Notes under the pieces: model-generated | Database searches by the model: none | Seen by the model: the letters and a program-made list of their open reading frames with translations, nothing else | Told to the model about the DNA's origin: nothing | Source of the DNA: an uncultured Verrucomicrobiota bacterium | GTDB taxonomy: Bacteria; Auribacterota; JABMQX01 | Length of the DNA stretch: 64,000 nucleotides | Assembly: GCA_964482435.1 (NCBI GenBank) | Contig: CAYZXL010000003.1 | Span: forward strand, 69,472-133,471 | Direction: 5' to 3' | Translations under genes and position numbers: made by a program | Shown here: one piece after another, positions 1 to 64,000 of the stretch | Numbering within the stretch: the first letter of the stretch is position 1 | Layout: every line of letters begins with the position of its first letter

Positions 1-85
1 CGCAAGGGAACCTCTGACAAGAAACTCCCCGACGGAGCTTTCAGCCGAACGGGTCATCACCGACGACCTCATTTACCGAATTCAG

Positions 86-2200
86 ATGAAGACTCCGCAG
101 GGCGGCTCGACAAATGAATCGCTCGTCCGCAAGATTTTCTGCTATAAGGATGTCTCCCCGGCGGCCGAATTCCTGGAGCCGAAATCCGATTACGCCGGAG
201 CCGGCGACGAACCTCTGGCTATCATCGCCAAAGCCACGGACGATGTGGCCCTCTCGTCCATCAAGGTTGTGATGGAGGCCCCGCAGGGCAATGCTCCGAG
301 CGAGCCGAGTGTCCTCGGCCAATGGACGTACAACCCCGGCTCCAACGACTCCATTGACTCCCTCCAGAGGATGGCCATCGAAAGCACCAAAGTTCGACTC
401 CTCGACCATCTTCAAACCGGTCAGTCCGGTTTCCTCTTGGTGACCGCTACGGATATGAAAGGCAACGCCTTCTCGTCGCCAAAGACCCGCATTTCCCTCA
501 TAGCCCCTGAGCAGCGGTCGGAACTGGAGCAAGCCGAGAAGGAATCCGTTTTTCAAAAGTTGCGAGAAATCCTCGACGCTCAGATTCGCGCCCGGTCTTC
601 GGTTGACCAATCGAGCCAGCCGCAGGACGAGAAGTTTCGGTCCGCCCGCGACGAGCAGGTCAGCATCCACGGACAGACCCTCTCCCTGATTGACCGCCTG
701 AACCTCCCGACTCAGCTCGACTACAGCCAGGTCAAGACGGTGCTCCTCGGACTCTCGACGAACGAAATGGTTGACGTGGTCAAGCAGATGAACGGGGTGT
801 CATCCGAAACGTTTTCCCAGGGCAAACCGTCAATCCTTGGGCTGCAGGACGAAATCGTTCGCCGCCTCCAGGAGCTTCTCGGCCTGTTCGCCGAGGAAGA
901 GGCGCCGCCCCAGAAAGAGCCTTCCCCGACAACGGAGAAACCTCTCGACGAAGCCTTGTCAAAGCTCAGGGAATTGAGCACCATCCTGAAGAATTTCATC
1001 AAGGAGCAGAAAAAAGTCATCACGTCATCCACCGAACTCCAGAAAAAGAAGCCGGAGGACTACACCCAGCAGGACGAGGACTTGAAGAGAAAACTCCAGA
1101 CTGTCGAAGACCAGTGGGCGAAATTCCTCGACGAGAAATCAAACGAGCTTGACAAAATCCCCCAGCAGGATTTCTCGAAACCGACGCTTCTCAAGGAACT
1201 CCGGCAAATCTACGAGGAAATCGAGGTCGCTGCCGACGAGCTTTCGAAGCCCGGAACGAGAATTCCGGTCACCGAGGAACAAGTCGGACTGGAGCTCGCC
1301 GAAAAGCTCGAACATAACCTCGAGAGCTGGCTGCCGAACGAGTCCGATAAATTCAAATGGGAACTGGAGGAACCTTCCACTCCGCCCGAGGTTCCCATGG
1401 CTGAGCTCCCGGAAGAACTCGAGGACATCGTCGGCGACCTCATCCGCGACGAGGAGAGCCTCGACCCCGAAATGGAAGACGTGTCAAGCTCCTGGATGGA
1501 CTCCATTGACGCCGGAGCCGGCTGGGACACCATGGACGGCCCAATAAGCAACATGAGCGCAAAAGGCAAGACTGGAAATACACTCCCCAACGCCAGCGAG
1601 ATAAGCGGGCGAAGCGCGGAGGGACGCTCCGGAAAGTCAAACGGCGAGTTCGTCAGCGATACCGCTATAGGTAAAGGCGGCCGCCGGACGCCGACGAGAT
1701 TGATGAACGACGCCTACGAGAACGCTACGGTTGACGACCGGATGACTGAGCCAACCGGGGGCGCCACTGGAGGCGGGAAACGCAGCGGTGCTGGAGGCGA
1801 GGGTCTTCGCGGCCACATCCCTCCCGACCTCCAGACGGAGCTCGCCGAACTTCGACAGAAACAGGCCGACCTCATCACCCGGGGCGAACGCTTGATGCAC
1901 ACCTTCAACAAGCTCAACGTCAGCCCGCAAAAGCTCGACGATGTCCTTGAAAAGATGAAGCAGCTCGATGACAACATGCGGGACTTCAAGTACACCGACC
2001 TCGTCGCAGCTCACGAGGAGATTGTCGAAGGGCTCAAATCCAGCCAGGAGATTGTCGCCCGCGAGTGGAAGATACGCCGCGAACTGAACGCCCGCCTCCC
2101 CACAAAGGTCCGGAAAATCCTCGACGACACTTTGAACACCGAGTTCCCCAGGGATTACGAAGCTCTCCTCCGAGAGTACTACAAGGCAATAAGCGAGTAG
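86..2200 (+). CDS. hypothetical acidic coiled-coil-rich protein (likely 5' partial)
   Basis: 704-aa ORF. The frame has no stop back to position 2, so the true start may lie upstream of the window. Long E/K/Q/D-rich segments with heptad-like spacing. No catalytic motif recognised. Confidence 0.45.
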   Translation: MKTPQGGSTNESLVRKIFCYKDVSPAAEFLEPKSDYAGAGDEPLAIIAKATDDVALSSIKVVMEAPQGNAPSEPSVLGQWTYNPGSNDSIDSLQRMAIESTKVRLLDHLQTGQSGFLLVTATDMKGNAFSSPKTRISLIAPEQRSELEQAEKESVFQKLREILDAQIRARSSVDQSSQPQDEKFRSARDEQVSIHGQTLSLIDRLNLPTQLDYSQVKTVLLGLSTNEMVDVVKQMNGVSSETFSQGKPSILGLQDEIVRRLQELLGLFAEEEAPPQKEPSPTTEKPLDEALSKLRELSTILKNFIKEQKKVITSSTELQKKKPEDYTQQDEDLKRKLQTVEDQWAKFLDEKSNELDKIPQQDFSKPTLLKELRQIYEEIEVAADELSKPGTRIPVTEEQVGLELAEKLEHNLESWLPNESDKFKWELEEPSTPPEVPMAELPEELEDIVGDLIRDEESLDPEMEDVSSSWMDSIDAGAGWDTMDGPISNMSAKGKTGNTLPNASEISGRSAEGRSGKSNGEFVSDTAIGKGGRRTPTRLMNDAYENATVDDRMTEPTGGATGGGKRSGAGGEGLRGHIPPDLQTELAELRQKQADLITRGERLMHTFNKLNVSPQKLDDVLEKMKQLDDNMRDFKYTDLVAAHEEIVEGLKSSQEIVAREWKIRRELNARLPTKVRKILDDTLNTEFPRDYEALLREYYKAISE

Positions 2201-2815
2201 ATGAACAATCCCCTTCGGTCCATCCCGGCTTGCCTGGTTCTTATGGCGGTCGCGATTTCGCCCGGGCCGCAGAAGCAGCCGCCCAACCTCGTCCCCAACA
2301 GCACACTGGAGCAGGGGAGAACGGCTCCCCTCGGCTGGGATGTGCTTCCTTTGGACGGGTCAATTCGCTGGCTTTCGTCGGGCGGCAACCCCGGCCGTTG
2401 TCTCGTTTTCACTCTTTCGCAAGACATTGCAGAAGGGCCGGGGATGCTTTACTACAGCGGCTTCTTTCCGGTGGAGGATGGCAAGAAGTACGTCTTTTCT
2501 GTTGACATCAAGACCGACGGGCCGGTCCCTCGTCCCTTCGTGAAAGGCTATGCCCTTGCCCCCGACGCACAAGGCGTCATTGCGAAGCGCCCCTTCTACC
2601 AGAGACAATCAGTTTTCCCCGCTACCAACGAATGGCAGACTTACTCCATGACCTTCACGCCAAAGGCAGTTCCCGGATACAAGGGAAGGTACGACATCAA
2701 ATGGGCGAGGGTTATGCTTTACGCATACCTGAAACCGGGGAGCATTTACTTCGACAACGTCATTGTCCGGGAGGCACCTGCTAAAGAGAATCCATCTTCC
2801 GCCGGCAAGCGGTGA
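2201..2815 (+). CDS. secreted hypothetical protein
   Basis: ATG directly abuts the stop of the upstream ORF (TAGATG). N-terminal hydrophobic signal-like segment. No family recognised. Confidence 0.45.
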   Translation: MNNPLRSIPACLVLMAVAISPGPQKQPPNLVPNSTLEQGRTAPLGWDVLPLDGSIRWLSSGGNPGRCLVFTLSQDIAEGPGMLYYSGFFPVEDGKKYVFSVDIKTDGPVPRPFVKGYALAPDAQGVIAKRPFYQRQSVFPATNEWQTYSMTFTPKAVPGYKGRYDIKWARVMLYAYLKPGSIYFDNVIVREAPAKENPSSAGKR

Positions 2816-2824
2816 GCCGAACCT

Positions 2825-3991
2825 CTACTTCGCCGGAACCTCTATCTTCCCCGAATCCAGCAGGAGATGAAGCTCGCCTACCGTCAATTTCTGCACGAGG
2901 GCGTCGCCTTCTCGTCTCTCAAACCTCACGTCGCGCGAGAAAACGGCCTTGTTCTTTCCTAAGTCCAGAGTAACGGCACCGCTGGTTATCGTGAGCGTCG
3001 GCGGAATGGCGTCGTCGGTGCACGTAACGTTCCCGACGCACATCACCGACCGGTTAAGCCTGTCCACCGTCCCTTGCTCGGACCGAAAGACGTGGTTCTT
3101 GTAGTAGATTGTCGGCGTCGAGTAGAAGACCCTCACCGCTCCCGACCCGGCGTCCGGGCTTTCCGTGAAGAAGCCCACCGCGTGAATCCTCAGGGAAGGC
3201 GCAGCCGGCGCCTCCAGTGGGAGCCGCCTCGCGGCTTCAAATGAGCTCAGGGCAGTCCGCTGAAAATCATTCAACCACTCATCCATACTCCTCGGGCTTC
3301 TCAGGAGTGGCACATCACCGAAGGCTCTCATCGCGCTGCCCATCTGGTCTCGAGAGAACCGTGCCCAGATGGTATCGGGGCTTTCTTTGATCGCCGCTCG
3401 GAACGCCTCTATCGCCCTGGGGTAGTCGCGAAGGAGCATGTAACACTGCCCAAGCCCGAAATGGGACTGAGTTGCGTATCGTTTCCCGGCGTCGGACTCG
3501 AGGACCCGCCGATACCCTTCGATAGCCGCCCGGATGTTCCTCACCTGGTCCCCGAAGAAACCTGCGTTCAGGTTGGCGGCGTTGTACGTCGCCTCAATTG
3601 ACGCGCTATCCTCCTCGTACTTTTTCTCGACGTCCGCGAACACTGCCAGTGCCTTCCCCAAATCTCCCAGCTTTATCTCGCACTGGCCAATCTCCATCTT
3701 TGCCCGGAGGAGTAACTCCGACTCCGGATGCTCCCGCAAAAGCCTTTCGAAGCATCCCCTCGCCTGCTTCCATTCGCCAAGCATCTGGTGCGCCCTGCCA
3801 TTCCCGAAAAGCGCCTCGGCTGCTTCTCTGTCATTCTCGCCCGAAGCGATCTTCTCATAGAGCTTAGCCGCCGCATCATATTTCTCGAGGATAAACAGGC
3901 GATTCGCCTCGTCAATCTCGCTCCCGGCGACCAAAACACTCAGGGTGCTAATTGCCAAAACTGTTGCTATGTCAAAAAACTTCTCGACCAC
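2825..3991 (-). CDS. TPR-repeat protein with N-terminal signal/anchor
   Basis: 388 aa. N-terminal hydrophobic helix, then multiple 34-residue TPR-like units (AxxLYxKIA, GNGRAHQMLGEWKQAR, GLGQCYMLLRDYPRAIEAFRAAI). Confidence 0.7.
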   Translation of the reverse strand: MVEKFFDIATVLAISTLSVLVAGSEIDEANRLFILEKYDAAAKLYEKIASGENDREAAEALFGNGRAHQMLGEWKQARGCFERLLREHPESELLLRAKMEIGQCEIKLGDLGKALAVFADVEKKYEEDSASIEATYNAANLNAGFFGDQVRNIRAAIEGYRRVLESDAGKRYATQSHFGLGQCYMLLRDYPRAIEAFRAAIKESPDTIWARFSRDQMGSAMRAFGDVPLLRSPRSMDEWLNDFQRTALSSFEAARRLPLEAPAAPSLRIHAVGFFTESPDAGSGAVRVFYSTPTIYYKNHVFRSEQGTVDRLNRSVMCVGNVTCTDDAIPPTLTITSGAVTLDLGKNKAVFSRDVRFERREGDALVQKLTVGELHLLLDSGKIEVPAK

Positions 3992-4003
3992 TTTCCACTC
4001 CTC

Positions 4004-4597
4004 CTACGGCGACCCCACAAGAATCACCGACTCCATCGGCATCCCTTCTTCGGGAAAATAGATGTGATCCACCTCCGGAGAAGCCGGAATCATCCGCCCG
4101 CGATTCTCGAACCCCCTCAAGACCAGCCAGTATTCGCTCGGGCTGATATAGGACCGCCTTACGTCTTCATCCAGGGAAATCAGTTCTTTCGCGGAGGGGA
4201 ACTGCTCTGCCTTATCCAGTGGCAGTTTGTCCGTCGTTTCCTTGATAGGGGCGCGGCCGGAGAAAACGATCGCACCCGCCACAAACACAACCGCCGCAGC
4301 CGCGCGGACCGGCCAAGCAACCCACCGGCTCCTCAACAGCCTCCCCCAGATCCCGCCCCTTTCCACGGCCCCTCCCTCTTCCGCCCTGATTTGAGCCATC
4401 ACCGCATCCACGTACCGCCGCCGCGGCTCAATGCTCCGCCACGAGTCGAGCATCTTCGTCGTCGCGCGAAGCGCCGCAAGCTCCGTCGAGCAGAAGACAC
4501 ACACCTCCAGATGCTTCTGGAGGGCTTTCGCCTCGTCTTCGGTCAGCTCATTGTCCAGATAAGCTGGCAGTTGTCTTATTGTTTTCCTGCAATTCAT
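4004..4597 (-). CDS. anti-sigma factor, zf-HC2 type, single-pass membrane
   Basis: Start MNCRKTIRQLPAYLDNEL. HxxxCxxC zinc motif (HLEVCVFC). Central TM helix (WVAWPVRAAAAVVFVAGAIVF). 3' overlap with the ECF sigma gene. Confidence 0.65.
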   Translation of the reverse strand: MNCRKTIRQLPAYLDNELTEDEAKALQKHLEVCVFCSTELAALRATTKMLDSWRSIEPRRRYVDAVMAQIRAEEGGAVERGGIWGRLLRSRWVAWPVRAAAAVVFVAGAIVFSGRAPIKETTDKLPLDKAEQFPSAKELISLDEDVRRSYISPSEYWLVLRGFENRGRMIPASPEVDHIYFPEEGMPMESVILVGSP

Positions 4598-5201
4598 CGC
4601 CCTGCAAAGCTTTCTTCCCCGCCACATAGTCCGCTAAAAACTCCTTCATCCGCATCTTTGCCCGAAAAATCCTCGACTTCACCGTCCCCTTTGAACACCT
4701 GAGAATCTTCGCTATCTCCTCATAGCTCATGTTCTCGTAATGGCTCAGGAGAATCGCCATCCTCTGGTGCCGCGGAAGCTTTGACACCGCCAGCCGCACA
4801 ACCCCCGCGACCTCATTCCTCTGTAACCTCTCGTACGCCGACTCACCATCCGCCTCGTAGAAATCTATCACGTTCGAGCTCTGCCCCACCGGCGCCTCCA
4901 GCGAGATAAACCGATACTTCTTCGTCTTCCGAAGATAATCCCTCGCCAGATTCGCCGCGATTGTGTAGAGCCACGTCGAGAACCTTCCGCTTCCTTTGAA
5001 CCTCCCGCGCGACTGATAGATTCTCAGGAGAGTCGCCTGCACAAGGTCTTCGGCCTGAGCGACGTTCCCGACGAACCTGTTGAGAAAGTTCAGCAGCTTT
5101 TTCTCGTACCGGGACGCGAGTTCCGCGAAGGCGTCCATGTTCCCCTTCTGCACCAGGGACATGGCCTCTTCGTCCGAAAGGACTTCCAATGGCCTTTTCA
5201 T
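4548..5201 (-). CDS. RNA polymerase sigma-70 factor, ECF subfamily
   Basis: Sigma region 2 (FAELASRYEKKLLNFLNRFVGNVAQAEDLVQATLLRIYQ, STWLYTIAANLARDY) and region 4 HTH (YEEIAKILRCSKGTVKSRIFRA). Confidence 0.85.
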   Translation of the reverse strand: MKRPLEVLSDEEAMSLVQKGNMDAFAELASRYEKKLLNFLNRFVGNVAQAEDLVQATLLRIYQSRGRFKGSGRFSTWLYTIAANLARDYLRKTKKYRFISLEAPVGQSSNVIDFYEADGESAYERLQRNEVAGVVRLAVSKLPRHQRMAILLSHYENMSYEEIAKILRCSKGTVKSRIFRAKMRMKEFLADYVAGKKALQGDELQENNKTTASLSGQ

Positions 5202-5385
5202 CCTTCGGCTGCCCTCAAACAGTTATAACGTAAGCGCACCAGACTGGTTCCATACCCAAACCCAATTTCCTGCGAGCTGTGCACTTCCATCCCGATAAAT
5301 GTTACCTGATTTGTCTTCCCCTGTCAGCAGACGAACGCGGCCCTCTGCGACACAGGGGCAAGTGTCTCCCTCCGCTATCCCTGCT

Positions 5386-5600
5386 ACTGGTTCTCCAGAA
5401 TCCGACAAAAGCGGCTGGGGACCAGGCTCGGCGGAAGGCCGGTGAGGGAGCCGTCGTCGGTCCGGGAGGTCACTGTATTGCTGCACGCGTGCACACCGCA
5501 GACCACCACTATTGATTCTCCAGAGTGCGGTAGAAGCGGCGGGGAACGAGGCCCGGCCGTGAGCCTGTCTGGGAGCCGTCGTCGGTCCAGGAGGTCGTTG
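5386..5600. repeat. imperfect tandem duplication (~90 bp x2, ~75% identity) of the 3' end of the beta-helix gene
   Basis: Copy 2 (5509-5600) is the authentic gene end encoding ...RPGLVPRRFYRTLENQ-stop. Copy 1 (5385-5480) lies 124 bp downstream of the stop and encodes a related tail ...LPPSLVPSRFCRILENQ-stop in another frame. Shared DNA core gggagccgtcgtcggtccNggaggtc. Confidence 0.6.
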
Positions 5601-8400
5601 CGTTGCCGGAGGAGGGGAAGATGGCGACGGCGAGATGCCAGGTGAGCAGGTCTTCGGAGTAGAAGATGGAATAGGTCTTGTCGGAGAGGGAGCTCCATGT
5701 GAGGGTCCTTTCGTCGGGGTCCGGGCCTGGGGCCAAGTCGTTGATGTAGAACTCGTATGCCCCCATGTCAACGGTGAGGCTCTTTCCCCCGAACATTATC
5801 CTGTGCATCCCAACAATGTCCGTTTCCGGCAAATCCGGATCATTGAACCCCGCATCAATGCACGGCGAATCCGGCAAAAGCCTGAAATCCCCCTTCTCCG
5901 CATCCACAAACTGTGGATCTTCCGCGATGTTGTCGTCGCTGCCTGCGGTCCAACCCTCAATGCAAGAGAAGGAGGGCGCGCTGCATTCCTGAAGCTGGCC
6001 GCCGCTTGAGGCGACATTCCCCCAGATAATGCAGTTGCGGATGGTGCCGGGGCACGCATACAGTGCGCAGCCGGAGTTGGCGGCGATCGTATTGTTTTGT
6101 ATGGTGCCGTTGCAGCAGTGGAGCACGCTGCCTCCGTCGGCGCGGTTTCGGCTTATCGTGTTGTTCTGGATGCGGCCGGCGCAGTGAGCCAGCCCAGCGC
6201 CGAAGTAACCCTTGTTTTCACTGATTGTGTTGTCGTGGATCGTACCATCGCACTCGCTCAGGCCGGCGCCGGCGTCGGAGGCGGAGTTGCCGCTGATCGT
6301 ATTGTCATGGATGGTCCCTGCGCAGTGGCTCAACCCACCACCCCAGCGGGCTGAGTTTCCGCTGACGCTGTTGTTCATGACGCTCCCGCTGCACAGATAG
6401 AGTCCCCCACCGTTGTGGCCCGCCGAGTTACCGCTAATGGTGTTACCATGGATGGTCCCGTGGCACAATGAGAGCCCTCCGCCCCAGCAGGCCGAGTTGC
6501 CGCTGATCGTATTGTTTTGTACGGCGCCCTGGCAGTCGTAAAGGCCCCCGCCGTAGTCGGAGACCGAGTTGCCGACGATGGTGTTGTTCCGAATCGTGGC
6601 GCGCGTACCCTTGCCCCGGATTCCACCGCCGGAGGGCGCCATGCCATTCCGGATGGTGAGGCCCGAAAGGACGCACGCTTCGGTCTCCGCGCCCGCAAAG
6701 CAGATTACTGACCCAGCAGCTCCACCGTCAATGATAGCAGAAAAAACTACGGCCGGGTCATCGGGGTCTGAACTTCGCAGGGTGACATCTACGCCAGGAA
6801 ACTCAAGGTTCTCCCCGTAGGTTCCCGCGGCTACGACGATCTCGTCGGCACCCATCGCCACACAGAGCGCTCCCTGGATTGCAGGCATGTCCGCGGGGAC
6901 CTGGATCACCCCAGCGGCGGTCGCTTCAATGGGGCTTGTCCCACGCAGAACCTCCAAACCATCGCGAAGAGCGTCGCCATCCGTGTCATCGAGGTTGGGG
7001 CTTGTTCCGGCGGCGGTCTCGTCGGTGTCGCAGAGGAGGTCGCCGTCGGCATCCGGCGAAGCGCCATACTCGTAGCACCCCATGTCAACGCGCGACCCGT
7101 GGAGGCGACAGTTCCCATCCAGGTCGCACTGCGGCCAGGCGAACCAATAGTAGTTCACGCCAGCGTCCCTGCAAGGCGAGGTTTCCTTGAGGTCGTAGTC
7201 ACCGCCCTTCTCATCAATGAACTGCGGGTCCTCGCGAACGTTCTCTCGGCCTTCTCCCCACCAGTCCTGGATGCAACTGAATGATGGAGGAACACATTCA
7301 CGGACCTGACCTTCCAGGTATCCCTCGCCGTTTCCCCAGATAATGCAGTTGCGGATAGCGCCAAGGCACCACAGGAGTCCGCTCGAGTTTCCCACGACCG
7401 TGTTGTTTTGAATGGTGCCGTTGCATCCGTACAGCCCACCGCCCAGGTTCACCCAGTTCTCGGTGATGATGTCGTTCTGAATCGTGGCGTCAGGCCCATA
7501 CCCCTCATCACGGTACGCTGCCGAGTTGCCGGCGATGAGGTTGTTCTGGATGGTGCCATTGCACTGATACAAGGCACCGCCAAAGTCGGCCCCGTTTGCG
7601 CTAATTGTGTTGCCCAGGATGGCGCCGTGGCACCAGGCCAGCCCCGCGCCGTAAAGGGCCTTGTTAGCCCTGATTGTGTTGTTCCGGATGATGCCATGGC
7701 AGTCGCTCAGACCCCCGCCGCGATAGAACCCTGAGTTCCCGGTGATTGTGTTGTTCCGAAGGGTTCCGTTGCAGGAATACAGCCCAGCGCCGGAGTCGGA
7801 GGCCCTGTTGGGCCCCACGATGTTGTTTTGAACGATCCCGCCGCAGCCGCTCAGCCCACCGCCCCAGCGGGCCCCGTTGCCCGTGATGACGTTGTCCTCA
7901 ATGGTGCCGCTACAATCGTGCAGGCCGCCGCCAGACAGGGAGGCGGAGTTGCCATTGATCTTGTTATCCCGGACCGTGGCGCGCGTACCGTTGCCGCGGA
8001 TTCCGCCGCCGTAGTCAGCATAGCCGTTGCGAGTTGTGAAGCCGGAGAGGACGCACGTTTCATCTTCGGTGCCGGCGAAGGTGATGACGGAGCCGGACTG
8101 GTTACCATCAATGATTGTGTTGGCGACGACCGCGACATTGAGCGGATTGGTGCTTGTCAGGATGATGTTCTTGCCGTGGAACTGGATGTTCTCGACGTAG
8201 GTGCCCTGGGCGACGAGGAGAGTGTCCTCGTCAGAGGCGGCGTCTATTCCTTCCTGGATTTTCTTGAATGCGGATTCCCAGCTCGTGCCGTCGCCGGACT
8301 GGGGGACGGAAGCGCTGACGTGCCAAATGGCCGCCGAGGCTGTTTGGAATGCGAAAACGAGTGCCAATAGGATGATTCCCGCGAACGTCTTACCAGGCAT
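5509..8400 (-). CDS. secreted right-handed parallel beta-helix repeat protein (two tandem ~430-aa modules)
   Basis: 963 aa. N-terminal signal peptide MPGKTFAGIILLALVFAFQTASAA. About 26 copies of a 22-residue unit (NNTISGNSAxxxGGGLxxCxGTIxx) typical of PbH1 beta-helix coils. Each module ends with DPQF(I/V)D...SPC(R/I)DAG. Asp-rich calcium-binding-like linker DADGDLLCDTDETAAGTSPNLDDTDGDALRDG. Confidence 0.8.
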   Translation of the reverse strand: MPGKTFAGIILLALVFAFQTASAAIWHVSASVPQSGDGTSWESAFKKIQEGIDAASDEDTLLVAQGTYVENIQFHGKNIILTSTNPLNVAVVANTIIDGNQSGSVITFAGTEDETCVLSGFTTRNGYADYGGGIRGNGTRATVRDNKINGNSASLSGGGLHDCSGTIEDNVITGNGARWGGGLSGCGGIVQNNIVGPNRASDSGAGLYSCNGTLRNNTITGNSGFYRGGGLSDCHGIIRNNTIRANKALYGAGLAWCHGAILGNTISANGADFGGALYQCNGTIQNNLIAGNSAAYRDEGYGPDATIQNDIITENWVNLGGGLYGCNGTIQNNTVVGNSSGLLWCLGAIRNCIIWGNGEGYLEGQVRECVPPSFSCIQDWWGEGRENVREDPQFIDEKGGDYDLKETSPCRDAGVNYYWFAWPQCDLDGNCRLHGSRVDMGCYEYGASPDADGDLLCDTDETAAGTSPNLDDTDGDALRDGLEVLRGTSPIEATAAGVIQVPADMPAIQGALCVAMGADEIVVAAGTYGENLEFPGVDVTLRSSDPDDPAVVFSAIIDGGAAGSVICFAGAETEACVLSGLTIRNGMAPSGGGIRGKGTRATIRNNTIVGNSVSDYGGGLYDCQGAVQNNTISGNSACWGGGLSLCHGTIHGNTISGNSAGHNGGGLYLCSGSVMNNSVSGNSARWGGGLSHCAGTIHDNTISGNSASDAGAGLSECDGTIHDNTISENKGYFGAGLAHCAGRIQNNTISRNRADGGSVLHCCNGTIQNNTIAANSGCALYACPGTIRNCIIWGNVASSGGQLQECSAPSFSCIEGWTAGSDDNIAEDPQFVDAEKGDFRLLPDSPCIDAGFNDPDLPETDIVGMHRIMFGGKSLTVDMGAYEFYINDLAPGPDPDERTLTWSSLSDKTYSIFYSEDLLTWHLAVAIFPSSGNATTSWTDDGSQTGSRPGLVPRRFYRTLENQ

Positions 8401-8838
8401 GTTGAGCTCCCCTCATAGCTTGCTCCTCGTGGTGGGCCGCTGGCATCGAAAAACCCGACGCCGAAACAGGCAGCCGGCTCAAATCTTTGGCAAATTGTAT
8501 CACATAAAGACGGGCGAGTCAACACGCGATTGTTTCTACCCTGTCGCCACAAGCTATTGACTCCGGCGCTTGTATTGTGTAATTTTCAATGAGTTACGTG
8601 GAGAGAAAGAGGTCATCCGATAACCCCTCAGCTCTGGCGGAGAAAGCAAAAAGAGACCTGCTTTTTTGGATGTGCCACGAGGGGTGCGAGTGTTGCCGCG
8701 TCCATCTGCGGTTCATTTCTTGCGCGCTCAGGCGAGGCGGTCACCCCAAACTGACGGACCACATAATCACAGCGGGTCAGGGCGCAGCCGCGGCACATAC
8801 ATCAAGCATCGCGTACAGACTCGCAGAAGGTTCGCATC

Positions 8839-9207
8839 ATGGAGAAGTTCGTGGATTTTGATGAAGGCGTCAAGGCAATCCTGCAGCGAGACAGGAGGTA
8901 CGCGAGGGATGCATACGACTTCGTCCGAGAAGCACTCGAATACACTCGCGTCTGGACGGATAAAAAGGGGCATGTCACCGGGCAGCAGCTCCTCGACGGA
9001 ATTCGTAAGTACGCCCTCGAGCAATTTGGTCCGATGGCAAAGACCGTCCTCAATCTCTGGGGAGTAAAGAGCTGCGAGGATTTCGGGTCCATCGTGTTTA
9101 ACCTCGTTGACCAGAAGGTTTTCTCCAGGACACCAGAGGATTCGATGGACGATTTCCGAAGCGGGTACGATTTCCACGAGGCGTTCGAGAAGCCGTACAA
9201 AAATTAG
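8839..9207 (+). CDS. conserved hypothetical protein (small, cytoplasmic)
   Basis: 122-aa ORF with no competing frame. Family not confidently recognised. Confidence 0.5.
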   Translation: MEKFVDFDEGVKAILQRDRRYARDAYDFVREALEYTRVWTDKKGHVTGQQLLDGIRKYALEQFGPMAKTVLNLWGVKSCEDFGSIVFNLVDQKVFSRTPEDSMDDFRSGYDFHEAFEKPYKN

Positions 9208-9261
9208 CAGCCGGGGCAACTTGAGCTATTAAGCACCAACCCCATTGATACCGGAGGAGAA

Positions 9262-9654
9262 ATGCCAGAGTCCGACGAAGAAGCAAAGGTTCACGAGGCG
9301 AGGTTTCTCGCGCTGATTTCCGGGTTGTCGAGCGGCGTCATGCAACACCTCGGCAAGATCGTAAACCCGCTCACCGGCAACATCGAAAGAGACCTCGACG
9401 CCGCCAAGGCGACCATTGACCTCCTTAGAACGCTCAGGGAGAAGACGAAGGGCAACCTCACCGGCCGAGAGGAACGAACGTTCAACGCGTTGCTCAGCGG
9501 CGTCCAACTCAATTATCTCGACGAGCTAAAGGCCGAAGCCGAGAAGCCGAAAGAGAAGCCGGAAGAGAAGCCAGGCGAGGAGAAGAAGGAGGTTGACAGG
9601 GGAAAGGCCGCGGAATCGGGCAAGGAGGGTGGCGTTGAGGGAGACAAGAAGTAG
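9262..9654 (+). CDS. DUF1844-family protein
   Basis: Matches the DUF1844 pattern FLALISGLSSGVMQHLGKIVNPLTGNIERDLDAAKATIDLLRTLREKTKGNL. Lys/Glu-rich tail. Confidence 0.6.
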   Translation: MPESDEEAKVHEARFLALISGLSSGVMQHLGKIVNPLTGNIERDLDAAKATIDLLRTLREKTKGNLTGREERTFNALLSGVQLNYLDELKAEAEKPKEKPEEKPGEEKKEVDRGKAAESGKEGGVEGDKK

Positions 9655-9769
9655 TGCGCCGATGTGCTGGAACCGTAGCAGGGGCTTGACGCGACAGAAG
9701 GTAGAACAGCCGGACCCTTGTGCATGAAACCGTGCGCATAGACGAAGCAGGAAGGGGAGGCCATACCCC

Positions 9770-10153
9770 ATGGGGAAAGTGACAGAGACAATCAAGCTGA
9801 CGAGCCTTCTCGACAAAACAAAGTCGAAGGAGGTCCGGGCAGTCATTGACACGGGGGCGACGCTCCTCGTCCTGCCGAAGGACCTCGTCGTGGAATTAAA
9901 GTTGACGAAGGTTCGAGATGTCAGGGTGAGGTATGGGAACAACTCCGTCGAGAGGAAAGGGGTCTATGGCGCGGCAGTCGTCGAACTGAAAGGCCGGGTG
10001 GGGGTCTTCGAGGCCCTCGCGGAAGCCCCAACTTCTCAGCCGCTCGTCGGACATGTCGTCCTCGAATCCCTCGACCTGACCGTTGACCCTCGCTCCCGAA
10101 CCGTCGTGCCCAATCCGCTGTCCCCCGAAACAGCCTTGGTCGAAGTCCTGTAA
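9770..10153 (+). CDS. retropepsin-like (clan AA) aspartic protease
   Basis: 127 aa with active-site signature VIDTGATLLVLP (D-T-G-A). Size fits single-domain bacterial retropepsin-like proteases. Confidence 0.6.
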   Translation: MGKVTETIKLTSLLDKTKSKEVRAVIDTGATLLVLPKDLVVELKLTKVRDVRVRYGNNSVERKGVYGAAVVELKGRVGVFEALAEAPTSQPLVGHVVLESLDLTVDPRSRTVVPNPLSPETALVEVL

Positions 10154-10249
10154 GTCACGAGGCTCATGAGCGCACCGCGGACAAAAACTCAGTCCGTGCC
10201 ACTGAGCGCGACTCCCCACTGAACGGCCCCACACGGGACGAAGCAGATT

Positions 10250-10669
10250 TCACCTTTTTGGGATTTTGCCGGGGGCAAGAATCTTGCATTCGGGCATTTT
10301 GCGGAGTTGGGCTTCAGGGCCGGGTGGGGCGTAGATGGCGATGATTTTCATCTGCTCCCAGCCGGTGTTGACGGTTTCGTGGAAAACGTCGGGCGGGATG
10401 TGAATCGCGGTTCCGGGGCCGACTTTTCGCCTGTCGCTCCCGACGGCCTGAATTCCCTCGCCGGAGACGACGTACAGCACTTCCTCGACGCCGGGGTGAT
10501 TATGCTTGCGATGTCCCTTGCCGGGGTCGAGGATGACGACCCCGAAGCTGAACCGCCCGGCATTTGTGACCCGCGGCTCGCTGAACCATTTCAGGTTTCC
10601 CCAGTCGAAGACCTGCGTCTCGATATCCTCAGGATTCACAAATCTTTTTCCGGGATGTTTCTTTGCCAT
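10250..10669 (-). CDS. cupin-domain protein
   Basis: Cupin motifs G(x)5HxH(x)3,4E(x)6G (HRKHNHPGVEEVLYVVSGEG) and PxGxxH (IHIPPDVFHE). Start chosen at MAKKHPGK, preceded by an AGGAGG RBS. Confidence 0.7.
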   Translation of the reverse strand: MAKKHPGKRFVNPEDIETQVFDWGNLKWFSEPRVTNAGRFSFGVVILDPGKGHRKHNHPGVEEVLYVVSGEGIQAVGSDRRKVGPGTAIHIPPDVFHETVNTGWEQMKIIAIYAPPGPEAQLRKMPECKILAPGKIPKR

Positions 10670-10795
10670 TTTCTCCCTCCTGGTATCGTTTTGAACATTC
10701 ATCTATTTCTCGACGGAGTATCTCCTCCTTTTCCAGTTTCGCCGGGCGGGAAAAACAGGACGGTGAATGCCCGCGGCGGACACGTAACGCTTAGC

Positions 10796-11629
10796 CTATC
10801 GAACGAACGAAATCGCCTTGAAGTCTTTCACCTGCTTTGTGATTGCTATCTCGGTCGGGAGGCGCTCGATGCTCGATGCGCCAAAGAAGCCGACGACTCC
10901 CCTTGTGCGCTTGAGTATGTAAGCGGCGTCTTCCGGTTCCGAGATCGGCCCTCCGTGGCAAAGACAAACGATGTCGTGCTTGATTTCCTTCGCTGCGTCG
11001 CACATCTTCTGGACAAGCACCACCGAGTCGTCGAGCGTTTTGGCTGTTTTGGCGCCGATAGCACCCTTCGTGGTCAAGCCCATGTGAGGAACAAGAACGT
11101 CGGCTCCTGCGGCAGCCATCGCCCTCGCTTCTTCTTCCGTGAAAACGTAAGGGCAGGTGAGAAGCCCCATCTCGTTTGCTTTCCGAATCATCTCAACCTC
11201 GAGGCCGTATCCCATGCCGGTCTCCTCGAGGTTCTCCCGGAAAAGCCCGTCGAACAACCCGACCGTTGGGAAGTTCTGGGCGCCGGAGAACCCTGCCTCG
11301 GCGACCTGCTTGAGGAAGACGTCCATCAAACGAAACGGGTCCGTCCCGCAAACGCCAGCCAGCACGGGAGTGTCTTTGACGACGGGCAGAACCTCGTTCG
11401 CCATGTCCATCACTATAGCGTTGGCGTCGCCGTAAGGCAGCAAGCCCGCGAGCGAGCCTCGCCCAGCCATCCGATAGCGTCCGGAGTTGTAGATAATGAT
11501 GATGTCTGCTCCGCCGGCTTCCGCGCATTTGGCGGAGATGCCAGTGCCTGCCCCCGCACCGATGATTGGCTTGCCCGCATTTATCTGCGCCCTCAGACGC
11601 TTCAACGCCTCATCTTTTGGAATTCTCAT
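10796..11629 (-). CDS. phosphoenolpyruvate hydrolase-like TIM-barrel protein (Tm-1 C-terminal / UPF0261-partner family)
   Basis: 278 aa from [56 protein letters not shown]. The longer 448-aa ORF in the track is an upstream read-through. Confidence 0.6.
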
Positions 11630-11820
11630 AGGATGCTCCTTGCTCGGAAATTGTCGAGAACGTGTTTGACCTGCGAACCGGCTGCGACAACGGCCCCTCC
11701 GGAGTCGCCGAACTCTTTCGGTGTTCTGACAGGCACCGGAGGGCGGCCGTGAACTTCGTACGTCAGGCAACCAGTCGCAGACCCTACGCTGTTGCGGCCT
11801 CCAGAACTCGTCGAGGGCAT

Positions 11821-12174
11821 TCAGAATCTTTGTCTGAAAGCCAGCGAAAGTAGCGAGAGGCCCACCGTCGGGAATAACCAGCCCATCACAAACAACGTTA
11901 AGTACCCGACCGCGTCGTAAGGGTACAGGAGCTGCTGGCCCAACCAGTCTTCGATGAGCGCCGGAGCAAGGCAGCGTAAGACGATAACCGCGGCCCCGCA
12001 CAGGAGACAGAAAACCGACCAGAGCGCGGCGAGGTCCCTTAAAAACCGCGCTGTGCATCCGACCGGAAAGCCTTTCGCTGAGTAGCCGCAGTAGCGGCAA
12101 ATCTTCGCCGCGGATTTGATTTCTTCCGCGCAAAACGGACAAATCTTCGTCGTGGGCAATTGTTGTTCAGCCAT
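11821..12174 (-). CDS. zinc-ribbon membrane protein, hypothetical
   Basis: N-terminal CPFC...CRYC zinc-ribbon followed by two hydrophobic helices. Occupies a different frame from the read-through ORF above. Confidence 0.4.
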
Positions 12175-12338
12175 GTTCCCGTTCCTCCTGTTTTGATTGT
12201 GAGCGTTCCAAGGGCGAATTTTCCGCCGAAAGCGGCTTTTGGGCTAACCTGGACTCGACCAGAGGCGATGGCTTCGTCCCTCCGTTTGTAAGCTCTTTGT
12301 TCCCTTTCCTCGTAAACTCGGTCTGAGGCATGCGGACG

Positions 12339-14930
12339 TCAACCGAGCTTGTCCTTAAGCTCCTTCAACTTCATCAGGGCTTCGATGGGGGAGAGGGAGT
12401 CAATATCTATCTGTTTCAATTCCTCGACGACAGGATTCGGTCTTTCGGCGAAAAGGAAGAGCTGCTGCGGTGCGGGCATTTTTCGCTTTCTTGCGCGAGC
12501 GGCGAACTCCGGTTCCTTGACGCTGTTTTCTTCGAGAGTCTGGAGAATTTCCGTCGCCCTTTCGACGACCTCTCGGGGAATTCCCGCTAAACCCGCGACG
12601 TGAATTCCATAACTCCTGTCAGTCCCGCCCCGCACGATTTTCCGAACGAAGATAATTTCGTTGTTCCATTCGCGGACGGCGACGTTGTAGTTCTTGATTC
12701 CGGCGAAGAGCCCTTCCAGGCGTGTCAGCTCGTGGTAGTGCGTGGCGAACATCGTTTTGGCTTTCTTGTCCGTCCGCGTGGCCAGATATTCCGCCACGGC
12801 CCAGGCGATGCTGATCCCGTCGTAGGTGCTTGTTCCCCTGCCAATCTCGTCGAGGATGATGAGGCTTCTTGGAGTGGCGTTGTTGAGGATGTTTGCCGTC
12901 TCGTTCATCTCGACGAGAAAGGTGCTCTGCCCGCGAGTCAGCTCGTCGGAGGCGCCTACTCGGGTAAAAATGCGGTCCACAACGCCAATGCTGGCCTTCT
13001 TCGCCGGAATGAAGCTGCCGACTTGCGCCATCAAAACCAGAAGCGCCGTCTGGCGAATGTAGGTTGACTTCCCCGCCATGTTTGGTCCCGTGATGATGAG
13101 GAGTTGGTTCTCGTCGCAGTCAATCTCGACGCTGTTGGGGACGAATCGCTCGCCGACCATCGCGGTCTCCACAACGGGATGACGCCCGTCCTCGATCAGA
13201 ATTGTGGCGCTATCATTGACCATCGGCTTCACATAGTTCCTCTCGAGAGCCGATGTGGCAAATGAGCACAAGACATCGAGCACCGCGACGCCTTCGGATA
13301 TGGACTGCACCTCGCGCGTCGCCTTGCTGACTTCCTTTCTCAAATCCTCAAAAAGCTGGGCTTCCAGCGCGACAATTTCCTCTTCGGCGCCAAGCACCTT
13401 CGATTCGTACTCCTTCAACTCGGGCGTGATATACCTCTCGGAATTGACGAGCGTTTGCTTGCGAGCGTATTCCGGCGGAACGGAATTCTTATAGACGTTC
13501 GTTATCTCGATGTAGTAGCCAAAGACCTCGTTGTACCCGACCTTCAGGGACTTGATCCCCGTCCGCTCCCGCTCCTTTTCCTGAAAACGCGCGATCCAGC
13601 TCTTTCCGTCGCTGGAAGTCCCCCGAAGCTCGTCGAGGCGCTGGTTGTACCCCGGCTTGAAAACTCCTCCGTCACGGACGTGGGCGGGCGGCTCATTGAC
13701 CACTGCTCGCTCGATAAGCCCCACAAGCGAGTCCACAGACACCAGTTTCTCGCGGCATTCCGTGAGGACCCCCGACTCAAATCCGGATAATTCCTCTCTT
13801 ATGCTGGGCGGGACTTTGAGCGACTCTTTCAGTGCGACCACGTCTCGCGGCGCCGCGTAGCTTGAATCAATCCGGCTCATGAGCCGGGGCAAATCGCGTA
13901 TCCCTCTGAGAAGGGAGCGCAAATTGGAACACCGCGTCTGGCGCTGGACAAGCTCCTCGACCCCGTCGAGCCTCTTTCTGATTTCGAGGGAGTCGAGGAG
14001 TGGCTGGGTTACCCACTGCACGAGAAGCCGCCCGCCCATCGGCGTCAGGGTCTGATCCATCACCCCGAGCAAAGTCTCGCCCTGCGTGCCTCTTCGCGAA
14101 GGCTCGAGAATCTCGAGGTTGCGAAGCGAAGTTGGGTCGAGAAGCATGAAGTCTGTCGTATGGTAAGGAGTGATTCTGCTGACCTGGTGGAGAGGCTGGT
14201 TCAGAACGTCCCTGACGTAGCTGACGAGCGCTCCAGCGGCGGTTATCCCCGCGGGCATATTCTCGCAGCCAAATCCGTCGAGGGAGAGAGTTTTGAAGTG
14301 GTCGGTGAGAACCGAATAGCACGAATTGTGGTCAAACATCCAGTCCTCGCAGCGATTGAACAGCGTCGGGACAAGCCCCTCCACCGCGTGGGCAATCTCG
14401 GAACGCTCGTCGAGAGATTCCGCAATCAAGCACTCCGACGGAGCCGTCCTCTGAAGCTCGTCGAGAAGTTCACCTTTTAGCTTGAGTTCCGTGACCCTGA
14501 ATTCCCCCGTCGAGACTTCCATGAGAGCGTAACCGTAAATGCCCCCAACACGACAAAGACAGGCAATGTAGTTGCTCTTCTTGACGCCCACATCGGCGGC
14601 AGTGATGGAAGTGCCCGGCGTCACGATGCGAGTGACCTGCCGCCTGACTATGCCTTTAGCGAGCTTCGGGTCCTCAACCTGGTCGCAGATGGCGACCTTT
14701 TTCCCCGCCGCAATCAGCTTGCTGAGGTAAGACTCCGCAGCATGGTACGGAACGCCGCACATCGGGGCACCTTGCCGGGAAGTCAGAGCAATATCGAGAA
14801 TTTTGGAGGCTTCCTTCGCGTCGTCGAAAAACATCTCGTAGAAGTCGCCCAGCCGGAAGAAGAGAATGCAGTCCTGGCAGTCCTTCTTAATGGCTTTATA
14901 CTGGTTCATCAACGGGGTGAGCTTGCTCAT
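12339..14930 (-). CDS. mutS: DNA mismatch repair protein MutS
   Basis: Mismatch-binding N-terminus (start MSKLTPLMNQYKAIK, GDFYEMFFDDA). Walker A GPNMAGKSTYIRQ. Signature STFLVEMNETANIL and DEIGRGTSTYDGISIA. Confidence 0.9.
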   Translation of the reverse strand: MSKLTPLMNQYKAIKKDCQDCILFFRLGDFYEMFFDDAKEASKILDIALTSRQGAPMCGVPYHAAESYLSKLIAAGKKVAICDQVEDPKLAKGIVRRQVTRIVTPGTSITAADVGVKKSNYIACLCRVGGIYGYALMEVSTGEFRVTELKLKGELLDELQRTAPSECLIAESLDERSEIAHAVEGLVPTLFNRCEDWMFDHNSCYSVLTDHFKTLSLDGFGCENMPAGITAAGALVSYVRDVLNQPLHQVSRITPYHTTDFMLLDPTSLRNLEILEPSRRGTQGETLLGVMDQTLTPMGGRLLVQWVTQPLLDSLEIRKRLDGVEELVQRQTRCSNLRSLLRGIRDLPRLMSRIDSSYAAPRDVVALKESLKVPPSIREELSGFESGVLTECREKLVSVDSLVGLIERAVVNEPPAHVRDGGVFKPGYNQRLDELRGTSSDGKSWIARFQEKERERTGIKSLKVGYNEVFGYYIEITNVYKNSVPPEYARKQTLVNSERYITPELKEYESKVLGAEEEIVALEAQLFEDLRKEVSKATREVQSISEGVAVLDVLCSFATSALERNYVKPMVNDSATILIEDGRHPVVETAMVGERFVPNSVEIDCDENQLLIITGPNMAGKSTYIRQTALLVLMAQVGSFIPAKKASIGVVDRIFTRVGASDELTRGQSTFLVEMNETANILNNATPRSLIILDEIGRGTSTYDGISIAWAVAEYLATRTDKKAKTMFATHYHELTRLEGLFAGIKNYNVAVREWNNEIIFVRKIVRGGTDRSYGIHVAGLAGIPREVVERATEILQTLEENSVKEPEFAARARKRKMPAPQQLFLFAERPNPVVEELKQIDIDSLSPIEALMKLKELKDKLG

Positions 14931-15066
14931 GTTGAACCGGGCGTTTTCACTTCCCCAGGGGCAGAAACGTTTCGCTCTCCTTCTCGACACAAGGTTCTTC
15001 CGCGCATGCTATGGTTATCCACCGGTCATGCCGATTGCAGGCCAGAAGACCCCCACTTGAAAAACT

Positions 15067-15420
15067 CTATTCCAGAAATTGCCAGTCGTACCTGCGCAGG
15101 GCGAGCGATTTGCCCGTAACGCTCTTCAACGATTCTTTTTTCAGAAACGCCTCAAACGCCTCCATGAGATATTTCGTCGTCCAGGGCTCGACCCTCACGT
15201 ATATGACGCCCTGCTTCGACAAGGGCCGAAACTTCGCTTGATTCTTCATCCGACGGTCTGATGTGATGAAAATGTCCCCCCCCACTTTCAGATACTCCAA
15301 CACCATCTGGTCCGATCGGTTAGGCAAGTTTATCCCCGCCACGGACGAAACGCTAATACCTTTCTGCTCGAGAAGTTTCTTGACGCCAAGCGGGATGCAC
15401 TCGTCGAGAATGACTTTCAT
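15067..15420 (-). CDS. DUF5615-family protein (PIN-like, putative toxin of DUF433/DUF5615 pair)
   Basis: 117 aa, MKVILDECIPLGVKKLLEQKG, matching the DUF5615 N-terminal pattern. Sits immediately downstream of a DUF433 gene. Confidence 0.55.
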   Translation of the reverse strand: MKVILDECIPLGVKKLLEQKGISVSSVAGINLPNRSDQMVLEYLKVGGDIFITSDRRMKNQAKFRPLSKQGVIYVRVEPWTTKYLMEAFEAFLKKESLKSVTGKSLALRRYDWQFLE

Positions 15421-15432
15421 CGTTGCGTCACC

Positions 15433-15696
15433 TCAAAGAGAAGATGCGAGAGCCGCGAAATGAATCGCTGCCTTGATTTTGTCTCTGGACAGGTTCGGGT
15501 ACTGCTGGAGTATTGACTCGAGATTGAGTCCCTCCTGAAGCATCTCTAAAACGAGGTACACGGGGATGCGAGTCCCCTTGATGCACGGCAGACCGTCCAT
15601 CACCTCCGGACTGATTTCTATCATCGCAAGCAACTTGTCCTGCTGCGCAAGAGTGTCAACCTGTTCCTTCTGCTTCAGATAGTCCGAAATCTTCAT
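15433..15696 (-). CDS. DUF433-family protein (putative antitoxin partner)
   Basis: Core PEVMDGLPCIKGTRIPVYLVLEML matches DUF433. A GGAAGG RBS lies upstream of the ATG at 15696. An alternative start at 15624 (MIEISPEV) is possible. Confidence 0.55.
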   Translation of the reverse strand: MKISDYLKQKEQVDTLAQQDKLLAMIEISPEVMDGLPCIKGTRIPVYLVLEMLQEGLNLESILQQYPNLSRDKIKAAIHFAALASSL

Positions 15697-17113
15697 CTTC
15701 GTTCCTTCCGTAAAATGACCGGATGATGTCTCTCTGGGAGGCACCGTCGGAACAGTGCTCCTCCCGGCGGCGCAGCGCATCTGAGGCCTGACCTGCCTGC
15801 CTGATCTCGCAGAACAGCGTGAGGGCCGTCGCGTCCGTTACGGTCAGGTTCAGGATTCTCCCGACGAGGTCGGGCGCGCCGTCGAAGACGGCAATCTTGT
15901 TCTGTCGGGTGCGTCCCATCATTTTTCGCGGGTTTCGCTTGCTGGGACCCTCGACGAGAACCTCCGCCTGCTCACCAATCAGACTCCTGTTCCTCATCAG
16001 AGAGATCCCTTCCTGGAGTTGGAGAAGAATTCTGTTCCGCTCCTTCTTTTTTGCCAGCGGAACGTCGTCGGGCAGCCGAGCTGCCTCGGTGCCTTCTCTG
16101 GTCGAATACTTGAAAACGAATGCGCTATCATACTCAATCGCCCGCATCGCTTCCACAGTTTGCGCGAAGTCGCCTTCCGTCTCCCCGGGGAATCCGACGA
16201 TGATGTCGGTGCCGAGAGCGATGTCGGGGACCACCCTCCGCAGGGCATCCACTGTCCGGAGATACTCGTCGAGCGTGTAACCGCGGTTCATCAGCTTGAG
16301 AATTTTGTCCGAGCCAGATTGAAGAGGAAAGTGAAGATGCTCGCAGACCTTCTCGAGCCTTGCCATGGCTTCTATAAGATGGGGGCTGATGTCTTTCGGG
16401 TGCGAGGTGACGAACCGAATCCGCTCCATCCCTTCGACCCGGTTGATTCGCTCGAGCAATCCAACAAGGTCGCATTCAACCCCCAGCCCCTTTCCGTAGG
16501 AATTCACATTTTGACCGAGAAGCGTTACTTCCTTGTACCCGCGGCGGGCGAGATCCTCGACCTCCGCCACTATCTCGTCGGGCGAGCGGCTCCGTTCTCT
16601 ACCCCGAACGTAGGGAACAACGCAATAGGAGCAGTAATTGTCGCACCCACGCATGATGGACACGAAAGCCTTCACCGGGCTTTTTCGTCTCGCCGTCCTG
16701 AAATCGAGCTTCCCGACGAAATCATCTTCAACCCGCAGCTGCGTCGTCCCGTTTCTTCGAGCTGTCTCTATCATTTCGGCAAGTTGCCCGATCTGGTGCG
16801 TCCCGCAGACGATGTCGAGGAATGGCATCTCGTCGAGGAGCCGTTGCTTGCTTTTCTGCGCGATGCACCCGCAGATACCCAGCAAAAGCCCCGGCTTCTT
16901 CTCCTTCATCTGCCCCAGCAGCCCCATTTTCCCGAGCGCCTTCCTTTCAGCCATCTCCCTGACGCAGCAGGTGTTCAGCAGAACGACGTCCGCGTCCTCC
17001 TCGCTTTTGGCTTCACTGAAGCCCTGCGCGAGAAGCAAACCAAGCATAAGCTCGGAGTCGAGCTCGTTCATCTGGCATCCGTAAGTTTTGATGAAGACCC
17101 TGGGATGCTGCAT
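15656..17113 (-). CDS. miaB: tRNA-2-methylthio-N6-dimethylallyladenosine synthase MiaB
   Basis: UPF0004 N-terminus (VFIKTYGCQMNELDSE). Radical-SAM CxxxCxxC (MRGCDNYCSYCVVPY). C-terminal TRAM domain. Confidence 0.85.
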   Translation of the reverse strand: MQHPRVFIKTYGCQMNELDSELMLGLLLAQGFSEAKSEEDADVVLLNTCCVREMAERKALGKMGLLGQMKEKKPGLLLGICGCIAQKSKQRLLDEMPFLDIVCGTHQIGQLAEMIETARRNGTTQLRVEDDFVGKLDFRTARRKSPVKAFVSIMRGCDNYCSYCVVPYVRGRERSRSPDEIVAEVEDLARRGYKEVTLLGQNVNSYGKGLGVECDLVGLLERINRVEGMERIRFVTSHPKDISPHLIEAMARLEKVCEHLHFPLQSGSDKILKLMNRGYTLDEYLRTVDALRRVVPDIALGTDIIVGFPGETEGDFAQTVEAMRAIEYDSAFVFKYSTREGTEAARLPDDVPLAKKKERNRILLQLQEGISLMRNRSLIGEQAEVLVEGPSKRNPRKMMGRTRQNKIAVFDGAPDLVGRILNLTVTDATALTLFCEIRQAGQASDALRRREEHCSDGASQRDIIRSFYGRNEDEDFGLSEAEGTG

Positions 17114-17377
17114 AATGCCCGTTTCCTTACGCTGCCGTCGAGGTCGAGCGGAATTGCTCCTCTCGTGGCGGACAGGCGTTCCCAAACAGGATACCACACG
17201 TTTCGTCCTTCGGGAAACGGTGATTTTCCCCAGGCGGGACTCCATGGGGGTCCGGCGGAAGTCACCCCAGAGAACGCAGCGGATTACGGGGGCGTTCAGG
17301 GGCTCGCTATGCGCCGTCTGTGCTCCCTGCGGTGAGTCCCCGCAGACGGCGGGCCATACGTTTCGCGCGAGAATTTC

Positions 17378-17431
17378 TTGACAGAACCGCCCCGATGATG
17401 ATTGATTAAAAAAGAACTGGTTTGGTATAGT
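17378..17431 (+). promoter_or_regulatory. candidate sigma70 promoter(s) upstream of topA
   Basis: Perfect TTGACA at 17378-17383 with a weak -10. Alternatively TTGATT(17402-17407)-N18-TATAGT(17426-17431). Confidence 0.2.
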
Positions 17432-17542
17432 CCGCTAAATCGGTGGGGAGAACTGGGGACGACGCAAGTTGTTTCACCAGCCCGAACGGGCAGTGACGTT
17501 GATGGATACCCGTGGCTTCAATCTCATCATGGAGTGTTGATT

Positions 17543-19870
17543 GTGGGAAAATCGTTAGTCATAGTTGAGTCGCCGGCGAAGGCCAGAACGCTAAGCAAGT
17601 TCCTCGGGAAGGATTATGTCATCAGGTCGTCGGTCGGCCATGTTAAGGACCTGCCCAAGAGCCAACTCGGCGTGGATTTGGAGAATGACTTCGAGCCGAA
17701 GTACGTCGTCATTCGAGGAAAAAAGAAAGTCCTCGACCAGATCAAAAGCGCCGCCGAGAAGGTCGAACGCGTCTTTCTTGCCCCGGACCCCGACCGGGAA
17801 GGCGAAGCAATTGCCTGGCACATCGCCTCGGAGCTCAGCGACGCCAAAGAGAAACGCAGGGTTACTTTTCACGAGATAACTAAGAAGGCCGTTCAGGAAG
17901 CCTTCCAGAATCCCGGGCAGATTAACATGAACAGGGTCAATGCCCAGCAGGCGAGGAGAGTCCTGGACAGGCTGGTTGGTTACCAGATAAGTCCCCTCCT
18001 CTGGAGGAACGTTAAAACGGGCTTGAGCGCGGGAAGAGTTCAGTCCGTCGCCCTGCGAATCATCTGCGACAGGGAAAAGGAAATCAGGGGATTCAAGCCG
18101 GAGGAATACTGGACCATAGCCGCAAAACTTCGGGGAGACGAGCCGCCGGATTTCGATGCGCGACTCGTCAAGGTGCAGGGCGAGAAGCCCTCCCTGAAAA
18201 ACGAGGGAGACGCCAGGACCGTCGTTGACGCAGTCCGCGGACTGCCATTTCGCGTCAAAAGGGTCGAGCAGAAAGAGAAAAAACGCAACCCCTTCGCCCC
18301 GTTCATCACCAGTACCCTTCAGCAGGATGCGTCGGTCCGATGCCACCTCTCTCCCAGCCGGACGATGCAGATAGCGCAGAGGCTTTACGAGGGAATTGAA
18401 GTTGGAGAGAGAGGAACGGTCGGGCTTATCACCTACATGCGAACCGATTCCCCGCGAGTGGCTCAGCAGGCAATCTATGCAGCAAGAGATTTCATCGCCG
18501 AGCACTTCGGGAAGAATTACGTTCCTCATTCCCCGAGGTATTACGCCTCCAGCAAGATGGCTCAGGAGGCGCACGAGGCCATCCGTCCGACGATGGTTGA
18601 TTTGACGCCCGAGGAGGCGAAGCCCTTCCTCACGGGGGAGCAATGGAAGCTTTACGAGCTGATATGGAACCGATTCGTCGCCTCGCAGATGGCTTCGGCT
18701 CTTTACGACACCGTCGAGGCGGAGATTGAGGCGAACGGCTACTCGTTCAAGGCGACCGGGTCGGTCATGAAGTTCGACGGCTTTCTGCGCATCTATAAGG
18801 TCTCGGCTCCGCCGTCGAAGGAGGAAGGGAACGAGGAGGCAAAAGAGGGGGATGTAATTCTCCCGCCCCTCGAGGAGGACCAGGCTCTGACGCTGTTAGG
18901 GGTTGTGCCGGACCAGCATTTCACGAAGCCTCCTCCGCGCTTTACGGAAGCTTCCCTGGTCAGGGAACTCGAAAAGCTTGGGATCGGGCGACCGAGCACT
19001 TATGCGACAATCGTGACGAAAATTCAGGACAGAAACTACACCTCGAAGGTGAAGGGGAGGCTCATTCCGACGGAGCTCGGCTTTGTAGTCACGGATATCC
19101 TCGTGGAGAACTTCCCCGACATCCTCAACGTGACTTTTACCGCCAACATGGAAACCGACCTCGACAAGATTGAGGAAGGGGATGCCGACTGGGTGGAAAC
19201 GCTCCGCCACTTTTATAGCTCCTTCAGTCGCGACCTGAACAAGGCAACCACGGGGATGCGGGTTCGGCCCGTCGAGACCGATGTTCTCTGCGAGAAATGC
19301 GGTGCGAAGATGGTAAAGAAGTGGTGGAAGAGTGGCTTCTTTCTGGCATGCTCGGCTTATCCGGAGTGTCGCAACATGAAGAGGATAATCGAAGAGGCCC
19401 CCGGAAAGCTCGTCCTCGAAGGGCAGGAGACCGAAGAAACCTGCGAGAAGTGCGGCGGCAAGATGACCCTCAGAAAAGGCCGGTATGGCACGTTCCTTTC
19501 CTGTTCGAATTATCCGGAATGCAGGAACGTACGGTCGTTGTCGGGTAAATCAAGAGCCAAAGCGCCGACGGAGGAGCCGGAGGAGACCGACGAGAAATGC
19601 GAAGTCTGCGGGAAGCCACTGGTCTATCGGACGAGCCGCTGGGGAAGGTTTCTGGCATGCTCCGGATATCCGAAGTGTAAGTACATCAAGAAAAAGAAGG
19701 GAAGCGTCGTGAAGTGTCCGCAAGAAGGGTGCGGCGGCATACTCGTCAGGAGAAGAACGAAAAAGAGAAAGACCTTCTACGGATGCTCCAACTATCCGAA
19801 ATGCAAGTTCGCCGTCTGGAAGCTCAGCGACCTGGATGACAAGGAGCAGAACGCTGACTCGTCGGAGTAG
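17543..19870 (+). CDS. topA: DNA topoisomerase I with C-terminal zinc-ribbon repeats
   Basis: TOPRIM start SLVIVESPAKARTLSKFLG. Catalytic region. Four C-terminal C4 zinc ribbons (CEKCGAKM...C, CEKCGGKM...C etc.). The ORF is open from 17402; a GTG at 17543 with GGAG upstream is chosen as start. Confidence 0.85.
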   Translation: MGKSLVIVESPAKARTLSKFLGKDYVIRSSVGHVKDLPKSQLGVDLENDFEPKYVVIRGKKKVLDQIKSAAEKVERVFLAPDPDREGEAIAWHIASELSDAKEKRRVTFHEITKKAVQEAFQNPGQINMNRVNAQQARRVLDRLVGYQISPLLWRNVKTGLSAGRVQSVALRIICDREKEIRGFKPEEYWTIAAKLRGDEPPDFDARLVKVQGEKPSLKNEGDARTVVDAVRGLPFRVKRVEQKEKKRNPFAPFITSTLQQDASVRCHLSPSRTMQIAQRLYEGIEVGERGTVGLITYMRTDSPRVAQQAIYAARDFIAEHFGKNYVPHSPRYYASSKMAQEAHEAIRPTMVDLTPEEAKPFLTGEQWKLYELIWNRFVASQMASALYDTVEAEIEANGYSFKATGSVMKFDGFLRIYKVSAPPSKEEGNEEAKEGDVILPPLEEDQALTLLGVVPDQHFTKPPPRFTEASLVRELEKLGIGRPSTYATIVTKIQDRNYTSKVKGRLIPTELGFVVTDILVENFPDILNVTFTANMETDLDKIEEGDADWVETLRHFYSSFSRDLNKATTGMRVRPVETDVLCEKCGAKMVKKWWKSGFFLACSAYPECRNMKRIIEEAPGKLVLEGQETEETCEKCGGKMTLRKGRYGTFLSCSNYPECRNVRSLSGKSRAKAPTEEPEETDEKCEVCGKPLVYRTSRWGRFLACSGYPKCKYIKKKKGSVVKCPQEGCGGILVRRRTKKRKTFYGCSNYPKCKFAVWKLSDLDDKEQNADSSE

Positions 19871-19876
19871 GAGGCC

Positions 19877-20821
19877 ATGGGAACTTCCCACCGCAAAAGC
19901 GAAGACCCCACGAAAAGTCTGTCAGCAGGACTCTCCCCGGAAGTCCTCCGGGACAATTTTGTTCTCTACCTGCGCGACGTGCGGAGCGCTTCTTCCCATA
20001 CCGTCCGAAACTACGCCTCCGACATCACGGCTTTTCTCGGTTATCTCCGTGAGATTTCGCCGTCATACGAATTGAAATACGTGGACCGCTCCACAATAAG
20101 AAGCTATTTGACAAAGCTGTATGTCAAGCGAGAGGCGAAGGCCACCACGCAGAGAAAGCTTTCCGCTCTGAAGACCTTCTTCAAGTTTCTGGTTCGGGAG
20201 GGCTTCTTAGAGAGAAACGTCCTGTCGCCGGTTCGCAGTCCAAAAGGTGAGCGGCGTCTTCCCAAGTTCCTCGACGCGGAGGAAGTCATTCGACTCATCG
20301 GAGCGCCCGACACATCCACCATTCTTGGCTTGCGAGACCGAGCAATCTTCGAACTTCTGTACAGCACCGGAATCAGAGTGAGCGAACTCGTCGGCCTCAA
20401 CGTCGAGGACATTGACCTCGTCGGGGAAGTGCTCAAAGTGAGAGGAAAAGGGAAGCAGCAGCGCATGGCACCCATGGGACGTTACGCGGCGGTTGCTCTG
20501 AACGATTATCTCAACAGCCCGAAGCGGCGAGCGTCTTCCCCCGGAGACGCTGTGTTTCTCAACCGCTTTGGACGCCGCATCACAACCAGGAGCGTCGCAC
20601 GCATCGTCGGGAAATACGTCCGGCAAACGGCCCTCAAGACGGGAATTTCCCCTCACACACTGAGACACACTTTTGCGACGCATCTTTTGAACGCCGGCGC
20701 AGACCTCAGGTCCATCCAGGAGCTTCTCGGTCACAAGTCGCTCTCATCAACAGTCATTTACACGCACGTCTCGACGGAAAAAATGCAGGAGGTTTACTCC
20801 AAATCGCATCCCAGGGCATAA
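19877..20821 (+). CDS. xerC: tyrosine site-specific recombinase, XerC/XerD family
   Basis: N-terminal SAM-like domain (FVLYLRDVRSASSHTVRNYASDITAF). Catalytic R...HxxR...Y with ELLGHKSLSSTVIYTHVS. XerC versus XerD cannot be resolved from sequence alone. Confidence 0.75.
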   Translation: MGTSHRKSEDPTKSLSAGLSPEVLRDNFVLYLRDVRSASSHTVRNYASDITAFLGYLREISPSYELKYVDRSTIRSYLTKLYVKREAKATTQRKLSALKTFFKFLVREGFLERNVLSPVRSPKGERRLPKFLDAEEVIRLIGAPDTSTILGLRDRAIFELLYSTGIRVSELVGLNVEDIDLVGEVLKVRGKGKQQRMAPMGRYAAVALNDYLNSPKRRASSPGDAVFLNRFGRRITTRSVARIVGKYVRQTALKTGISPHTLRHTFATHLLNAGADLRSIQELLGHKSLSSTVIYTHVSTEKMQEVYSKSHPRA

Positions 20822-21013
20822 CTCGTCGTGTCGCGAGGCAGTCCTCATCGGAGCATTTGTGAGCTGTGAAATGACCAAAAATCAGCGAAGGAGGAAAGGG
20901 AATCGCGCAGAGCCAGCGAAAGCGTCAGACGCCAACCCCGATTCGCTCTGGCGGTCCCCCGGCCCCTGGGTACGCGGCTGCGAAAGTCCTCTTAAACCAT
21001 CTTTCCCTGCGCG

Positions 21014-22318
21014 GTGGCTCGCATGTCCTGCTTGTACAGCATTGCGATTCTCAAGGTCTCTGTCGTTCTTTTCCCATACTTCCTTTTTCGCCTCCTGAGC
21101 GAGAGGAAGCATCGAGCCGGCCTCTCCCAGAGGTTCGGCTTCATTCCCCGTCGCGTTCTGGAGAAGCGAACGGGCAAACCCGTCATCTGGGTCCATTGCG
21201 TTTCCGTGGGGGAAGTTCTTGCAGCAGCGCCGCTCATCAAGCAGATTCGCGGGCAATTCCACGGCTATCAGCTTCTCCTCTCGACGACGACTGTCACCGG
21301 TCAGGGGATTTGTCGGAAAACGGTGGCCGCACCGGAAGACCTCGTGATTTACTTCCCTGTTGACCTTCCCTTCGTGGTGCGCCGCGTTCTCGCGCTTTTT
21401 TCTCCTCGAGCAATTCTCCTGATGGAAACCGAAATCTGGCCAAATCTGATCAAGGAAGAGAAGAGAAGAGAAATCAAGCTCCTGCTTGTCAACGGAAGGC
21501 TCTCTGACAAAAGCTTCTTGCGCTACCGAAAACTCAGGCCGTTCATCCGCCCGCTCCTTCGCTCCTTTTCTTTCATCGGGATGCAAACCGAGCAGGGAAA
21601 GGAGAGGATGCTGGAGCTTGGGTCGTCGAAGCAAGTTGCCTGCGTCATGGGGTCAATGAAATACGAGGCGGCCTTGTCATCGGTGCCTTCCGACGGGGAG
21701 GTTCGAACGTTGCGCATGGAATTGGGGATTCCGGAAAAAAGGGTCATTGTTGCGGGAAGCACTCACCGCGGCGAAGAACAACTGGCTCTCCGGGCGTATC
21801 TCGAACTGAAACAGCGTTATCCCGACCTCTTCCTCGTCATCGCCCCACGGCATCCGGAACGATTTGGGGAAGTGGAGAATTTGCTTCGTCAAAATCGTGT
21901 TCCTTACTTGCTCAGGTCGGCAAAAACCGCCGCAGCGCCTCCCTGCGCAGTGATCCTCCTCGATACGCTCGGCGAGCTTATGAAATTCTACGCCATGGCG
22001 ACTGTCGCTCTCGTCGGCAAGAGCCTGACCCAGAGAGGCGGCCACAACCCCCTGGAGCCCGCCGCCTGCGCCAGGCCCGTCCTCTTCGGGCGGCACATGG
22101 AAAACTTCCGGGAAGTCGCCGACATCCTGCTGGCGGAGGGCGGCGCCCTTCGGGTCTCCAACTATGGAGAGCTTGTCTCTGCTTTCGATTCGCTCCTGGG
22201 CGACGAGGCTGCTGCCAAAGAAATGGGCTGCCGCGCGAGGAAAGCGGTCGAGTCCCACACAGGCGCCGTTGACCGGGCCGTCACCCGGCTCCAGCAAATC
22301 CTTCGTGTGGGCGCTTGA
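21014..22318 (+). CDS. waaA: 3-deoxy-D-manno-octulosonic acid (Kdo) transferase
   Basis: N-terminal membrane anchor. PVIWVHCVSVGEVLAAAPLI and GT-B C-terminal half typical of KdtA/WaaA. Confidence 0.8.
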   Translation: MARMSCLYSIAILKVSVVLFPYFLFRLLSERKHRAGLSQRFGFIPRRVLEKRTGKPVIWVHCVSVGEVLAAAPLIKQIRGQFHGYQLLLSTTTVTGQGICRKTVAAPEDLVIYFPVDLPFVVRRVLALFSPRAILLMETEIWPNLIKEEKRREIKLLLVNGRLSDKSFLRYRKLRPFIRPLLRSFSFIGMQTEQGKERMLELGSSKQVACVMGSMKYEAALSSVPSDGEVRTLRMELGIPEKRVIVAGSTHRGEEQLALRAYLELKQRYPDLFLVIAPRHPERFGEVENLLRQNRVPYLLRSAKTAAAPPCAVILLDTLGELMKFYAMATVALVGKSLTQRGGHNPLEPAACARPVLFGRHMENFREVADILLAEGGALRVSNYGELVSAFDSLLGDEAAAKEMGCRARKAVESHTGAVDRAVTRLQQILRVGA

Positions 22319-22574
22319 GCATCGAACGAGCACCGAAGCCCCCTTGAACCACAGAGGCGGCGCGGCCCGGTTGGCCGCGAGGCAGCTCACCCGAAGCCGG
22401 CGCCCTCTTTTCACGTCCGTCCCCTCCTGCGCCGGGAAGCCGGACGCCTGCCCGCGTGATTCACCGCTGGGAGTGCGAGGGCGTGTCGTTGAAATCCCCA
22501 TGGCTCGTGTTTCAATGTGCGATACGATGGCGGGCGATCATCTTTGGCCAACCCACAACGGTGCACTGTCGGCC

Positions 22575-22603
22575 TTGCCAGTTTCCCGTTCCTGGTGTAT
22601 GAT
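22575..22603 (+). promoter_or_regulatory. candidate sigma70 promoter
   Basis: TTGCCA-N17-TATGAT with TG immediately 5' of the -10. About 55 bp upstream of the 22661 start codon. Confidence 0.4.
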
Positions 22604-22660
22604 AAAAATCGAATGCGGGCTTAACAAGGCGTACTCATTCGCGGAGGTCGCCGTCGAACA

Positions 22661-23128
22661 ATGGGTCGCGGATTCTTCCTTCGTTTGTCCGGCGTGCTCG
22701 CTATGTCAATGTTATTGACCGGCTGTCTTCTCAACACGCCCGAGCGAGTCGTAAGGCTGTTCATAGACAACCTCAGAGCGATTCAGTGGGATGAGATGGC
22801 TCGCCTTGTTGACTGGCCTCAGTCTGCCGAATACTTGCCCGCTGTGCCCGCAACTAATACCGGCGAGGACGAAGCGAAAAGGGAGGTGCTGCTTCAGCTC
22901 GCGGAGAACCTGAGCAGGTTCCCCGTTCGAAAGAAGACCCCCGACCAGACTCGGCATGAGTTTCTTTATTTAAGGCTTTCTCGGCTGGAGCAGATGAACA
23001 AAGGCAAAAACTGGGCGTGGTTTGAAATCACCATCTCCGTAGATGCGCGAATCAAAACCGTCCAAATCCTCGTCATGAAAATAAAACGAATCTGGCGCGT
23101 CGTCTTGACGGACAGCCTTTTCAAATAG
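22661..23128 (+). CDS. lipoprotein, hypothetical
   Basis: Signal plus lipobox LLTGC. 155 aa. Confidence 0.45.
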   Translation: MGRGFFLRLSGVLAMSMLLTGCLLNTPERVVRLFIDNLRAIQWDEMARLVDWPQSAEYLPAVPATNTGEDEAKREVLLQLAENLSRFPVRKKTPDQTRHEFLYLRLSRLEQMNKGKNWAWFEITISVDARIKTVQILVMKIKRIWRVVLTDSLFK

Positions 23129-23219
23129 CGTTTGCTTCGGCGCGGAGGTCCAGCCTCCGCAGCGAAATCTTTGCCCGCGGGAGGCCCCGGCGCCATGAAA
23201 GGAAAGGAGCGGTGAGATA

Positions 23220-23771
23220 ATGTTTCCCAGGAAGAAATGGTTAGTTTTGCTTGTGGTGGTTTTTCCGGTCTTGCTCGTCAGCGGCTGTCGAAAAGAGAAA
23301 GAACAGCAAAAGAAACCAGCGAGACGACAGGTCCAGAAGAGGGTTGACGCACGCGCCATCAGGGCATGCGAAAGCGCTGTGACAGCTTATCTCGACGCTG
23401 TCGCGGCGAAAGACTTCAAAAAGGCATTGGACTCCATTGACCTCGAACAAATGGTTCGGGAAGCGAGCGAGAAACCGGCCAGCGTTGCCGCCTCCTCGCC
23501 CTCCAACGCCGGCCAGATGAAGGAACAGCTCCTCCTGATGCTGGAGAAGATGCCTCAAGACAAAGGGAAACTCACGTACAAAATCCTCGGCTCGGAGGTC
23601 TCTGGTGACGAGGCGACCGTTGAGGTTGAACTCTACCGAGACGGGACGGTCTCGGATAAGGAAGCCTATGCCCTGGTCAAGACGCCGGATGGGTGGAAGC
23701 TCCGTGGGTCGGCCATTCGTGCCTTGCTCCCTCCTATGAAACCGGCCCTCCCGAGAAACGCTGCCCCATAG
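23220..23771 (+). CDS. lipoprotein, hypothetical
   Basis: Signal plus lipobox LLVSGC. 183 aa. Confidence 0.45.
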   Translation: MFPRKKWLVLLVVVFPVLLVSGCRKEKEQQKKPARRQVQKRVDARAIRACESAVTAYLDAVAAKDFKKALDSIDLEQMVREASEKPASVAASSPSNAGQMKEQLLLMLEKMPQDKGKLTYKILGSEVSGDEATVEVELYRDGTVSDKEAYALVKTPDGWKLRGSAIRALLPPMKPALPRNAAP

Positions 23772-24535
23772 ACCCGGGGTCCATTGAGCCGGAGCTCTAC
23801 GCTCCCATTGCCAAAAAGGGACGCGGAGACGTCGTCCTCCACCCCATACCACCTTCGGCGCTTTTTGTGCGGGAAACCTGCGGCTGCATTCTGGGCGTGT
23901 CTCAGGCGGCTTCTCAGAGTGCGGCTACGTCTGAGTGGTGGAATGAGAGCCGAGGGCTCGACGAGGGCAGCCACCGGTTGGCCGTAACACCGCCTCCCAG
24001 GGGGGAGCAGTCTGGAGGGTATGCTCCGCCGCGAAACCCGATTTAGCTTGCATCGCGCCACGCGGCTTTTCGCGGGTCCAGGCTTCGACCGCTCGCGCGG
24101 GCTGCCAACGAACTGCGTCTGAAGCTGGAGCCCTCGATGAACAAATCTGTTCATACACAGCGCACAAGGCCGTCGCGCCCGGGCCATCGTGCGCTCTTTT
24201 CTGAACGTACCGAAGGGCCACTTGGTGCGAGCTTGCTCGAAAAACCGCTCTACCGAAGCCGCTTTTGCGACAAATCGAGCGTAAATGCTTGCGATCCGGG
24301 GTAAAAAAGCATCGCTCGGGCGGGTTGCTGACCGGCCTGCCAGTTGGCAACACCGTTGGAATCGTTCTTGCCTTGTTCCTCGCCATCCTTTTCAGCGCGC
24401 AAACCGCCACGCTTTTGTGGCCGTGCACACTGTGGCCAGAAAGAGCGGGGGGCGCGCTATCTCCTGCGGTTTAGAAGTCGCACTCGCCGTAGGACAACTT
24501 CACACAGTTCAATCGTAACGTCGCCGGGAGAGACT

Positions 24536-25936
24536 ATGCGCTACAGGGCCGTGCTATGCGCTGTGGCAGGAATTGCCGTGCTGTTCACGGAGCGGGATTG
24601 TTGCTCCGATCCTTTCACCTTTTACGATGATTTTGAAGGCTACGCAAACACCACACAGATGAGGGTCGTCTGGGACCCAGACAGCAGCATCTTTCTGGGC
24701 CAGCAGGGTTCCAACCAATATCTCAGGTATCGAGTAGCCGCTGGAAGCGCAAGAAGAGCCTCGACCTGGATAAACCCCACCGGCAGTCTGATGGGAGATA
24801 ATCTCAGCGCCTACGTAAGGTGCACCGCGGTCAATTCGGGGTATGCCTACTTCTACCTCAGGTCAGGGAGTTACGATTACAGGTCTATTGCGCGGTATCC
24901 ACTGAGCACAGGGATGGGATGGGCTACCTTCAGCCTCTCAGACATTGTACCGGACGATTTCGTGCGGTTCAGCGGCAAGGGCACGCCAGACCTCTCCAAT
25001 GTGAACAGACTTGGAGTAACCTTTTGGGTAAACACGCAGGGCCTCGGCTACCAGTACATGGAAGCAGACAACTTCTCAGTCACTCCGGAGCCGTGCGCTC
25101 TGCTTGCGCTCGGTGTGCCATGCGGAATTCTGACCCGATCAATGCTGCGAAGAAAGACACGCTTACGGCCTCGTGTGGTTGGCGCCTCGCTTTCAAGCGC
25201 GCTTTTTAGTCAACAATTTCCGTCTTGTCCTCGCGAGCTATGGGCACGACAAGGCTGTCAGGAGTTCTCCCCTCCCCTACGGGCGCAGTGTTCAGATTTA
25301 TCCCCGGCAAAAAGCGAGTCAGGTGACTGGCGCGCCCTTTGTTCGGGGTGGCCGCGTTTCGTGAGGGTGCCGTTCTTCGACCAGAGCAGCTTCTCCTCCA
25401 CATCCAAGGCCGGGATGAGGGGGCGTGCATCCGCACGGGTTGAACTCGCGGTTGAGCCGCCAGACGCAACGGCGTGCCGTAGCGCGCAAAATTGCGCAAC
25501 ATTCGCACCGGGAACGGACAAGTTTGTACCCTCTTCGGCCTGGAGAACGGACGGAACCCGGCGCCAGGGAATCTTTCGGCAACTGGCCGCATTGTTTTGT
25601 CCATCCCACTATCCAGATTATCCCGGGAAAAACCACCGCTCTATCCGAAATCTCCATCAAGTCAAGACATTTCCGCAAGTTTTTTCCCCGTCATGGGAAC
25701 ATGCGGATTTTTGCCCAAGTTCGCCGCTCGGTTGGCAGCGTTCTTGCTTACCGTCCACCGGTCGTTTCGCCGCAGCGTTGACTCCTGTTGACCGGGCGAA
25801 ACGTCGCGCTAAGGAACTCACCAACTTCGATAGTGTCGCCGTGGGGACTATACAAGTCAAGTCGTTGAGGCGGACTGTGCGCGGAGCCCGCTTCGATTTA
25901 AGTTTTAGACAATCACCACGGGATTTCACTCGATAG
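24536..25936 (+). CDS. PEP-CTERM-like secreted protein with anomalous C-terminal read-through (possible pseudogene or lost stop)
   Basis: Start MRYRAVLCAVAGIAVLF (signal peptide). PEP-CTERM sorting motif VTPEPCALLALGVPCGILTRSMLRRKTR ends about 25162. The frame then continues without a stop for ~260 low-complexity codons to 25936. Confidence 0.45.
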   Translation: MRYRAVLCAVAGIAVLFTERDCCSDPFTFYDDFEGYANTTQMRVVWDPDSSIFLGQQGSNQYLRYRVAAGSARRASTWINPTGSLMGDNLSAYVRCTAVNSGYAYFYLRSGSYDYRSIARYPLSTGMGWATFSLSDIVPDDFVRFSGKGTPDLSNVNRLGVTFWVNTQGLGYQYMEADNFSVTPEPCALLALGVPCGILTRSMLRRKTRLRPRVVGASLSSALFSQQFPSCPRELWARQGCQEFSPPLRAQCSDLSPAKSESGDWRALCSGWPRFVRVPFFDQSSFSSTSKAGMRGRASARVELAVEPPDATACRSAQNCATFAPGTDKFVPSSAWRTDGTRRQGIFRQLAALFCPSHYPDYPGKNHRSIRNLHQVKTFPQVFSPSWEHADFCPSSPLGWQRSCLPSTGRFAAALTPVDRAKRRAKELTNFDSVAVGTIQVKSLRRTVRGARFDLSFRQSPRDFTR

Positions 25937-26007
25937 GGGCGCCGTTAGGTCGCTTCAGTGCATGATCAAGCGCGCGAAGAACAGGCATAGAAAGGAGGTG
26001 AGAAAAG

Positions 26008-26490
26008 ATGAACAAAGTAGTGAGAGGTCTGGCGGTCGCTCTTGTGACCGTCGCTTTGGTCGGGACAGCGAGCGCTGCCACAAGTACCTCCCAGGTGCAG
26101 GTGACGGTTCCTCTGTTCGATATCCTTTCGGTATCGAACTCCGGGGTGATCACGCTCAGCGTTTCGCAGGGTGATAGCGAGATGACGGGCAGCGATAACA
26201 GCGCGTTGCTCTGGTATGTGCACACCGGCAGCGGCAGCAAGAAGATAACCGCGGCAGTCACCACGGACCCCAGCGGGGCAGACGACATCACGCTTACCGT
26301 CCAGGTTACCGATGGTAACGGTCAACAGACTATTTACCTTTCGGGGACAGCGACGGCGGCGAAGGATGTTTACACAAACATTTCCCGCGGGATTCTTTGG
26401 AACAAAACTGTCGCCTACACCGCCGCTGCGACCACTACTGAGGCAGGGTCCTACACGTTCGTGGTCACATTCACGAGCACGGATCAGTAG
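26008..26490 (+). CDS. SCPU (spore coat U)/Csu-type pilin-like secreted subunit
   Basis: AAAGGAGG RBS. Signal peptide ...GTASA. N-terminal ATSTSQVQVTV donor-strand-like segment. C-terminal GSYTFVVTFTSTDQ resembling the SCPU tail (G-x-Y-x-D-T-V-T-V-T-V). Confidence 0.55.
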   Translation: MNKVVRGLAVALVTVALVGTASAATSTSQVQVTVPLFDILSVSNSGVITLSVSQGDSEMTGSDNSALLWYVHTGSGSKKITAAVTTDPSGADDITLTVQVTDGNGQQTIYLSGTATAAKDVYTNISRGILWNKTVAYTAAATTTEAGSYTFVVTFTSTDQ

Positions 26491-26586
26491 TGCGTCTCTG
26501 TTCATGTGTGAGAGGCCCGGGGGGCCTGAAAGGGCCCCCTCGGGGCCCCTCGAGCAATCGAGGGAGTTTCCAGGGAACAACGCGAG

Positions 26587-27078
26587 ATGAAACTGAGAAG
26601 GTTTTCCAAAGTTGTAAGCTTAATTGTCTCCATCGGAGAAGCAAGTGGCTACTACCCCACTGCGGGAGGGGTATCAATCGCGGTTGTCGGCGACTGGAAC
26701 ACGACTATCAGCGCGACCGACCTAACCCACGGAATAGAGGGTATCCCCAGGGCGATGCGCCCCGCCAGCGCCTTCGAGAGCAGTTGCCGCAGCGCCGCCG
26801 ATCAGATTCGCCTCGAGGTCTCAGGGGCAAGAGGGAGATGGAAGGTCTTTGTTCGCAAGGGCGACGCCAACTGGCCGGACGACTTCGTACTCAAGGTCGA
26901 AAAAAGCTCCGGAGCCGACCGCCGGATAGTAACTGTCAGCGACGCGGATAAAGAGTTTTTCTCCGGCACCGGTAACGGCGTTCACTGCATACAAATCGGC
27001 TTAGATGGGCTATCCGCGGCAGTCGCCGCCGGCACTTACACGACGACGCTTGTTTTCACTATAACGGATGGCGAGTAA
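26587..27078 (+). CDS. second SCPU/Csu-like subunit (minor subunit or adhesin candidate)
   Basis: Ends AAGTYTTTLVFTITDGE, the same tail pattern as the subunit above. The N-terminus is atypical. Confidence 0.45.
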   Translation: MKLRRFSKVVSLIVSIGEASGYYPTAGGVSIAVVGDWNTTISATDLTHGIEGIPRAMRPASAFESSCRSAADQIRLEVSGARGRWKVFVRKGDANWPDDFVLKVEKSSGADRRIVTVSDADKEFFSGTGNGVHCIQIGLDGLSAAVAAGTYTTTLVFTITDGE

Positions 27079-27090
27079 GGGGAGAAAGCG

Positions 27091-27960
27091 ATGAGTAACT
27101 TGAAGACGAAAAGAGAAAAAACATGGGCATGGTGGTTGAGCTTGCTCGTGATGTCTTCCTGGGCAGTTCTTTCGGCCGCCCCTGCATGGGCCGCGACCGC
27201 GGTTGTGGGAGGATTGACGCGCGAGACAACCTCGAGGGTCGGGGAAACTTATCGGGGCGTCGTCGTCTTGAAGAACGATGGCGACGAGCCGCAAGAGGTC
27301 AAACTTTACCAAACCGACTACATGTTTAACAGCGAGGGAACAACGTTCTACGGCGAGCCGGGCAAATTGGAGCGTTCAAACGCCGATTGGGTCTCCTTCA
27401 GTCCCAGCAGGCTGACAATCCCTGCGAAGGGTTCTGCGGGGGTGGACTACACGGTTGAGGTTCCGGACGATAAGTCCATGACGGGGACCTACTGGAGCAT
27501 TCTGATGGTGGAGCCCATAGGGAGCAATTCCCCCGAAGCGACCTATCGGCTCGAGGCCGCAAATGTCTCGGTGGGTATCCGCGAGGTTACACGGTTGGGG
27601 ATTCAGGTTGTGACCCATATCGGGGATACCGGCAAGCCCAGACCATACTTTCTGAGGGCAAGGCTCACGACGAAACAAGACAGCACCCGCGTGCTGTGTG
27701 TTGACCTGGAAAACAGAGGGGAACGATGGATGATCCCCACCGTCTGGGCGGAGGCGTACGACGAGGAGGGGCGTCTCCTCGGCAGTTTCCAGGGCGGAAA
27801 GAAGCGAATCTATCCGGGAACTTCCGTCAGGTACGAGACCGACCTGAGCAATCTGCCGGAAGGGAGCTACAGGGTCCTGGTCGTGGCAGACGCGGGCAAT
27901 GACCAGGTTTTCGGCGCTAACTACACTCTGAAACTTCACAAGGCACCCACTGGAGAATAG
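27091..27960 (+). CDS. putative periplasmic pilus chaperone (PapD-like, tentative)
   Basis: Signal peptide. Beta-sandwich-like alternation with YRGVVVLKNDGDEPQEVKLYQTDYMF and GTYWSILMVEPIG, reminiscent of the PapD N-domain. The position between subunits and the usher-like gene fits Csu gene order. The assignment is tentative. Confidence 0.35.
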   Translation: MSNLKTKREKTWAWWLSLLVMSSWAVLSAAPAWAATAVVGGLTRETTSRVGETYRGVVVLKNDGDEPQEVKLYQTDYMFNSEGTTFYGEPGKLERSNADWVSFSPSRLTIPAKGSAGVDYTVEVPDDKSMTGTYWSILMVEPIGSNSPEATYRLEAANVSVGIREVTRLGIQVVTHIGDTGKPRPYFLRARLTTKQDSTRVLCVDLENRGERWMIPTVWAEAYDEEGRLLGSFQGGKKRIYPGTSVRYETDLSNLPEGSYRVLVVADAGNDQVFGANYTLKLHKAPTGE

Positions 27961-27966
27961 CAGATA

Positions 27967-29196
27967 GTGCGTGGCAAATGGGCACTCATTCTTGCTGGCG
28001 CTGGGCTTCTCGCCGACATCCATACTCAGGCCGCCGGCAGCCCTGTCTCGGTCAGCCCGGCAAGGGAATCGGTTCTCGAGACCAATCCAAGACAGGTGGT
28101 AACCGCGGCTTTTCGGGTTACCAACAGCAGCGAGGAAATGAAAGACCTTCTCGTTCGGGTGGACCTCCCGAGCGGGTGGAATCGTTTGAGCGAGGAGGCC
28201 CCTTTCCAGCTCGGGCCCGGCGAGAGCACCGTCAGACTCATGAGCTTTTTCGTTCCCTCAGAAGCCCTCCCCGGCACTTACGAACTCACCTACTCCCTCT
28301 CTAACCCCGAGACCGGAACTCTTCTTGGCGCGTCTCCCTTGAGTGTGATTGTTGTGCCGTTCACGAAACTGGAGGCGAAGTTACTGCGAGCTCCCGATTA
28401 CGTGGTTGCCGGGGAGGAGTATCAGGCCTTGTTCACTGTTACGAACCATGGGAATGCCATCTGTGCCACACGGGTGAAACTTGACAGTAGCGACGGTTTC
28501 GCGGCCAACCCAGACCCCGCGATGCTCGAGCTTGGCCCGGGACAGTCCAGAGAAGTCGCGGCAACAGTCAAGACCGATCCGGGATTCCGGCAGGAAGGAA
28601 CTCATCGGCTCGAACTGCGGCTGATACCGCCGGAGGGCGACGAGGGCAAACCGTTAGCGTCGGCGAAGAGCTCTGTCGAGATTGTGCCCCAGGTGGCGGG
28701 GACGGACGACCCCTTCCATCGGCTGCCGGTGAAATTTGCCGTTCGCAGCATCACCGAGAGCGGCCTCGCCAGAGACCAGAAGTTCCAGGCCAACTTCATG
28801 GGCTCGGGGACCCTCGACGACGAGGGGAAAAAGCGGATTGATTTTCTGTTTCGCGGGCCAGATGCCCACGATTGGTCAACTCTCGCCGAGAGGGATGAGT
28901 ATCGCCTCAGCTATCAGACCGACAAGTACCAGGTCCATCTCGGCGACCACATCTATTCCCTTTCCCCCTTGACTGAATGGTATCGCTACGGTTGCGGGAT
29001 TGACGTAGGCTTTAATTTTGACCGGTTCAGCCTTGGCGGATACCGCCAGGAAAGCCGCTGGTTCGAGCCGAAAGAGGAGCAGGTCGGCGCACGTTTGGGC
29101 TATCAAATAGCGGATAATTACAGCATCGGCCTTAATTGCCTGAAAAAAAAAACGCTGACCCATCGTTTCGACCAGGGAGTGACGGCGAGATTGTGA
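27967..29196 (+). CDS. outer-membrane usher-like protein, N-terminal fragment (frameshifted at A10)
   Basis: Signal peptide. Three CARDB/DUF11-like Ig domains (VTNSSEEMKDLLVRVDLPSGW, VTNHGNAICATRVKLDSSDGF). Start of beta-barrel-like strands. Terminates 15 codons after the A10 tract at 29143-29152. Confidence 0.5.
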   Translation: MRGKWALILAGAGLLADIHTQAAGSPVSVSPARESVLETNPRQVVTAAFRVTNSSEEMKDLLVRVDLPSGWNRLSEEAPFQLGPGESTVRLMSFFVPSEALPGTYELTYSLSNPETGTLLGASPLSVIVVPFTKLEAKLLRAPDYVVAGEEYQALFTVTNHGNAICATRVKLDSSDGFAANPDPAMLELGPGQSREVAATVKTDPGFRQEGTHRLELRLIPPEGDEGKPLASAKSSVEIVPQVAGTDDPFHRLPVKFAVRSITESGLARDQKFQANFMGSGTLDDEGKKRIDFLFRGPDAHDWSTLAERDEYRLSYQTDKYQVHLGDHIYSLSPLTEWYRYGCGIDVGFNFDRFSLGGYRQESRWFEPKEEQVGARLGYQIADNYSIGLNCLKKKTLTHRFDQGVTARL

Positions 29197-30830
29197 GCCT
29201 GCGGGGATTATTCACTCCGTTGGGGCGCATCGGCCTTGATACCGAATACGCAATAGGCAACAGCGAGACCGGGGATGGCGGCTCACAAGACGACGCGTAT
29301 CGAATCAAGCTTGACGGGCATGAGAAATGGGTCTCTTATCAACTCGAGATGGTTCATGCAGGACCGGACTGCCCCGGCTACTACAGGGACCTCGATTTCA
29401 AATCAGCACAGGTGAGCATCCCGGTTTGGGATTCGCTCAGGCTCAATGCTCAGTGGCGCGACCACCAGCAAAACCCCGACCTTAACCCAGCCTTTCGGAC
29501 CGCCCTTCATAGCAGGCACTCTCAGCTTGGTTTTTCGTACAGGCTTGGTCCTCGGACGAACGTCTCTCTCGACTATCGGAATCGTTTGCTCGAAGACCTT
29601 TTACCGCATCCGGAGTTCGATTCTCGGGAGGAGACCCTGGGGCTGGCTGTGGGGCAACAGTTCAAGAACTTCAGTCTCTGGGTCTCAGCAGAGGGCGGAG
29701 AAGAACTCGACAGCACCGCCGATCGCGATGACGCCAGAGGACCAATTCAGAGGTATTCGCTCTCGGCCCTGCTGAACCCGGCTTCAAATCAATCCTACAA
29801 AGCCTTCCTTCAGTTCGACGAAGGCGGTCTCTGCGCCGGGGGCGACAGCAGGCTAACCGGTGGCGTCGGCGCGTCGTTCAGTCTCGGGAAGACCACTTCA
29901 CTCAGCGTCAACTTCCTGAGGAACCAGTATGCCGGGGCGATAAGCAGAAGCCGCGACCAGTTTGACCTCCTCCTCGGCCACAGGTTTCGGAATGAGCACG
30001 AGCTTCTGGTCCGCGGGAGGTATGCTTTCCATGATAACTCTGTCGAGAAAGACGAGACCTGTGTCATCGTCGAGTATGGCATCCCGTTTTCGGTGCCAGT
30101 GAGCCGCAAGACCAAAACCGCGATGCTCCAGGGCCGGGTTTACGATGCGGAAAATGGCCAGAGGGCAATACCGGGCGTCGTCGTGAGGCTCAACCAGTTG
30201 ACCACCGTCACCGATAGGAGGGGAAACTTCATTTTCGGCTCCCTGAAGCCGGGCAAGTACTATCTCACGCTTGATAAAGCAGGCATCGGCATGAACAGAC
30301 TAACGGTCCAGAGCAGTCCCCTCGGAGTAGTCGTTGCGGGAGGAAAGAGAAATTGGGTCGAGGTGGGCGTTACGCGACGCGCCCGGGTCAAAGGGCGGGT
30401 CGCGGTTTACCCGGCCACGCGCGAGCAGAACGCAACGCCAGGCTGGAATCGGGAAGCCGAGCGCGTCGCCGGGGAAAAAGCCCAGGCCAATGCACCCCCG
30501 GGAGAGCCGGTGTTTACCGCCAACGGCTTGCACGAATCGGCCGACTCATACGGGCTGCCAAATGTCCTGGTGGAGCTTTCGAATTCCTCCGAGGTCCTGC
30601 GCCGCTTCACTGACAGGAAAGGGCGGTTTCTGTTTGAAGATGTGCGGCCGGGGGACTGGACGCTCAAGGTCGTCAACGCCGAGCTGCCGGAGCATCATTA
30701 CCTGGAAAAGGAGTCCTTCTCTCTCGACCTGAAACCCGCCGACGAGAAGGAATTCCTGGCGAGGGTGCTGCCCCGGGAACGACCCATCCAGATAATAGAG
30801 ACCGGCGAGGTGATTGGGCAAACGCCGTAG
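29136..30830 (+). CDS. outer-membrane usher-like protein, C-terminal fragment (continues the upstream ORF in the +1 frame)
   Basis: Amphipathic beta-strand barrel-like region, then two CarboxypepD_reg-like beta-sandwich domains (GRVYDAENGQRAIPGVVVRLN...GKYYLTLDKAG; GRFLFEDVRPGDWTLKVV). Fuses in-frame with 27967-29196 if the A-tract is 11 (or 8) nt. Confidence 0.5.
   Translation: MPEKKNADPSFRPGSDGEIVSLRGLFTPLGRIGLDTEYAIGNSETGDGGSQDDAYRIKLDGHEKWVSYQLEMVHAGPDCPGYYRDLDFKSAQVSIPVWDSLRLNAQWRDHQQNPDLNPAFRTALHSRHSQLGFSYRLGPRTNVSLDYRNRLLEDLLPHPEFDSREETLGLAVGQQFKNFSLWVSAEGGEELDSTADRDDARGPIQRYSLSALLNPASNQSYKAFLQFDEGGLCAGGDSRLTGGVGASFSLGKTTSLSVNFLRNQYAGAISRSRDQFDLLLGHRFRNEHELLVRGRYAFHDNSVEKDETCVIVEYGIPFSVPVSRKTKTAMLQGRVYDAENGQRAIPGVVVRLNQLTTVTDRRGNFIFGSLKPGKYYLTLDKAGIGMNRLTVQSSPLGVVVAGGKRNWVEVGVTRRARVKGRVAVYPATREQNATPGWNREAERVAGEKAQANAPPGEPVFTANGLHESADSYGLPNVLVELSNSSEVLRRFTDRKGRFLFEDVRPGDWTLKVVNAELPEHHYLEKESFSLDLKPADEKEFLARVLPRERPIQIIETGEVIGQTP
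29143..29152 (+). repeat. A10 homopolymer at the ORF junction (candidate slipped-strand phase-variation site)
   Basis: ctgAAAAAAAAAAcgc. A10 gives stop after ...LKKKTLTHRFDQGVTARL. A11 would give the fused protein ...LKKKNADPSFRPG... Confidence 0.6.
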
Positions 30831-31004
30831 CCTTGCTGATTCAGCGTTCGCGGACGGAGACCAAAGGGCAGGGGCGTATCCATCCTTTCGGTATGCCATG
30901 CGCGTTTCTGAGCCGATCCATGCTTCGAAGGGCGGAAGTATCCGCGACGCCAACCGCCCCATTAGCCGCTCGGGACGGGATTGCGAATGTAAGGTGCGTG
31001 TTGC

Positions 31005-32996
31005 CTACGATTCTTTTTGAGGGCCTTCCCCGGCCTTCTTGATACCCTTCTCGAGACTGCCTTTCGCGGTCGCGAAATGCCTCATCAAGGTTGCTGCCAG
31101 GCCTTCAACGGCACCGGAACTATTTCCGCCAGCCACAAGAATATCAGGTACGAATTTCACGTTCTTTTCAGCTAAGGCGGTGACAACGTTGACCACGGCG
31201 GTTGGCGTCTGCCCCAGAGCTTCGACCTGTGCACGATAAGCCTCCGCCCGGGCTAAACCTACTGCTCTGACCTCGGCGCCCCTGGCGGTTCCTGTTCTCT
31301 GGATGTATTCGGCCTCGCCGTCAGCTTCCGCCTTCCGGGCCATTGCCCTGTTTTCGGCAATTGTCACCTCAACCTCCGATGTAGCCAGCTTAGCCTGCAT
31401 ATCCGCCTGGCCCTTAGCCTTCTCCATCAGAATTCTTTTCTCCTGGGACTCCTGCTGTTTCTTGAGGGTCTCGATAAGCTGATTAGCGATCTCTCGCTGA
31501 GTCAGAACGTCCACGAGCTGCGACGGAAGAATAACATCCTGGATGTAAACACCTTTTGTTTCCACATCATACTGGGACAGCTTCTCGCTGATATGCTTAA
31601 ATGCTTCTTCTTGAACCTGCTGCCGAGTCTCGATGAATTTCACTGCCGGGAGGCTCTGGAGCTTGTCCCGGAAGTGATTGCCTACCGCTGCCTGCAAAAC
31701 CTCGCTAACTAAGTTCTTCATTGTGCCAACGATGGAAATGACCCGAGGCGCCTTTGTATCGGGCACGTGGATTTGCACCTGAAGGTCAATCCTGAAAAGG
31801 AAACCTTCCCTGCTTTTTGCATCAATGGGCTTGAGGTCAGCGTCGAGCTGGTGGGCCCGAGAGGTCGCGTCCGCCCAGCTCAGCGTCAAAATAAAGGTGG
31901 GCACAATCTCAGCCTGATAGCAGCGGGGATTGATCGGGTATTTGCCGGTTCGCAATGGTTCTTCCCAGATGCCGCGGTGCCCTGGTTTGACCAAGGTGCC
32001 GAACTTGAACTCCTTTCCCGACACGTCTTCGCTTGGCAAACCAACATACGACTTTATCACCGCCACCTCTCCCTGCTCTATAACCAGCATTGGCACCTTC
32101 TCGACGCTGATCAGGAAAGGATTCAGGTTGTACGCGCCGTAGAGGAGAGGGTCGTGCTGGAGTCCGATTCTGCCGCCGGTATCGAGGAATTTCTGGAAAT
32201 CTTGATAGTTGTTGTGGGCTTCATTCTTGGAACCTAAGATTGTTTCTATCAGTCTGGGACCGCTTTCATCCTTTTTCTCGAACTCCTCAATATCTCTAAA
32301 CCCTCCTATTCGGCTCGCAATGTCGCCGGCTGGCAAGGGGTCGCCCTCAAAAGCGGTAACAATGCCAATCACGTCAATCGTTTTGCCACCCTCACCATCT
32401 GGGTGCGGCACCGGTTCAATCCGACTGACATCGAGTTGCGCCGGTTTGAGGCCGAAGGCCCCGGGAGTGAGTATTCTATTTTCAGCGGCAAGTCTTTTCA
32501 GTTCGGACGAGACCGGGATGCCATAGACCTTTTCCTTAGTGATAACGAGGAATCCGACCGGATGAATGGGCGCCAGGCTTCCGGGAGGAAGGACTGGCCG
32601 TTGCACGCCTTTCTGGCCTCCATTCTCGACAAACTTCCTCAAGTTGGAGAAGTTGCCAAATTCCTTTTTGTAGGCAGCAGATTTTGCTCCCACCGGCAAC
32701 GCAGCACCAACCTGGGCAATGACGAGGCCGATTTGCCCGGCGGGCACCTGAACCCACGGATGGGTCTCCACCCTGTACAGAAGCCACAGCTTAAAACGGA
32801 GCCCCGGCATCAACAAGTCTGCCTGGTAACCAGCCTCCCCTTTGAAGCCAATCGGGTTGTCTTCGGAAAGCTTCTTTGCTGCAAAACGTTTAGTCACCAA
32901 TCCTATTTGCGTTGGCCCGATCACCCGAATGGACGCGAAAATCAAGAGCACTAATCCTATGCCGAGAACAATCAGAATCGTAACCTGAGCACCCAT
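31005..32996 (-). CDS. flotillin-like SPFH/band-7 membrane protein
   Basis: 663 aa. N-terminal TM. SPFH domain. Long Ala/Glu-rich coiled-coil (flotillin repeats) in the C-terminal half. Confidence 0.8.
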   Translation of the reverse strand: MGAQVTILIVLGIGLVLLIFASIRVIGPTQIGLVTKRFAAKKLSEDNPIGFKGEAGYQADLLMPGLRFKLWLLYRVETHPWVQVPAGQIGLVIAQVGAALPVGAKSAAYKKEFGNFSNLRKFVENGGQKGVQRPVLPPGSLAPIHPVGFLVITKEKVYGIPVSSELKRLAAENRILTPGAFGLKPAQLDVSRIEPVPHPDGEGGKTIDVIGIVTAFEGDPLPAGDIASRIGGFRDIEEFEKKDESGPRLIETILGSKNEAHNNYQDFQKFLDTGGRIGLQHDPLLYGAYNLNPFLISVEKVPMLVIEQGEVAVIKSYVGLPSEDVSGKEFKFGTLVKPGHRGIWEEPLRTGKYPINPRCYQAEIVPTFILTLSWADATSRAHQLDADLKPIDAKSREGFLFRIDLQVQIHVPDTKAPRVISIVGTMKNLVSEVLQAAVGNHFRDKLQSLPAVKFIETRQQVQEEAFKHISEKLSQYDVETKGVYIQDVILPSQLVDVLTQREIANQLIETLKKQQESQEKRILMEKAKGQADMQAKLATSEVEVTIAENRAMARKAEADGEAEYIQRTGTARGAEVRAVGLARAEAYRAQVEALGQTPTAVVNVVTALAEKNVKFVPDILVAGGNSSGAVEGLAATLMRHFATAKGSLEKGIKKAGEGPQKES

Positions 32997-33357
32997 GGCT
33001 TTCCCTCCCCTTCGTCCTTTTCCGTCTTTTTGTTTTAGCTACCCTCTCGCGGTATTGCTCTTTCAAAAGCAGCAATCTCATGCTGTACCGATTCCCTGTT
33101 GAATTGTCTCAGAACTGGGTTCGATGTTGCGCCGTCAGGTGACGCTGCAACCGAGCCGGTCCCCACGGGTCTGCTGCATAGACGGGTGTTGGCTTCGGGG
33201 CGACAAAAGAGACGAGGACTCCGGAAAAGACTGGTCTCTGGCATGCGCTGGCGTTGAGTCCCCCGCGATCACACGAGACCCACGTGGGCAAGCCCGGCTG
33301 GACGCACGTCCCCACGGTTTCCTCAGCACCCCTCCGTTTGGAATCGGGGGCGCCAGA

Positions 33358-33408
33358 GTCATCGTGGCACGGGCGTCCCGCCCGTGATTCATGGGCAAGA
33401 TGCCCATG
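33358..33408. repeat. double-hairpin intergenic repeat, copy A
   Basis: CACGGGCG-TCC-CGCCCGTG (33368-33386) followed by CATGGGCA-AGA-TGCCCATG (33390-33408). Confidence 0.6.
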
Positions 33409-33530
33409 CCACATAATAGCTCGACCATGAGCAGTTGAAGGATCACGCACAAGGCTTTCCTCCTGGCACCAGAAAGTATAACCGCGTCCAACGTCCCACG
33501 CAACAAGCGTTTTCACGGGGGCGCGCCTGT

Positions 33531-33585
33531 GTCATCGTGGCACGGGCGTCCCGCCCGTGATACTGTTCATCCGCAACATGCCCAT
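33531..33585. repeat. double-hairpin intergenic repeat, copy B (tandem, 173-bp period)
   Basis: 31-nt core gtcatcgtggcacgggcgtcccgcccgtgat identical to copy A. Homology of about 80 nt including upstream cgggggcgc. Second hairpin ACATG-CCC-CATGT. Confidence 0.6.
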
Positions 33586-33759
33586 GTCACATCTGAACTC
33601 GATAGGACGAGCGGGCCCCGCCTGACTCACGAGCACTCCCCGAAGCGGTTCGACTGGCGGCGCGACAACCGCGGATTGCGTGCGTCGGGTTGAGGGCACA
33701 CGGTTAGACGTCACGCGACGGAATTGCCCCGTGTGCCCGCACAATTGCTTTCGTTCCCA

Positions 33760-35016
33760 TCACTTTCTAATCGGAATGAGGACGAGGTTGCGAAACTCCA
33801 TCGGTGAGCCCTCAGACTGGAGGCAGATTGCGCCGGGCGTTTCCCAGCAATCGGCAGCCGTATTCTGCACGAGCTCGTTGATCTTCAACTCGAGATACCC
33901 TCCATCGAGCGTTATCTCGTACTGGTTCCACTGGCCGACGGGTTTCTCATTGGACATGTACATCTTGCGAGTGTGCCGGCCGCTCGTCCGTGTTGGGTCG
34001 GTCTTCATGGGGAACTCGTCTATGTTCCAGATATCGCCAGTGGCTCCGTATTGCCCCTGCGCCTCAATGGACCGCGGCCAGACCTTGTCCGGGCCAACCA
34101 TCCGAAGCAGCACGCCACCGTTGCCGCTGCCGAGGTGGCGGAACTGAAGCCGCAGCACGTAATTGGTGAAATCCTCCGTCGTGCGGATGTAACCGATGGG
34201 CTGGCCTTTGTTCACCATCACCCCGTCTTTGACGCTCCAGGTGTCCCTGAGGGCGTCGCTGGACCGGGTCCAGCCATCGAGGTTCCTGCCGTTGAATAGG
34301 AGCTGCGCCTCGCCGAAAGCGTCGGGCAAGCGCGTGACCCGAATGTCCTTGAACTCGACGGTCATCGGGGCGCCGGGGCGAATTTGAAGGGCGAGGATGC
34401 CCTCCATCGCCCTTCCCTTCCGGTCGTTGTCAATCAGCTCGATGGTCTGGAATCCGTTGAGCATCTGGATCAGGTGATTGCCCCGCGCGATAATCGTGTA
34501 TTCGTTCCAGTCCTTTTCCTTGTAGTAGCGGGCCCTGATCAGCGCGTCTCTGTCGGCAATCTTCCCCACGACATTCTGGTTGCCCTTTTCATCAACCACC
34601 ATGATGTCCCCCACATTGACCATCCAGCCCCGCCCCGCCTCCTCGTACAGGAAGCCAGCCCTCCCCGGGGCGTTTGCCACCTCCGCCTGGTACCCGGCGA
34701 CGCGCCATCCTCCCAGGTGTCTGCTGCGGTACTGGATGCCAGAGTTGCCGTCCTGGAGACGAAATTTGATCTTGAGGATGAAGTTCTTCAACTTGCCGCC
34801 ACGCCAGATGCAGAAAGTATTCCGGCGGGCCGGCTTTTGTTCCGTGGTCCGCCCGCGAATGGCGCCGTGCACAACCGACCAGAGACGCGGGTCGCCGTCC
34901 CAACCGGTGAGGTCCTTGCCGTTGAAAATTGTCTCTTCAGTGAGCGCTGCCCAGGACGCCACGAAAGGCCCTGCGCCGAAGAGCAGAAGGCAAACGAGGA
35001 AAACCATTCGCTTCAT
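33760..35016 (-). CDS. secreted protein with two tandem DUF1080 (3-keto-disaccharide hydrolase-like) domains
   Basis: Signal peptide. Two copies of the DUF1080 pattern (FNGKDLTGWDGD...W.v.dG.i / FNGRNLDGWTRS...WSVKDGVM; NSGIQYRS / GNGGVLLR). Confidence 0.75.
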   Translation of the reverse strand: MKRMVFLVCLLLFGAGPFVASWAALTEETIFNGKDLTGWDGDPRLWSVVHGAIRGRTTEQKPARRNTFCIWRGGKLKNFILKIKFRLQDGNSGIQYRSRHLGGWRVAGYQAEVANAPGRAGFLYEEAGRGWMVNVGDIMVVDEKGNQNVVGKIADRDALIRARYYKEKDWNEYTIIARGNHLIQMLNGFQTIELIDNDRKGRAMEGILALQIRPGAPMTVEFKDIRVTRLPDAFGEAQLLFNGRNLDGWTRSSDALRDTWSVKDGVMVNKGQPIGYIRTTEDFTNYVLRLQFRHLGSGNGGVLLRMVGPDKVWPRSIEAQGQYGATGDIWNIDEFPMKTDPTRTSGRHTRKMYMSNEKPVGQWNQYEITLDGGYLELKINELVQNTAADCWETPGAICLQSEGSPMEFRNLVLIPIRK

Positions 35017-35360
35017 AAGTCATCCTCCTTTTCTCAAACTGCCTTGCCATACTGTTTCGTTACCCGAAGGGCGGTGGTTATTGTGCCAGAGTTGCGAGGG
35101 ATGCTCAAGGGATTATCCAGACTGGGTGCGACACGCTAAAGGTTCCCCGATGACAATGGGCGGGTTATCCTGTATCATAGACATGGAGCGCCGGGGCGGG
35201 ATTTGGCCCCTCAGACACGCCGGGGCGTTGGTTCAGGGTCTTTCGGCGTCTCAGGAGGCCTCGTGCTCGCCACCAGCGACTCCCCGGCCGGCGAGCTTAG
35301 TACACGAATTCGCAAATTCGACAAGGTATCGGAAACCTCCCCGAGGGCATGGATTTTTTC

Positions 35361-35508
35361 GACAGGATTTACACGATGGCCGGGATCTGAAAGGGAAGGC
35401 GCCAAGCTGCCCCGCCTTCGCGGGGTCGCCCGGCCACGACCAAAACTCATAAAACCCCGCCTTCGGCGGGGGAGTTACAGAATCCTGGACATCCTGTTCA
35501 TCCTGTCA
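35361..35508. repeat. MITE/iteron-like element A with inverted ATCCTGT heptamer arrays
   Basis: Left end GACAGGATttACACGAT. Right end ATCCTGgacATCCTGttcATCCTGTCAaag (heptamers at 9-bp period). About 148 bp. Confidence 0.45.
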
Positions 35509-35631
35509 AAGAAAAATACCTCATTGAATTCATGAACCAGAGCACTTAGTCGTAGGAAACTCCTGGCCGCGAATCCCCGCCGCGGCCGCCGGAGAGTGCG
35601 TATCGGCACGAACTCAAGACGAGAGGTCTTT

Positions 35632-36663
35632 GTGGTAAAAGCGGTCGCCTTGCTATCGGGCGGACTGGACAGCCGCCTGGCAATAAAAGTTGTCAAGCAG
35701 CAAGGGATTGACGTGCACGCGGTCAATTACGTCACGTGTTTTTGCACGTGTACGGCGAGGGGGAGCTGCAAACTGGAGGCCCGCCGCGCCTGCGAGCAAC
35801 TGGACGTCCCATTGAAAGTTTTCGTGATAAGCAAAGAGTTTATCGAGGTCGTCAAGCATCCGATGCATGGGTACGGCAAGAACATGAACCCATGCATTGA
35901 TTGCCGGATTCTGATGTTTCGCATGGCAAAGGGATACATGAAGGAAATCGAAGCATCCTTCCTCATCACCGGGGAGGTTCTTGGGCAGAGGCCGATGTCT
36001 CAGAGGCGGGATGCCATGCAGTTGATTGACAGGGAAGCGGGGGTCGAGGGGCTTGTCCTGCGACCTCTCAGCGCGAAGCATCTCCCGATGTCGCTGCCGG
36101 AGCGCGAAGGATGGGTTGACCGGGAGAGGCTTTTGTCCATAAAAGGACGGTCCAGGAAGGAGCAAATCAGCCTCGCCGAATCATACGGAATCACTGATTA
36201 TCCCTGTGCCGGCGGAGGATGTTTGTTGACGAATGAGGGGTTCGCAGACAAGGTCCGAGACCTCATCGCTCATAAGGATGCAGACCTTAACGACATGGTT
36301 CTTCTGAAAGTCGGAAGGCATTTCCGCCTTCCTCATCGCGGCAAGGCCGTCGTCGGGAGGGATAAGGGTGAAAACCTTCGGATACTCAACCTCGCCAGAG
36401 AGGGCGATGTCATTTTCCGGCCGCACGGCGCTTTGCCGGTTCCGACTGCGTTGCTGAGGGATTCGGATTCCGCCGGTGGAGCGAACGCGTGGGCAAACGA
36501 AGAAGAAATCGCCATCACCGCCGATTTGTGCGTTTCTCATTCGAAGCTGCGGACCGAACCTTACGTCGAAATTGAGTGCTACCGGTGCGAATCCCCATCG
36601 GAGATGAGGGTCATCCAGGCTAAAGCGATGCCCCGGGAAAGGGTTGACGCTCTCAGAATCTGA
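35632..36663 (+). CDS. ThiI-like PP-loop ATP pyrophosphatase lacking a THUMP domain
   Basis: PP-loop SGGLDS. ThiI-like segment NPCIDCRILMFRMAKGYMKEIEASFLITGEVLGQRPMSQR. No N-terminal THUMP domain. The ORF is open from 35596; the chosen GTG start at 35632 is uncertain. Confidence 0.5.
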   Translation: MVKAVALLSGGLDSRLAIKVVKQQGIDVHAVNYVTCFCTCTARGSCKLEARRACEQLDVPLKVFVISKEFIEVVKHPMHGYGKNMNPCIDCRILMFRMAKGYMKEIEASFLITGEVLGQRPMSQRRDAMQLIDREAGVEGLVLRPLSAKHLPMSLPEREGWVDRERLLSIKGRSRKEQISLAESYGITDYPCAGGGCLLTNEGFADKVRDLIAHKDADLNDMVLLKVGRHFRLPHRGKAVVGRDKGENLRILNLAREGDVIFRPHGALPVPTALLRDSDSAGGANAWANEEEIAITADLCVSHSKLRTEPYVEIECYRCESPSEMRVIQAKAMPRERVDALRI

Positions 36664-36701
36664 GCCGGGCGCAGCACGGCAGGCGCACAAGAATTTCTGA
36701 G

Positions 36702-37340
36702 TTGCGCGACGGACGGAGACAACGGATGGACCAGAAGCGGCCGAGCCGAAGAGCGGTAGTTTTTCGCATCACACGTCGCGGGCTTCTCCTGAGGGCCGGC
36801 CTGGCGGTGGCGCTGGTCGCGGCTGTGTGCGTGGTGGCGATGATTGTTAAAGCTCCGAAGCGAGATGTATTCGGCCTCGGGCCGCGGTACGTGCCGAGCC
36901 TCCTTCCGGTCTCTCTCGAAGGAGGATGGGTCTCGTCCGAGTTTGGGATAAGGACCGACCCGATCGCCGGGAACAGGAGAATGCACGAAGGGATTGACCT
37001 TGCCGTGGATGAGGGAGTTCCGGTCAAAGCGGCAGCCAGCGGCAGAGTCGTATTTGCCGGGGGCGGCGGCGGATATGGTAACCTGGTAAGAATTGACCAC
37101 GGCAACGGAATTGAGACGCGGTACGCACACAATTCAGTCCTGAAGGTCAGCACGAGACAACTGGTGACAAAAGGGCAGGTCATCGCGCTTGCCGGACACA
37201 CCGGGCGTGTCAAAGGAAACCCCGGCGACCACCTCCACTACGAGGTCAGGGTGAAGGGCAAGCCGATCAATCCCAGGGACTATCTTCCCCCGTTTGTGGA
37301 AGGAGGGCGCGGAAGAACGTCAGGGCCGCCCGGTCCGTAA
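36702..37340 (+). CDS. M23 family metallopeptidase, membrane-anchored
   Basis: HEGIDLA...(x)n...DHLHYEV with GYGNLVRIDHGNGIETRYAH, the classic M23 HxxxD / HxH motifs. Confidence 0.8.
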   Translation: MRDGRRQRMDQKRPSRRAVVFRITRRGLLLRAGLAVALVAAVCVVAMIVKAPKRDVFGLGPRYVPSLLPVSLEGGWVSSEFGIRTDPIAGNRRMHEGIDLAVDEGVPVKAAASGRVVFAGGGGGYGNLVRIDHGNGIETRYAHNSVLKVSTRQLVTKGQVIALAGHTGRVKGNPGDHLHYEVRVKGKPINPRDYLPPFVEGGRGRTSGPPGP

Positions 37341-37431
37341 AGAAATCGGCCCCCGTGCAGCGTCCAATCGCAGCAGAAGAACTTCCGGTCTGTTAAGTGG
37401 TGCGATTATCAATTCGATTACGTGTTTTTCT

Positions 37432-37599
37432 ATGACAGGATGAACAGGATAGACACGATTCTGTGAAGCCTGTTTGTCCGTTTTCGGTTTCATGTGTTTC
37501 GGTCCGTGGCCGTGGAAGTCCCCAACGCCGAGGGCGCCGCAAAGACGTAGTAGCTTCGTGCCCTCCCCTTAAAATCCCGGCCATCCTGTATATCCTGTC
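37432..37599. repeat. MITE/iteron-like element B with inverted ATCCTGT heptamer arrays
   Basis: Left end GACAGGATgaACAGGATagACACGAT. Right end CATCCTGtatATCCTGTCAaaaaa. About 168 bp. Termini shared with element A but the interior is unrelated. Confidence 0.45.
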
Positions 37600-37656
37600 A
37601 AAAAATCCTCGCCTTTGGCGCGGGTGGTGCGCAAGGCGAGACGAGGGGATGACCGC

Positions 37657-39036
37657 ATGGACGGGAAAAGAATGTCGCCGCAGTCCACTGGAAACGTTAT
37701 TGCCATCGTCGGGCGACCGAACGTCGGCAAGTCGTCGCTGTTCAATCGAATCTTGGGAAAAAGGGTTGCCATTGTAGAAAAGCACAGCGGCACGACGAGA
37801 GACCGCCTCCGCGAGAAGACGACCTGGAAGGATGTCCCTTTCGAGCTTGTGGACACCGGCGGAATCGTTACCGACCCGAAAGAGGAGCTCGCCAGATTGG
37901 TCAAGTTCCAGGCAGAGGTTGCTATTTCAGAAGCGTCAGTCATCCTTTTCGTGGTGGACGTGTCGGAGGGCTTGACTCCTCTCGACATCGAAATAGCCGG
38001 AATACTCCGGAAAGCCGGCCAGAAAAAGGTCATCGTAGTCGTGAACAAGTGCGACTCCGTGGCACGCATGGAATCGGCGCCGGAATTTTATTCGCTGGGC
38101 TTCGAGAAGGTCATTGGGGCATCGGCGGTGCACGGCCTCGGAATCAACTACCTCCTCGACGAGGCAGTCGCTGGCTTGCCCGGGGAAACCGGGGAGGAAA
38201 GAGAGGCTGCGCTCCGGATTGCGGTAATCGGGCAGCCGAACGTCGGGAAGTCAACCTTCATCAACTTCATCCTCGGAGAAGACCGCCTGATCGTCCATGA
38301 TACCCCTGGCACCACCCGGGACTCCATAGACGTCCTCTGCGAGACCGAAGACGGCGAGAAGATTATCTTCATAGACACCGCCGGCATCCGAAGAAAAAGG
38401 AGCATGTCCCGGCCCATCGAAAAACTCGGTTCGCTTCGGGCGGAAAGGTCTATCGGGAATTGCGACGTTGCGGTTCTGATGCTCGACGCCACGAAAGGAC
38501 CAACGACGGGCGATGCGCGAATCGCCCACATCGTCCAGGAAGAACACAAAGGCTGCGTTTTGGTCACGAACAAATGGGACCTCGTGGAACAGACGCCGCA
38601 AGAAGAGGCTGCGGAGTCTGTTTATGAAAAGCTTCCATTTCTTTCGCATTGTCCGATTGTTTTCACGGTCGCCACGATGGGAAAGGGTGTCGTCAGGACG
38701 CTTCAGGCAGCGCGAGAAGTCCACCGCGAATCCATGACGAGAATTCCCACCCCGGTTCTGAACGACCTCTTGCGAGAAGCCCTTCAGGATCAGCCTCCTC
38801 CGCTCGTGCGATCCGCAAACATAGCGGCGCGAAAGGGCGCGCCACCGGCCCGACCGCGAAGGCTGAAAATCTATTACGCGACTCAGACGGGCGTGGCGCC
38901 GCCGCAGTTTCGGCTTTTCGCCAACAATGCGGACCTTGCCACGAAAACCTACGTCAGCTACCTGACAAATCGCATCCGCTCGTCCTTTCCTTTCCCCGGC
39001 AGCCCTATCCTACTGAGCCTGAGAAGTCGGACGTGA
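37657..39036 (+). CDS. der: ribosome-biogenesis GTPase Der (EngA), tandem GTPase domains + KH-like
   Basis: Two G-domains (GRPNVGKSSLFN; GQPNVGKSTFIN) and a C-terminal KH-like domain. Confidence 0.9.
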   Translation: MDGKRMSPQSTGNVIAIVGRPNVGKSSLFNRILGKRVAIVEKHSGTTRDRLREKTTWKDVPFELVDTGGIVTDPKEELARLVKFQAEVAISEASVILFVVDVSEGLTPLDIEIAGILRKAGQKKVIVVVNKCDSVARMESAPEFYSLGFEKVIGASAVHGLGINYLLDEAVAGLPGETGEEREAALRIAVIGQPNVGKSTFINFILGEDRLIVHDTPGTTRDSIDVLCETEDGEKIIFIDTAGIRRKRSMSRPIEKLGSLRAERSIGNCDVAVLMLDATKGPTTGDARIAHIVQEEHKGCVLVTNKWDLVEQTPQEEAAESVYEKLPFLSHCPIVFTVATMGKGVVRTLQAAREVHRESMTRIPTPVLNDLLREALQDQPPPLVRSANIAARKGAPPARPRRLKIYYATQTGVAPPQFRLFANNADLATKTYVSYLTNRIRSSFPFPGSPILLSLRSRT

Positions 39037-39484
39037 CGGAGTACCACGCATAGAGGGGCGTGGACAATTTTGAACGGCGCCCGCAGATTCATCGGGAGCA
39101 AGCTCCGAGAACCGCCCGCAGACTCCGATAATTCAAGACCTTTGCCCACGAAAAGCGGACGTTGGTAGCGCCGCCCGCGCCACATCGGTAGAAGCCTACC
39201 TGCCAGACCGGCAGAATAACGCTCAAACGACCTCGCATATCGCAAACGACTGAGTGCTGGTCTCTTTCACCGCCGCCTCGCGTGCAGTTTGACGCTCACG
39301 GAGCAGCGGCCGAGCCTCGAGGGGGCTGCCCTGCGTCTTTTTCCCCAAGAGACGCCCCTGCACGGCACAAGGCTTGCTTTACAAAAAGCGTCAGTCTCAT
39401 TCGCCCTCTCGCTACGGAGACGGCCCGCCAGGACAAACCGAACGCGGACCAAGAGCACGACAATCTAAGGAGGTTCTGGACCAA

Positions 39485-40456
39485 ATGGAACGTTTGGAAC
39501 GGCAGGAGGGAAACCGAGTCACGAAAGGGATTATCTTCGCGGCAGATGGCGCGGAAGAGCTGCATCCGGCAACACAGGTCCTGGCAAAGGGGCTGATGCC
39601 GGTGTATGACAAGCCAATGGTTTACTATCCCCTTTCGACTCTGATGCTCGCCGGGATCAAGGACATTCTCATCGTTTGCGAACCTCGAAGCCTGATGAGT
39701 TTCATGGAGCTGCTCGGGAATGGTTCTCGCCTGGGAATCAGCATATCCTACGCGGAGCAATCCAGGGACAAAGGCCCCGGCGACGTTTTTCTGGCTGCCG
39801 AACGCTTTATCGGCGAAGACCCGGTGTGCCTCATCCTCGCAGACAGCATTTTCTGCGGCAACCTGAGCTCTCTTCGCGACGCCCTTCAGGTCGAGGAAGG
39901 AGCGACAATCTTCGCCGCCGACGCTAAGGCAAACGAGGGACACGCGGTTGTAGAATTCGATGGCAATGGAAAGGCGATAAGCCTGCACGAAGGCCCCGGC
40001 AGAAAGCAGACCGGCTGGGCCGTCCCGGGACTGTACATGTACGACAACAGGGTCCTCGAGATCGCCGAGCTTTTGGCGCGTATGACCGACGAGCACATGA
40101 GTGTTATGGACGTGAACCGACAATATCTGCTCCGGGGCCGCTTGAAGGTTCGCAAGCTCCCGCGGGATATCGCATGGCTGGAGGCGGGCACCGAGACGGC
40201 GCTTCTGGAAGCAGCGAATTTCGTCGCCAAGTGGGAAAAGCGAACGGGTGTCAAGACGGGATGCATCGAGGAGGCTGCCTTTCAGAGCGGATACATCGCC
40301 GGCGAAAGGCTGGAGATTCTGATTCGCGAGCTTCCGGAAAGCAGTTACCGGGATTATCTTGTCCGTGCAACGGGGAAGGTCCTGCAAGACAGGCGCAAAG
40401 GGGCGGGGAAATCCATCCTTGAATCTTCGGTAGCAGTCACAGGCGGGGCGAGGTGA
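39485..40456 (+). CDS. glucose-1-phosphate thymidylyltransferase (RmlA) homolog with degenerate catalytic motifs
   Basis: Aligns along the whole RmlA length (PVYDKPMVYYPLSTLMLAGI, YAEQ, AVVEFD, WAVPGLY, WLEAGT). The GGxGTRL nucleotide loop is replaced by ADGAEEL and EEKP by HEGP. AAGGAGG RBS 11 nt upstream of the ATG. Confidence 0.65.
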   Translation: MERLERQEGNRVTKGIIFAADGAEELHPATQVLAKGLMPVYDKPMVYYPLSTLMLAGIKDILIVCEPRSLMSFMELLGNGSRLGISISYAEQSRDKGPGDVFLAAERFIGEDPVCLILADSIFCGNLSSLRDALQVEEGATIFAADAKANEGHAVVEFDGNGKAISLHEGPGRKQTGWAVPGLYMYDNRVLEIAELLARMTDEHMSVMDVNRQYLLRGRLKVRKLPRDIAWLEAGTETALLEAANFVAKWEKRTGVKTGCIEEAAFQSGYIAGERLEILIRELPESSYRDYLVRATGKVLQDRRKGAGKSILESSVAVTGGAR

Positions 40457-40498
40457 TTTTGACAACGACTGCTTGAAAGCGGACGGGCTGATCATCGG

Positions 40499-40867
40499 CT
40501 ACGGCAGGACGTGTCCTTTTTCTCCGGCGAGGCTGCATACCGGGTCTTCGCCAACGGCGCCGTACGTGTAGGTCCCACCCGCGGGACATGATGGAGCACC
40601 AGCCTTCAAGAGAGAATTCACCTCGTCCACGTCAACCTCCTCTCCCTGCGCTTTGTGATTCATCAAAGCCCACTGCTCTTTGGCCCCCTCGATGATCCTG
40701 AGGTTATCAATGCAGAGGTTCTTCTGGGCGTCGGCTCGGGCTTTGATGAAAGTCGGGATTGCCAGGGTGGCAAGCAGGCCGATCACGAGGACCACGATCA
40801 TAATCTCAACGAGCGTGAAGCCGCGATTCGACTGCACTCCTCCATCTCCTTGTCGAGTGGATGTCAC
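40499..40867 (-). CDS. prepilin-type N-terminal cleavage/methylation domain protein (pilin/pseudopilin-like), paralog 2
   Basis: Class III signal ...NRG|FTLVEIMIVVLVIGLLA with Glu+5. C-terminal CPAGGTYTYGAVGEDPVCS disulfide pair. Confidence 0.7.
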   Translation of the reverse strand: MTSTRQGDGGVQSNRGFTLVEIMIVVLVIGLLATLAIPTFIKARADAQKNLCIDNLRIIEGAKEQWALMNHKAQGEEVDVDEVNSLLKAGAPSCPAGGTYTYGAVGEDPVCSLAGEKGHVLP

Positions 40868-41000
40868 GGATTCCCCCCATCAGTGCGGATGCTCACTGCC
40901 TTCACTCGTCTCTGCCAGTGCACCGGGCAACGCCACAGCAAGGGGGATGAGACGCAGCTCCCATCCCCCTTCAGGGCACCACTGGCGCGGAACAATTTCG

Positions 41001-41330
41001 TTACGGCAATACGTGCAGCGCGACGCTGCAAGTCGGGTCGGCGCTCACAGCTCCGTATGTGTACGTCCCGCTGGCAGGGCAGTCCGGAGTGCCGCCCTTG
41101 ATATAGGCGTCGACTTCTGCCTGGACGATGGCATCCCCGGTGACCTTCTTGTTGGCCAGCGCCCACTGTTCCTTTGCCGCGTCAATCTGCCTGAGGTTGT
41201 TGATGCAGGCATTCTTCTGGGATTCCGTTCTTGCCTTGATAAAGCTCGGAATCGCGATTGCGGCCAGGAGACCGATGATTGCCACGACAATCATGATCTC
41301 GACGAGCGTGAACCCTTTTCGTCCTCTCAT
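41001..41330 (-). CDS. prepilin-type N-terminal cleavage/methylation domain protein (pilin/pseudopilin-like), paralog 1
   Basis: MRGRKG|FTLVEIMIVVAIIGLLAAIAIP. About 60% identical to paralog 2. C-terminal CPASGTYTYGAVSADPTCS. Confidence 0.75.
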   Translation of the reverse strand: MRGRKGFTLVEIMIVVAIIGLLAAIAIPSFIKARTESQKNACINNLRQIDAAKEQWALANKKVTGDAIVQAEVDAYIKGGTPDCPASGTYTYGAVSADPTCSVALHVLP

Positions 41331-41414
41331 CCTCTGTCCCTCCTTTTTGTGTTAGTTTTCCCGGCGGTAAGGTTTTGTACGTATTCCAGACCGCTCTTTG
41401 CGTAGGGAGGGAGT

Positions 41415-41429
41415 ACAACTTCTGTGCCA
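41415..41429 (-). promoter_or_regulatory. sigma54-like promoter (-24/-12) candidate upstream of pilin paralog 1
   Basis: Minus strand reads TGGCAC-agaag-TTGT. GG at -24 and correct spacing, but the -12 is GT instead of GC. About 85 bp upstream of the ATG. A sigma54 activator gene lies immediately upstream. Confidence 0.3.
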
Positions 41430-41667
41430 GGTGTAGGCTTCATGCTTCTTCTTCGTAACTCGCTCTTGCCGGGGTGCTTAGGTCCTGCCACGCGCTTATA
41501 CCCAACCGACCCTCTTTCTCATCGTTGAAAAAGAAGAGCCATTGGCTTTCTCAGAACTAATATGGGGCAACTCGTCTCCGAGCGGGCCAAGTCCACCCTG
41601 GTAACGCGTGTGGCTACGGCTCACTGGTGAGCCCAGGGCTGTTGTCTTGGCGCCAGGCCGGAAGTAA

Positions 41668-41786
41668 CGCCGCCGTGCCGGCGGCAGTCGTGAGGGCGTC
41701 CCGCCCTCACATTAGAACCACCGCCTTTCATCCCGCCCAAATCGAACCGTGGGCAAGATGCCCCCGAGACAGCCGGCAAGATGCCG
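41668..41786. repeat. double-hairpin intergenic repeat, copy C (covarying stem)
   Basis: GTGAGGGCG-TCC-CGCCCTCAC (41689-41709), then GGGCA-AGA-TGCCC (41750-41762) and CCGGCA-AGA-TGCCGG (41772-41786). Same loop and inner stem as copies A/B, with compensatory outer-stem changes. Confidence 0.55.
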
Positions 41787-42028
41787 GCGTTACAGAGAGA
41801 CGCTCCCCACTGGACCTTGTCCCAGCACTCCCCGTCACGAGCAAATCCCCGCAACATCTCCCACTCAAACTTAGCCGCAGCCCTGGTAACGCCACTCGAC
41901 GGAGGCGACACCTCGCAGCGCAAAGAGGCAGAAAATCGCGGCGGGGGCGATTTGATGATGGAGATGCCCCTTGGGCAGGGCGTGTTTCGGTTCTCCCTGT
42001 AGGAGCGGAGGAAAATGCCGTCAGCGGG

Positions 42029-43378
42029 TCAGAATTCACGAATGTCGAGGCCACTTAGCTTTCGGTAGAGAGAAGGGATGCTGATCCCGAGAATCAGAGC
42101 GGCTTTCTTCTTGTCGCCCTCAGTCTCCCTCAAGACATTCTGAATGTGTACGCGCTCGGAATCTCGCACAACGCTTCTCAAGCTGTGATCGCCGCGTCGT
42201 GTCGTGGCACAGTGCTCGATAAGTCTGGGGGGGAGGTCCTCCGGGTTGATGAGCTCGCTTTCGCATAGAGTAGCGGCTCTCTCTAAGACGTTCTCCAGTT
42301 CTCTGATGTTGCCGGGCCAATCGTACGCCATGAGGAGGTCCAGGGCTTCGGGGCTAACCTTCTTGTCGCCGTTTGCCCGCCTGTTCTGCTGGTTCAGAAA
42401 GTGCCTCACAAGGAGAGGAATGTCCTCTTTCTTTTCCCGAAGAGGTGCGATCTCCACAGGTATCACACTCAGGCGATAGAACAAATCCTCCCTGAACGTC
42501 CCGTTCTTCACGCGTGGGGCGAGTTCCTCATTTGTGGCGGCGATGACCCTGACGTCAATCTTTTTCTGCCTGGTATCCCCCACCCTCTTGATTTCCTTCT
42601 CTTGGAGAACCCTGAGGAGCTTGCTTTGCATCGCGGGGCTCATTGAGCCGATTTCGTCGAGGAAAATCGTCCCCCTGTCAGCGGCGACGAAGACTCCCTC
42701 CTTGTCCGCGTAAGCCCCCGTAAAGGCGCCCTTGGCGTGGCCGAAAAGCTCCGATTCTAAGAGTGTCTCGGGAAGGGCAGCACAGTTGATTGGCTCGAAG
42801 CGTTTGTCCCTCCGCTTGCTGTTGTAATGAATTGCCCGGGCGACGAGTTCCTTGCCGGTGCCGCTTTCGCCGTAGATAAGGATGGTGCTTTCCGTGGGAG
42901 CGACCTTGCGGATGATGGCAAAGAGGTCCTGCATCTGCCTGCTTGTGCCGATGAGCTGATGAAAGCTGTACCTCTCCTGGACCTCCTGCTTGAGTCTGCG
43001 GTTTTCCTGGATGATGGACCTCTGCTCCAGCCCTCGCTGGACGAGGAGGCGCAATTCGTCCATCTTGAAAGGCTTGATCACGTATTCGTAGGCGCCCTTC
43101 TTCATTGCCTCGATTGCGGTCTGAACCGAGGCATAAGCGGTCATCATGATGACGACGATGTCCGAGTCAATCTTCTTAATCTGTTCCAGGACCGCAATGC
43201 CGTCCAGGGGAATCATCTTGATGTCGGCGATTGCCAGGTCAACGCTGTCGGTCCGGATGACGTCGAGTGCCTCCTCGCCGGACAAGGCCGTCAGGACGTC
43301 GTACCCCTCCCTCTTCAACATTATGGAGAGGACGTCGAGAATGCTTTGCTGGTCATCTACGATAAGTATTTTTGCCAT
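42029..43378 (-). CDS. sigma54-dependent response regulator (NtrC/PilR family)
   Basis: Receiver domain (start MAKILIVDDQQSILDVL, D at DLAIADIKM). AAA+ sigma54-interaction domain (GESGTGKELVARAIH, GAFTGA motif, ESELFGH). C-terminal Fis-type HTH. Confidence 0.85.
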   Translation of the reverse strand: MAKILIVDDQQSILDVLSIMLKREGYDVLTALSGEEALDVIRTDSVDLAIADIKMIPLDGIAVLEQIKKIDSDIVVIMMTAYASVQTAIEAMKKGAYEYVIKPFKMDELRLLVQRGLEQRSIIQENRRLKQEVQERYSFHQLIGTSRQMQDLFAIIRKVAPTESTILIYGESGTGKELVARAIHYNSKRRDKRFEPINCAALPETLLESELFGHAKGAFTGAYADKEGVFVAADRGTIFLDEIGSMSPAMQSKLLRVLQEKEIKRVGDTRQKKIDVRVIAATNEELAPRVKNGTFREDLFYRLSVIPVEIAPLREKKEDIPLLVRHFLNQQNRRANGDKKVSPEALDLLMAYDWPGNIRELENVLERAATLCESELINPEDLPPRLIEHCATTRRGDHSLRSVVRDSERVHIQNVLRETEGDKKKAALILGISIPSLYRKLSGLDIREF

Positions 43379-43483
43379 TTCGATAACGCTCCGAGTGAAC
43401 CCACGCGCGGCCGCGCGCTGGACGAGGCGGTCGCAATCATCACCAAATTGCCGCAATTGCGACAGTGAACCTGCATTTGCTTT

Positions 43484-44107
43484 TCAACCCGTACGAGCAA
43501 CGTCGGTTGGCCTCAGTGGTGGAGGCTGCAATGTCGCGTGTTGCCTCCTTCCCGGAATGAGCCGTTCCGAGAGAACCTCCCATTTCTTCGTGTTGAATTC
43601 CGACTCCGAGAGAACGCCCTGCTTCCTCAGCGCATCGAGGCCTTGTAGAAGCTCCAGCGCAGACGCCACCTTGTCTGGGGGCGCCCCCAGGAACAGAGTC
43701 TTCCCGCGTTCAAATTCCTCGGCCGTAACAACGCCCGCCAGGAACAGCCGTCCCAGCCTTTCGATTTCCTGGGCTACGCTCTTCCCGTTTAGAGGAATCG
43801 GGTTAGTGACCTCGACTTTCGCGACGCTATCCTGCCCAATGGTGGCTCGGGCGCAGGCCGCGTTGATGTCGTTCATCAAGGCGACCTCATCGAAAGTCGT
43901 ACGGCCTTTGGAGTTCCTCATTAGCTTGGAGTAGCGACGTCCCAATTCGAGTGTTCTCTCTCGGAGGTCAGGGTTGTTTGGGTCCCGCTTGAGGTTCCCG
44001 AGCGACTCTTGGTATGCCTTTTTTGCCCGGGCCCTTCTGCCGCTCTGCACCGCAAGCGCGACTAGCACCAGCACCATGAAAAACAAAACGCCAGCCACCG
44101 CGTCCAT
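43484..44107 (-). CDS. membrane-anchored protein with two SHOCT-like motifs
   Basis: N-terminal TM (VLFFMVLVLVALAV). Repeats VVTAEEFERGKTLFL and VLSESEFNTKKWEVL resembling the SHOCT short C-terminal domain. Confidence 0.4.
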   Translation of the reverse strand: MDAVAGVLFFMVLVLVALAVQSGRRARAKKAYQESLGNLKRDPNNPDLRERTLELGRRYSKLMRNSKGRTTFDEVALMNDINAACARATIGQDSVAKVEVTNPIPLNGKSVAQEIERLGRLFLAGVVTAEEFERGKTLFLGAPPDKVASALELLQGLDALRKQGVLSESEFNTKKWEVLSERLIPGRRQHATLQPPPLRPTDVARTG

Positions 44108-44213
44108 GTTCTCACCTCCTAACCGCCGAGGCTGAACCCTCTCTCGGCAACACCGGGTTCGCGAGTTCGTTTTTTCGGGAACTGCGGCACTCGGGCGCCC
44201 CGCTGTCGGTGCC

Positions 44214-45980
44214 TTATGGCTGCCGCCGGGCGAGCGTCTCCTGTGCCGGGATGTCCGCTCGGATCACATCCGAACGAGTCTCTTGCCGCACCGCATCGGC
44301 GGAATGGCTCGTCAGGGAGCCCGGGGCTTTGCCTGCTCCCTGCCCCTTCGGAATCACAAGCGCCACCGTGGTCCCTTTCCCTTCCTCGCTGGTGATTTCT
44401 ATCCGTCCGTTGTGCTCTCTGACGATTTTCTCCGCTATGCACAAGCCGATTCCCACGCCTTCTTTCTTTGTCGTGAAAAACGGCTCAAAAACCTTGCTGA
44501 GGGTTTGTGGCGACATGCCGCGGCCGGTATCCGCGACGGTTACAATATAGGAGTCAGTGTCGGCCGGGGAACTCTCCAACTTTATGTAAATAGTGCCGTT
44601 TCCCTCCATCGCCTCCACAGCATTTGAAAGCAAGTTAAGGAAAACCTGCCCCATCTGACATCTATCCGCGGAAACAATCGGTGGCTCCTCCGGCGTGACT
44701 AACTCGACCCGAACGTCTGCCGGCAGCTTCCCTCCCCGCCCGAGCATTTCTATTGATTCCCTGATTATCTCACGAAGATTTTCCTTTTTCATGTCGAGGT
44801 TCCCTTTCCGGGCATAGGCGAGGAAATCTTCGATGATTCTGTTCAAACGAGCCGATTCCCTCAGGACAACCGATAGAAGCTCCTTATTGCTTTCCGACAA
44901 GCCCGGCGACTCCGCGAGCATTTCAATTGACCCGCCGATGGAAGTCAGCGGGTTTCTTATCTCATGTGCTATCCCCGCCGCCAGTTCCCCCGCTGTTCGG
45001 AACTTATCAATCGCCCGAAGCCGCTTTTCCAGCTCCTTGACCTCCGTCAGGTCCGAGAAAACCATCACCTTACCCACAGGCTTGCCCGACCGGTCAAGAA
45101 TCGTCGAAAGATTGAAGCCGACAGGGATCTCCTTCCCCTCAGCGTTGCGAGCCAGGAGCTCTCGCTCGCGAATCCCGGCATCTCCCTTGCGTTCCCGCGG
45201 GTTGTCCAGAGCCTCCTTGAGAGCCCCCATTTGACCGTCCGCGAAGAACTCCATTAGGTTTCGATTATACATCATCTTCGAAGGAACGCCCAGGATTTTT
45301 TCTGCGGCGCGGTTGGCATAGACGATGGCGCTGGAGGTATCCGTCGTGATTAAGCCGCTGTTCATGCTGGAGACAACGTGCTCGTGGAGATTCCTCAACT
45401 CTCTCAGTTCCTCCTTCTCTTTTCTAAGAAGGTTAGCGAGGTATCCGCATAAATAACCAACCATGCAGAAAATGATCGCACGGATGTAAAGGGAGTAAAA
45501 AATCTCCAGATCGCCGGCCCTCTCGCCCGGGGACAGGTGATACCGATGAAAGAGAACAAGGGCTGCGTACAACATGCTGCTCAGAAGAGCGATGGATATG
45601 GTCTGCCGACGATGAAAGAAAAGACTGGCTGTCGTAATTGGAATTATGTAGAGAAAGCCGAAGATGCTCTTCTCCCACCCCGAAAGAGCTACCAGCAGCG
45701 TCACAAGAAACACGTCGGCAAAAATCTGAACGTTTGCGAAGAGCTCGGGGTCGAAGCCCCACTCCAGAAGCAGAACGTAAATCAAAGTCAGCGAGAAAAG
45801 GGCACCGGTAAATAGGTACAGGGAAGGCGCGTAGGTGCGAAAGAACAGCGGCCCAAGGACGAAGACCGCAACCGTCACCAGAAGGCGCATAAGGAGCATC
45901 CGCCGGAGGTTGCCGTTCACCCCGGAGTCAGCCAGCGTGCCCGCGTGGGAGGTGGGGCCGGGTGCCCTTGTTGACTTCAT
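44214..45980 (-). CDS. sensor histidine kinase, PilS-like (multi-TM N-terminus, PAS, HisKA, HATPase_c)
   Basis: About six N-terminal TM helices. PAS (IVYANRAAEKILG). H-box ELAAGIAHEIRNPLTSI. N, G1 and G2 boxes (LLSNAVEAM, DTGRGM, GVGIGL). Start uncertain (45980 or 45899; the ORF is open to 46055). Confidence 0.8.
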   Translation of the reverse strand: MKSTRAPGPTSHAGTLADSGVNGNLRRMLLMRLLVTVAVFVLGPLFFRTYAPSLYLFTGALFSLTLIYVLLLEWGFDPELFANVQIFADVFLVTLLVALSGWEKSIFGFLYIIPITTASLFFHRRQTISIALLSSMLYAALVLFHRYHLSPGERAGDLEIFYSLYIRAIIFCMVGYLCGYLANLLRKEKEELRELRNLHEHVVSSMNSGLITTDTSSAIVYANRAAEKILGVPSKMMYNRNLMEFFADGQMGALKEALDNPRERKGDAGIRERELLARNAEGKEIPVGFNLSTILDRSGKPVGKVMVFSDLTEVKELEKRLRAIDKFRTAGELAAGIAHEIRNPLTSIGGSIEMLAESPGLSESNKELLSVVLRESARLNRIIEDFLAYARKGNLDMKKENLREIIRESIEMLGRGGKLPADVRVELVTPEEPPIVSADRCQMGQVFLNLLSNAVEAMEGNGTIYIKLESSPADTDSYIVTVADTGRGMSPQTLSKVFEPFFTTKKEGVGIGLCIAEKIVREHNGRIEITSEEGKGTTVALVIPKGQGAGKAPGSLTSHSADAVRQETRSDVIRADIPAQETLARRQP

Positions 45981-46006
45981 TGCCGACACGTTCTTGTCCC
46001 CCGGTG

Positions 46007-47215
46007 CTACATATGGACGATGGTGGAAAGTCGGAATATCGGCAGGAACATGCATATCACAATCCCGCCGACGACAATCCCGAGAAAAGCAATGAGAAGA
46101 GGCTCGATCATGGAGGTCAGGCCGCTGACCGCCGCATCCACCTCGGAATCATAGAAGTCGGAAATCTTCGACAGCATCACTTCCAGTTTGCCGGTCTGCT
46201 CTCCGACGGCAATCATCTTGGTGACCATCGGGGGAAACACGTCGCTCGCGGCGAGAGGGCCGGCGATGTTCTCACCCTTCTTGATCTCTTCCATTGCTTG
46301 ATTAACAGCTCGCTCGACGAGCTTATTGCCCGCCGTCCTCGAGACGATGTCGAGGGCGCTGAGGATCGGCACGCCGCTTTTGACGAGAACCGAAAGCGTC
46401 CGGCTGAAACGCGACACAGCCACCTTTCTGAATATTGGGCCGAAGATCGGGAGGTTCACTTTGAATTTGTCAAGGCGCAACCTCCCGGACTCGGTTTTGA
46501 CGTATTTTCTCAAGGCAATGATCCCCACGATGAGGGCGCCGACGCAGAAGGGGAAGTAAGCCCGCATGAAGTTGCTCAGGTTCAAAAGCATCTGCGTGGG
46601 AGTCGGCAAAGCGGAGCCAAAGCTCTCGTAAATCTTACCGAAGACGGGGATGACCTTGATCAAAAGGACGGTGGTGATGATGACGGCCATGCAACTGACG
46701 ATCGCCGGATACATCATGGCGGACTTGACCTTTCGTTTCAGGGCCATGGTGGCTTCCATATAGCTTGCTATCCGGTCGAGAATTTCCGCCAGGGTGCCGC
46801 TGGCCTCTCCGGCCCGCACCATGTTGATGAACAACGAGGAGAAGACTTTCGGGTGAGCCGCCAGGGCATCGGAGAATGTCGCCCCTTCCTCGATGTTTTT
46901 GACTATGTCCTGAAGTACCACCTTCAGGGAAGGGCTTTCCGCTTGCTCGGCGAGAGTGTCGAGAGCCTGGACGAGAGGGAGCCCCGCGTCCACCATCGTC
47001 GCCAGTTGCCTGCTGAATACGACAATGTCTCCTCCCTTTACCTTCCGTTTCCCCTTTTTGATCCCGGTGCCCGAACGTACCTCTTCGGAGACCGAAAGGA
47101 TGATCAGACCCTTGTTCCTGAGAGCGGCGACGACCGCACGCTCGCTCTCCGCTTCCATTGTTGCCAAGATGTCGCGGCCACCTGTGTCTTTGGCAGAGTA
47201 CCTGAAAAGACTCAC
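46007..47215 (-). CDS. type II secretion / type IV pilus inner-membrane platform protein (GspF/PilC family)
   Basis: Two T2SSF repeats. 402 aa, three TM segments. Typical architecture. Confidence 0.85.
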   Translation of the reverse strand: MSLFRYSAKDTGGRDILATMEAESERAVVAALRNKGLIILSVSEEVRSGTGIKKGKRKVKGGDIVVFSRQLATMVDAGLPLVQALDTLAEQAESPSLKVVLQDIVKNIEEGATFSDALAAHPKVFSSLFINMVRAGEASGTLAEILDRIASYMEATMALKRKVKSAMMYPAIVSCMAVIITTVLLIKVIPVFGKIYESFGSALPTPTQMLLNLSNFMRAYFPFCVGALIVGIIALRKYVKTESGRLRLDKFKVNLPIFGPIFRKVAVSRFSRTLSVLVKSGVPILSALDIVSRTAGNKLVERAVNQAMEEIKKGENIAGPLAASDVFPPMVTKMIAVGEQTGKLEVMLSKISDFYDSEVDAAVSGLTSMIEPLLIAFLGIVVGGIVICMFLPIFRLSTIVHM

Positions 47216-47395
47216 GGCTGCATTCCTTTCACTTAGTCAAGAGGTTTACCACGCCCGAAGGTCCCGCCGAAGGCGGGACTAACTTGTCGCCCCGAGAACC
47301 ATCCTGGAAGTAAGTAGAGCAGTAGAGCAGGGGCAAGCCAGTTCCGGGTCTACTCTCTACTCTCCACTGTCTCCTGTCTTGCCCCTGGCGGGCCT

Positions 47396-49114
47396 CTAAT
47401 CTGCGGCCGTCTCCCTCAGAACCTCTTCCAGAGTCGTCTTGCCTTCTGCGGCTCTCGTGAGGGCGTTCATCCTCATTGTCCGCATTCCATGGTCCATGGC
47501 GACCTTCTTGATATCAGTTGAGGGGGCCCGCTTGACCACCAGGCTTCTCAGCTCGTCATCCATCTTGAACAGTTCTATGATTGACATCCTCCCCTTGTAG
47601 CCCGACCCCCCACAGCGATGACAGCCCGCCCCGTGGCAGAAGCTGACGGGTTTCCCGGGGATTGGCTTGTACTGACACCTTTCAAGGGTGCGGGCGTCAA
47701 TCTCAATCGGCTTCTTGCACCCCTCGCAAATTCTGCGAACCAACCTCTGCGCCATAATCATGATCACCGACGACGAAATCAAGAACGGCTCAACTCCCAT
47801 ATCGTCGAGCCGTGTGATGGCGCTGGGGGCATCGTTTGTGTGGAGCGTGCTGAATACGAGGTGCCCCGTCAGAGCCGCTTTTATGGCGATGTCAGCCGTC
47901 TCCTGGTCACGAATTTCTCCGACAAGCACGACGTTCGGGTCCTGCCGGAGGATTGACCGCAACCCGGTCGCAAACGTCAGGTCAATTTCCGGGTTCACCT
48001 GGACCTGGTTGATCCCCATAATCTGGTATTCGATCGGGTCTTCGACGGTAATAATATTGGTCTCGGGCTCGTTTATTTCCGACAGGGCGGCGTAGAGGGT
48101 TGTCGTCTTGCCGCTTCCGGTTGGCCCGGTTACAAGGATCATGCCGTAGGGGGCACGGATCGCCTCCCGGAGTTTCGCCATGGCGTCCTCGTCAAACCCC
48201 AGGTCGTCCAGCTTCCGGGCGGAGGCGCTCTTGTCCAGAATTCGCAGGACAACCTTCTCCCCGTAGGCCGTCGGAAGAACCGACACACGAAAATCAACGT
48301 CCCGCCCCTTCAGCTTTATCCGGAACCGTCCGTCCTGGGGTCGGCGTCTCTCGGCGATGTCCAGCTTGGAGATAATCTTCACTCTCGAGACAATCGCGCA
48401 GTGCATGGCTTTGGGAGGGGAGGTGCGCTCGTGGAGAATTCCGTCAACACGATACCTAACCCTCATTTCCTTCTCGAAAGGCTCAATGTGAATATCGCTT
48501 GCGCCTTCCGTGATGGCCTGGACGAGAATTATGTTGAGGATCTGAATGACCGAGGTGTCGCCGGTTGCCTGAAGGAGCTGCTCGACGTCTATCTCCTGGT
48601 CGCTTTCCTCGTCCCTGGCGACCTCCACACTGGGAACTGACGCCGTATCCTTCAGGATCGTCTCCAGGCCCTGCTTCGCGGAATAGATTTCGTCGAGCTT
48701 GGCCTGGACATCCTTTGGGTTGCTAATGACGGGCTGGATTTCCATTCCGGTCATGAGGCGGAGGTCGTCAATGGCAAAAACGTTGAGGGGGTCGGCCATC
48801 GCTACGGTGAGGGTGTTTCCGACTTTTGAGATGGGGACGACCTGATAGAACATCGCCAACTGCTTGGAGATGAGCACTACGACCTCCTCCGGAATCTTCA
48901 TCTTGCTGAGGTTGACAGGAGGAATTCCCAGATGGGCGCTGAGGCTCGTCATCAGCTCATCCGGACCCACGAAGCTGTGCTCGATGAGAACTCGGCCAAG
49001 CTGCCCGCCGGTTTCCTTCTGGATTCGCTTGGCTTCCTCGAGCTGTTCTTCGGTGATGAGTTGGCTGTCAATGAGAACCTGAACCAGTCTTTCCTTGAGC
49101 GATGCGTTTGCCAT
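47396..49114 (-). CDS. type II secretion / type IV pilus assembly ATPase (GspE/PilB family)
   Basis: N-terminal T2SSE_N/MshEN domain. Walker A GPTGSGKTT. Asp box, His box, tetracysteine zinc motif CEGC...CHRC. Start MANASLKERL at 49114. Confidence 0.9.
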   Translation of the reverse strand: MANASLKERLVQVLIDSQLITEEQLEEAKRIQKETGGQLGRVLIEHSFVGPDELMTSLSAHLGIPPVNLSKMKIPEEVVVLISKQLAMFYQVVPISKVGNTLTVAMADPLNVFAIDDLRLMTGMEIQPVISNPKDVQAKLDEIYSAKQGLETILKDTASVPSVEVARDEESDQEIDVEQLLQATGDTSVIQILNIILVQAITEGASDIHIEPFEKEMRVRYRVDGILHERTSPPKAMHCAIVSRVKIISKLDIAERRRPQDGRFRIKLKGRDVDFRVSVLPTAYGEKVVLRILDKSASARKLDDLGFDEDAMAKLREAIRAPYGMILVTGPTGSGKTTTLYAALSEINEPETNIITVEDPIEYQIMGINQVQVNPEIDLTFATGLRSILRQDPNVVLVGEIRDQETADIAIKAALTGHLVFSTLHTNDAPSAITRLDDMGVEPFLISSSVIMIMAQRLVRRICEGCKKPIEIDARTLERCQYKPIPGKPVSFCHGAGCHRCGGSGYKGRMSIIELFKMDDELRSLVVKRAPSTDIKKVAMDHGMRTMRMNALTRAAEGKTTLEEVLRETAAD

Positions 49115-49225
49115 AGCCGTTAGTCTCCCCCGGAGCGCCCGCATGCTGCTGCTTGGGCAGCGGCCGGGCTGTCATTCTGTGGCCCCCCGGAAATCTTACC
49201 TGGGGCTACGCGTACAACGACCGTG

Positions 49226-50737
49226 CTAAGCATAGTATTGCTCGTGCTTTTGTTTGATGTGAGACCATGAGCTGATGAAATAGCTCACTTTCATGTTCCC
49301 TGAGTGCCGCTGAACTTCGTCTTTCTGATCCTTGTTGAGGGGTATCCCCATAGCCACAAGGAGCGTATCGCCAATCCTGTCCACGGGCATCAAGGTGTGC
49401 TTGAGAGCGATTTCCTTCGGAACCATGGTCGCCACATCATCGCTGATGTCGTAGTTTTCCAGAGGAAGATAAGGAACTCCCGCCTGGGCAACTAAGGCGT
49501 TAATGATGTCCTCCTCCTTGGCATAGCCGGCCTCAACGAGAATCTGGCCAATGGGCTTATGGTCTTTCGCCTGTCTGGCAACTGCCTCGTCCAACCGCTC
49601 TCGGCTGACCACCCCCTGCTGAACCAGAATGGCCCCCAGGGCTTTTCCGACCTCATCCCTGCTTGTCTTCCGCGGGGCTGGTCCTTGCCCGGCTTCAGCA
49701 GCCGGCTCCCTGACTGTCTGGAGCTCGCGGGGTGCCACTACCACTACTTCCCCAGGGGCCTGTTCCTCTCGCTGCCCTGTCGTAGAGGGCTGAGCCGAAT
49801 GAATCCCGCGCGCCTTGTGAAGGAGCTTTTCCCCTTCTTTCAGTTTCGCCTGTAGCTCGCGAACTTCCTCCTTCACTTTCCGAAGAGCAAGGTCCGCACC
49901 AGCTTGCTCCTGCTCCAGGCGTGCGACCACCTCCTGCCACGCGGACCGCAACTCTAATTCACCGCGCTCTTTGGCCTCCTCGATGCTGCGATGAAACTCC
50001 CTTTCGCGTTCCTCGCTGATTCGCTTCCATTCCTGCTGGAAAATGGCGTCAGTCGAAGCGAGGAGCTTTTCTGCTTGCTTGACGCTCTTGCGGATATCAT
50101 GAGACTCGTCATCCTGTATTATCTTATCCGCTTTTTTCTTGATGCTTTCGGCAACCTGGTTGAAGACCTGGGCTTCGCCCTCGTTCAGCCACCGTTCGCG
50201 CTCAGCCACGAGCTGCTGGAGCTCACTTTCTTTTTTCGCCTCGATTGCTTGCAGGATGCTACGTGTTTGGTCGTCCTCCCCCCTTCTGGCGTCGCGCACC
50301 TTCACGCAGGCCTTCAGGAAAACCTCTTCTGCCTCCTCCAATTCTCGCTGCTTGTGGGCACAGATGCTCTTGATCTCCTGTAGCTCCGCTTGGAGCTTTA
50401 GACTCGGCACGTCCGTCCCCGAATACCCGATCTCATCCAGCCTGGATGCGGCCTCCGTGTCGTTCGGGTCAGTCTTGAGCACCTCGAAATACTCATTTGC
50501 CGCCATCTCCTTCTGGCCGGAGGCAAGGTAAACCTCCGCCAGACCCTTAGTGACCCGCTTGAGGTCGGCACTCCTATTCAACTGCCGGTAAACTTCCTTC
50601 AGCGGCAGGTAGTTCTGGGCAACCTCGGGGGCTGTCCGAAGAATCATCTCGAACATCTCCGCGGAGCGCTCGAGCTGGTCCCTGTCTGCCGAAGCAGTTC
50701 TATGAGTCGGTTCGCGCTTTGTGCCCTGGGACTCCAC
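49226..50737 (-). CDS. TPR + long coiled-coil protein with C-terminal T2SSE_N (GspE N-terminal-like) domain
   Basis: N-terminal TPR-like helices (LAEVYLASGQKEMAANEYFEVLKTDPND). About 250-aa E/K/R/Q coiled-coil. C-terminal LGAILVQQGVVSRERLDEAVARQ...GQILVEAGYAKEEDIINALVAQAG, which matches the MshEN/T2SSE_N fold. Confidence 0.6.
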   Translation of the reverse strand: MESQGTKREPTHRTASADRDQLERSAEMFEMILRTAPEVAQNYLPLKEVYRQLNRSADLKRVTKGLAEVYLASGQKEMAANEYFEVLKTDPNDTEAASRLDEIGYSGTDVPSLKLQAELQEIKSICAHKQRELEEAEEVFLKACVKVRDARRGEDDQTRSILQAIEAKKESELQQLVAERERWLNEGEAQVFNQVAESIKKKADKIIQDDESHDIRKSVKQAEKLLASTDAIFQQEWKRISEEREREFHRSIEEAKERGELELRSAWQEVVARLEQEQAGADLALRKVKEEVRELQAKLKEGEKLLHKARGIHSAQPSTTGQREEQAPGEVVVVAPRELQTVREPAAEAGQGPAPRKTSRDEVGKALGAILVQQGVVSRERLDEAVARQAKDHKPIGQILVEAGYAKEEDIINALVAQAGVPYLPLENYDISDDVATMVPKEIALKHTLMPVDRIGDTLLVAMGIPLNKDQKDEVQRHSGNMKVSYFISSWSHIKQKHEQYYA

Positions 50738-50927
50738 GTTCCTTTAACCTTCTCGTTCAACTTACGGACAAAAGGACTTTGAGTGGAATGGTTACGCGAA
50801 GAGAAAATGAACCTTTGAACGCGGTGGGTGGAGAGCAAATCCCGTGCCGAATGCGGCAGATTCTCGACGACAATTCCCCGCGGCGCTACTTCCTCGTTCC
50901 CCCGCCTATCCTTCTGGTACGACGCTG

Positions 50928-51485
50928 CTAAGGAAGCAACTCATCACGCGTTTTTTTGAACTCGCCGATGCTCTTAAGGTACTCCCGGCGGAGAGCAGTG
51001 AGACGCTCTGCGTCGGCCTTCAGCCTCTCGTTGGTAGCCTTGAGCTTTTCGATCTCGAGGGAGGCGTCGGAGTATTCTTTCTGGAGACCTCTTACCTCGT
51101 TTTCCAGAGACGCCAGTTCCGCTCTCAGACGAGCGTTCTCGTCGGAGAGTTTTCGGTGTTCTTTCTCAGCTTCCTTCCGACTGTTTTCCAGACTGCGATT
51201 CTGTCGAGTTAGGTCCTGCAACTCCTTGCGGCGAGTCCTGGCTTCCGCCTCGAGAGTAGCTTTGAGGAGGTTCTGCCTTCTGGTCTCGTTTTCGATGTTC
51301 ATGGTATCGCGGGTAATCGCCTCCAGCTCTTTCAAAAGGCTAACCAGTTGAGCCTCCTCCTCCTTCTGAATCTCGCGCATTTTGTCGGCCGCGTCTTTAA
51401 TCTTCGCCACGACGCTCGCAGTTCCGACTGCAAGGCTGGCTTTCCTGACGACCAGCCGTTTTGGGGCCTGCCTTCGCTTTGCCAT
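50928..51485 (-). CDS. coiled-coil protein, hypothetical
   Basis: 185 aa from MAKRRQAPK (AAAGGAG RBS). Almost entirely heptad-repeat coiled-coil. The 319-aa ORF in the track is an upstream read-through. Confidence 0.45.
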   Translation of the reverse strand: MAKRRQAPKRLVVRKASLAVGTASVVAKIKDAADKMREIQKEEEAQLVSLLKELEAITRDTMNIENETRRQNLLKATLEAEARTRRKELQDLTRQNRSLENSRKEAEKEHRKLSDENARLRAELASLENEVRGLQKEYSDASLEIEKLKATNERLKADAERLTALRREYLKSIGEFKKTRDELLP

Positions 51486-52098
51486 ATCCCGGTCTCCTTT
51501 CCTGCCCGTTTTTGACAGGAGCAATCGCGTGTTCGCTTTCGCAGAGACTTGCACGAAGATGGGGGGCCGGGTTCTCCCGCCGTCTGCACGGCCTAACTTC
51601 CGGGAAAATGTCCTGGACCCATCCACCCCCTGCTGGTTCTTCGCGGAAAAGCTCTCTTGCGGTGGGCTAATTGCTCCTATTTGTGAGTGGTGTGATGTAT
51701 TGTTCACTGACGAGACAACAGTATCGCCAGGGTTCTTCGAATCCCGGAAAGACGTCCTTAAAGTTGTCCGGCGTTGAGCGTGACCCGCGCCCGGATCGTC
51801 TTGTCCATTCTGTAATCCCGTCAGACCACGCCTTCGGCGTGGCTCCGAACGCGATGCGCAGCCGCTTTTCACGACGACGCTACTCAAGAGGTCTGACGCT
51901 TCGCCCGGGTGGCATCGCCGTTCCGTCGCGCCTCAAAAAGCCTCCGGCTTTCGCGCGGCGTTCCCCGCGAGAACGCGGGGTCATCTTTTACGGGGAATTG
52001 CTCCCGCGCGAGGGAAGTCTCCGGTTTTGAACGTATTAGCGACTAACCCCCGGCTGTTTTGATGTGTTCGGCGGAAATGTGAACCTTTGCCTTGCTGT

Positions 52099-55000
52099 TC
52101 ACCTGCCGATAAGCTCAACCGCCCTGGCTGCCTTTGTCCTGACCAAACCCTCTCCGCAGTTCGCTGGAAAAATACAAAGAAGATAGGCGGAGGGGTTTTT
52201 GCCCCTGGGTACGCTCGACCTGTTAAGGGTTACCTTTGCGTCCCCGCTGACAAGAAGCAGCGATTGGAATTCTCCCAACCCCGCATACTCGGAACGCCGA
52301 GAAAGCGACTCCAGGTCGAAGATGCCCGCCTTGAGGAATGAGTCCACATAATCTCCCTCGCCCCACACAATCACCAGCCTTTGACCGGGGCTGGTGGAAG
52401 TGGAAAGGTAACTCCCTATTCCGGCCTCGGCAAGAGTCGCAACCACCTGCTGGCAGACCTCTTCCGGCACCCCGTCCGGCTTCAGAGGGGTTGCTTCCCC
52501 TTCGGGCCTGGCGGAACGAGCGACCGGCCGCGCTTTTAGATCAACTTCCATCAGAGACAAGAGGTCTCGCAACTCGGTATCTAACTTGTCGAAGAGCAAG
52601 CTTGTGAAACCCGCACCGTTTCGGTTGAAGCTCCCCAGAACCATCAGGCGGCGGGCATCTCCACGAACCATTTCTCTGGTTACAACCATCCCGTTCCTTG
52701 CCGAGACCGCAATCTTGAATGGCTCACCGAGACCATGGTCAGAGCAGAACTTTTGCCCTTGTGCCCACAGACCGACTACCTCGGCGGCCAAAATCTCCGA
52801 ATTCAGGTTCGGGGGGGTCAAAAGGACTACGGACGTGTCGGCGACGGATAGGGCAGCATGCTCGGAAATCCCCAGTCCCTGACATTTTTGAATGAGGTTG
52901 CGCAGAATTGTTCCGGCGGTCCTTGGGACAGCCTCCTGCTTTTGAGGCGCAACGCCCACCTCTATGTGGCGTTCCGCACAAGTTTGCACCTGTGACTTCA
53001 CTCCCACTCGTGCTGACGCGCTTCGGCTCACGAGCTCACCAGAAGCGACCTCGCCGCCAGGTTCGGCGACGGCAACGGCGGGTTCGCCCCGGACTTCGTG
53101 GGGAATTTCCTCGAAAGGTGAGGAGATTTCCTCACACGCCGGCTGGAGCTTTTGGTCGGCGGGACGTTCCAAGACTTCCGCAAAAACCTGCGACACCATT
53201 TCCTGCAACGGAAGCTCGGCCAGCCCTTCGGCAAAGCGGCTCTTCACCTGCTCCACAGACATGGAGAGGCACCCGGGTGGGAATTGGGCTGTAAGAAGCT
53301 CGACGGGCACCACGACTCTTCCCTCCTTCAACTGCGCCACGACCATACTTCTGGGCACCTTCACTGTCTCCCCTCCGAGGTGCATCGCCAGTTCCTCTTT
53401 TGAAACGCGGAAAGCACCTTCGGGCAGAAGGCGAACCACGGCGCCGAGGGAAAGAGAAAGCGGGTTTGCCTCCCTCCGAAGTTCCTCGGCGAAAGAAGGG
53501 GCAGGGGCTTTTTTCTCCCGAAAGGGAATGGGTGTGGGCTTTGGCTGTGGCTTTTGCGCCGCTGCGGGAATTCTCGCCTCCCCAACGACCTGCGAGCGGG
53601 GCAGCTCATTAAAAGGATTGGGCATTTCTTCAAGGATGGGCTGCTGCTCCTGTTTCGGCGGGGCAAGGACCTCCGGCGGCAACTGCGGGACAATCTCGCG
53701 GAGTGGAAGAATAACCTCCCCGCTTCTCAGCGAGCGGATGATGTCGGCCTCCGAAATCGAAATGCGCCCCTCCGGGAATTGGGCCAGGACGAATTTGCCT
53801 TTCAGCTTGACCTCGCCCCGGGCGAGCTGCGGCAGAATTAGTTCCATGGGGACCACGACTGTATCCGGCAGACGGGGGAGGCGGTCCAAGTTCTCCGAGA
53901 GGACCGACCCTTCAGGGAATTGAGAGATGATTGACTCGGTGTTAAGGTGAACGACCTGGCGTGAGCGCTCAAAGAGAAGCCGCTCTTCCTCGCGGACAAC
54001 AAAAGCCTCGTCGGGGAGCGCCTCGGCAGGTTCGAACACTCGTTGAGGGGGAAGCATTTTTTCCCTCTTTCGTTCCTTCACTGCACCAGCGGGCTTTTCC
54101 GCAATAACGATTGGAGGTCCGCTGGGCGCCTGGAAGAAATCAGGAAATTCCTCTTCGATATCCGGCTGGAAGTCCTGCTGAGGAAGCTGGAAGATTTCCG
54201 CCGGGAGGCGTCGAACGACTTCGCCCAGCGGCAGTTCTATTTCGCCGTCCGGGAACTTGCGGGCGACTTCCTCCGGGGGATGGAGGAACGCATCCGGCGC
54301 TATCCCTGAGATGACAGTCATGACGTCCACCACAACTCTCCCCTCCGAAAGTTGCGGAAGAACCACCTCCAGGGGTATCGCGACGGAAGGCGAGATTTCT
54401 TCGATTTCCTCGGGGGACATGGCCAGTTCGCCCTCCGGGAAAAACTTGAGGATTTCTCCCACCGGAATAAGGACACGGTCCTTTTCTTCTGCAAGGGCTG
54501 CTGGCGCTTCAGGGGCTTCGGCAACCTCCGCCGGAACAAATGGCCCCATGGGCGCCGACCCTTCGTACTCCCCGACCGGAGCCTCTGCGACGGCGACTTG
54601 CTTCATTACCTCGGCCGGGCTCTCACCGACGGAGACGGCCCATTCCTCCTTCTCTTCTGCCGCGGCATGTGGAATGGCGCCCTCGCGGGCCTCTGGCTGA
54701 ATGCCAAGCAAGTCCCTCAAGAACATGATGACCATGCCGCTCATAAGGATGTGGACGAGGACCGAGGGGAGCGAAAGAAAACTCGCCCTCAAGGCAGCTT
54801 CTGTGAGGTCCGGGTAAGTTTTGAGATGGAAGAAGGCGGCTGTCACCCCCACGAACACCGCTTTGGAAAAGCACAGGAGGACAAACGCCTTTAGCCAGTT
54901 CTTCAGGCCCGAGAAGCTCGTCAAAAGTGCGGATAGAACCGCGAAAACGAAGACCGTGAAAGGAGCCGACATCCACCATTCCAACTGAAGGTATGCCGGA

Positions 55001-55131
55001 CTCCCCTTGTCTCGCAGAGAGACCCAGAAGGTTTCAAGGACGCGGGTCAAAAGCCCATCAATCCCTGCCATCAGCAGGATAACGATGACCACCCACCCGA
55101 GACTCGCACTGCTTTTTTTCGGCTCATCCAT
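52099..55131 (-). CDS. large membrane-anchored repeat protein with two C-terminal roadblock/LC7 (MglB-like) domains
   Basis: 1010 aa. Four N-terminal TM helices. Six tandem ~45-aa repeats of pattern (I/V)LxxFPEGx(L/I)xxSxEE(I/L)...G(E/R)VxLPLxE(V/I)VxQLPxEV. C-terminal ~300 aa with two beta-alpha-beta-beta-alpha modules (GTILRNLIQKCQGLGISEHAALSVADTSVVLL...; ...LVIVWGEGDYVDSFLKAGIF...). Confidence 0.6.
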   Translation of the reverse strand: MDEPKKSSASLGWVVIVILLMAGIDGLLTRVLETFWVSLRDKGSPAYLQLEWWMSAPFTVFVFAVLSALLTSFSGLKNWLKAFVLLCFSKAVFVGVTAAFFHLKTYPDLTEAALRASFLSLPSVLVHILMSGMVIMFLRDLLGIQPEAREGAIPHAAAEEKEEWAVSVGESPAEVMKQVAVAEAPVGEYEGSAPMGPFVPAEVAEAPEAPAALAEEKDRVLIPVGEILKFFPEGELAMSPEEIEEISPSVAIPLEVVLPQLSEGRVVVDVMTVISGIAPDAFLHPPEEVARKFPDGEIELPLGEVVRRLPAEIFQLPQQDFQPDIEEEFPDFFQAPSGPPIVIAEKPAGAVKERKREKMLPPQRVFEPAEALPDEAFVVREEERLLFERSRQVVHLNTESIISQFPEGSVLSENLDRLPRLPDTVVVPMELILPQLARGEVKLKGKFVLAQFPEGRISISEADIIRSLRSGEVILPLREIVPQLPPEVLAPPKQEQQPILEEMPNPFNELPRSQVVGEARIPAAAQKPQPKPTPIPFREKKAPAPSFAEELRREANPLSLSLGAVVRLLPEGAFRVSKEELAMHLGGETVKVPRSMVVAQLKEGRVVVPVELLTAQFPPGCLSMSVEQVKSRFAEGLAELPLQEMVSQVFAEVLERPADQKLQPACEEISSPFEEIPHEVRGEPAVAVAEPGGEVASGELVSRSASARVGVKSQVQTCAERHIEVGVAPQKQEAVPRTAGTILRNLIQKCQGLGISEHAALSVADTSVVLLTPPNLNSEILAAEVVGLWAQGQKFCSDHGLGEPFKIAVSARNGMVVTREMVRGDARRLMVLGSFNRNGAGFTSLLFDKLDTELRDLLSLMEVDLKARPVARSARPEGEATPLKPDGVPEEVCQQVVATLAEAGIGSYLSTSTSPGQRLVIVWGEGDYVDSFLKAGIFDLESLSRRSEYAGLGEFQSLLLVSGDAKVTLNRSSVPRGKNPSAYLLCIFPANCGEGLVRTKAARAVELIGR

Positions 55132-55264
55132 CCTTGGTTCCTGAGGTTCTATTTACAGGTCCCTTTCGCGCCCCAGCGGTCCGAATTCCCGCCGCGAGCT
55201 TCGCCGCCGGGCAGAATCACTTTAGCGGCGCCCTCAGGGAAGCTTCCGGCTTACCTCTCCCGGC

Positions 55265-56506
55265 TCAGACCTTCCCTGAGGACTTGTTCTTCAGGGCCTT
55301 GACCGCTCTGGCGAAAGGCTCAAAGGTTATCGTAAAAACCGTTCGCTCACCGAACCAGCTTGCCGCAGTTATGGAAGCGTTATGAGCTTCGACGATCTGC
55401 CGCGCAAGACACAGACCCAGCCCCGTTCCTTTTGGCTTTGTCGTAAAGAATGGGTCAAAAATCTTCGAAACGCAGTCCGAAGGGATTCCCTCGCCGTTGT
55501 CCTCGACTTCGACCTGGGCACATCCATCCGGGGCAGCTACGCCACTGATGGAAAGCCTTCCGTTGGCGCCCATTGCGTCAATCGCATTGGTGAATATCGA
55601 GTAGAACACCTGCTCAAGCTGGGCCGGATCACCCAGAATCGTCGGAAAATCGCGGTCGAATCGCTGCGAGACGCCGATTTTCTTTTCTGCTATCTCTTCG
55701 CTCACCGCAAACAACGAATGGGCGATGACATCCTTCAGGTCGGTCTCAGTGACATTCAGGTCCCTGGGATGAACGACGTTGAGGAGTTCCTCAATTATCC
55801 GCTCGATTTTGTCAACTTCCTGGTCAATCAAGTCCACCGTCTGGACGGTGTGGCTGGAGGAACCTGCCACGTCTTTCCGGAGAAGCTGCATCCCAAGCTT
55901 TATGGAGGCAAGGGGATTGCGAACTTTGTGGGCGACTACTGCGGACATCTCTCCCAGGGAAATCAACAGCTCCCGCCTTGCCTTTTGCTCCCTGAGCCTG
56001 GCCACCTGGGAAAGGTCAACGAAGCTCGCCAGGACGCCGATGATCCGGTTGGAGGTGTCTTTCAGTGGCGCGGTGCTGATGCCAATCCGGACGCGCTCAC
56101 CGTTCTTCTTGAGCATGACGGTCTCTTCCTGGTGAAAGACCTGTCCCTTGTGGAGACTCTCTTCAACCCACGACGGCTTGCCTCGTTCCGGACAAAACAC
56201 GCTCCTCATGGGCTTGCCGACCACTTCCGAGGCATTGCGACCAAGCATCTTCTCCGCGGCTCGATTGAAGAACGTCACGTTCTCCTCGAGGTCAACAGTC
56301 AGGACTCCGCCGGTGATGTTCTGCAAGATGCTCTCGATGAACTCCTCGTCCTGTGGCGCCTTTTCGCCTCTGGCAAAACCGGGCTTCTTACCAACCGCAA
56401 GGGAACCGCCGAGAGAGCCATCGAAGCCCTTCGTCCTCGGGGCATGAGCCAGGGGGTCTTTAGAGTTGTTTGATTTCCGCATTTCGTCCGTGCGCATGCT
56501 TTTCAT
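55265..56506 (-). CDS. cytoplasmic PAS-domain sensor histidine kinase
   Basis: PAS ([30 protein letters not shown]). H-box [14 protein letters not shown] and G boxes ([21 protein letters not shown]). Start MKSMRTD with GAAAGGA RBS. Confidence 0.8.
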
Positions 56507-56596
56507 TCGATTCCTTTCTACGTACTCTGTGGCGCCTGCCAAAAAAGACATCGCCCTTCGGCGTCATCCGGCTGGCGCTGAAGCCGACGAACAACC

Positions 56597-57385
56597 TCAC
56601 GGAATCCGGAGGTTGTATCGCTTTCCTTTGAAAGCAAAGGTGATCCGACCGGAAGATATTTCAGCTATCTCAGCTTGTCCGAGCTTGTCGCCTTTCTTGA
56701 ACCCGCGGCCATCTACGAGAGCGACATACCCGTTGGCGTCTTTGTAAACCCCGGAGACTTTCAGGTTGAGGAGGAAGCTCTTAGTCCGTGCGTCCTCTTC
56801 CGGCGTCAAGACTTCCAGAGCAGGTGCAACGACCGGTGATTTCGCCGTCGGAACCTCCGGCGGAGGGCCGCCAATGGACGGGCCTGTCGAGTCTCCAACG
56901 CCGGGGCTATGACCGGGACTCGGTATCACGGCCGAAGTAGCAGCGGAAGCTACTGGCACGACAACCGGTTCTTCAGGCTCAGACGCCACTGCCGGAGCGG
57001 CCGCCTTCTGCATGTCCCTGATAGCATTGTCCGCAACACCGGCGACGGACGCTTCAACGGATGGCGCCGAGGCGACTTGACCCGACTGCCTCTGCTCCGT
57101 CGGCTCGGTCCGGGCGGAGGCTATGACCTGGCCTTGAGGCCCACGGTCCGGAATGGCGGTGGAGCCTCTCTCCTTGCCTCTCCACATCTTCCAGACCACA
57201 AGAACCGCTAAAAGAACTGCTGCTGCGGCGAGCAAATAGCGAGCCACGTGAGCGCGCGGCGCTTCCGGTCGCGCCCCCTGACGCAAACTCGGCGGAGGGC
57301 ACGGCTCGGAGTTCTGCGCTTCCGTGGGGCCTATGCCCCCCCGTGCCGCCTCCACCTCCCGCAGGCGGTCCATTATTCTGCTCAC
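56597..57385 (-). CDS. GspB/ExeB-like membrane protein (partner of GspA)
   Basis: Single TM (YLLAAAAVLLAVLVVW). Pro/Ala/Ser-rich linker. Conserved C-terminal domain FLLNLKVSGVYKDANGYVALVDGRGFKKGDKLG. Sits immediately downstream of the GspA-like gene. Confidence 0.5.
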   Translation of the reverse strand: MSRIMDRLREVEAARGGIGPTEAQNSEPCPPPSLRQGARPEAPRAHVARYLLAAAAVLLAVLVVWKMWRGKERGSTAIPDRGPQGQVIASARTEPTEQRQSGQVASAPSVEASVAGVADNAIRDMQKAAAPAVASEPEEPVVVPVASAATSAVIPSPGHSPGVGDSTGPSIGGPPPEVPTAKSPVVAPALEVLTPEEDARTKSFLLNLKVSGVYKDANGYVALVDGRGFKKGDKLGQAEIAEISSGRITFAFKGKRYNLRIP

Positions 57386-57420
57386 AGCGTCTCTCCTCTT
57401 TCCTCAGCCAGTACCGCTAA

Positions 57421-59310
57421 TCAGCCTGGCGGACGCAGATGCGGAACGTTTGTTCCATCCCGCGAAGCGTACAGGAACAGTTTCGTATAGCCGTCCGCCT
57501 CGCCGTTGATCGGCAGGCCGTGGTCTCTCTGAAAAGCCATGACCGCAGCGGTGGTCTCCGGAGTGAACCATCCGCTCGGATTGCCAGCGAAGTAGCCCCC
57601 TTCTTTCATATAATCCTGGAGCTTGCGGACGCTGAGGCTCAGGCTTTGCCCCTGCCGCAAAACCGAGGGTTCGACGAAATCGTCCCCGCACAGAACGACG
57701 GCGTTGCCACCGTAAAGCCTGGAAAAGAGCTGCATGTCCACCCTCTTCGTCCCGTCAGCGGTGGCAAGTTCCACCCACGTCTCCCCCATGTTGATGACCG
57801 CAACGAAGCCTCTTTGCTCGTCCACATCGCCAATCATCTCTACGACCACCGGCAGGTCTATCTCGCGGAGCCTTTCAATCGGCGCCCGGAGGCTCAACCA
57901 CCCCATTTTAGCTGCCGCCGCCAGGTTCGGCAGATGCCCGCCGACCTCGTTGTATCGCTCCCGGACGGCCTCGATCAGTTCCGGAGGTCTTTTCCACGCG
58001 CGTAACAAAGCGCATAGCGGATCAATGAGCGAACGATACGCCAGGACCTGGCGCTCCAGTGCTTTGGCCAGCGGCGAGGCCTTCGGAATATCCACCTTCG
58101 GACGAGGCGGCAGGACCGTCAGCGGTTCCGGGTCTTCCCGGAACAGCGGCTCCATGCCCACTGTCAATATATCGGGTATGGTCTGACCTATCCGCGAGGT
58201 AGCGCCTGCGAGAAATGCCAGCCGCATTACGGAAGGCGCCGGCTCCGCAAGAAGCTCCGGCGGCTCGCGCAGGACACGCGCGGCCCCGGGTGCACCAGCC
58301 GGGCTTTCCCCTTCCGCGGGCGACCCCGAGTCGGTCCTTGCGATGCGTCCGACAAACTCCTCCGGCCGCTGCGGCAACAGGGATTTCCCTGTTATCGTCT
58401 GGAGAGCTGAGAACGCAATGAGAGCTGCCGCCAGAACCAGTCCGACTCCCGCACCTACCCTGGCGATGGAGAACTCACGGCTCAGGAAGCGCACCGGCTG
58501 CGTGCCGACCCCCTCGATCTCCGTCTCGGAGGCGAGGACCATCTTCCGGTCAATCCGCATGGAATTGGCGACGTAGCCAGCAAGGAGCGCCTGGTCGCAG
58601 ATGACGTTTACCATTCTTGGTATGCCGCGAGAGAAGCGGTAGATTTCGTTAAGAGCGGACTTCGTGAAGACGACATTTCCGGAAGAGCCTGCCACCTTCA
58701 GCCGATGGTAGATATACTGTATAGTCTCATGGCGAGTCAGGGGAGTGATGTGGTGCCGCACTGTGATTCGCTGATTGAGCTGCCTGAGCTTTGGGGAGCC
58801 GAGGAGGCGGCGAAGCTCCGGCTGTCCAACGAGAACAATCTGCAACAGCTTCTCTTTCTCCGTCTCCAGGTTGGACAACATCCGAATCTGTTCCAGGACA
58901 GGGAAGGAGAGGTTTTGGGCCTCGTCAATGACCAGAACGACGTTCTTGCCCTTCATTCGCTGGTCGAGGAGGAACTTGTTGAGCTCATCAATGAATTCCT
59001 TTTTCGTCTGTCCGGTCGTCTGGATGCCGAGTTCCTCGTTGATAGTCTTGAGCAACTCCAGCTCCGAAAGAAACGAATTGAGGATCAGTGCCACTTCCGT
59101 GTTCGGCCCGAGCTTTTTGAGAAGAGCCCGGCAGATGGTCGTCTTTCCGGAGCCAACCTCCCCGCTGACCATGATGAAGCCTTTGCGGCTGTTGACGCCA
59201 TACAGAAGGTGAGCAAGAACTTCCCGGTGAACCCGGCTCGGATACAAAAAGTTGGCGTCCGGGGTCAGGTTGAACGGCGATTCCAAAAGACCGTAGAAGT
59301 CAAGGTACAT
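57421..59310 (-). CDS. GspA/ExeA-like AAA ATPase with C-terminal peptidoglycan-binding domain
   Basis: MYLDFYGLLESPFNLTPDANFLY (ExeA N-terminus). Walker A GEVGSGKTT. Walker B VLVIDEAQNL. TM. C-terminal PG_binding_1 (TAAVMAFQRDHGLPINGEADGYT). Confidence 0.8.
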   Translation of the reverse strand: MYLDFYGLLESPFNLTPDANFLYPSRVHREVLAHLLYGVNSRKGFIMVSGEVGSGKTTICRALLKKLGPNTEVALILNSFLSELELLKTINEELGIQTTGQTKKEFIDELNKFLLDQRMKGKNVVLVIDEAQNLSFPVLEQIRMLSNLETEKEKLLQIVLVGQPELRRLLGSPKLRQLNQRITVRHHITPLTRHETIQYIYHRLKVAGSSGNVVFTKSALNEIYRFSRGIPRMVNVICDQALLAGYVANSMRIDRKMVLASETEIEGVGTQPVRFLSREFSIARVGAGVGLVLAAALIAFSALQTITGKSLLPQRPEEFVGRIARTDSGSPAEGESPAGAPGAARVLREPPELLAEPAPSVMRLAFLAGATSRIGQTIPDILTVGMEPLFREDPEPLTVLPPRPKVDIPKASPLAKALERQVLAYRSLIDPLCALLRAWKRPPELIEAVRERYNEVGGHLPNLAAAAKMGWLSLRAPIERLREIDLPVVVEMIGDVDEQRGFVAVINMGETWVELATADGTKRVDMQLFSRLYGGNAVVLCGDDFVEPSVLRQGQSLSLSVRKLQDYMKEGGYFAGNPSGWFTPETTAAVMAFQRDHGLPINGEADGYTKLFLYASRDGTNVPHLRPPG

Positions 59311-59363
59311 TCCTGCGCCCTTTCCTTCGCGAAGGATGGTTCCTTACGAGCGGGCTTCGCCCC

Positions 59364-60026
59364 TCAAACGTTTTCTCCCTTCAGATAGACCCTCTTTTTG
59401 TGGATTCGCAGCTTTTCGGTTTCTCCAGTTTCAAGCCCAAGAAGATTGCCGATGACTTCTCTTAGACGCCCGCCTCGACCGCCCTCCCGCAGGACAACCG
59501 AGAGCACTTTTCTGCCGGTGCCGTTGTCATGCAAGGAGGCGCGTAAGAGACGCTCGCCAGGACCTTTTCCTGAAGCGTTCTCGTCCTGGAAACCGGCTGC
59601 GCGATCCCCCTCCGCGGAAATCAAACCTTCAAGCCGGTCCGGATTCAACGGACCAGCATCTCCCTGTCCTATCTCGTACTCGGCCGCCCAGATGCTTGCC
59701 TGTAGAGCCGCCGGCGTTCCCTCCGAAACCCGCACTTCCTCGATGGAAAAGCCTTGCGGCAGTTTGGACTGAATTCTCTCCTTCATGGTCTCTGGCTCGG
59801 TTCGTTGGGGTATTTTCACATCGAGGTATTCGCATTCGCTCGTGCACCCCAGTGGAAGAGGAGGGCCAAAAGAGACACGAAACCGGGGAGAAAAACCTTC
59901 CGAGTAAACCCCTTCGATCCCCGCCCTTCTGAAGGCTCGCAGGAGAGCGCGCGTCGTGTCAAGGTGCCCTATGAACCTGACAAGACCATTCTTACGATAC
60001 TTTATTCGCGCCGTGAAGCCCTGCAT
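59364..60026 (-). CDS. radical SAM-linked protein (DUF2344/TIGR03936 family)
   Basis: KYRKNGLVRFIGHLDTTRALLRAFRRAGIEGVYSEGFSPRFRVSFGPPLPLG matches the TIGR03936 core. Adjacent to a TIGR03960-type radical SAM gene. Confidence 0.65.
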   Translation of the reverse strand: MQGFTARIKYRKNGLVRFIGHLDTTRALLRAFRRAGIEGVYSEGFSPRFRVSFGPPLPLGCTSECEYLDVKIPQRTEPETMKERIQSKLPQGFSIEEVRVSEGTPAALQASIWAAEYEIGQGDAGPLNPDRLEGLISAEGDRAAGFQDENASGKGPGERLLRASLHDNGTGRKVLSVVLREGGRGGRLREVIGNLLGLETGETEKLRIHKKRVYLKGENV

Positions 60027-60295
60027 GTGCCTGCCGTCAGAAGTATTGTGGTTGCAGCGCAATCAAACCAATAAGCTGCCCTGGGCGCCGATAGCAAGAA
60101 TTCTGCCACGCTCGGCCCGTTATTCTCACGGGTGAGAAAGCCCATCGCCTAACCTTCACGATTCCTTTTTTCAGCCAGCCGTGGGCCCAGCGCAAGGCTC
60201 GCCTACCCGGGCTGACCGGACCGCTTCAAAGAGTCGGCCCCCTGCGGCTCGCGTTTCGTGCCTTTTCATTCTGCTTGTGCCAAACGGCGCCATCG

Positions 60296-62161
60296 CTACT
60301 TCGGTGCTTCATCCGCCGCGTCCTGTCTTGAGGACTCGCGCTCGGCGATCAACGATTGCTTGCTTATCCCGCACGAAATGTGGTCCCAGGGCAGGACTTC
60401 GTCGTACGCTCGCTCACGACACGCATAGAAATCCGGGTCAATGTTGCTTTCCCGAAACGCTTCCAGCCACGTGTCATACCGAAAATGTTCCGTCCAATCA
60501 TCAAGGCGGCAGCCCTTCTGCCATGCCCGGTAGATGGCCGATGACAGCCGCCTATCACCACGTGAAAAGACAGCTTCCAGGTAGCTTTTGTGAGGGTCGT
60601 GGAACTTGAGTTTTACGTTTTTCTCTTTTATCAAGCGCCTAATATACAGAATCTTGCGCTGAAGGTCAAGAGTGCTGTGGAATTTTTCCCACTGAAATGG
60701 AGTGTGGGCTTTTGGGACGAACGGGGCGATGCTCAAGTTGAGGTGTCCGCGCCTGCCGTCCACCTTCTTCCTGGCGTCGGCAATTTTGTACACAAGCTCC
60801 GCGAGGGCAGCGATGTCCTCGTCGCGTTCTGTCGGGAGGCCAATCATGAAGTAGAGTTTTATCAACCTCCAACCGGCAGCATAGGCAGCTTCGGCGGCGG
60901 CGAGAACGTCCTCCTCCTCCAAATTCTTGTTTATAACCTTTCGGAGACGCGCGGTTGCCGCCTCAATGGCGAGGGTTACGCCAGTCTTTTTCGTTGGCTG
61001 CGTGCGCTCGAGCAGCCTGATGGAGAAGGTGTCTGGCCTGAGAGAAGGGAGAGAGATGGCTGTGCGGTCGCTCCCAAGACACTCAGAGAGACGCAGTACC
61101 ACTTCGTTTATCTCTCGGTGGTCTCCCGTGGAAAGGGAAGAAAGGGAGATTTCCTCGAAGCCGGTTGCCTCAATGAGGCGCTTTGCTCTGCTGATAATTT
61201 CCGAGGCGGGCAATTCCCTCACCGGCCGATAAAGCATCCCGGCCTGACAGAATCGGCACCCCCGCCCGCATCCTCTCATCACCTCCACAACCGCACGGTC
61301 CTGGACAACCTCGATGAACGGCACGATCGGCTTCTCGGGGTACGGTGCCGCGGCAAGGTTCTTGACAGTCCTTTTCCGAACTGTGCCGGGGATGCCTTCC
61401 TCGTTCGGTTCGACGCTCAGGATACTCCCAGAGGATGCAGGCGAGACGCCTGCGCTACAGCCAGGATTGGAATCGTATTCCACCCGGTAGAAGTGCGGGA
61501 CGTACATTCCCTCGTATTTCGTGGCAAGCGCCCGAAGAAAGTCAATCCTCGCGCGTGGATTCGACCCAATCCGTTCCCGGAATCCTCCCGCTCGGAACTC
61601 TTGCAGGATTTCTACAATCGCCTCCTCCCCTTCGCCCACGACGAACAGGTCAATAAACTCCCACATCGGCTCCGGCACAAATGCGCCGAGTCCTCCCGCA
61701 ATGACTATGGGCCCGCCCGCCTTGCACCTTTCTTCAAAACGAAGCGGGATGCCTCCTAAGTCCAGCATGTTCAAAACGTTCGTGTAGCAGAGCTCGTATC
61801 CAACGGAGAAGCCCACGATGTCGAAATCTTTCAGCGGAGTGAGACTCTCGAGGGAATAAAGCGGGATTGACTTCTCGCGCATTCTTTCTTCCATGTCAAC
61901 CCAGGGAGCGAAGACCCTTTCCGCGACAGCCCAATCCAGCCGGTTGACGATTTCGTATAGGATTTGGATGCCGAGGTTGCTCATCCCTATCTCGTAGGTG
62001 TCGGGGAAGGCAATGGCAAAACTGACCTCGACGTCAGCACGCGATTTATTGACCGCGTTCAATTCCGAACCGATGTATCGCCCGGGGCGTACAACTTTCG
62101 GCAGGACTTCCGCCTCCAGAAGCCTGGCAAGGTCCGATGCCTTTAGCTTTATTGTGCTCAC
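60296..62161 (-). CDS. B12-binding-domain radical SAM protein (TIGR03960 family)
   Basis: N-terminal B12-binding-like domain. CxxxCxxC cluster MRGCGRGCRFCQAG. 621 aa. Confidence 0.8.
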   Translation of the reverse strand: MSTIKLKASDLARLLEAEVLPKVVRPGRYIGSELNAVNKSRADVEVSFAIAFPDTYEIGMSNLGIQILYEIVNRLDWAVAERVFAPWVDMEERMREKSIPLYSLESLTPLKDFDIVGFSVGYELCYTNVLNMLDLGGIPLRFEERCKAGGPIVIAGGLGAFVPEPMWEFIDLFVVGEGEEAIVEILQEFRAGGFRERIGSNPRARIDFLRALATKYEGMYVPHFYRVEYDSNPGCSAGVSPASSGSILSVEPNEEGIPGTVRKRTVKNLAAAPYPEKPIVPFIEVVQDRAVVEVMRGCGRGCRFCQAGMLYRPVRELPASEIISRAKRLIEATGFEEISLSSLSTGDHREINEVVLRLSECLGSDRTAISLPSLRPDTFSIRLLERTQPTKKTGVTLAIEAATARLRKVINKNLEEEDVLAAAEAAYAAGWRLIKLYFMIGLPTERDEDIAALAELVYKIADARKKVDGRRGHLNLSIAPFVPKAHTPFQWEKFHSTLDLQRKILYIRRLIKEKNVKLKFHDPHKSYLEAVFSRGDRRLSSAIYRAWQKGCRLDDWTEHFRYDTWLEAFRESNIDPDFYACRERAYDEVLPWDHISCGISKQSLIAERESSRQDAADEAPK

Positions 62162-63351
62162 AACGAGTACCCCCTCCCCGGCAAGTAAGACTTCCTGACG
62201 TGAACGGCCTCAACCACGCCCAACCCCATCATCGTCGTCAAAACGGACGAGCCTCCGTAGCTCATCAGCGGCAGTGGGAGACCGGCTATCGGCAAAAGAC
62301 CAATGCTCATCGAGATGTTCACGACGGCATGCCAGGCTATCAGGGCAGTGATTCCACACGCCAGCAACCTCCCGAAGGCGTCGGCTGCCTCGCCAGAAAT
62401 CCGAAACCCGCGCCAGACCAGCACCCAGTAAAGAAAAACGATGGAAAGGCTCCCGACAAGACCCCGTTGCTCGCAGAAAACGGGAAACACAAAATCCGTG
62501 TGAGCTTCGGGCAGGAATCCCAGCCTCGTCTGATGTCCGCCCTGCCATCCGCTTCCGAAAACACCGCCGGAGCCGACGGCGATCATAGCCTGCTCGGAAT
62601 TCCATCCTTCCGCCATGGTCGAGAGAAGGGTTGCAAGGTCCCTTTGGCCTGTCGGGTCAAGGCGCCACTTTAGCTCCTGCTTCTCGTCTGCGGTGAGGAA
62701 CTTAAGCATGAGCTTTCTCTGTCCGGGCGGAAGGAACTCCAAGACTCTCTTTTTCTGATAGGTCTTCATCTCAAGCCACAGCGGCGGCAGCGCCAGACAA
62801 CCCAGCACCGCAAGAAGAGCCAGCCGCCTGGAGCTCACCCCCGCGACGTAAAGCATCGCAACGCTCACAGGAATCAGCGCCAGGGAAGTCCCCAGATTCG
62901 GCTGAAGATATATGAGCGCAGCCGGCGGCGCAATCAGCCCCAGAGGTAGCAACACGCACATCCACGATTTCCTCGGCAGCCGGCTCTCCGCCAAGAACTT
63001 CGCGAGCAGGAATATCGTGGCCAGTTTTGCGAACTCCGACGGTTGAAGACTCAAGCCGCCGACGCCGATCCACCTTTTCCCCCCATGCCGGATTTGCCCC
63101 GCAACCAAGACCAATGCAAGACCGAAAAGCATCGCCCCGTAAAAAGGATAAGCAACGAGGGACAACCTTCTGTAAGGGAAAGATGCCGCTGCGACAAAGA
63201 GACACAGGCCAATGCATGCCCAGATGACCTGCTTCTCTCCGTTGTCCCTCCCGGAGGCGGTGAAGACGACTGTCGCTCCCGCAGCCGTGAGGAGGACCAT
63301 CACCGCCGCCAGAACCCAGTCAACTTTTTTCAGCAGCCGAAGGTCAATCAT
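62158..63351 (-). CDS. SEDS-family peptidoglycan glycosyltransferase (RodA/FtsW)
   Basis: Ten TM helices. Conserved FLPEAHTDFVF and GLLPIAGLPLPLMSYGGSS motifs. 4-bp overlap with the upstream radical SAM gene. Confidence 0.85.
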   Translation of the reverse strand: MIDLRLLKKVDWVLAAVMVLLTAAGATVVFTASGRDNGEKQVIWACIGLCLFVAAASFPYRRLSLVAYPFYGAMLFGLALVLVAGQIRHGGKRWIGVGGLSLQPSEFAKLATIFLLAKFLAESRLPRKSWMCVLLPLGLIAPPAALIYLQPNLGTSLALIPVSVAMLYVAGVSSRRLALLAVLGCLALPPLWLEMKTYQKKRVLEFLPPGQRKLMLKFLTADEKQELKWRLDPTGQRDLATLLSTMAEGWNSEQAMIAVGSGGVFGSGWQGGHQTRLGFLPEAHTDFVFPVFCEQRGLVGSLSIVFLYWVLVWRGFRISGEAADAFGRLLACGITALIAWHAVVNISMSIGLLPIAGLPLPLMSYGGSSVLTTMMGLGVVEAVHVRKSYLPGRGYSL

Positions 63352-64000
63352 TCCTTAACCCTGCAACCTAACGCCAGCAACAACTCCCAGAAGCGACTGC
63401 CGCTTCTCATTTCAACCACTCGCGCCGACCTATCACGCGAAACGTCGCAGCCCCAACGGTGCCTCGCCGGCCCAGCCCCCAGGCGCCCTCTCAAGTGAGA
63501 ATGCGCGAGAAAGAAGTGACGCATTGCTTGTCGTGCACTTCAAGGCATACGACGCGACCCGTAAGTGCTTGAGGGACCGAGGCCACACGCCTGCCCGGCC
63601 ATGCGCGCAAAAATGACGGGAAGTGACAAGGCTGGACGGACGCGGCGGATTATCAAAAAAGGATAACAATAGGCACTCAGGGAGCCGCTCGACAGCCTGT
63701 ACCTTCCCGTCATGTTATTTGCCCGAGTTCTTAAAGAATACGCTCTTCTGTCAAACCCCTCCTTCCTTCAGGATGTCATTGCTCTCACCGCAGCGACGAG
63801 ACGTGCGCCGGCAGGGCCGCTCCATTGCGCACGGACCTCAGCAGCACGTCATGGTCAACTGTGCCTTTCTGCCCGACAAAAGTCAAGTACATTTCTCCGG
63901 CCGATGTGCTGGTGCTGCGCGGCGAGTCGTGCTAAGCTCCTGCATTTGAGAAAGCGTCTGCACTCAAATTGTGCCATTCGCTCTTTTCGTAGAAAAGCGC

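What the first reader, a model, noticed from the sequence alone, without database searches (positions are those of the whole stretch)
41660..41800. Third copy of the double-hairpin element with compensatory stem changes, in the PilR-to-pilin intergenic region
Copy C has GTGAGGGCG-TCC-CGCCCTCAC. It keeps the loop TCC and inner stem GGGCG/CGCCC of copies A/B. The outer stem changes from CAC/GTG to GTGA/TCAC on both sides, so pairing is preserved. It is followed by GGGCA-AGA-TGCCC and CCGGCA-AGA-TGCCGG hairpins with the same AGA loop. Covariation argues for selection on structure. The position suggests a role in transcript termination or stability, or as a regulator binding site, between the sigma54 activator and the pilin genes.
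Basis: seen in the sequence. Interest (0 to 1): 0.6.

Follow-up and report, generated by a model that had tools for sequence, protein, structure and literature searches.

The report
Mobile REP-type palindromic repeat cluster
The hairpins between the pilR-like regulator and the pilin gene are one copy of a mobile, GTAG-tagged palindromic repeat (a REP/BIME-type element) that comes and goes between near-identical genomes, and are not a conserved pilin control site.

Summary
GTGAGGGCG-TCC-CGCCCTCAC lies at 41690-41710 and two AGA-loop hairpins follow.

Copy C (41664-41793) is a four-unit inverted composite. It aligns end to end with 20 composites from Acidobacteriota/Terriglobia MAGs. Copies A and B are a two-unit GTGGCA...TGCCAC variant of the same superfamily. 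The shared unit is 5'-GTRG-C-(8-bp GC stem, core GGGCR)-TCY-(stem)-3', which is the anatomy of GTAG-tagged REPs.

Stem covariation is real at family level, and G.T pairs are rare, so it does not point to an RNA-specific constraint.

A near-identical relative (proteins 96-98% identical) lacks copy A. It lacks a 36-nt in-frame unit inside a radical-SAM gene. It has about 400 nt of unrelated sequence where copy C sits. The sigma54 promoter and an upstream repeat block are conserved in all five orthologous spacers.

In another genome a Y1 (RAYT-like) transposase is flanked by exactly the copy A/B hairpin.

Verdict: a new member of a known kind. The core motif recurs in at least 14 phylum-level groups, which is a modest curiosity. 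A local effect on the pilR 3' end is possible but untested.

The parts
41664..41688 (+). Outer-left REP unit of copy C: head GTAA(C) at 41664-41668 and hairpin GCCGCCG-TGC-CGGCGGC at 41669-41685. The loop is TGC instead of the family's TCY.
   Evidence: It aligns with the first hairpin of 20 Acidobacteriota composites. The covariance model does not detect it, because of its deviant loop.
41686..41710 (+). Inner-left REP unit of copy C: head GTCG and hairpin GTGAGGGCG-TCC-CGCCCTCAC at 41690-41710.
   Evidence: Covariance model R1 gives 31.3 bits, E=2.3e-5.
41711..41750 (.). Central spacer of copy C. It is about 34 nt longer than in the related composites. It holds a half-unit remnant, TCCCGCCC, at 41731-41738.
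   Evidence: Direct repeat D3. Alignments show the extra 34 nt only in the window.
41751..41771 (-). Inner-right REP unit of copy C, read on the minus strand: head GTCT (plus-strand AGAC at 41767-41770) and a short hairpin GGGCA-AGA-TGCCC at 41751-41763.
   Evidence: Partial model match of 14.9 bits, E=0.25. It aligns with hairpin 3 of the composites.
41770..41794 (-). Outer-right REP unit of copy C, read on the minus strand: head GTAA (plus-strand TTAC at 41790-41793) and hairpin GCCGGCA-AGA-TGCCGGC at 41772-41788.
   Evidence: R1 gives 30.8 bits, E=3e-5.
33363..33387 (+). Copy A, left unit: GTGG-CACGGGCG-TCC-CGCCCGTG.
   Evidence: R1 gives 37.1 bits. Absent from the near-identical relative L211. 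An independent Logan contig that is 100% identical to the window ends exactly here, at 33387.
33389..33413 (-). Copy A, right unit, inverted: GTGG-CATGGGCA-TCT-TGCCCATG on the minus strand. With the left unit it forms a heads-out doublet.
   Evidence: R1 gives 35.6 bits. Absent from L211.
33536..33560 (+). Copy B, left unit. Its hairpin and head are identical to those of copy A's left unit.
   Evidence: R1 gives 37.1 bits. Present in the relative as well (L211 3341-3365).
33568..33592 (-). Copy B, decayed right unit: plus-strand CATCCGCAACATGCCCATGTCAC. The stem no longer pairs.
   Evidence: It is also decayed, in a different way, in the relative.
61435..61459 (-). Single REP unit inside a gene: GTAG-C-GCAGGCG-TCT-CGCCTGC on the minus strand. 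It is part of a 36-nt in-frame insertion in the TIGR03960-type radical-SAM gene (60296-62161, minus strand).
   Evidence: R1 gives 32.3 bits. The 12-aa insert (approximately PGCSAGVSPASS; boundary ambiguous by a residue) is absent from all six aligned homologues, including the closest relative P0121 (96-98% identical). The DNA alignment shows a clean 36-nt insertion.
41414..41429 (-). Context, not part of the element: a sigma54-type promoter TGGCAC-N5-TTGTA upstream of the pilin gene.
   Evidence: Conserved as TGGCAY-N5-TTGT in all five orthologous spacers. The promoter assignment is inferred from the consensus.
41514..41556 (-). Context, not part of the element: a conserved block TTCTGAGAA ... 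TTTTCA-N-ATGAGAA, about 85-140 nt upstream of the promoter. It is the likeliest activator/IHF region.
   Evidence: Conserved across relatives whose PilR is 78-97% identical. The function is inferred.

Best explanation
Copy C is a BIME-like composite of four REP units, two facing two with heads outward. It belongs to the GTAG-tagged repetitive extragenic palindrome superfamily. Copies A and B are two-unit doublets of a sister subfamily.

Each unit is a 5' tetranucleotide tag (GTAG, GTGG or GTAA) followed by a perfect 7-9 bp GC-rich stem with core GGGCR, loop TCY and return arm YGCCC.

By analogy with characterised REP/RAYT systems, such units fold as hairpins in single-stranded DNA. A HUH/Y1 tyrosine transposase (RAYT/TnpA-REP) encoded elsewhere in the genome recognises tag plus hairpin and cleaves and rejoins them. 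The units are thereby copied or lost.

Shown here: the unit anatomy, the inverted pairing of units, stem covariation, presence/absence polymorphism against a near-identical genome, an in-frame insertion inside a gene, and a Y1 transposase flanked by the same hairpin in another genome.

Inferred: that a RAYT in the source genome mobilises these copies, and that this proceeds through single-stranded DNA.

At this locus the composite sits in the non-conserved stretch between the pilR stop codon and the conserved pilin upstream region. Any effect on the pilR mRNA 3' end would be a side effect or a later co-option.
For: 1. Unit anatomy. 364 family hairpins from 118 loci were aligned on the loop. 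G is 90% conserved at -13, T/G at -12, R at -11 and G at -10, then C and an 8-bp stem with GGGC-R / Y-GCCC and loop TCY. TCC, TCT, GGA and AGA loops make up 369 of 841 perfect hairpins in those loci. None of the four is among the ten commonest loops in the shuffled control. [quoted passage not shown] GTGG heads and head-to-head dimers in PVC bacteria are described in PMC3733652.

2. Copy C aligns end to end with 20 four-hairpin composites from Acidobacteriota/Terriglobia MAGs.

3. Covariation is shown.

4. Mobility, judged against a relative from JGI sample 3300035179 whose proteins are 96-98% identical:
- Copy A is absent there and copy B is shared.
- The radical-SAM unit is a clean 36-nt insertion, absent from all homologues.
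- The copy C zone is about 400 nt of non-homologous sequence between conserved flanks.
- Only one canonical unit is found in 38.8 kb of the relative.

5. REP-transposase linkage. In L031 a Y1_Tnp ORF (Pfam PF01797, E=4.8e-7) is flanked 5' by GTGG-CACGGGCG-TCC-CGCCCGTG. On its 3' side are an inverted unit and a doublet.

6. All window copies outside genes lie between co-directional genes.
Against: - No Y1 transposase lies in the 64-kb window.
- The genome-wide copy number in the source organism could not be counted.
- The heads of copy C's inner units (GTCG, GTCT) and outer units (GTAA) depart from GTAG.
- Hairpin 0 has a TGC loop and is missed by the covariance model.
- The same core sequence in many phyla is unusual for REPs, which are usually lineage-specific.
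- The genome scan fixed both cores, so only the heads, outer stems and neighbouring units are unbiased.
Confidence: 0.85

Rival explanations
1. The hairpin cluster acts as an RNA element at the 3' end of the pilR transcript. On the minus strand it would read as two TCT-loop hairpins followed by GGA-loop and GCA-loop hairpins. It would block 3' exonucleases or attenuate read-through into the sigma54-controlled pilin gene. REP units would have been co-opted for this role.
For: - The region folds far better than shuffles on both strands (z = -4.2 and -4.6).
- All five orthologous pilR-pilin spacers carry some GC-rich palindromic repeat downstream of pilR.
- REPs are reported to act as context-dependent 3'UTR regulators in E. 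coli (abstract of 10.64898/2026.03.23.713779, seen). They lie mostly downstream of genes (PMC3733652).
Against: - The elements in the five spacers differ in family, number, orientation and distance from the stop codon (8 to about 250 nt).
- The 97% relative has unrelated sequence at this place.
- No U-tract follows any hairpin.
- G.T pairs are rare, so nothing points to an RNA-specific constraint.
- No Rfam family matches.
Confidence: 0.1
2. The palindromes are DNA binding sites (an enhancer/UAS) for the PilR-like sigma54 activator or another regulator of the pilin promoter.
For: - The element lies 235-380 bp upstream of the pilin sigma54 promoter, on the activator's side.
- Activators of this class bind inverted repeats (established knowledge).
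Against: - It is not conserved. A relative with 97% identical PilR has no such sequence there. The promoter and the TTCTGAGAA/ATGAGAA block are conserved in all five relatives.
- The same units occur between unrelated genes (33363-33592) and inside a radical-SAM gene (61435-61459).
- They also occur in at least 14 phylum-level groups.
Confidence: 0.03
3. The hairpins are chance GC-rich palindromes, or the result of simple local duplication without any family behind them.
For: Copies A and B are 173 bp apart. They share a 31-nt identical block and about 20 nt of flank similarity that other loci do not share.
Against: - The core 13-mer occurs three times against 0.18 expected.
- Copy C matches a 96-nt composite in 20 other genomes.
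- Copy A has an intact second hairpin, whereas copy B's is decayed in both genomes.
Confidence: 0.02

Closest known systems
GTAG-tagged REPs (Di Nocera et al. 2013, PMC3733652), including the GTGG-headed GTAG-20 family of Opitutus terrae
   Same: - A 5' unpaired GTAG or GTGG tag, a 6-9 bp GC-rich perfect stem and a 2-3 nt loop of the TY type.
- Head-to-head dimers with short spacers.
- Location between co-directional genes.
- In-frame copies inside genes.
- Occurrence in PVC bacteria, Chloroflexi, Cyanobacteria and Proteobacteria.
   Different: - I could not see that paper's Figure 1, and its supplements hold no matching string. Identity with any numbered family is therefore unverified.
- The four-unit dimer-of-dimers composite may go beyond what was described. 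So may the sharing of one core (GGGCR-TCY-YGCCC) across at least 14 phylum-level groups.
BIME/REPIN-RAYT (REPtron) systems of E. coli, Pseudomonas and Stenotrophomonas (PMC8266576, PMC3116915, PMC2817692)
   Same: - A REP plus an inverted REP separated by a linker.
- Short perfect palindromes, as in group 3 REPs.
- A Y1/HUH transposase flanked by cognate units, seen in L031.
- Presence/absence polymorphism between close relatives.
   Different: - The transposase link is shown only in another genome.
- No activity was tested.
- REPIN families are normally confined to a genus, whereas this core recurs across phyla.
Intrinsic (Rho-independent) terminators
   Same: A GC-rich hairpin downstream of a gene.
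   Different: - No T/U tract follows.
- Units are paired in inverted orientation.
- A copy also lies inside a coding sequence.
NtrC/PilR-type upstream activator sequences
   Same: Inverted repeats upstream of a sigma54 promoter.
   Different: - Not conserved with the regulator or the promoter.
- The same units are dispersed at unrelated loci.

Membership tests
REP (repetitive extragenic palindrome), GTAG superfamily | A small palindrome (20-50 nt) preceded by a conserved 5' tetranucleotide, usually GTAG | tested here: met
   Family profile: G 90% at -13, then T/G, R and G, then an 8-bp stem. Heads in the window are GTGG (A and B), GTAG (61435-61459), GTAA (outer units of C) and GTCG/GTCT (inner units of C).
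REP (repetitive extragenic palindrome), GTAG superfamily | High copy number, dispersed through the genome, mostly between genes | tested here: inconclusive
   The window has 6 clear and 2-3 degenerate units at 4 sites in 64 kb. Three sites are intergenic and one is inside a gene. The source genome as a whole could not be counted.
BIME / REPIN | A REP and an inverted REP, in opposite orientation, separated by a short variable linker | tested here: met
   Copy A has a plus unit at 33363-33387 and a minus unit at 33389-33413. Copy C has two plus units and two minus units with heads outward.
REPtron (REP with its RAYT/TnpA-REP) | A Y1/HUH transposase gene flanked by cognate REPs | tested here: inconclusive
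   Met in another genome. L031 has a Y1_Tnp ORF (PF01797, E=4.8e-7) flanked by the copy A/B hairpin on the 5' side and by an inverted unit plus a doublet on the 3' side. L050 holds a copy-C-type composite and has a Y1_Tnp ORF 4.4 kb away that is not flanked by units. None was found in the window.
REPtron (REP with its RAYT/TnpA-REP) | The transposase binds and cleaves the single-stranded REP, and this depends on the tag | not testable with these tools
   This needs biochemistry, such as the cleavage and strand-transfer assay of PMC8266576.
Mobile element (general) | Presence/absence polymorphism between close relatives, with clean boundaries | tested here: met
   A 36-nt in-frame insertion. 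Copy A is absent from L211. The copy C zone is replaced in L119.
Structured RNA family (Rfam) | A match to a curated covariance model | tested here: not met
   No match at gathering thresholds over the whole window. No relevant match at E<=1 over 33000-42100.
Intrinsic terminator | A GC-rich hairpin followed by a T tract | tested here: not met
   The scan of 41300-42100 finds no site at the element.
PilR/NtrC enhancer site | Conserved together with the regulator and its target promoter in orthologous loci | tested here: not met
   The element is variable, while the promoter and a different upstream block are conserved.

The most novel reading that the evidence does not exclude
One REP sequence code (tag GTRG, core GGGCR-TCY-YGCCC, closing pair switching between G-C and A-T) is kept in at least 14 phylum-level groups. 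These include Acidobacteriota, Planctomycetota, Verrucomicrobiota, Kiritimatiellia, Latescibacterota, Chloroflexota, Cyanobacteria, Ignavibacteria, Binatia, Hydrogenedentota and several Proteobacteria. Only the tag and the outer stem are lineage-specific. This could mean a single ancient or widely transferred RAYT lineage with a fixed recognition code. Alternatively it could mean a hairpin read by a universal host factor. Either would be a breadth not described for REPINs, which are usually confined to a genus.
Probability: 0.25. Interest if true: 0.5.

Novelty: new member of a known kind. Interest (0 to 1): 0.27.

Why it matters
Its main value is as a caution. Strong hairpins with clean compensatory changes next to a regulator look like a regulatory RNA or an operator. 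Here they are mobile palindromic repeats, and the real conserved pilin control region lies 110-250 nt further on.

The data also give three dated gain or loss events between two near-identical uncultured genomes. This suggests the repeat family is currently active in this lineage.

The wide sharing of one core motif across phyla could serve as a handle for tracing RAYT/REP co-evolution in uncultured bacteria.

Tried and rejected
- Rfam at gathering thresholds and at E<=1: nothing relevant.
- tRNA/tmRNA scan: none.
- Terminator and sigma70 promoter scan of 41300-42100: no site at the element.
- My first sigma54 guess (TGGCAG-N5-AAGCA at 41475-41490) was dropped. It is not conserved, whereas TGGCAC-N5-TTGTA at 41414-41429 is.
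- Literature search for the core strings found only unrelated primers. The supplements of PMC3733652 hold none of the strings.
- Exact look-up of the pilin protein: not on record.
- Metagenome scan with the DUF1080 protein gave 80 loci. None was syntenic with the Band7 gene, so it could not be used for copies A and B. The syntenic relative was reached instead through a cluster member of the Band7 protein.
- The Band7 homologue with 80% identity (L209) is not syntenic.
- Viral contigs gave a single hit, so phages are not the vehicle.
- An HMM built from three Y1 transposases found no further RAYT near the elements and none in the window.
- ORFs overlapping the element (41627-42058 plus strand; 33109-33516 minus strand) have no Pfam match and are taken as spurious.
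- The CsrA-site idea (GGA loops) was considered from memory. It was not pursued, because half the loops are AGA/TCY and units occur in both orientations.

Full report
**Observation**

- GTGAGGGCG-TCC-CGCCCTCAC is at 41690-41710.
- GGGCA-AGA-TGCCC is at 41751-41763.
- GCCGGCA-AGA-TGCCGGC is at 41772-41788.
- The 13-mer GGGCGTCCCGCCC occurs three times in the window (33371, 33544, 41694), against 0.18 expected.
- Perfect hairpins with a stem of at least 7 bp and a 3-nt loop number 14, against a mean of 5.0 in Markov simulations. Seven of the 14 belong to this family.
- The region folds well beyond shuffles as RNA on either strand and as DNA (z = -4.2, -4.6 and -5.9).

**Context**

All of these genes are on the minus strand.
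- PilS-like kinase: 44214-46055.
- A SHOCT-domain ORF: 43484-44107.
- PilR-like sigma54 activator: 42029-43378, 449 aa as in its homologues.
- A 698-nt spacer.
- A pilin (41001-41330) and a second pilin-like gene (40499-40867).

Copies A and B lie in a 763-nt spacer between a DUF1080 gene (33760-35016) and a Band7 gene (31005-32996). Both of those genes are also on the minus strand.

**What the thing is**

I scanned one genome per species for GGGCGTCCCGCCC, a gap of 4-34 nt, then GGCAAGATGCC. They come from at least 14 phylum-level groups. Only one hit came from 2.9 million viral contigs.

The parts the pattern left free are informative.
- Each core is extended by about three further base pairs that differ between lineages.
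- The pair is bracketed by inverted tags: GTGGCA...TGCCAC, GTAGCA...TGCTAC, GGGAGCG...CGCTCCC, GGGATCG...CGATCC and GTGTCG...CGACAC.

I aligned 364 family hairpins on the loop. The unit is 5'-G(90%)-T/G-R-G-C-R-N-GGGC-R-[TCY]-Y-GCCC-N-Y-G-3'. Loops TCC, TCT, GGA and AGA account for 369 of 841 perfect hairpins in these loci. None of the four is among the ten commonest loops in the shuffled control.

This is the anatomy of a REP. [quoted passage not shown] GTGG-headed families, head-to-head dimers and occurrence in PVC bacteria, Chloroflexi and Cyanobacteria are described in PMC3733652.

**Copy C re-read**

Copy C reads as follows:

GTAAC[GCCGCCG-TGC-CGGCGGC]A-GTC[GTGAGGGCG-TCC-CGCCCTCAC] - 40 nt - [GGGCA-AGA-TGCCC]CCGAGACA[GCCGGCA-AGA-TGCCGGC]GTTAC

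That is two units facing two units, with heads outward. It aligns end to end with 20 composites from Acidobacteriota/Terriglobia MAGs. Their consensus is GTAGC-GCCGCCG-TCC-CGGCGGC-TGTC-..-GGGCG-TCC-CGCCC-..-GAGGGCA-AGA-TGCCCTC-GGGACA-GCCGGCA-AGA-TGCCGGC-GCTAC. The window copy has about 34 extra nt in the central spacer, including a half-unit remnant.

Copies A and B are the two-unit GTGGCA...TGCCAC type seen in Hydrogenedentota, Ignavibacteria and other loci. Copy B's second unit is decayed.

A covariance model of the unit finds six clear units in the window (E <= 3e-5), one weak match and nothing else.

**Covariation**

Sequences were selected only by the fixed core. The three positions outside it pair in 110/122, 120/122 and 92/122 unique sequences. 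Two to four Watson-Crick types occur at each position. Shuffle means are 55, 88 and 62, and pairing stops at the fourth position.

On the 21-sequence composite alignment:
- 96.2% of cells pair, against 90.5% in shuffles (0 of 500 shuffles reached it).
- 45 cells carry double-sided changes, against 19.5 (0 of 500).
- The covariation score is 0.172, against at most 0.049 for slid partners.
- Seven pairs covary, including the loop-closing pair, which switches between A-T and G-C.

G.T pairs are about 4% of paired cells. The pairing is therefore almost entirely Watson-Crick, as expected of a DNA palindrome. An RNA role is not excluded, but nothing points to one.

**Mobility**

A relative from JGI metagenome 3300035179 (loci L119, L127, L211) encodes proteins 96-98% identical to the window's.
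1. The radical-SAM protein of the window carries a 12-aa insert (approximately PGCSAGVSPASS; boundary ambiguous by a residue) absent from all six aligned homologues. The DNA shows a clean 36-nt insertion containing GTAGC-GCAGGCG-TCT-CGCCTGC.
2. In the DUF1080-Band7 spacer, copy B is shared. Copy A is missing from the relative, which has 18 unrelated nt there. The flanks are almost identical.
3. In the pilR-pilin spacer the first 56 nt and the last roughly 245 nt are conserved. The middle roughly 400 nt, which holds copy C, is non-homologous. In the relative that stretch holds a different GTGGCAT...ATGCCAC palindromic element.
4. Model R1 finds one unit in 38.8 kb of the relative.
5. A short-read (Logan) contig identical to the window ends exactly at copy A's hairpin. 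This is expected of a repeat.

**Transposase link**

The E. coli RayT sequence and an HMM built from three Y1 transposases were run over all loci. They found Y1 transposase ORFs in two of the element-bearing loci. Both were confirmed as Pfam Y1_Tnp.

In L031 the ORF is preceded by GTGG-CACGGGCG-TCC-CGCCCGTG, which is exactly the copy A/B unit. It is followed by an inverted unit, CTTGGCCA-AGA-TGGCCAAG-CCAC, and then by a doublet. This is the REPtron arrangement.

In L050, which carries a copy-C-type composite, the Y1 gene is 4.4 kb away and is not flanked by units. The window contains no Y1 gene.

**Why it is not a pilin control site**

Five orthologous spacers were compared, from genomes whose PilR is 78-97% identical.
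- All keep TGGCAY-N5-TTGT (window 41414-41429).
- All keep an upstream TTCTGAGAA ... TTTTCA-N-ATGAGAA block (window 41514-41556).
- The palindromic repeats between the pilR stop codon and that block differ in family, number, orientation and position. They lie 8 nt, 40 nt, about 125 nt, 236 nt and about 250 nt from the stop codon.
- No T-tract terminator lies at the composite.

Every spacer carries some such repeat downstream of pilR. That fits the known preference of REPs for the 3' side of genes (PMC3733652). It leaves room for a generic effect on the mRNA 3' end, which I rate at about 0.1.

**Verdict**

The covariation is real at family level. The element is a REP/BIME-type mobile palindromic repeat, a new member of a known kind. 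It is not a locus-specific regulator site or a novel structured RNA.

The residual curiosity is that one core motif is shared across many phyla.

**Limits**
- The genome scan fixed both cores.
- The published family figure could not be read, so identity with a numbered GTAG family is unverified.

Noticed in passing
window 61435-61459 (in gene 60296-62161, minus strand): A single REP unit sits in frame inside a TIGR03960-type radical-SAM gene, in the linker between its two Pfam domains. It adds 12 aa (approximately PGCSAGVSPASS; boundary ambiguous by a residue) that no homologue has.
   Followed up: yes
window 43379-44213 (ORF 43484-44107, minus strand): A segment of roughly 760 nt or more, encoding a SHOCT-domain protein, lies between pilS and pilR. 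In the near-identical relative the two genes are 71 nt apart, and the 3' end of pilS also differs.
   Followed up: partly
window 41414-41429 and 41514-41556 (minus strand): A conserved sigma54-type promoter with an unusual -12 element (TTGT instead of TTGC). Upstream of it is a conserved TTCTGAGAA/ATGAGAA repeat block, which is probably the true PilR/IHF region of the pilin gene.
   Followed up: partly
window 35455-35471, 47261-47279, 51826-51842; also L119 5351-5987: A second kind of hairpin, (C/T)CCGCC-TTC/GAA-GGCGG(G/A), of the cUUCGg-loop type. It lies in or near intergenic regions without a T tract. Similar TCCCGCC-TTC-GGCGGGA hairpins, flanked by GTGGCAT...ATGCCAC, fill the relative's pilR-pilin spacer.
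   Followed up: no
L031 867-4454 (minus strand of the locus): The Y1 transposase and its flanking REP units sit inside a 1196-codon stop-free frame that otherwise looks like a helicase-type protein. The whole REPtron appears to be embedded in, or fused with, a large gene.
   Followed up: partly
L211 3430-3555 (relative) versus window about 33450: The relative has a 124-nt insertion between the positions of copies B and A that the window lacks. This is a further indel in the same spacer.
   Followed up: no
L122 2729-2802: A head-to-head REP doublet (two R1 hits of 31.9 bits) lies within the called 3' end of the pilS gene of a relative whose PilR is 79% identical.
   Followed up: no
window 33340-33362 and 33513-33535: Copies A and B share about 20 nt of extra similarity beyond the REP head (GGGGGCGC..AG.GTCATC). 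Other loci do not share it. This hints that one arose from the other locally, or that the mobilised unit is longer in this genome.
   Followed up: partly

Follow-up and report, generated by a model that had tools for sequence, protein, structure and literature searches.

The target protein, encoded beside a type IV pilus gene cluster, represents an unnamed superfamily built as TM-REP(1-7)-Roadblock-Roadblock, in which a membrane anchor, one to seven copies of a domain that we call REP, and two Roadblock/LC7 domains are joined in one chain. Elsewhere in this superfamily the gene is a neighbor of mglA, mglB and pilB, and we lean, modestly, towards reading the target as a membrane-anchored scaffold that would couple the pilus motor to a Roadblock/small-GTPase-type switch or to signalling input of another kind. 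The window referred to below is the whole 64,000-nucleotide stretch of DNA that was analysed, and the features of interest within it are listed in Table 1.

Table 1. Features of the target gene and of its surroundings, in window positions
Feature	Position	Strand	Evidence
Whole gene, TM-REP3-Roadblock2 protein, 1010 aa	52099..55131	-	ORF; homologues; family alignment
N-terminal membrane anchor, residues 1-141, four TM helices	54709..55131	-	hydropathy; AlphaFold helices
REP1 domain, residues 216-312	54196..54486	-	unit HMMs; alignment; AlphaFold
Post-REP1 conserved motif QDFQPDIEEEFPDFF, residues 313-335	54127..54195	-	family conservation
REP2 domain, residues 390-488	53668..53964	-	unit HMMs; AlphaFold; alignment
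Post-REP2 motif QEQQPILEEMPNPFNE, residues 489-512	53596..53667	-	family alignment; conservation
REP3 domain, residues 555-655	53167..53469	-	unit HMMs; AlphaFold; alignment
Post-REP3 motif QKLQPACEEISSPFEE, residues 656-678	53098..53166	-	family alignment; conservation
Roadblock/LC7 lobe 1, residues 738-865	52537..52920	-	AlphaFold topology; Foldseek; transitive and PDB profiles
Roadblock/LC7 lobe 2, residues 889-1010	52102..52467	-	AlphaFold topology; Foldseek; profiles
Soluble PAS-HisKA-HATPase histidine kinase, upstream neighbor, conserved in target clade	55265..56551	-	
ExeA/GspA-like AAA_22 + PG_binding_1 protein; 262-aa protein with weak GspB C-terminal match	56597..59310	-	
~185-aa coiled-coil protein, downstream neighbor; conserved part begins at MAKRRQ	50928..51485	-	
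503-aa protein, downstream: weak TPR, charged coiled region, C-terminal MshEN	49226..50737	-	
PilB-type extension ATPase (MshEN + T2SSE)	47396..49144	-	
PilC platform protein (T2SSF)	46007..47215	-	
PilS sensor kinase, SHOCT-domain protein, PilR sigma-54 activator	42029..46055	-	
Type IV pilin gene, 109 aa, MRGRKGFTLVEIMIVV...	41001..41330	-	

Architecture of the protein

The open reading frame reported in a first-pass annotation made from the sequence alone is real and starts with ATG; its translation has 19 homologues over the full length, at 42-49% identity, and contains exact matches to the three peptides quoted in that annotation, at residues 221-270, 444-489 and 560-608. Four N-terminal transmembrane helices had also been proposed, and they are borne out by four hydrophobic segments within residues ~6-145 that coincide with long AlphaFold helices (9-42, 56-70, 76-104 and 109-141). 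This anchor region has a mean identity of 59% across the family. Because of the positive-inside rule and the cytoplasmic location of Roadblock partners, we predict an N-in/C-in anchor, with the remaining protein in the cytoplasm.

The protein has zero matches in Pfam and NCBIfam, it does not match the Pfam models of the core type IV pilus families (PilB/C/M/N/O/P/Q/T and FimV), and its full-length profile found no significant match among PDB sequences; its tie to pili is one of gene neighborhood, not of homology. We rejected it as a pilus core component, there being no homology to any core family, and as a FimV/HubP-type protein, which it resembles neither in sequence nor in having LysM or TPR domains. 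The full-length AlphaFold model reaches a pTM of only 0.36, and when it was used in Foldseek the E-values were diluted and spurious multi-domain matches (HPPD, proteasome) dominated, leaving only the probability and TM columns informative. A gamma-tubulin complex match (E=0.035) in the PDB search with full-length and REP profiles was judged spurious, self-BLAST was uninformative for repeats, and scans for promoters and terminators near the gene did no better than shuffled controls.

What lies between the anchor and the C-terminus? The first-pass annotation had described six ~45-aa tandem repeats that it could not assign to a known family. The repeats are real, far beyond chance, but they do not form a plain tandem array: the six units pair into three ~97-aa REP domains, each an internal duplication of an A unit and a B unit. 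Single-unit HMMs (17 homologues) recover the other units of the protein at independent E-values of 1e-9 to 1e-17 for B units and 1e-5 to 1e-9 for A units, and A and B units cross-match at 1e-4 to 1e-5. The three domains align nearly gap-free with each other and with domains of distant homologues. The suspicion that they fall outside known families was justified: REP has no Pfam or NCBIfam match and no sequence or fold match in the PDB. A search of a 5.8-billion-protein index with the REP profile gave no significant match. The AlphaFold model of REP1 (pLDDT 88.9, pTM 0.74) likewise matched no PDB fold. REP is a previously undescribed alpha/beta domain. Each copy is followed, on a disordered tether, by a conserved acidic EE-x-P-x-PF motif, and in the profile consensus of distant homologues an ExFPxPF motif also trails the domain. 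The linkers between REPs (66-77 aa, acidic and Pro-rich) are poorly conserved, at 19-34%, against 49% for the post-REP1 motif.

The C-terminus consists of two Roadblock/LC7 domains, as the first reading had surmised. The Roadblock/LC7 superfamily (PF03259, Robl_LC7) is the clan of MglB, LAMTOR and dynein LC7. A check against PF03259 itself failed, since the model does not match the protein even at E<=10; the lobes are too divergent for recognition by Pfam. AlphaFold topology, Foldseek and a lobe profile searched against the PDB settle the assignment. Both lobes are predicted with a-b-b-a-b-b-b-a topology at pLDDT 82-93, and the expected Roadblock sandwich order (~100-125 residues) is present in each. 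The sole high-probability Foldseek matches of the protein were a LAMTOR chain (5x6v_B, prob 0.98, TM 0.57) and Roadblock3 from Asgard (9jue_B, prob 0.84, TM 0.61). The lobe profile (A6), in which both target lobes were included and HhH-class sequences excluded, had seven PDB matches at E<=10, every one of them a Roadblock protein: best was 7f8m_A, matched over the full domain at E=2.8e-5, and the others comprised 9jue_D, MglB (6h5b, 6izw and 6hjm), CvnB5 (3leq) and LAMTOR3.

Comparisons within the superfamily agree with this assignment. Whether built from lobe 1 or from lobe 2, the profiles pick up both lobes in ~149 of 181 proteins, and a broad lobe profile built without HhH-class proteins recovers the Robl_LC7 regions that Pfam validates in those proteins (P=5e-7 to 2e-5). 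It is only in this REP-HhH-Roadblock branch that PF03259 scores above its cut-off (P0128, 35.1 bits; P0136, 26.8; P0132, 24.2; P0112, 23.7). With narrow family alignments hhalign gave weak scores (P=0.004-0.03) and broader profiles were used instead. On the other side, direct profile-profile scores of the lobes against MglB-like neighbors were only modest (P=0.007 and 3e-4). Conservation of the two lobes in the family alignment is 45-47%, and they include invariant residues.

Genomic context and the superfamily

The pilus cluster named in the first-pass annotation is indeed present: PilB is encoded two genes downstream, and behind it come PilC, PilS, PilR and the pilin. The PAS kinase gene lies 133 bp upstream of the target gene. 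A TPR-MshEN gene resembling that of the 503-aa protein stands upstream of PilB in the related loci L010 and L093; in the 503-aa protein a PATAN match recurs, below threshold. No remnant of the downstream TPR gene carried by relatives was found. Synteny with PilB-PilC-PilS-PilR is kept in four genomes of the target clade and in one intermediate clade; the target clade keeps its linkage to PilB/PilC/PilS/PilR/PilA and shows none to the mglA-mglB pair.

The window contains a single GTPase, EngA/Der. A tblastn search of it with an MglA-type neighbor returned nothing at E<=1, mglB is absent from it, and neither an MglA-like GTPase nor a stand-alone Roadblock gene was found in it or within +/-10 kb of the gene in four close relatives, so a GTPase partner in the target clade is putative, as is a GTPase role in the target organism itself. 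Of the conservon members, the window lacks a DUF742 protein and a small GTPase; the adjacent kinase is present.

An exhaustive search yielded at least 316 clusters of the superfamily at E<=1e-3; metagenomic relatives number 336. Downstream of the scaffold gene in the main branch we found mglA at 70/70 eligible loci, mglB at 59/59 and pilB at 27/31, and upstream of it a PATAN response regulator (RR-PATAN) at 40/42; these counts come from 80 metagenomic loci, mostly from soil and likely to be phylogenetically redundant, so that they overstate the number of independent observations. The same genes occur at individual loci from different lineages, one of which has PilMNO and a secretin. Upstream genes in the main branch encode phosphorelay proteins (CheA, RR-PATAN and RR-Roadblock). 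Carriers include Methylomirabilota/Rokubacteria and MAGs labelled Verrucomicrobiota, and some lineages look planctomycete-like from nearby SBP_bac_10 pilins. The hint of polarity or motility control in the first reading of the DNA thus gained weight from distant relatives, in which mglA, mglB and pilB come immediately after the gene at essentially every locus. Comparison of gene order across genomes strongly supports a link to polarity or motility control of the MglA/MglB type. We found no earlier description.

Proposed function

How might such a protein act? The four-helix anchor would fix to the membrane an acidic tail, long and flexible, that comprises three REPs, each with its EE-x-P-x-PF peptide, and then the two Roadblock/LC7 domains in the same chain. 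Known Roadblock proteins act as dimers on which small GTPases or further Roadblock proteins dock (MglB-MglA, MglC-MglB, LAMTOR-Rag), and because they do, the tandem lobes most likely form an intramolecular pseudo-dimer that would serve as a docking platform. In the main branch, where the gene lies between PATAN/Roadblock response regulators and mglA-mglB-pilB, the scaffold probably keeps the MglA/MglB switch at the membrane, and its multivalent REP/motif modules probably couple the switch to PilB or to the MshEN-domain partner of PilB; such coupling would control the site and timing of pilus extension, and hence may affect piliation. In the target clade, where the gene lies between the PAS histidine kinase and the genes for the coiled-coil protein, the TPR-MshEN protein and PilB, the same coupling probably operates with different or unlinked inputs. 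Because its relatives in other phyla nearly always adjoin the genes of the MglA/MglB switch and PilB, the protein is probably a missing membrane link in the bacterial choice of pilus-building site.

A rather different picture dispenses with the GTPase. The protein could be a structural or landmark component, a membrane hub FimV/HubP-like in role, whose multivalent REP/motif modules would gather PilB, the MshEN protein or the coiled-coil protein at the cell pole or where the pilus is based, with the lobes serving self-association only. We consider this doubtful, although it would suit the lack of mglA and mglB in the window or near close relatives, the long acidic, Pro-rich disordered tethers and the repeated binding modules, the coiled-coil and TPR-MshEN neighbors, and a scaffold that evolves fast relative to the motor genes (42-45% identity, against ~80% for PilB). 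The conservation of both Roadblock lobes, invariant residues included, speaks against it, as does the fact that elsewhere in the superfamily the scaffold gene almost always shares an operon with mglA and mglB, and these two observations argue for a GTPase- or Roadblock-related role of the lobes, at least ancestrally.

That the protein instead partners the adjacent PAS histidine kinase in a conservon-like manner, docking the soluble kinase at the membrane and modulating a phosphorelay (for example PilR-dependent pilin transcription) rather than the motor, we regard as unlikely. The proximity of the kinase gene and its conservation in the target clade would fit, as would the phosphorelay genes upstream in the main branch and the pairing of a kinase with a Roadblock protein in actinobacterial conservons (PMC4316618); yet the intermediate clade L093 has scaffold and pilus genes without the PAS kinase, CvnC-like and CvnD-like genes are absent, and a neighboring PilB is conserved more widely than the kinase. 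Least probable is a cell-envelope or cell-shape factor for which the pilus synteny is incidental: both the target and the intermediate clade keep a RodA - radical SAM - DUF2344 block upstream, but it does not recur in phylogenetically distant branches, whereas pilus linkage does (PilB in some, PilMNO and a secretin in another) amid otherwise different neighbors.

The membrane-anchored scaffold that we favor also admits a more specific version, which we offer tentatively as one possibility: a bacterial counterpart of the Ragulator principle, in which a single membrane protein would anchor the MglA/MglB switch at the pilus base through its tandem-Roadblock platform, REPs and EE-x-P-x-PF peptides would capture PilB or its MshEN partner, and in the target clade a histidine kinase, a coiled-coil protein and an MshEN protein would have taken over the input. 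If true, this would supply, for phyla without SgmX, the missing physical link between polarity GTPases and the motor of the pilus. The best-studied model offers a precedent: in M. xanthus MglA acts via SgmX to bring PilB to the pole, "by an unknown mechanism" (PMC11580455), and even there the physical coupling of small Ras-like GTPases to the pilus-extension ATPase is an open question. The superfamily defined here is large, and in uncultured soil phyla its gene shares an operon with mglA-mglB-pilB almost without exception. One of its domains is predicted with confidence yet has no match in Pfam or the PDB, and the superfamily is the first sign that bacteria have a Roadblock platform integral to the membrane. 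A "hypothetical protein" is thereby turned into a set of specific interaction hypotheses and a new domain for structural study.

Comparison with known systems

Among the closest known systems are MglB and MglC of M. xanthus and Thermus, regulators of the MglA GTPase, which share the Roadblock fold; the lobe profile matches the solved MglB structures, and members of the superfamily directly adjoin mglA and mglB. MglB and MglC, however, are soluble, single-domain homodimers of ~160 aa, whereas the target fuses two divergent Roadblocks to a 4-TM anchor and three REPs, is missed by PF03259, and has no mglA nearby in the window. An MglB-type activity of its lobes, stimulating GTP hydrolysis by MglA, is putative, the window lacking a cognate MglA.

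In eukaryotic Ragulator/LAMTOR, the membrane anchor for Rag GTPases, small GTPases dock on Roadblock pairs that are kept at the membrane, an arrangement that the target may share; its top Foldseek match is a Ragulator-Rag subunit, and LAMTOR3 is among the PDB profile matches. Ragulator is a multi-subunit complex anchored by lipidated p18, whereas the target unites anchor and Roadblock pair in one polytopic protein. The two resemble each other in logic and in fold without belonging to one family, and there is no evidence of direct descent. Conservons (CvnA kinase, CvnB Roadblock, CvnC, CvnD GTPase) likewise place a Roadblock gene beside a histidine kinase, and CvnB5 is among the lobe-profile matches, but there the membrane anchor is in the kinase rather than in the Roadblock protein, the context is not a pilus one, and the target locus has no CvnC and CvnD equivalents.

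The role that we propose, linking the MglA switch to the engagement of PilB with the pilus machine, would match that of SgmX, FrzS and SopA, the MglA effectors that recruit PilB in M. xanthus (PMC11580455, PMC7519303). These three have no sequence or domain similarity to the target: SgmX is a TPR protein, FrzS combines a pseudo-receiver with a coiled coil, and all three are soluble, unlike the target, whose superfamily occurs in other phyla. GltJ, a component of the M. xanthus gliding machine, has a zinc-ribbon and a GYF domain, is not known to carry a Roadblock or REP domain, and serves gliding motility, not pili. It is a membrane protein whose cytoplasmic tail binds MglA-GTP (PMC11135422), and it provides a precedent for a membrane protein of a motility machine that reads the state of MglA through such a tail.

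A divergent membrane-anchored Roadblock protein

The 1010-aa protein (Table) combines a membrane anchor, three REP domains with conserved peptides on flexible acidic tethers, and a tandem Roadblock pair. Scans against Pfam and NCBIfam returned no match, and its known relatives, one identical record and 18 proteins at 42-49% identity, are all unnamed or annotated "hypothetical protein". The peptides quoted in the first-pass annotation match the translation exactly, and the four N-terminal TM helices claimed there are borne out by four hydrophobic segments within residues ~6-145, with which the long helices of the AlphaFold model coincide. Given the positive-inside rule, an even helix number and the cytoplasmic location of Roadblock partners, the topology is probably N-in/C-in, with the tail in the cytoplasm. 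All modules are conserved in an alignment of 17 homologues: mean identity across the family is 57-60% in the TM block and REP domains, 49-56% in the post-REP motifs, 45-47% in the Roadblock lobes and 19-34% in the linkers, acidic and proline-rich stretches with predicted disorder.

Are the repeats real? One HMM per putative unit was built across homologues and run against the target's other units. B-unit HMMs find one another at independent E values of 1e-9 to 1e-17, A-unit HMMs cross-match at 1e-5 to 1e-9, and A and B units match each other at 1e-4 to 1e-5; therefore the six ~45-aa units pair into three ~97-aa REP domains. The six tandem repeats reported initially thus exist, but as halves of three domains rather than independently. 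The three copies align almost without gaps with one another and with their counterparts in very distant homologues. A conserved acidic motif comes after each of them (QDFQPDIEEEFPDFF, QEQQPILEEMPNPFNE and QKLQPACEEISSPFEE), sharing the consensus ExFPxPF with the distant branch. Modelled alone, REP is confidently predicted (pLDDT 88.9, pTM 0.74) to form two copies of beta-alpha-(beta)-alpha-beta-alpha. It matches no family that we could find, as first suspected: a REP profile retrieved nothing credible among PDB sequences, Foldseek of the model against the PDB gave a best E of 7, and in 60 distant relatives REP is not covered by any Pfam family.

Both C-terminal lobes are divergent Roadblock/LC7 domains, in agreement with the first-pass annotation. 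The Pfam Roadblock model PF03259 does not match the target even at E<=10. In the AlphaFold model each lobe has the order alpha-beta-beta-alpha-beta-beta-beta-alpha (pLDDT 82-93), and the only high-probability Foldseek matches of the full-length model are a Ragulator-Rag subunit (5x6v_B, probability 0.98, TM 0.57) and Asgard Roadblock3 (9jue_B, 0.84, 0.61). Iterative searches from either lobe reach both lobes in ~149 of 181 collected proteins, and the lobes are therefore homologous. All seven PDB matches of a profile including both lobes are Roadblock proteins: 7f8m_A, aligned end to end (E=2.8e-5), 9jue_D, three MglB entries, CvnB5 and a LAMTOR3 orthologue. A side branch with helix-hairpin-helix (HhH) domains carries Pfam Robl_LC7 matches above the gathering score, and a lobe profile built without these proteins matches exactly their Robl_LC7 regions (P=5e-7 to 2e-5). 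Compared directly by profile-profile alignment with stand-alone MglB-like neighbours, the lobes align in register with modest P values (0.007 and 3e-4).

Gene neighbourhood

The target lies, as first described, within a pilus gene cluster on a single strand, and the pilin gene completes the order pilB-pilC-pilS-pilR-pilA.

Features of the 15-gene neighbourhood (genes 1-15, window positions) and domains of the target (residues)
Feature	Position	Strand
1 RodA, 2 radical SAM (Radical_SAM_N2), 3 DUF2344	59364-63351	-
4 ExeA/GspA-like AAA+ (AAA_22 + PG_binding_1), 5 262-aa protein	56597-59310	-
6 Soluble PAS histidine kinase		-
7 Target, 1010 aa, ATG start	52099-55131	-
REP1, internal duplication	residues 216-312	
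REP2, internal duplication	residues 390-488	
REP3, internal duplication	residues 555-655	
Roadblock lobe 1	residues 738-865	
Roadblock lobe 2	residues 889-1010	
8 Coiled-coil protein, ~185 aa, directly after target	conserved part starts at 51485	-
9 TPR(weak)-MshEN protein, 503 aa	49226-50737	-
10 PilB, 11 PilC, 12 PilS		-
13 SHOCT-domain protein, 207 aa, between PilS and PilR	43484-44107	-
14 PilR		-
15 Type IV pilin, 109 aa, MRGRKGFTLVEIMIVVAIIGLL..., just downstream of PilR	41001-41330	-

This gene order is kept in four species-representative genomes (two labelled uncultured Verrucomicrobiota, two unclassified) and in an intermediate clade (L093). The target has diverged much further than the motor genes, to 42-45% identity compared with ~80% for PilB and 77% for PilC. 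The mechanical 319-aa ORF of the coiled-coil gene is probably over-extended. Three relatives (L002, L003, L004) have an additional ~250-aa TPR gene between the REP-Roadblock homologue and the coiled-coil gene; no remnant of it is detectable in the corresponding 613-nt gap (51486-52098). Recurrent but sub-threshold PATAN matches (PF14332; E=0.079, 0.0045 and 0.62) lie just before MshEN in the TPR-MshEN protein and its orthologues in L001, L003 and L093; should they be genuine, the target clade would also possess the PATAN module found upstream in the main branch. At the cluster edge, the AAA_22 + PG_binding_1 protein and the 262-aa protein, which has a weak GspB C-terminal match (E=0.025), resemble a GspA/GspB-type secretin-assembly pair. 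The RodA-radical SAM-DUF2344 block adjoins the pilus cluster upstream in the target and intermediate clades and is not conserved in distant branches. Housekeeping genes, among them MutS, TopA, a MiaB-like protein and EngA, make up the rest of the window; two large ORFs, 86-2200 (+, 704 aa) and 24344-25936 (+, 530 aa), match no Pfam family at E<=1e-5.

A superfamily with its main branch next to mglA, mglB and pilB

Exhaustive HMMER searching with the family profile collected 316 clusters at E<=1e-3, REP being the matching part in most. The members found are annotated "hypothetical protein" throughout and carry no precomputed Pfam domain; those with named sources are Rokubacteria/Methylomirabilota MAGs. 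Local domain mapping gives a common plan of TM-REP(1 to 7)-Roadblock-Roadblock. The genes around distant members follow a strikingly uniform order: Che cluster, RR-PATAN, RR-Roadblock, REP protein, MglA-type GTPase, MglB-type Roadblock, PilB. A metagenome scan found 336 relatives; among 80 retained loci, mostly from soil and probably phylogenetically redundant, and with only loci whose flanking DNA reached far enough taken as eligible, an MglA-like gene lies directly downstream of the REP gene in 70/70, an MglB-like gene downstream in 59/59, PilB downstream in 27/31 and RR-PATAN upstream in 40/42. This pattern recurs in several other lineages, which shows that it extends beyond a single clade. 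At L006-L008, L009, L012 and L096 the REP protein has response-regulator-Roadblock fusions and a TPR-Roadblock fusion as neighbours, and some of these loci hold three or four Roadblock-domain genes.

A second architecture joins REP-REP to a ComEA-type helix-hairpin-helix (HHH_3) and a Pfam-positive Roadblock (proteins P0098, P0112, P0124, P0128, P0132, P0136, P0168; loci L010, L011); the family's TM-block profile does not match these proteins, and their HhH domain is of DNA-binding type. The order is TPR-MshEN, PilB, REP protein, Arf-like GTPase, Roadblock, the last two genes following in both loci and PilB preceding in L010; the L011 contig is short on that side. Another locus, which looks planctomycete-like because SBP_bac_10 pilins lie nearby, runs TPR-Roadblock, REP protein, Roadblock, Arf/RagA-like GTPase, Roadblock, PATAN, then PilM-N-O and secretin.

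Discussion

What might such a protein do? REP-protein genes are linked to the pilus motor in every branch examined, and in the main branch their linkage to mglA-mglB is near-invariant. From this strong genomic context we infer a function; the best-supported reading is a scaffold at the membrane that links engagement of the pilus-extension ATPase to a polarity or signalling switch. The polarity or motility control hinted at initially is supported by mglA-mglB-pilB beside distant superfamily members. A small Ras-like GTPase does occur beside these relatives, as the MglA type, but tblastn of the 64-kb window with MglA-type GTPase and Roadblock probes found neither a small GTPase nor a stand-alone Roadblock gene. 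In the target clade mglA-mglB are not linked, and PAS kinase, coiled-coil and TPR-MshEN proteins flank the gene instead. The less well supported rival readings are a GTPase-independent hub, a kinase-docking signalling role and a role unrelated to pili.

As a scaffold, the protein would pack its two lobes as a Roadblock pseudo-dimer, and the pair may dock MglA or MglB, or another Roadblock protein, on the model of the MglB-MglA and MglC-MglB interactions. Multivalent binding to PilB, or to its MshEN-domain partner, could be the part of the REP/motif modules.

The PATAN-MglB-MglA neighbourhood was already noted by Wuichet and Sogaard-Andersen 2014 (PMC4316618), citing Makarova et al. 2006. A search of open-access papers and bioRxiv turned up no account of a tandem-Roadblock protein integral to the membrane, of REP, or of the target gene as a conserved mglA-mglB-pilB partner. 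Its Roadblock part is a member of a known superfamily. We class the target with a known kind of system, the control of motility machines by Roadblock proteins and small GTPases, with REP as a new domain within it. In M. xanthus, PilB engagement proceeds via SgmX, FrzS and SopA by an unknown mechanism (PMC11580455); these proteins are soluble and unrelated to the target, and the step they serve is the one proposed for it.
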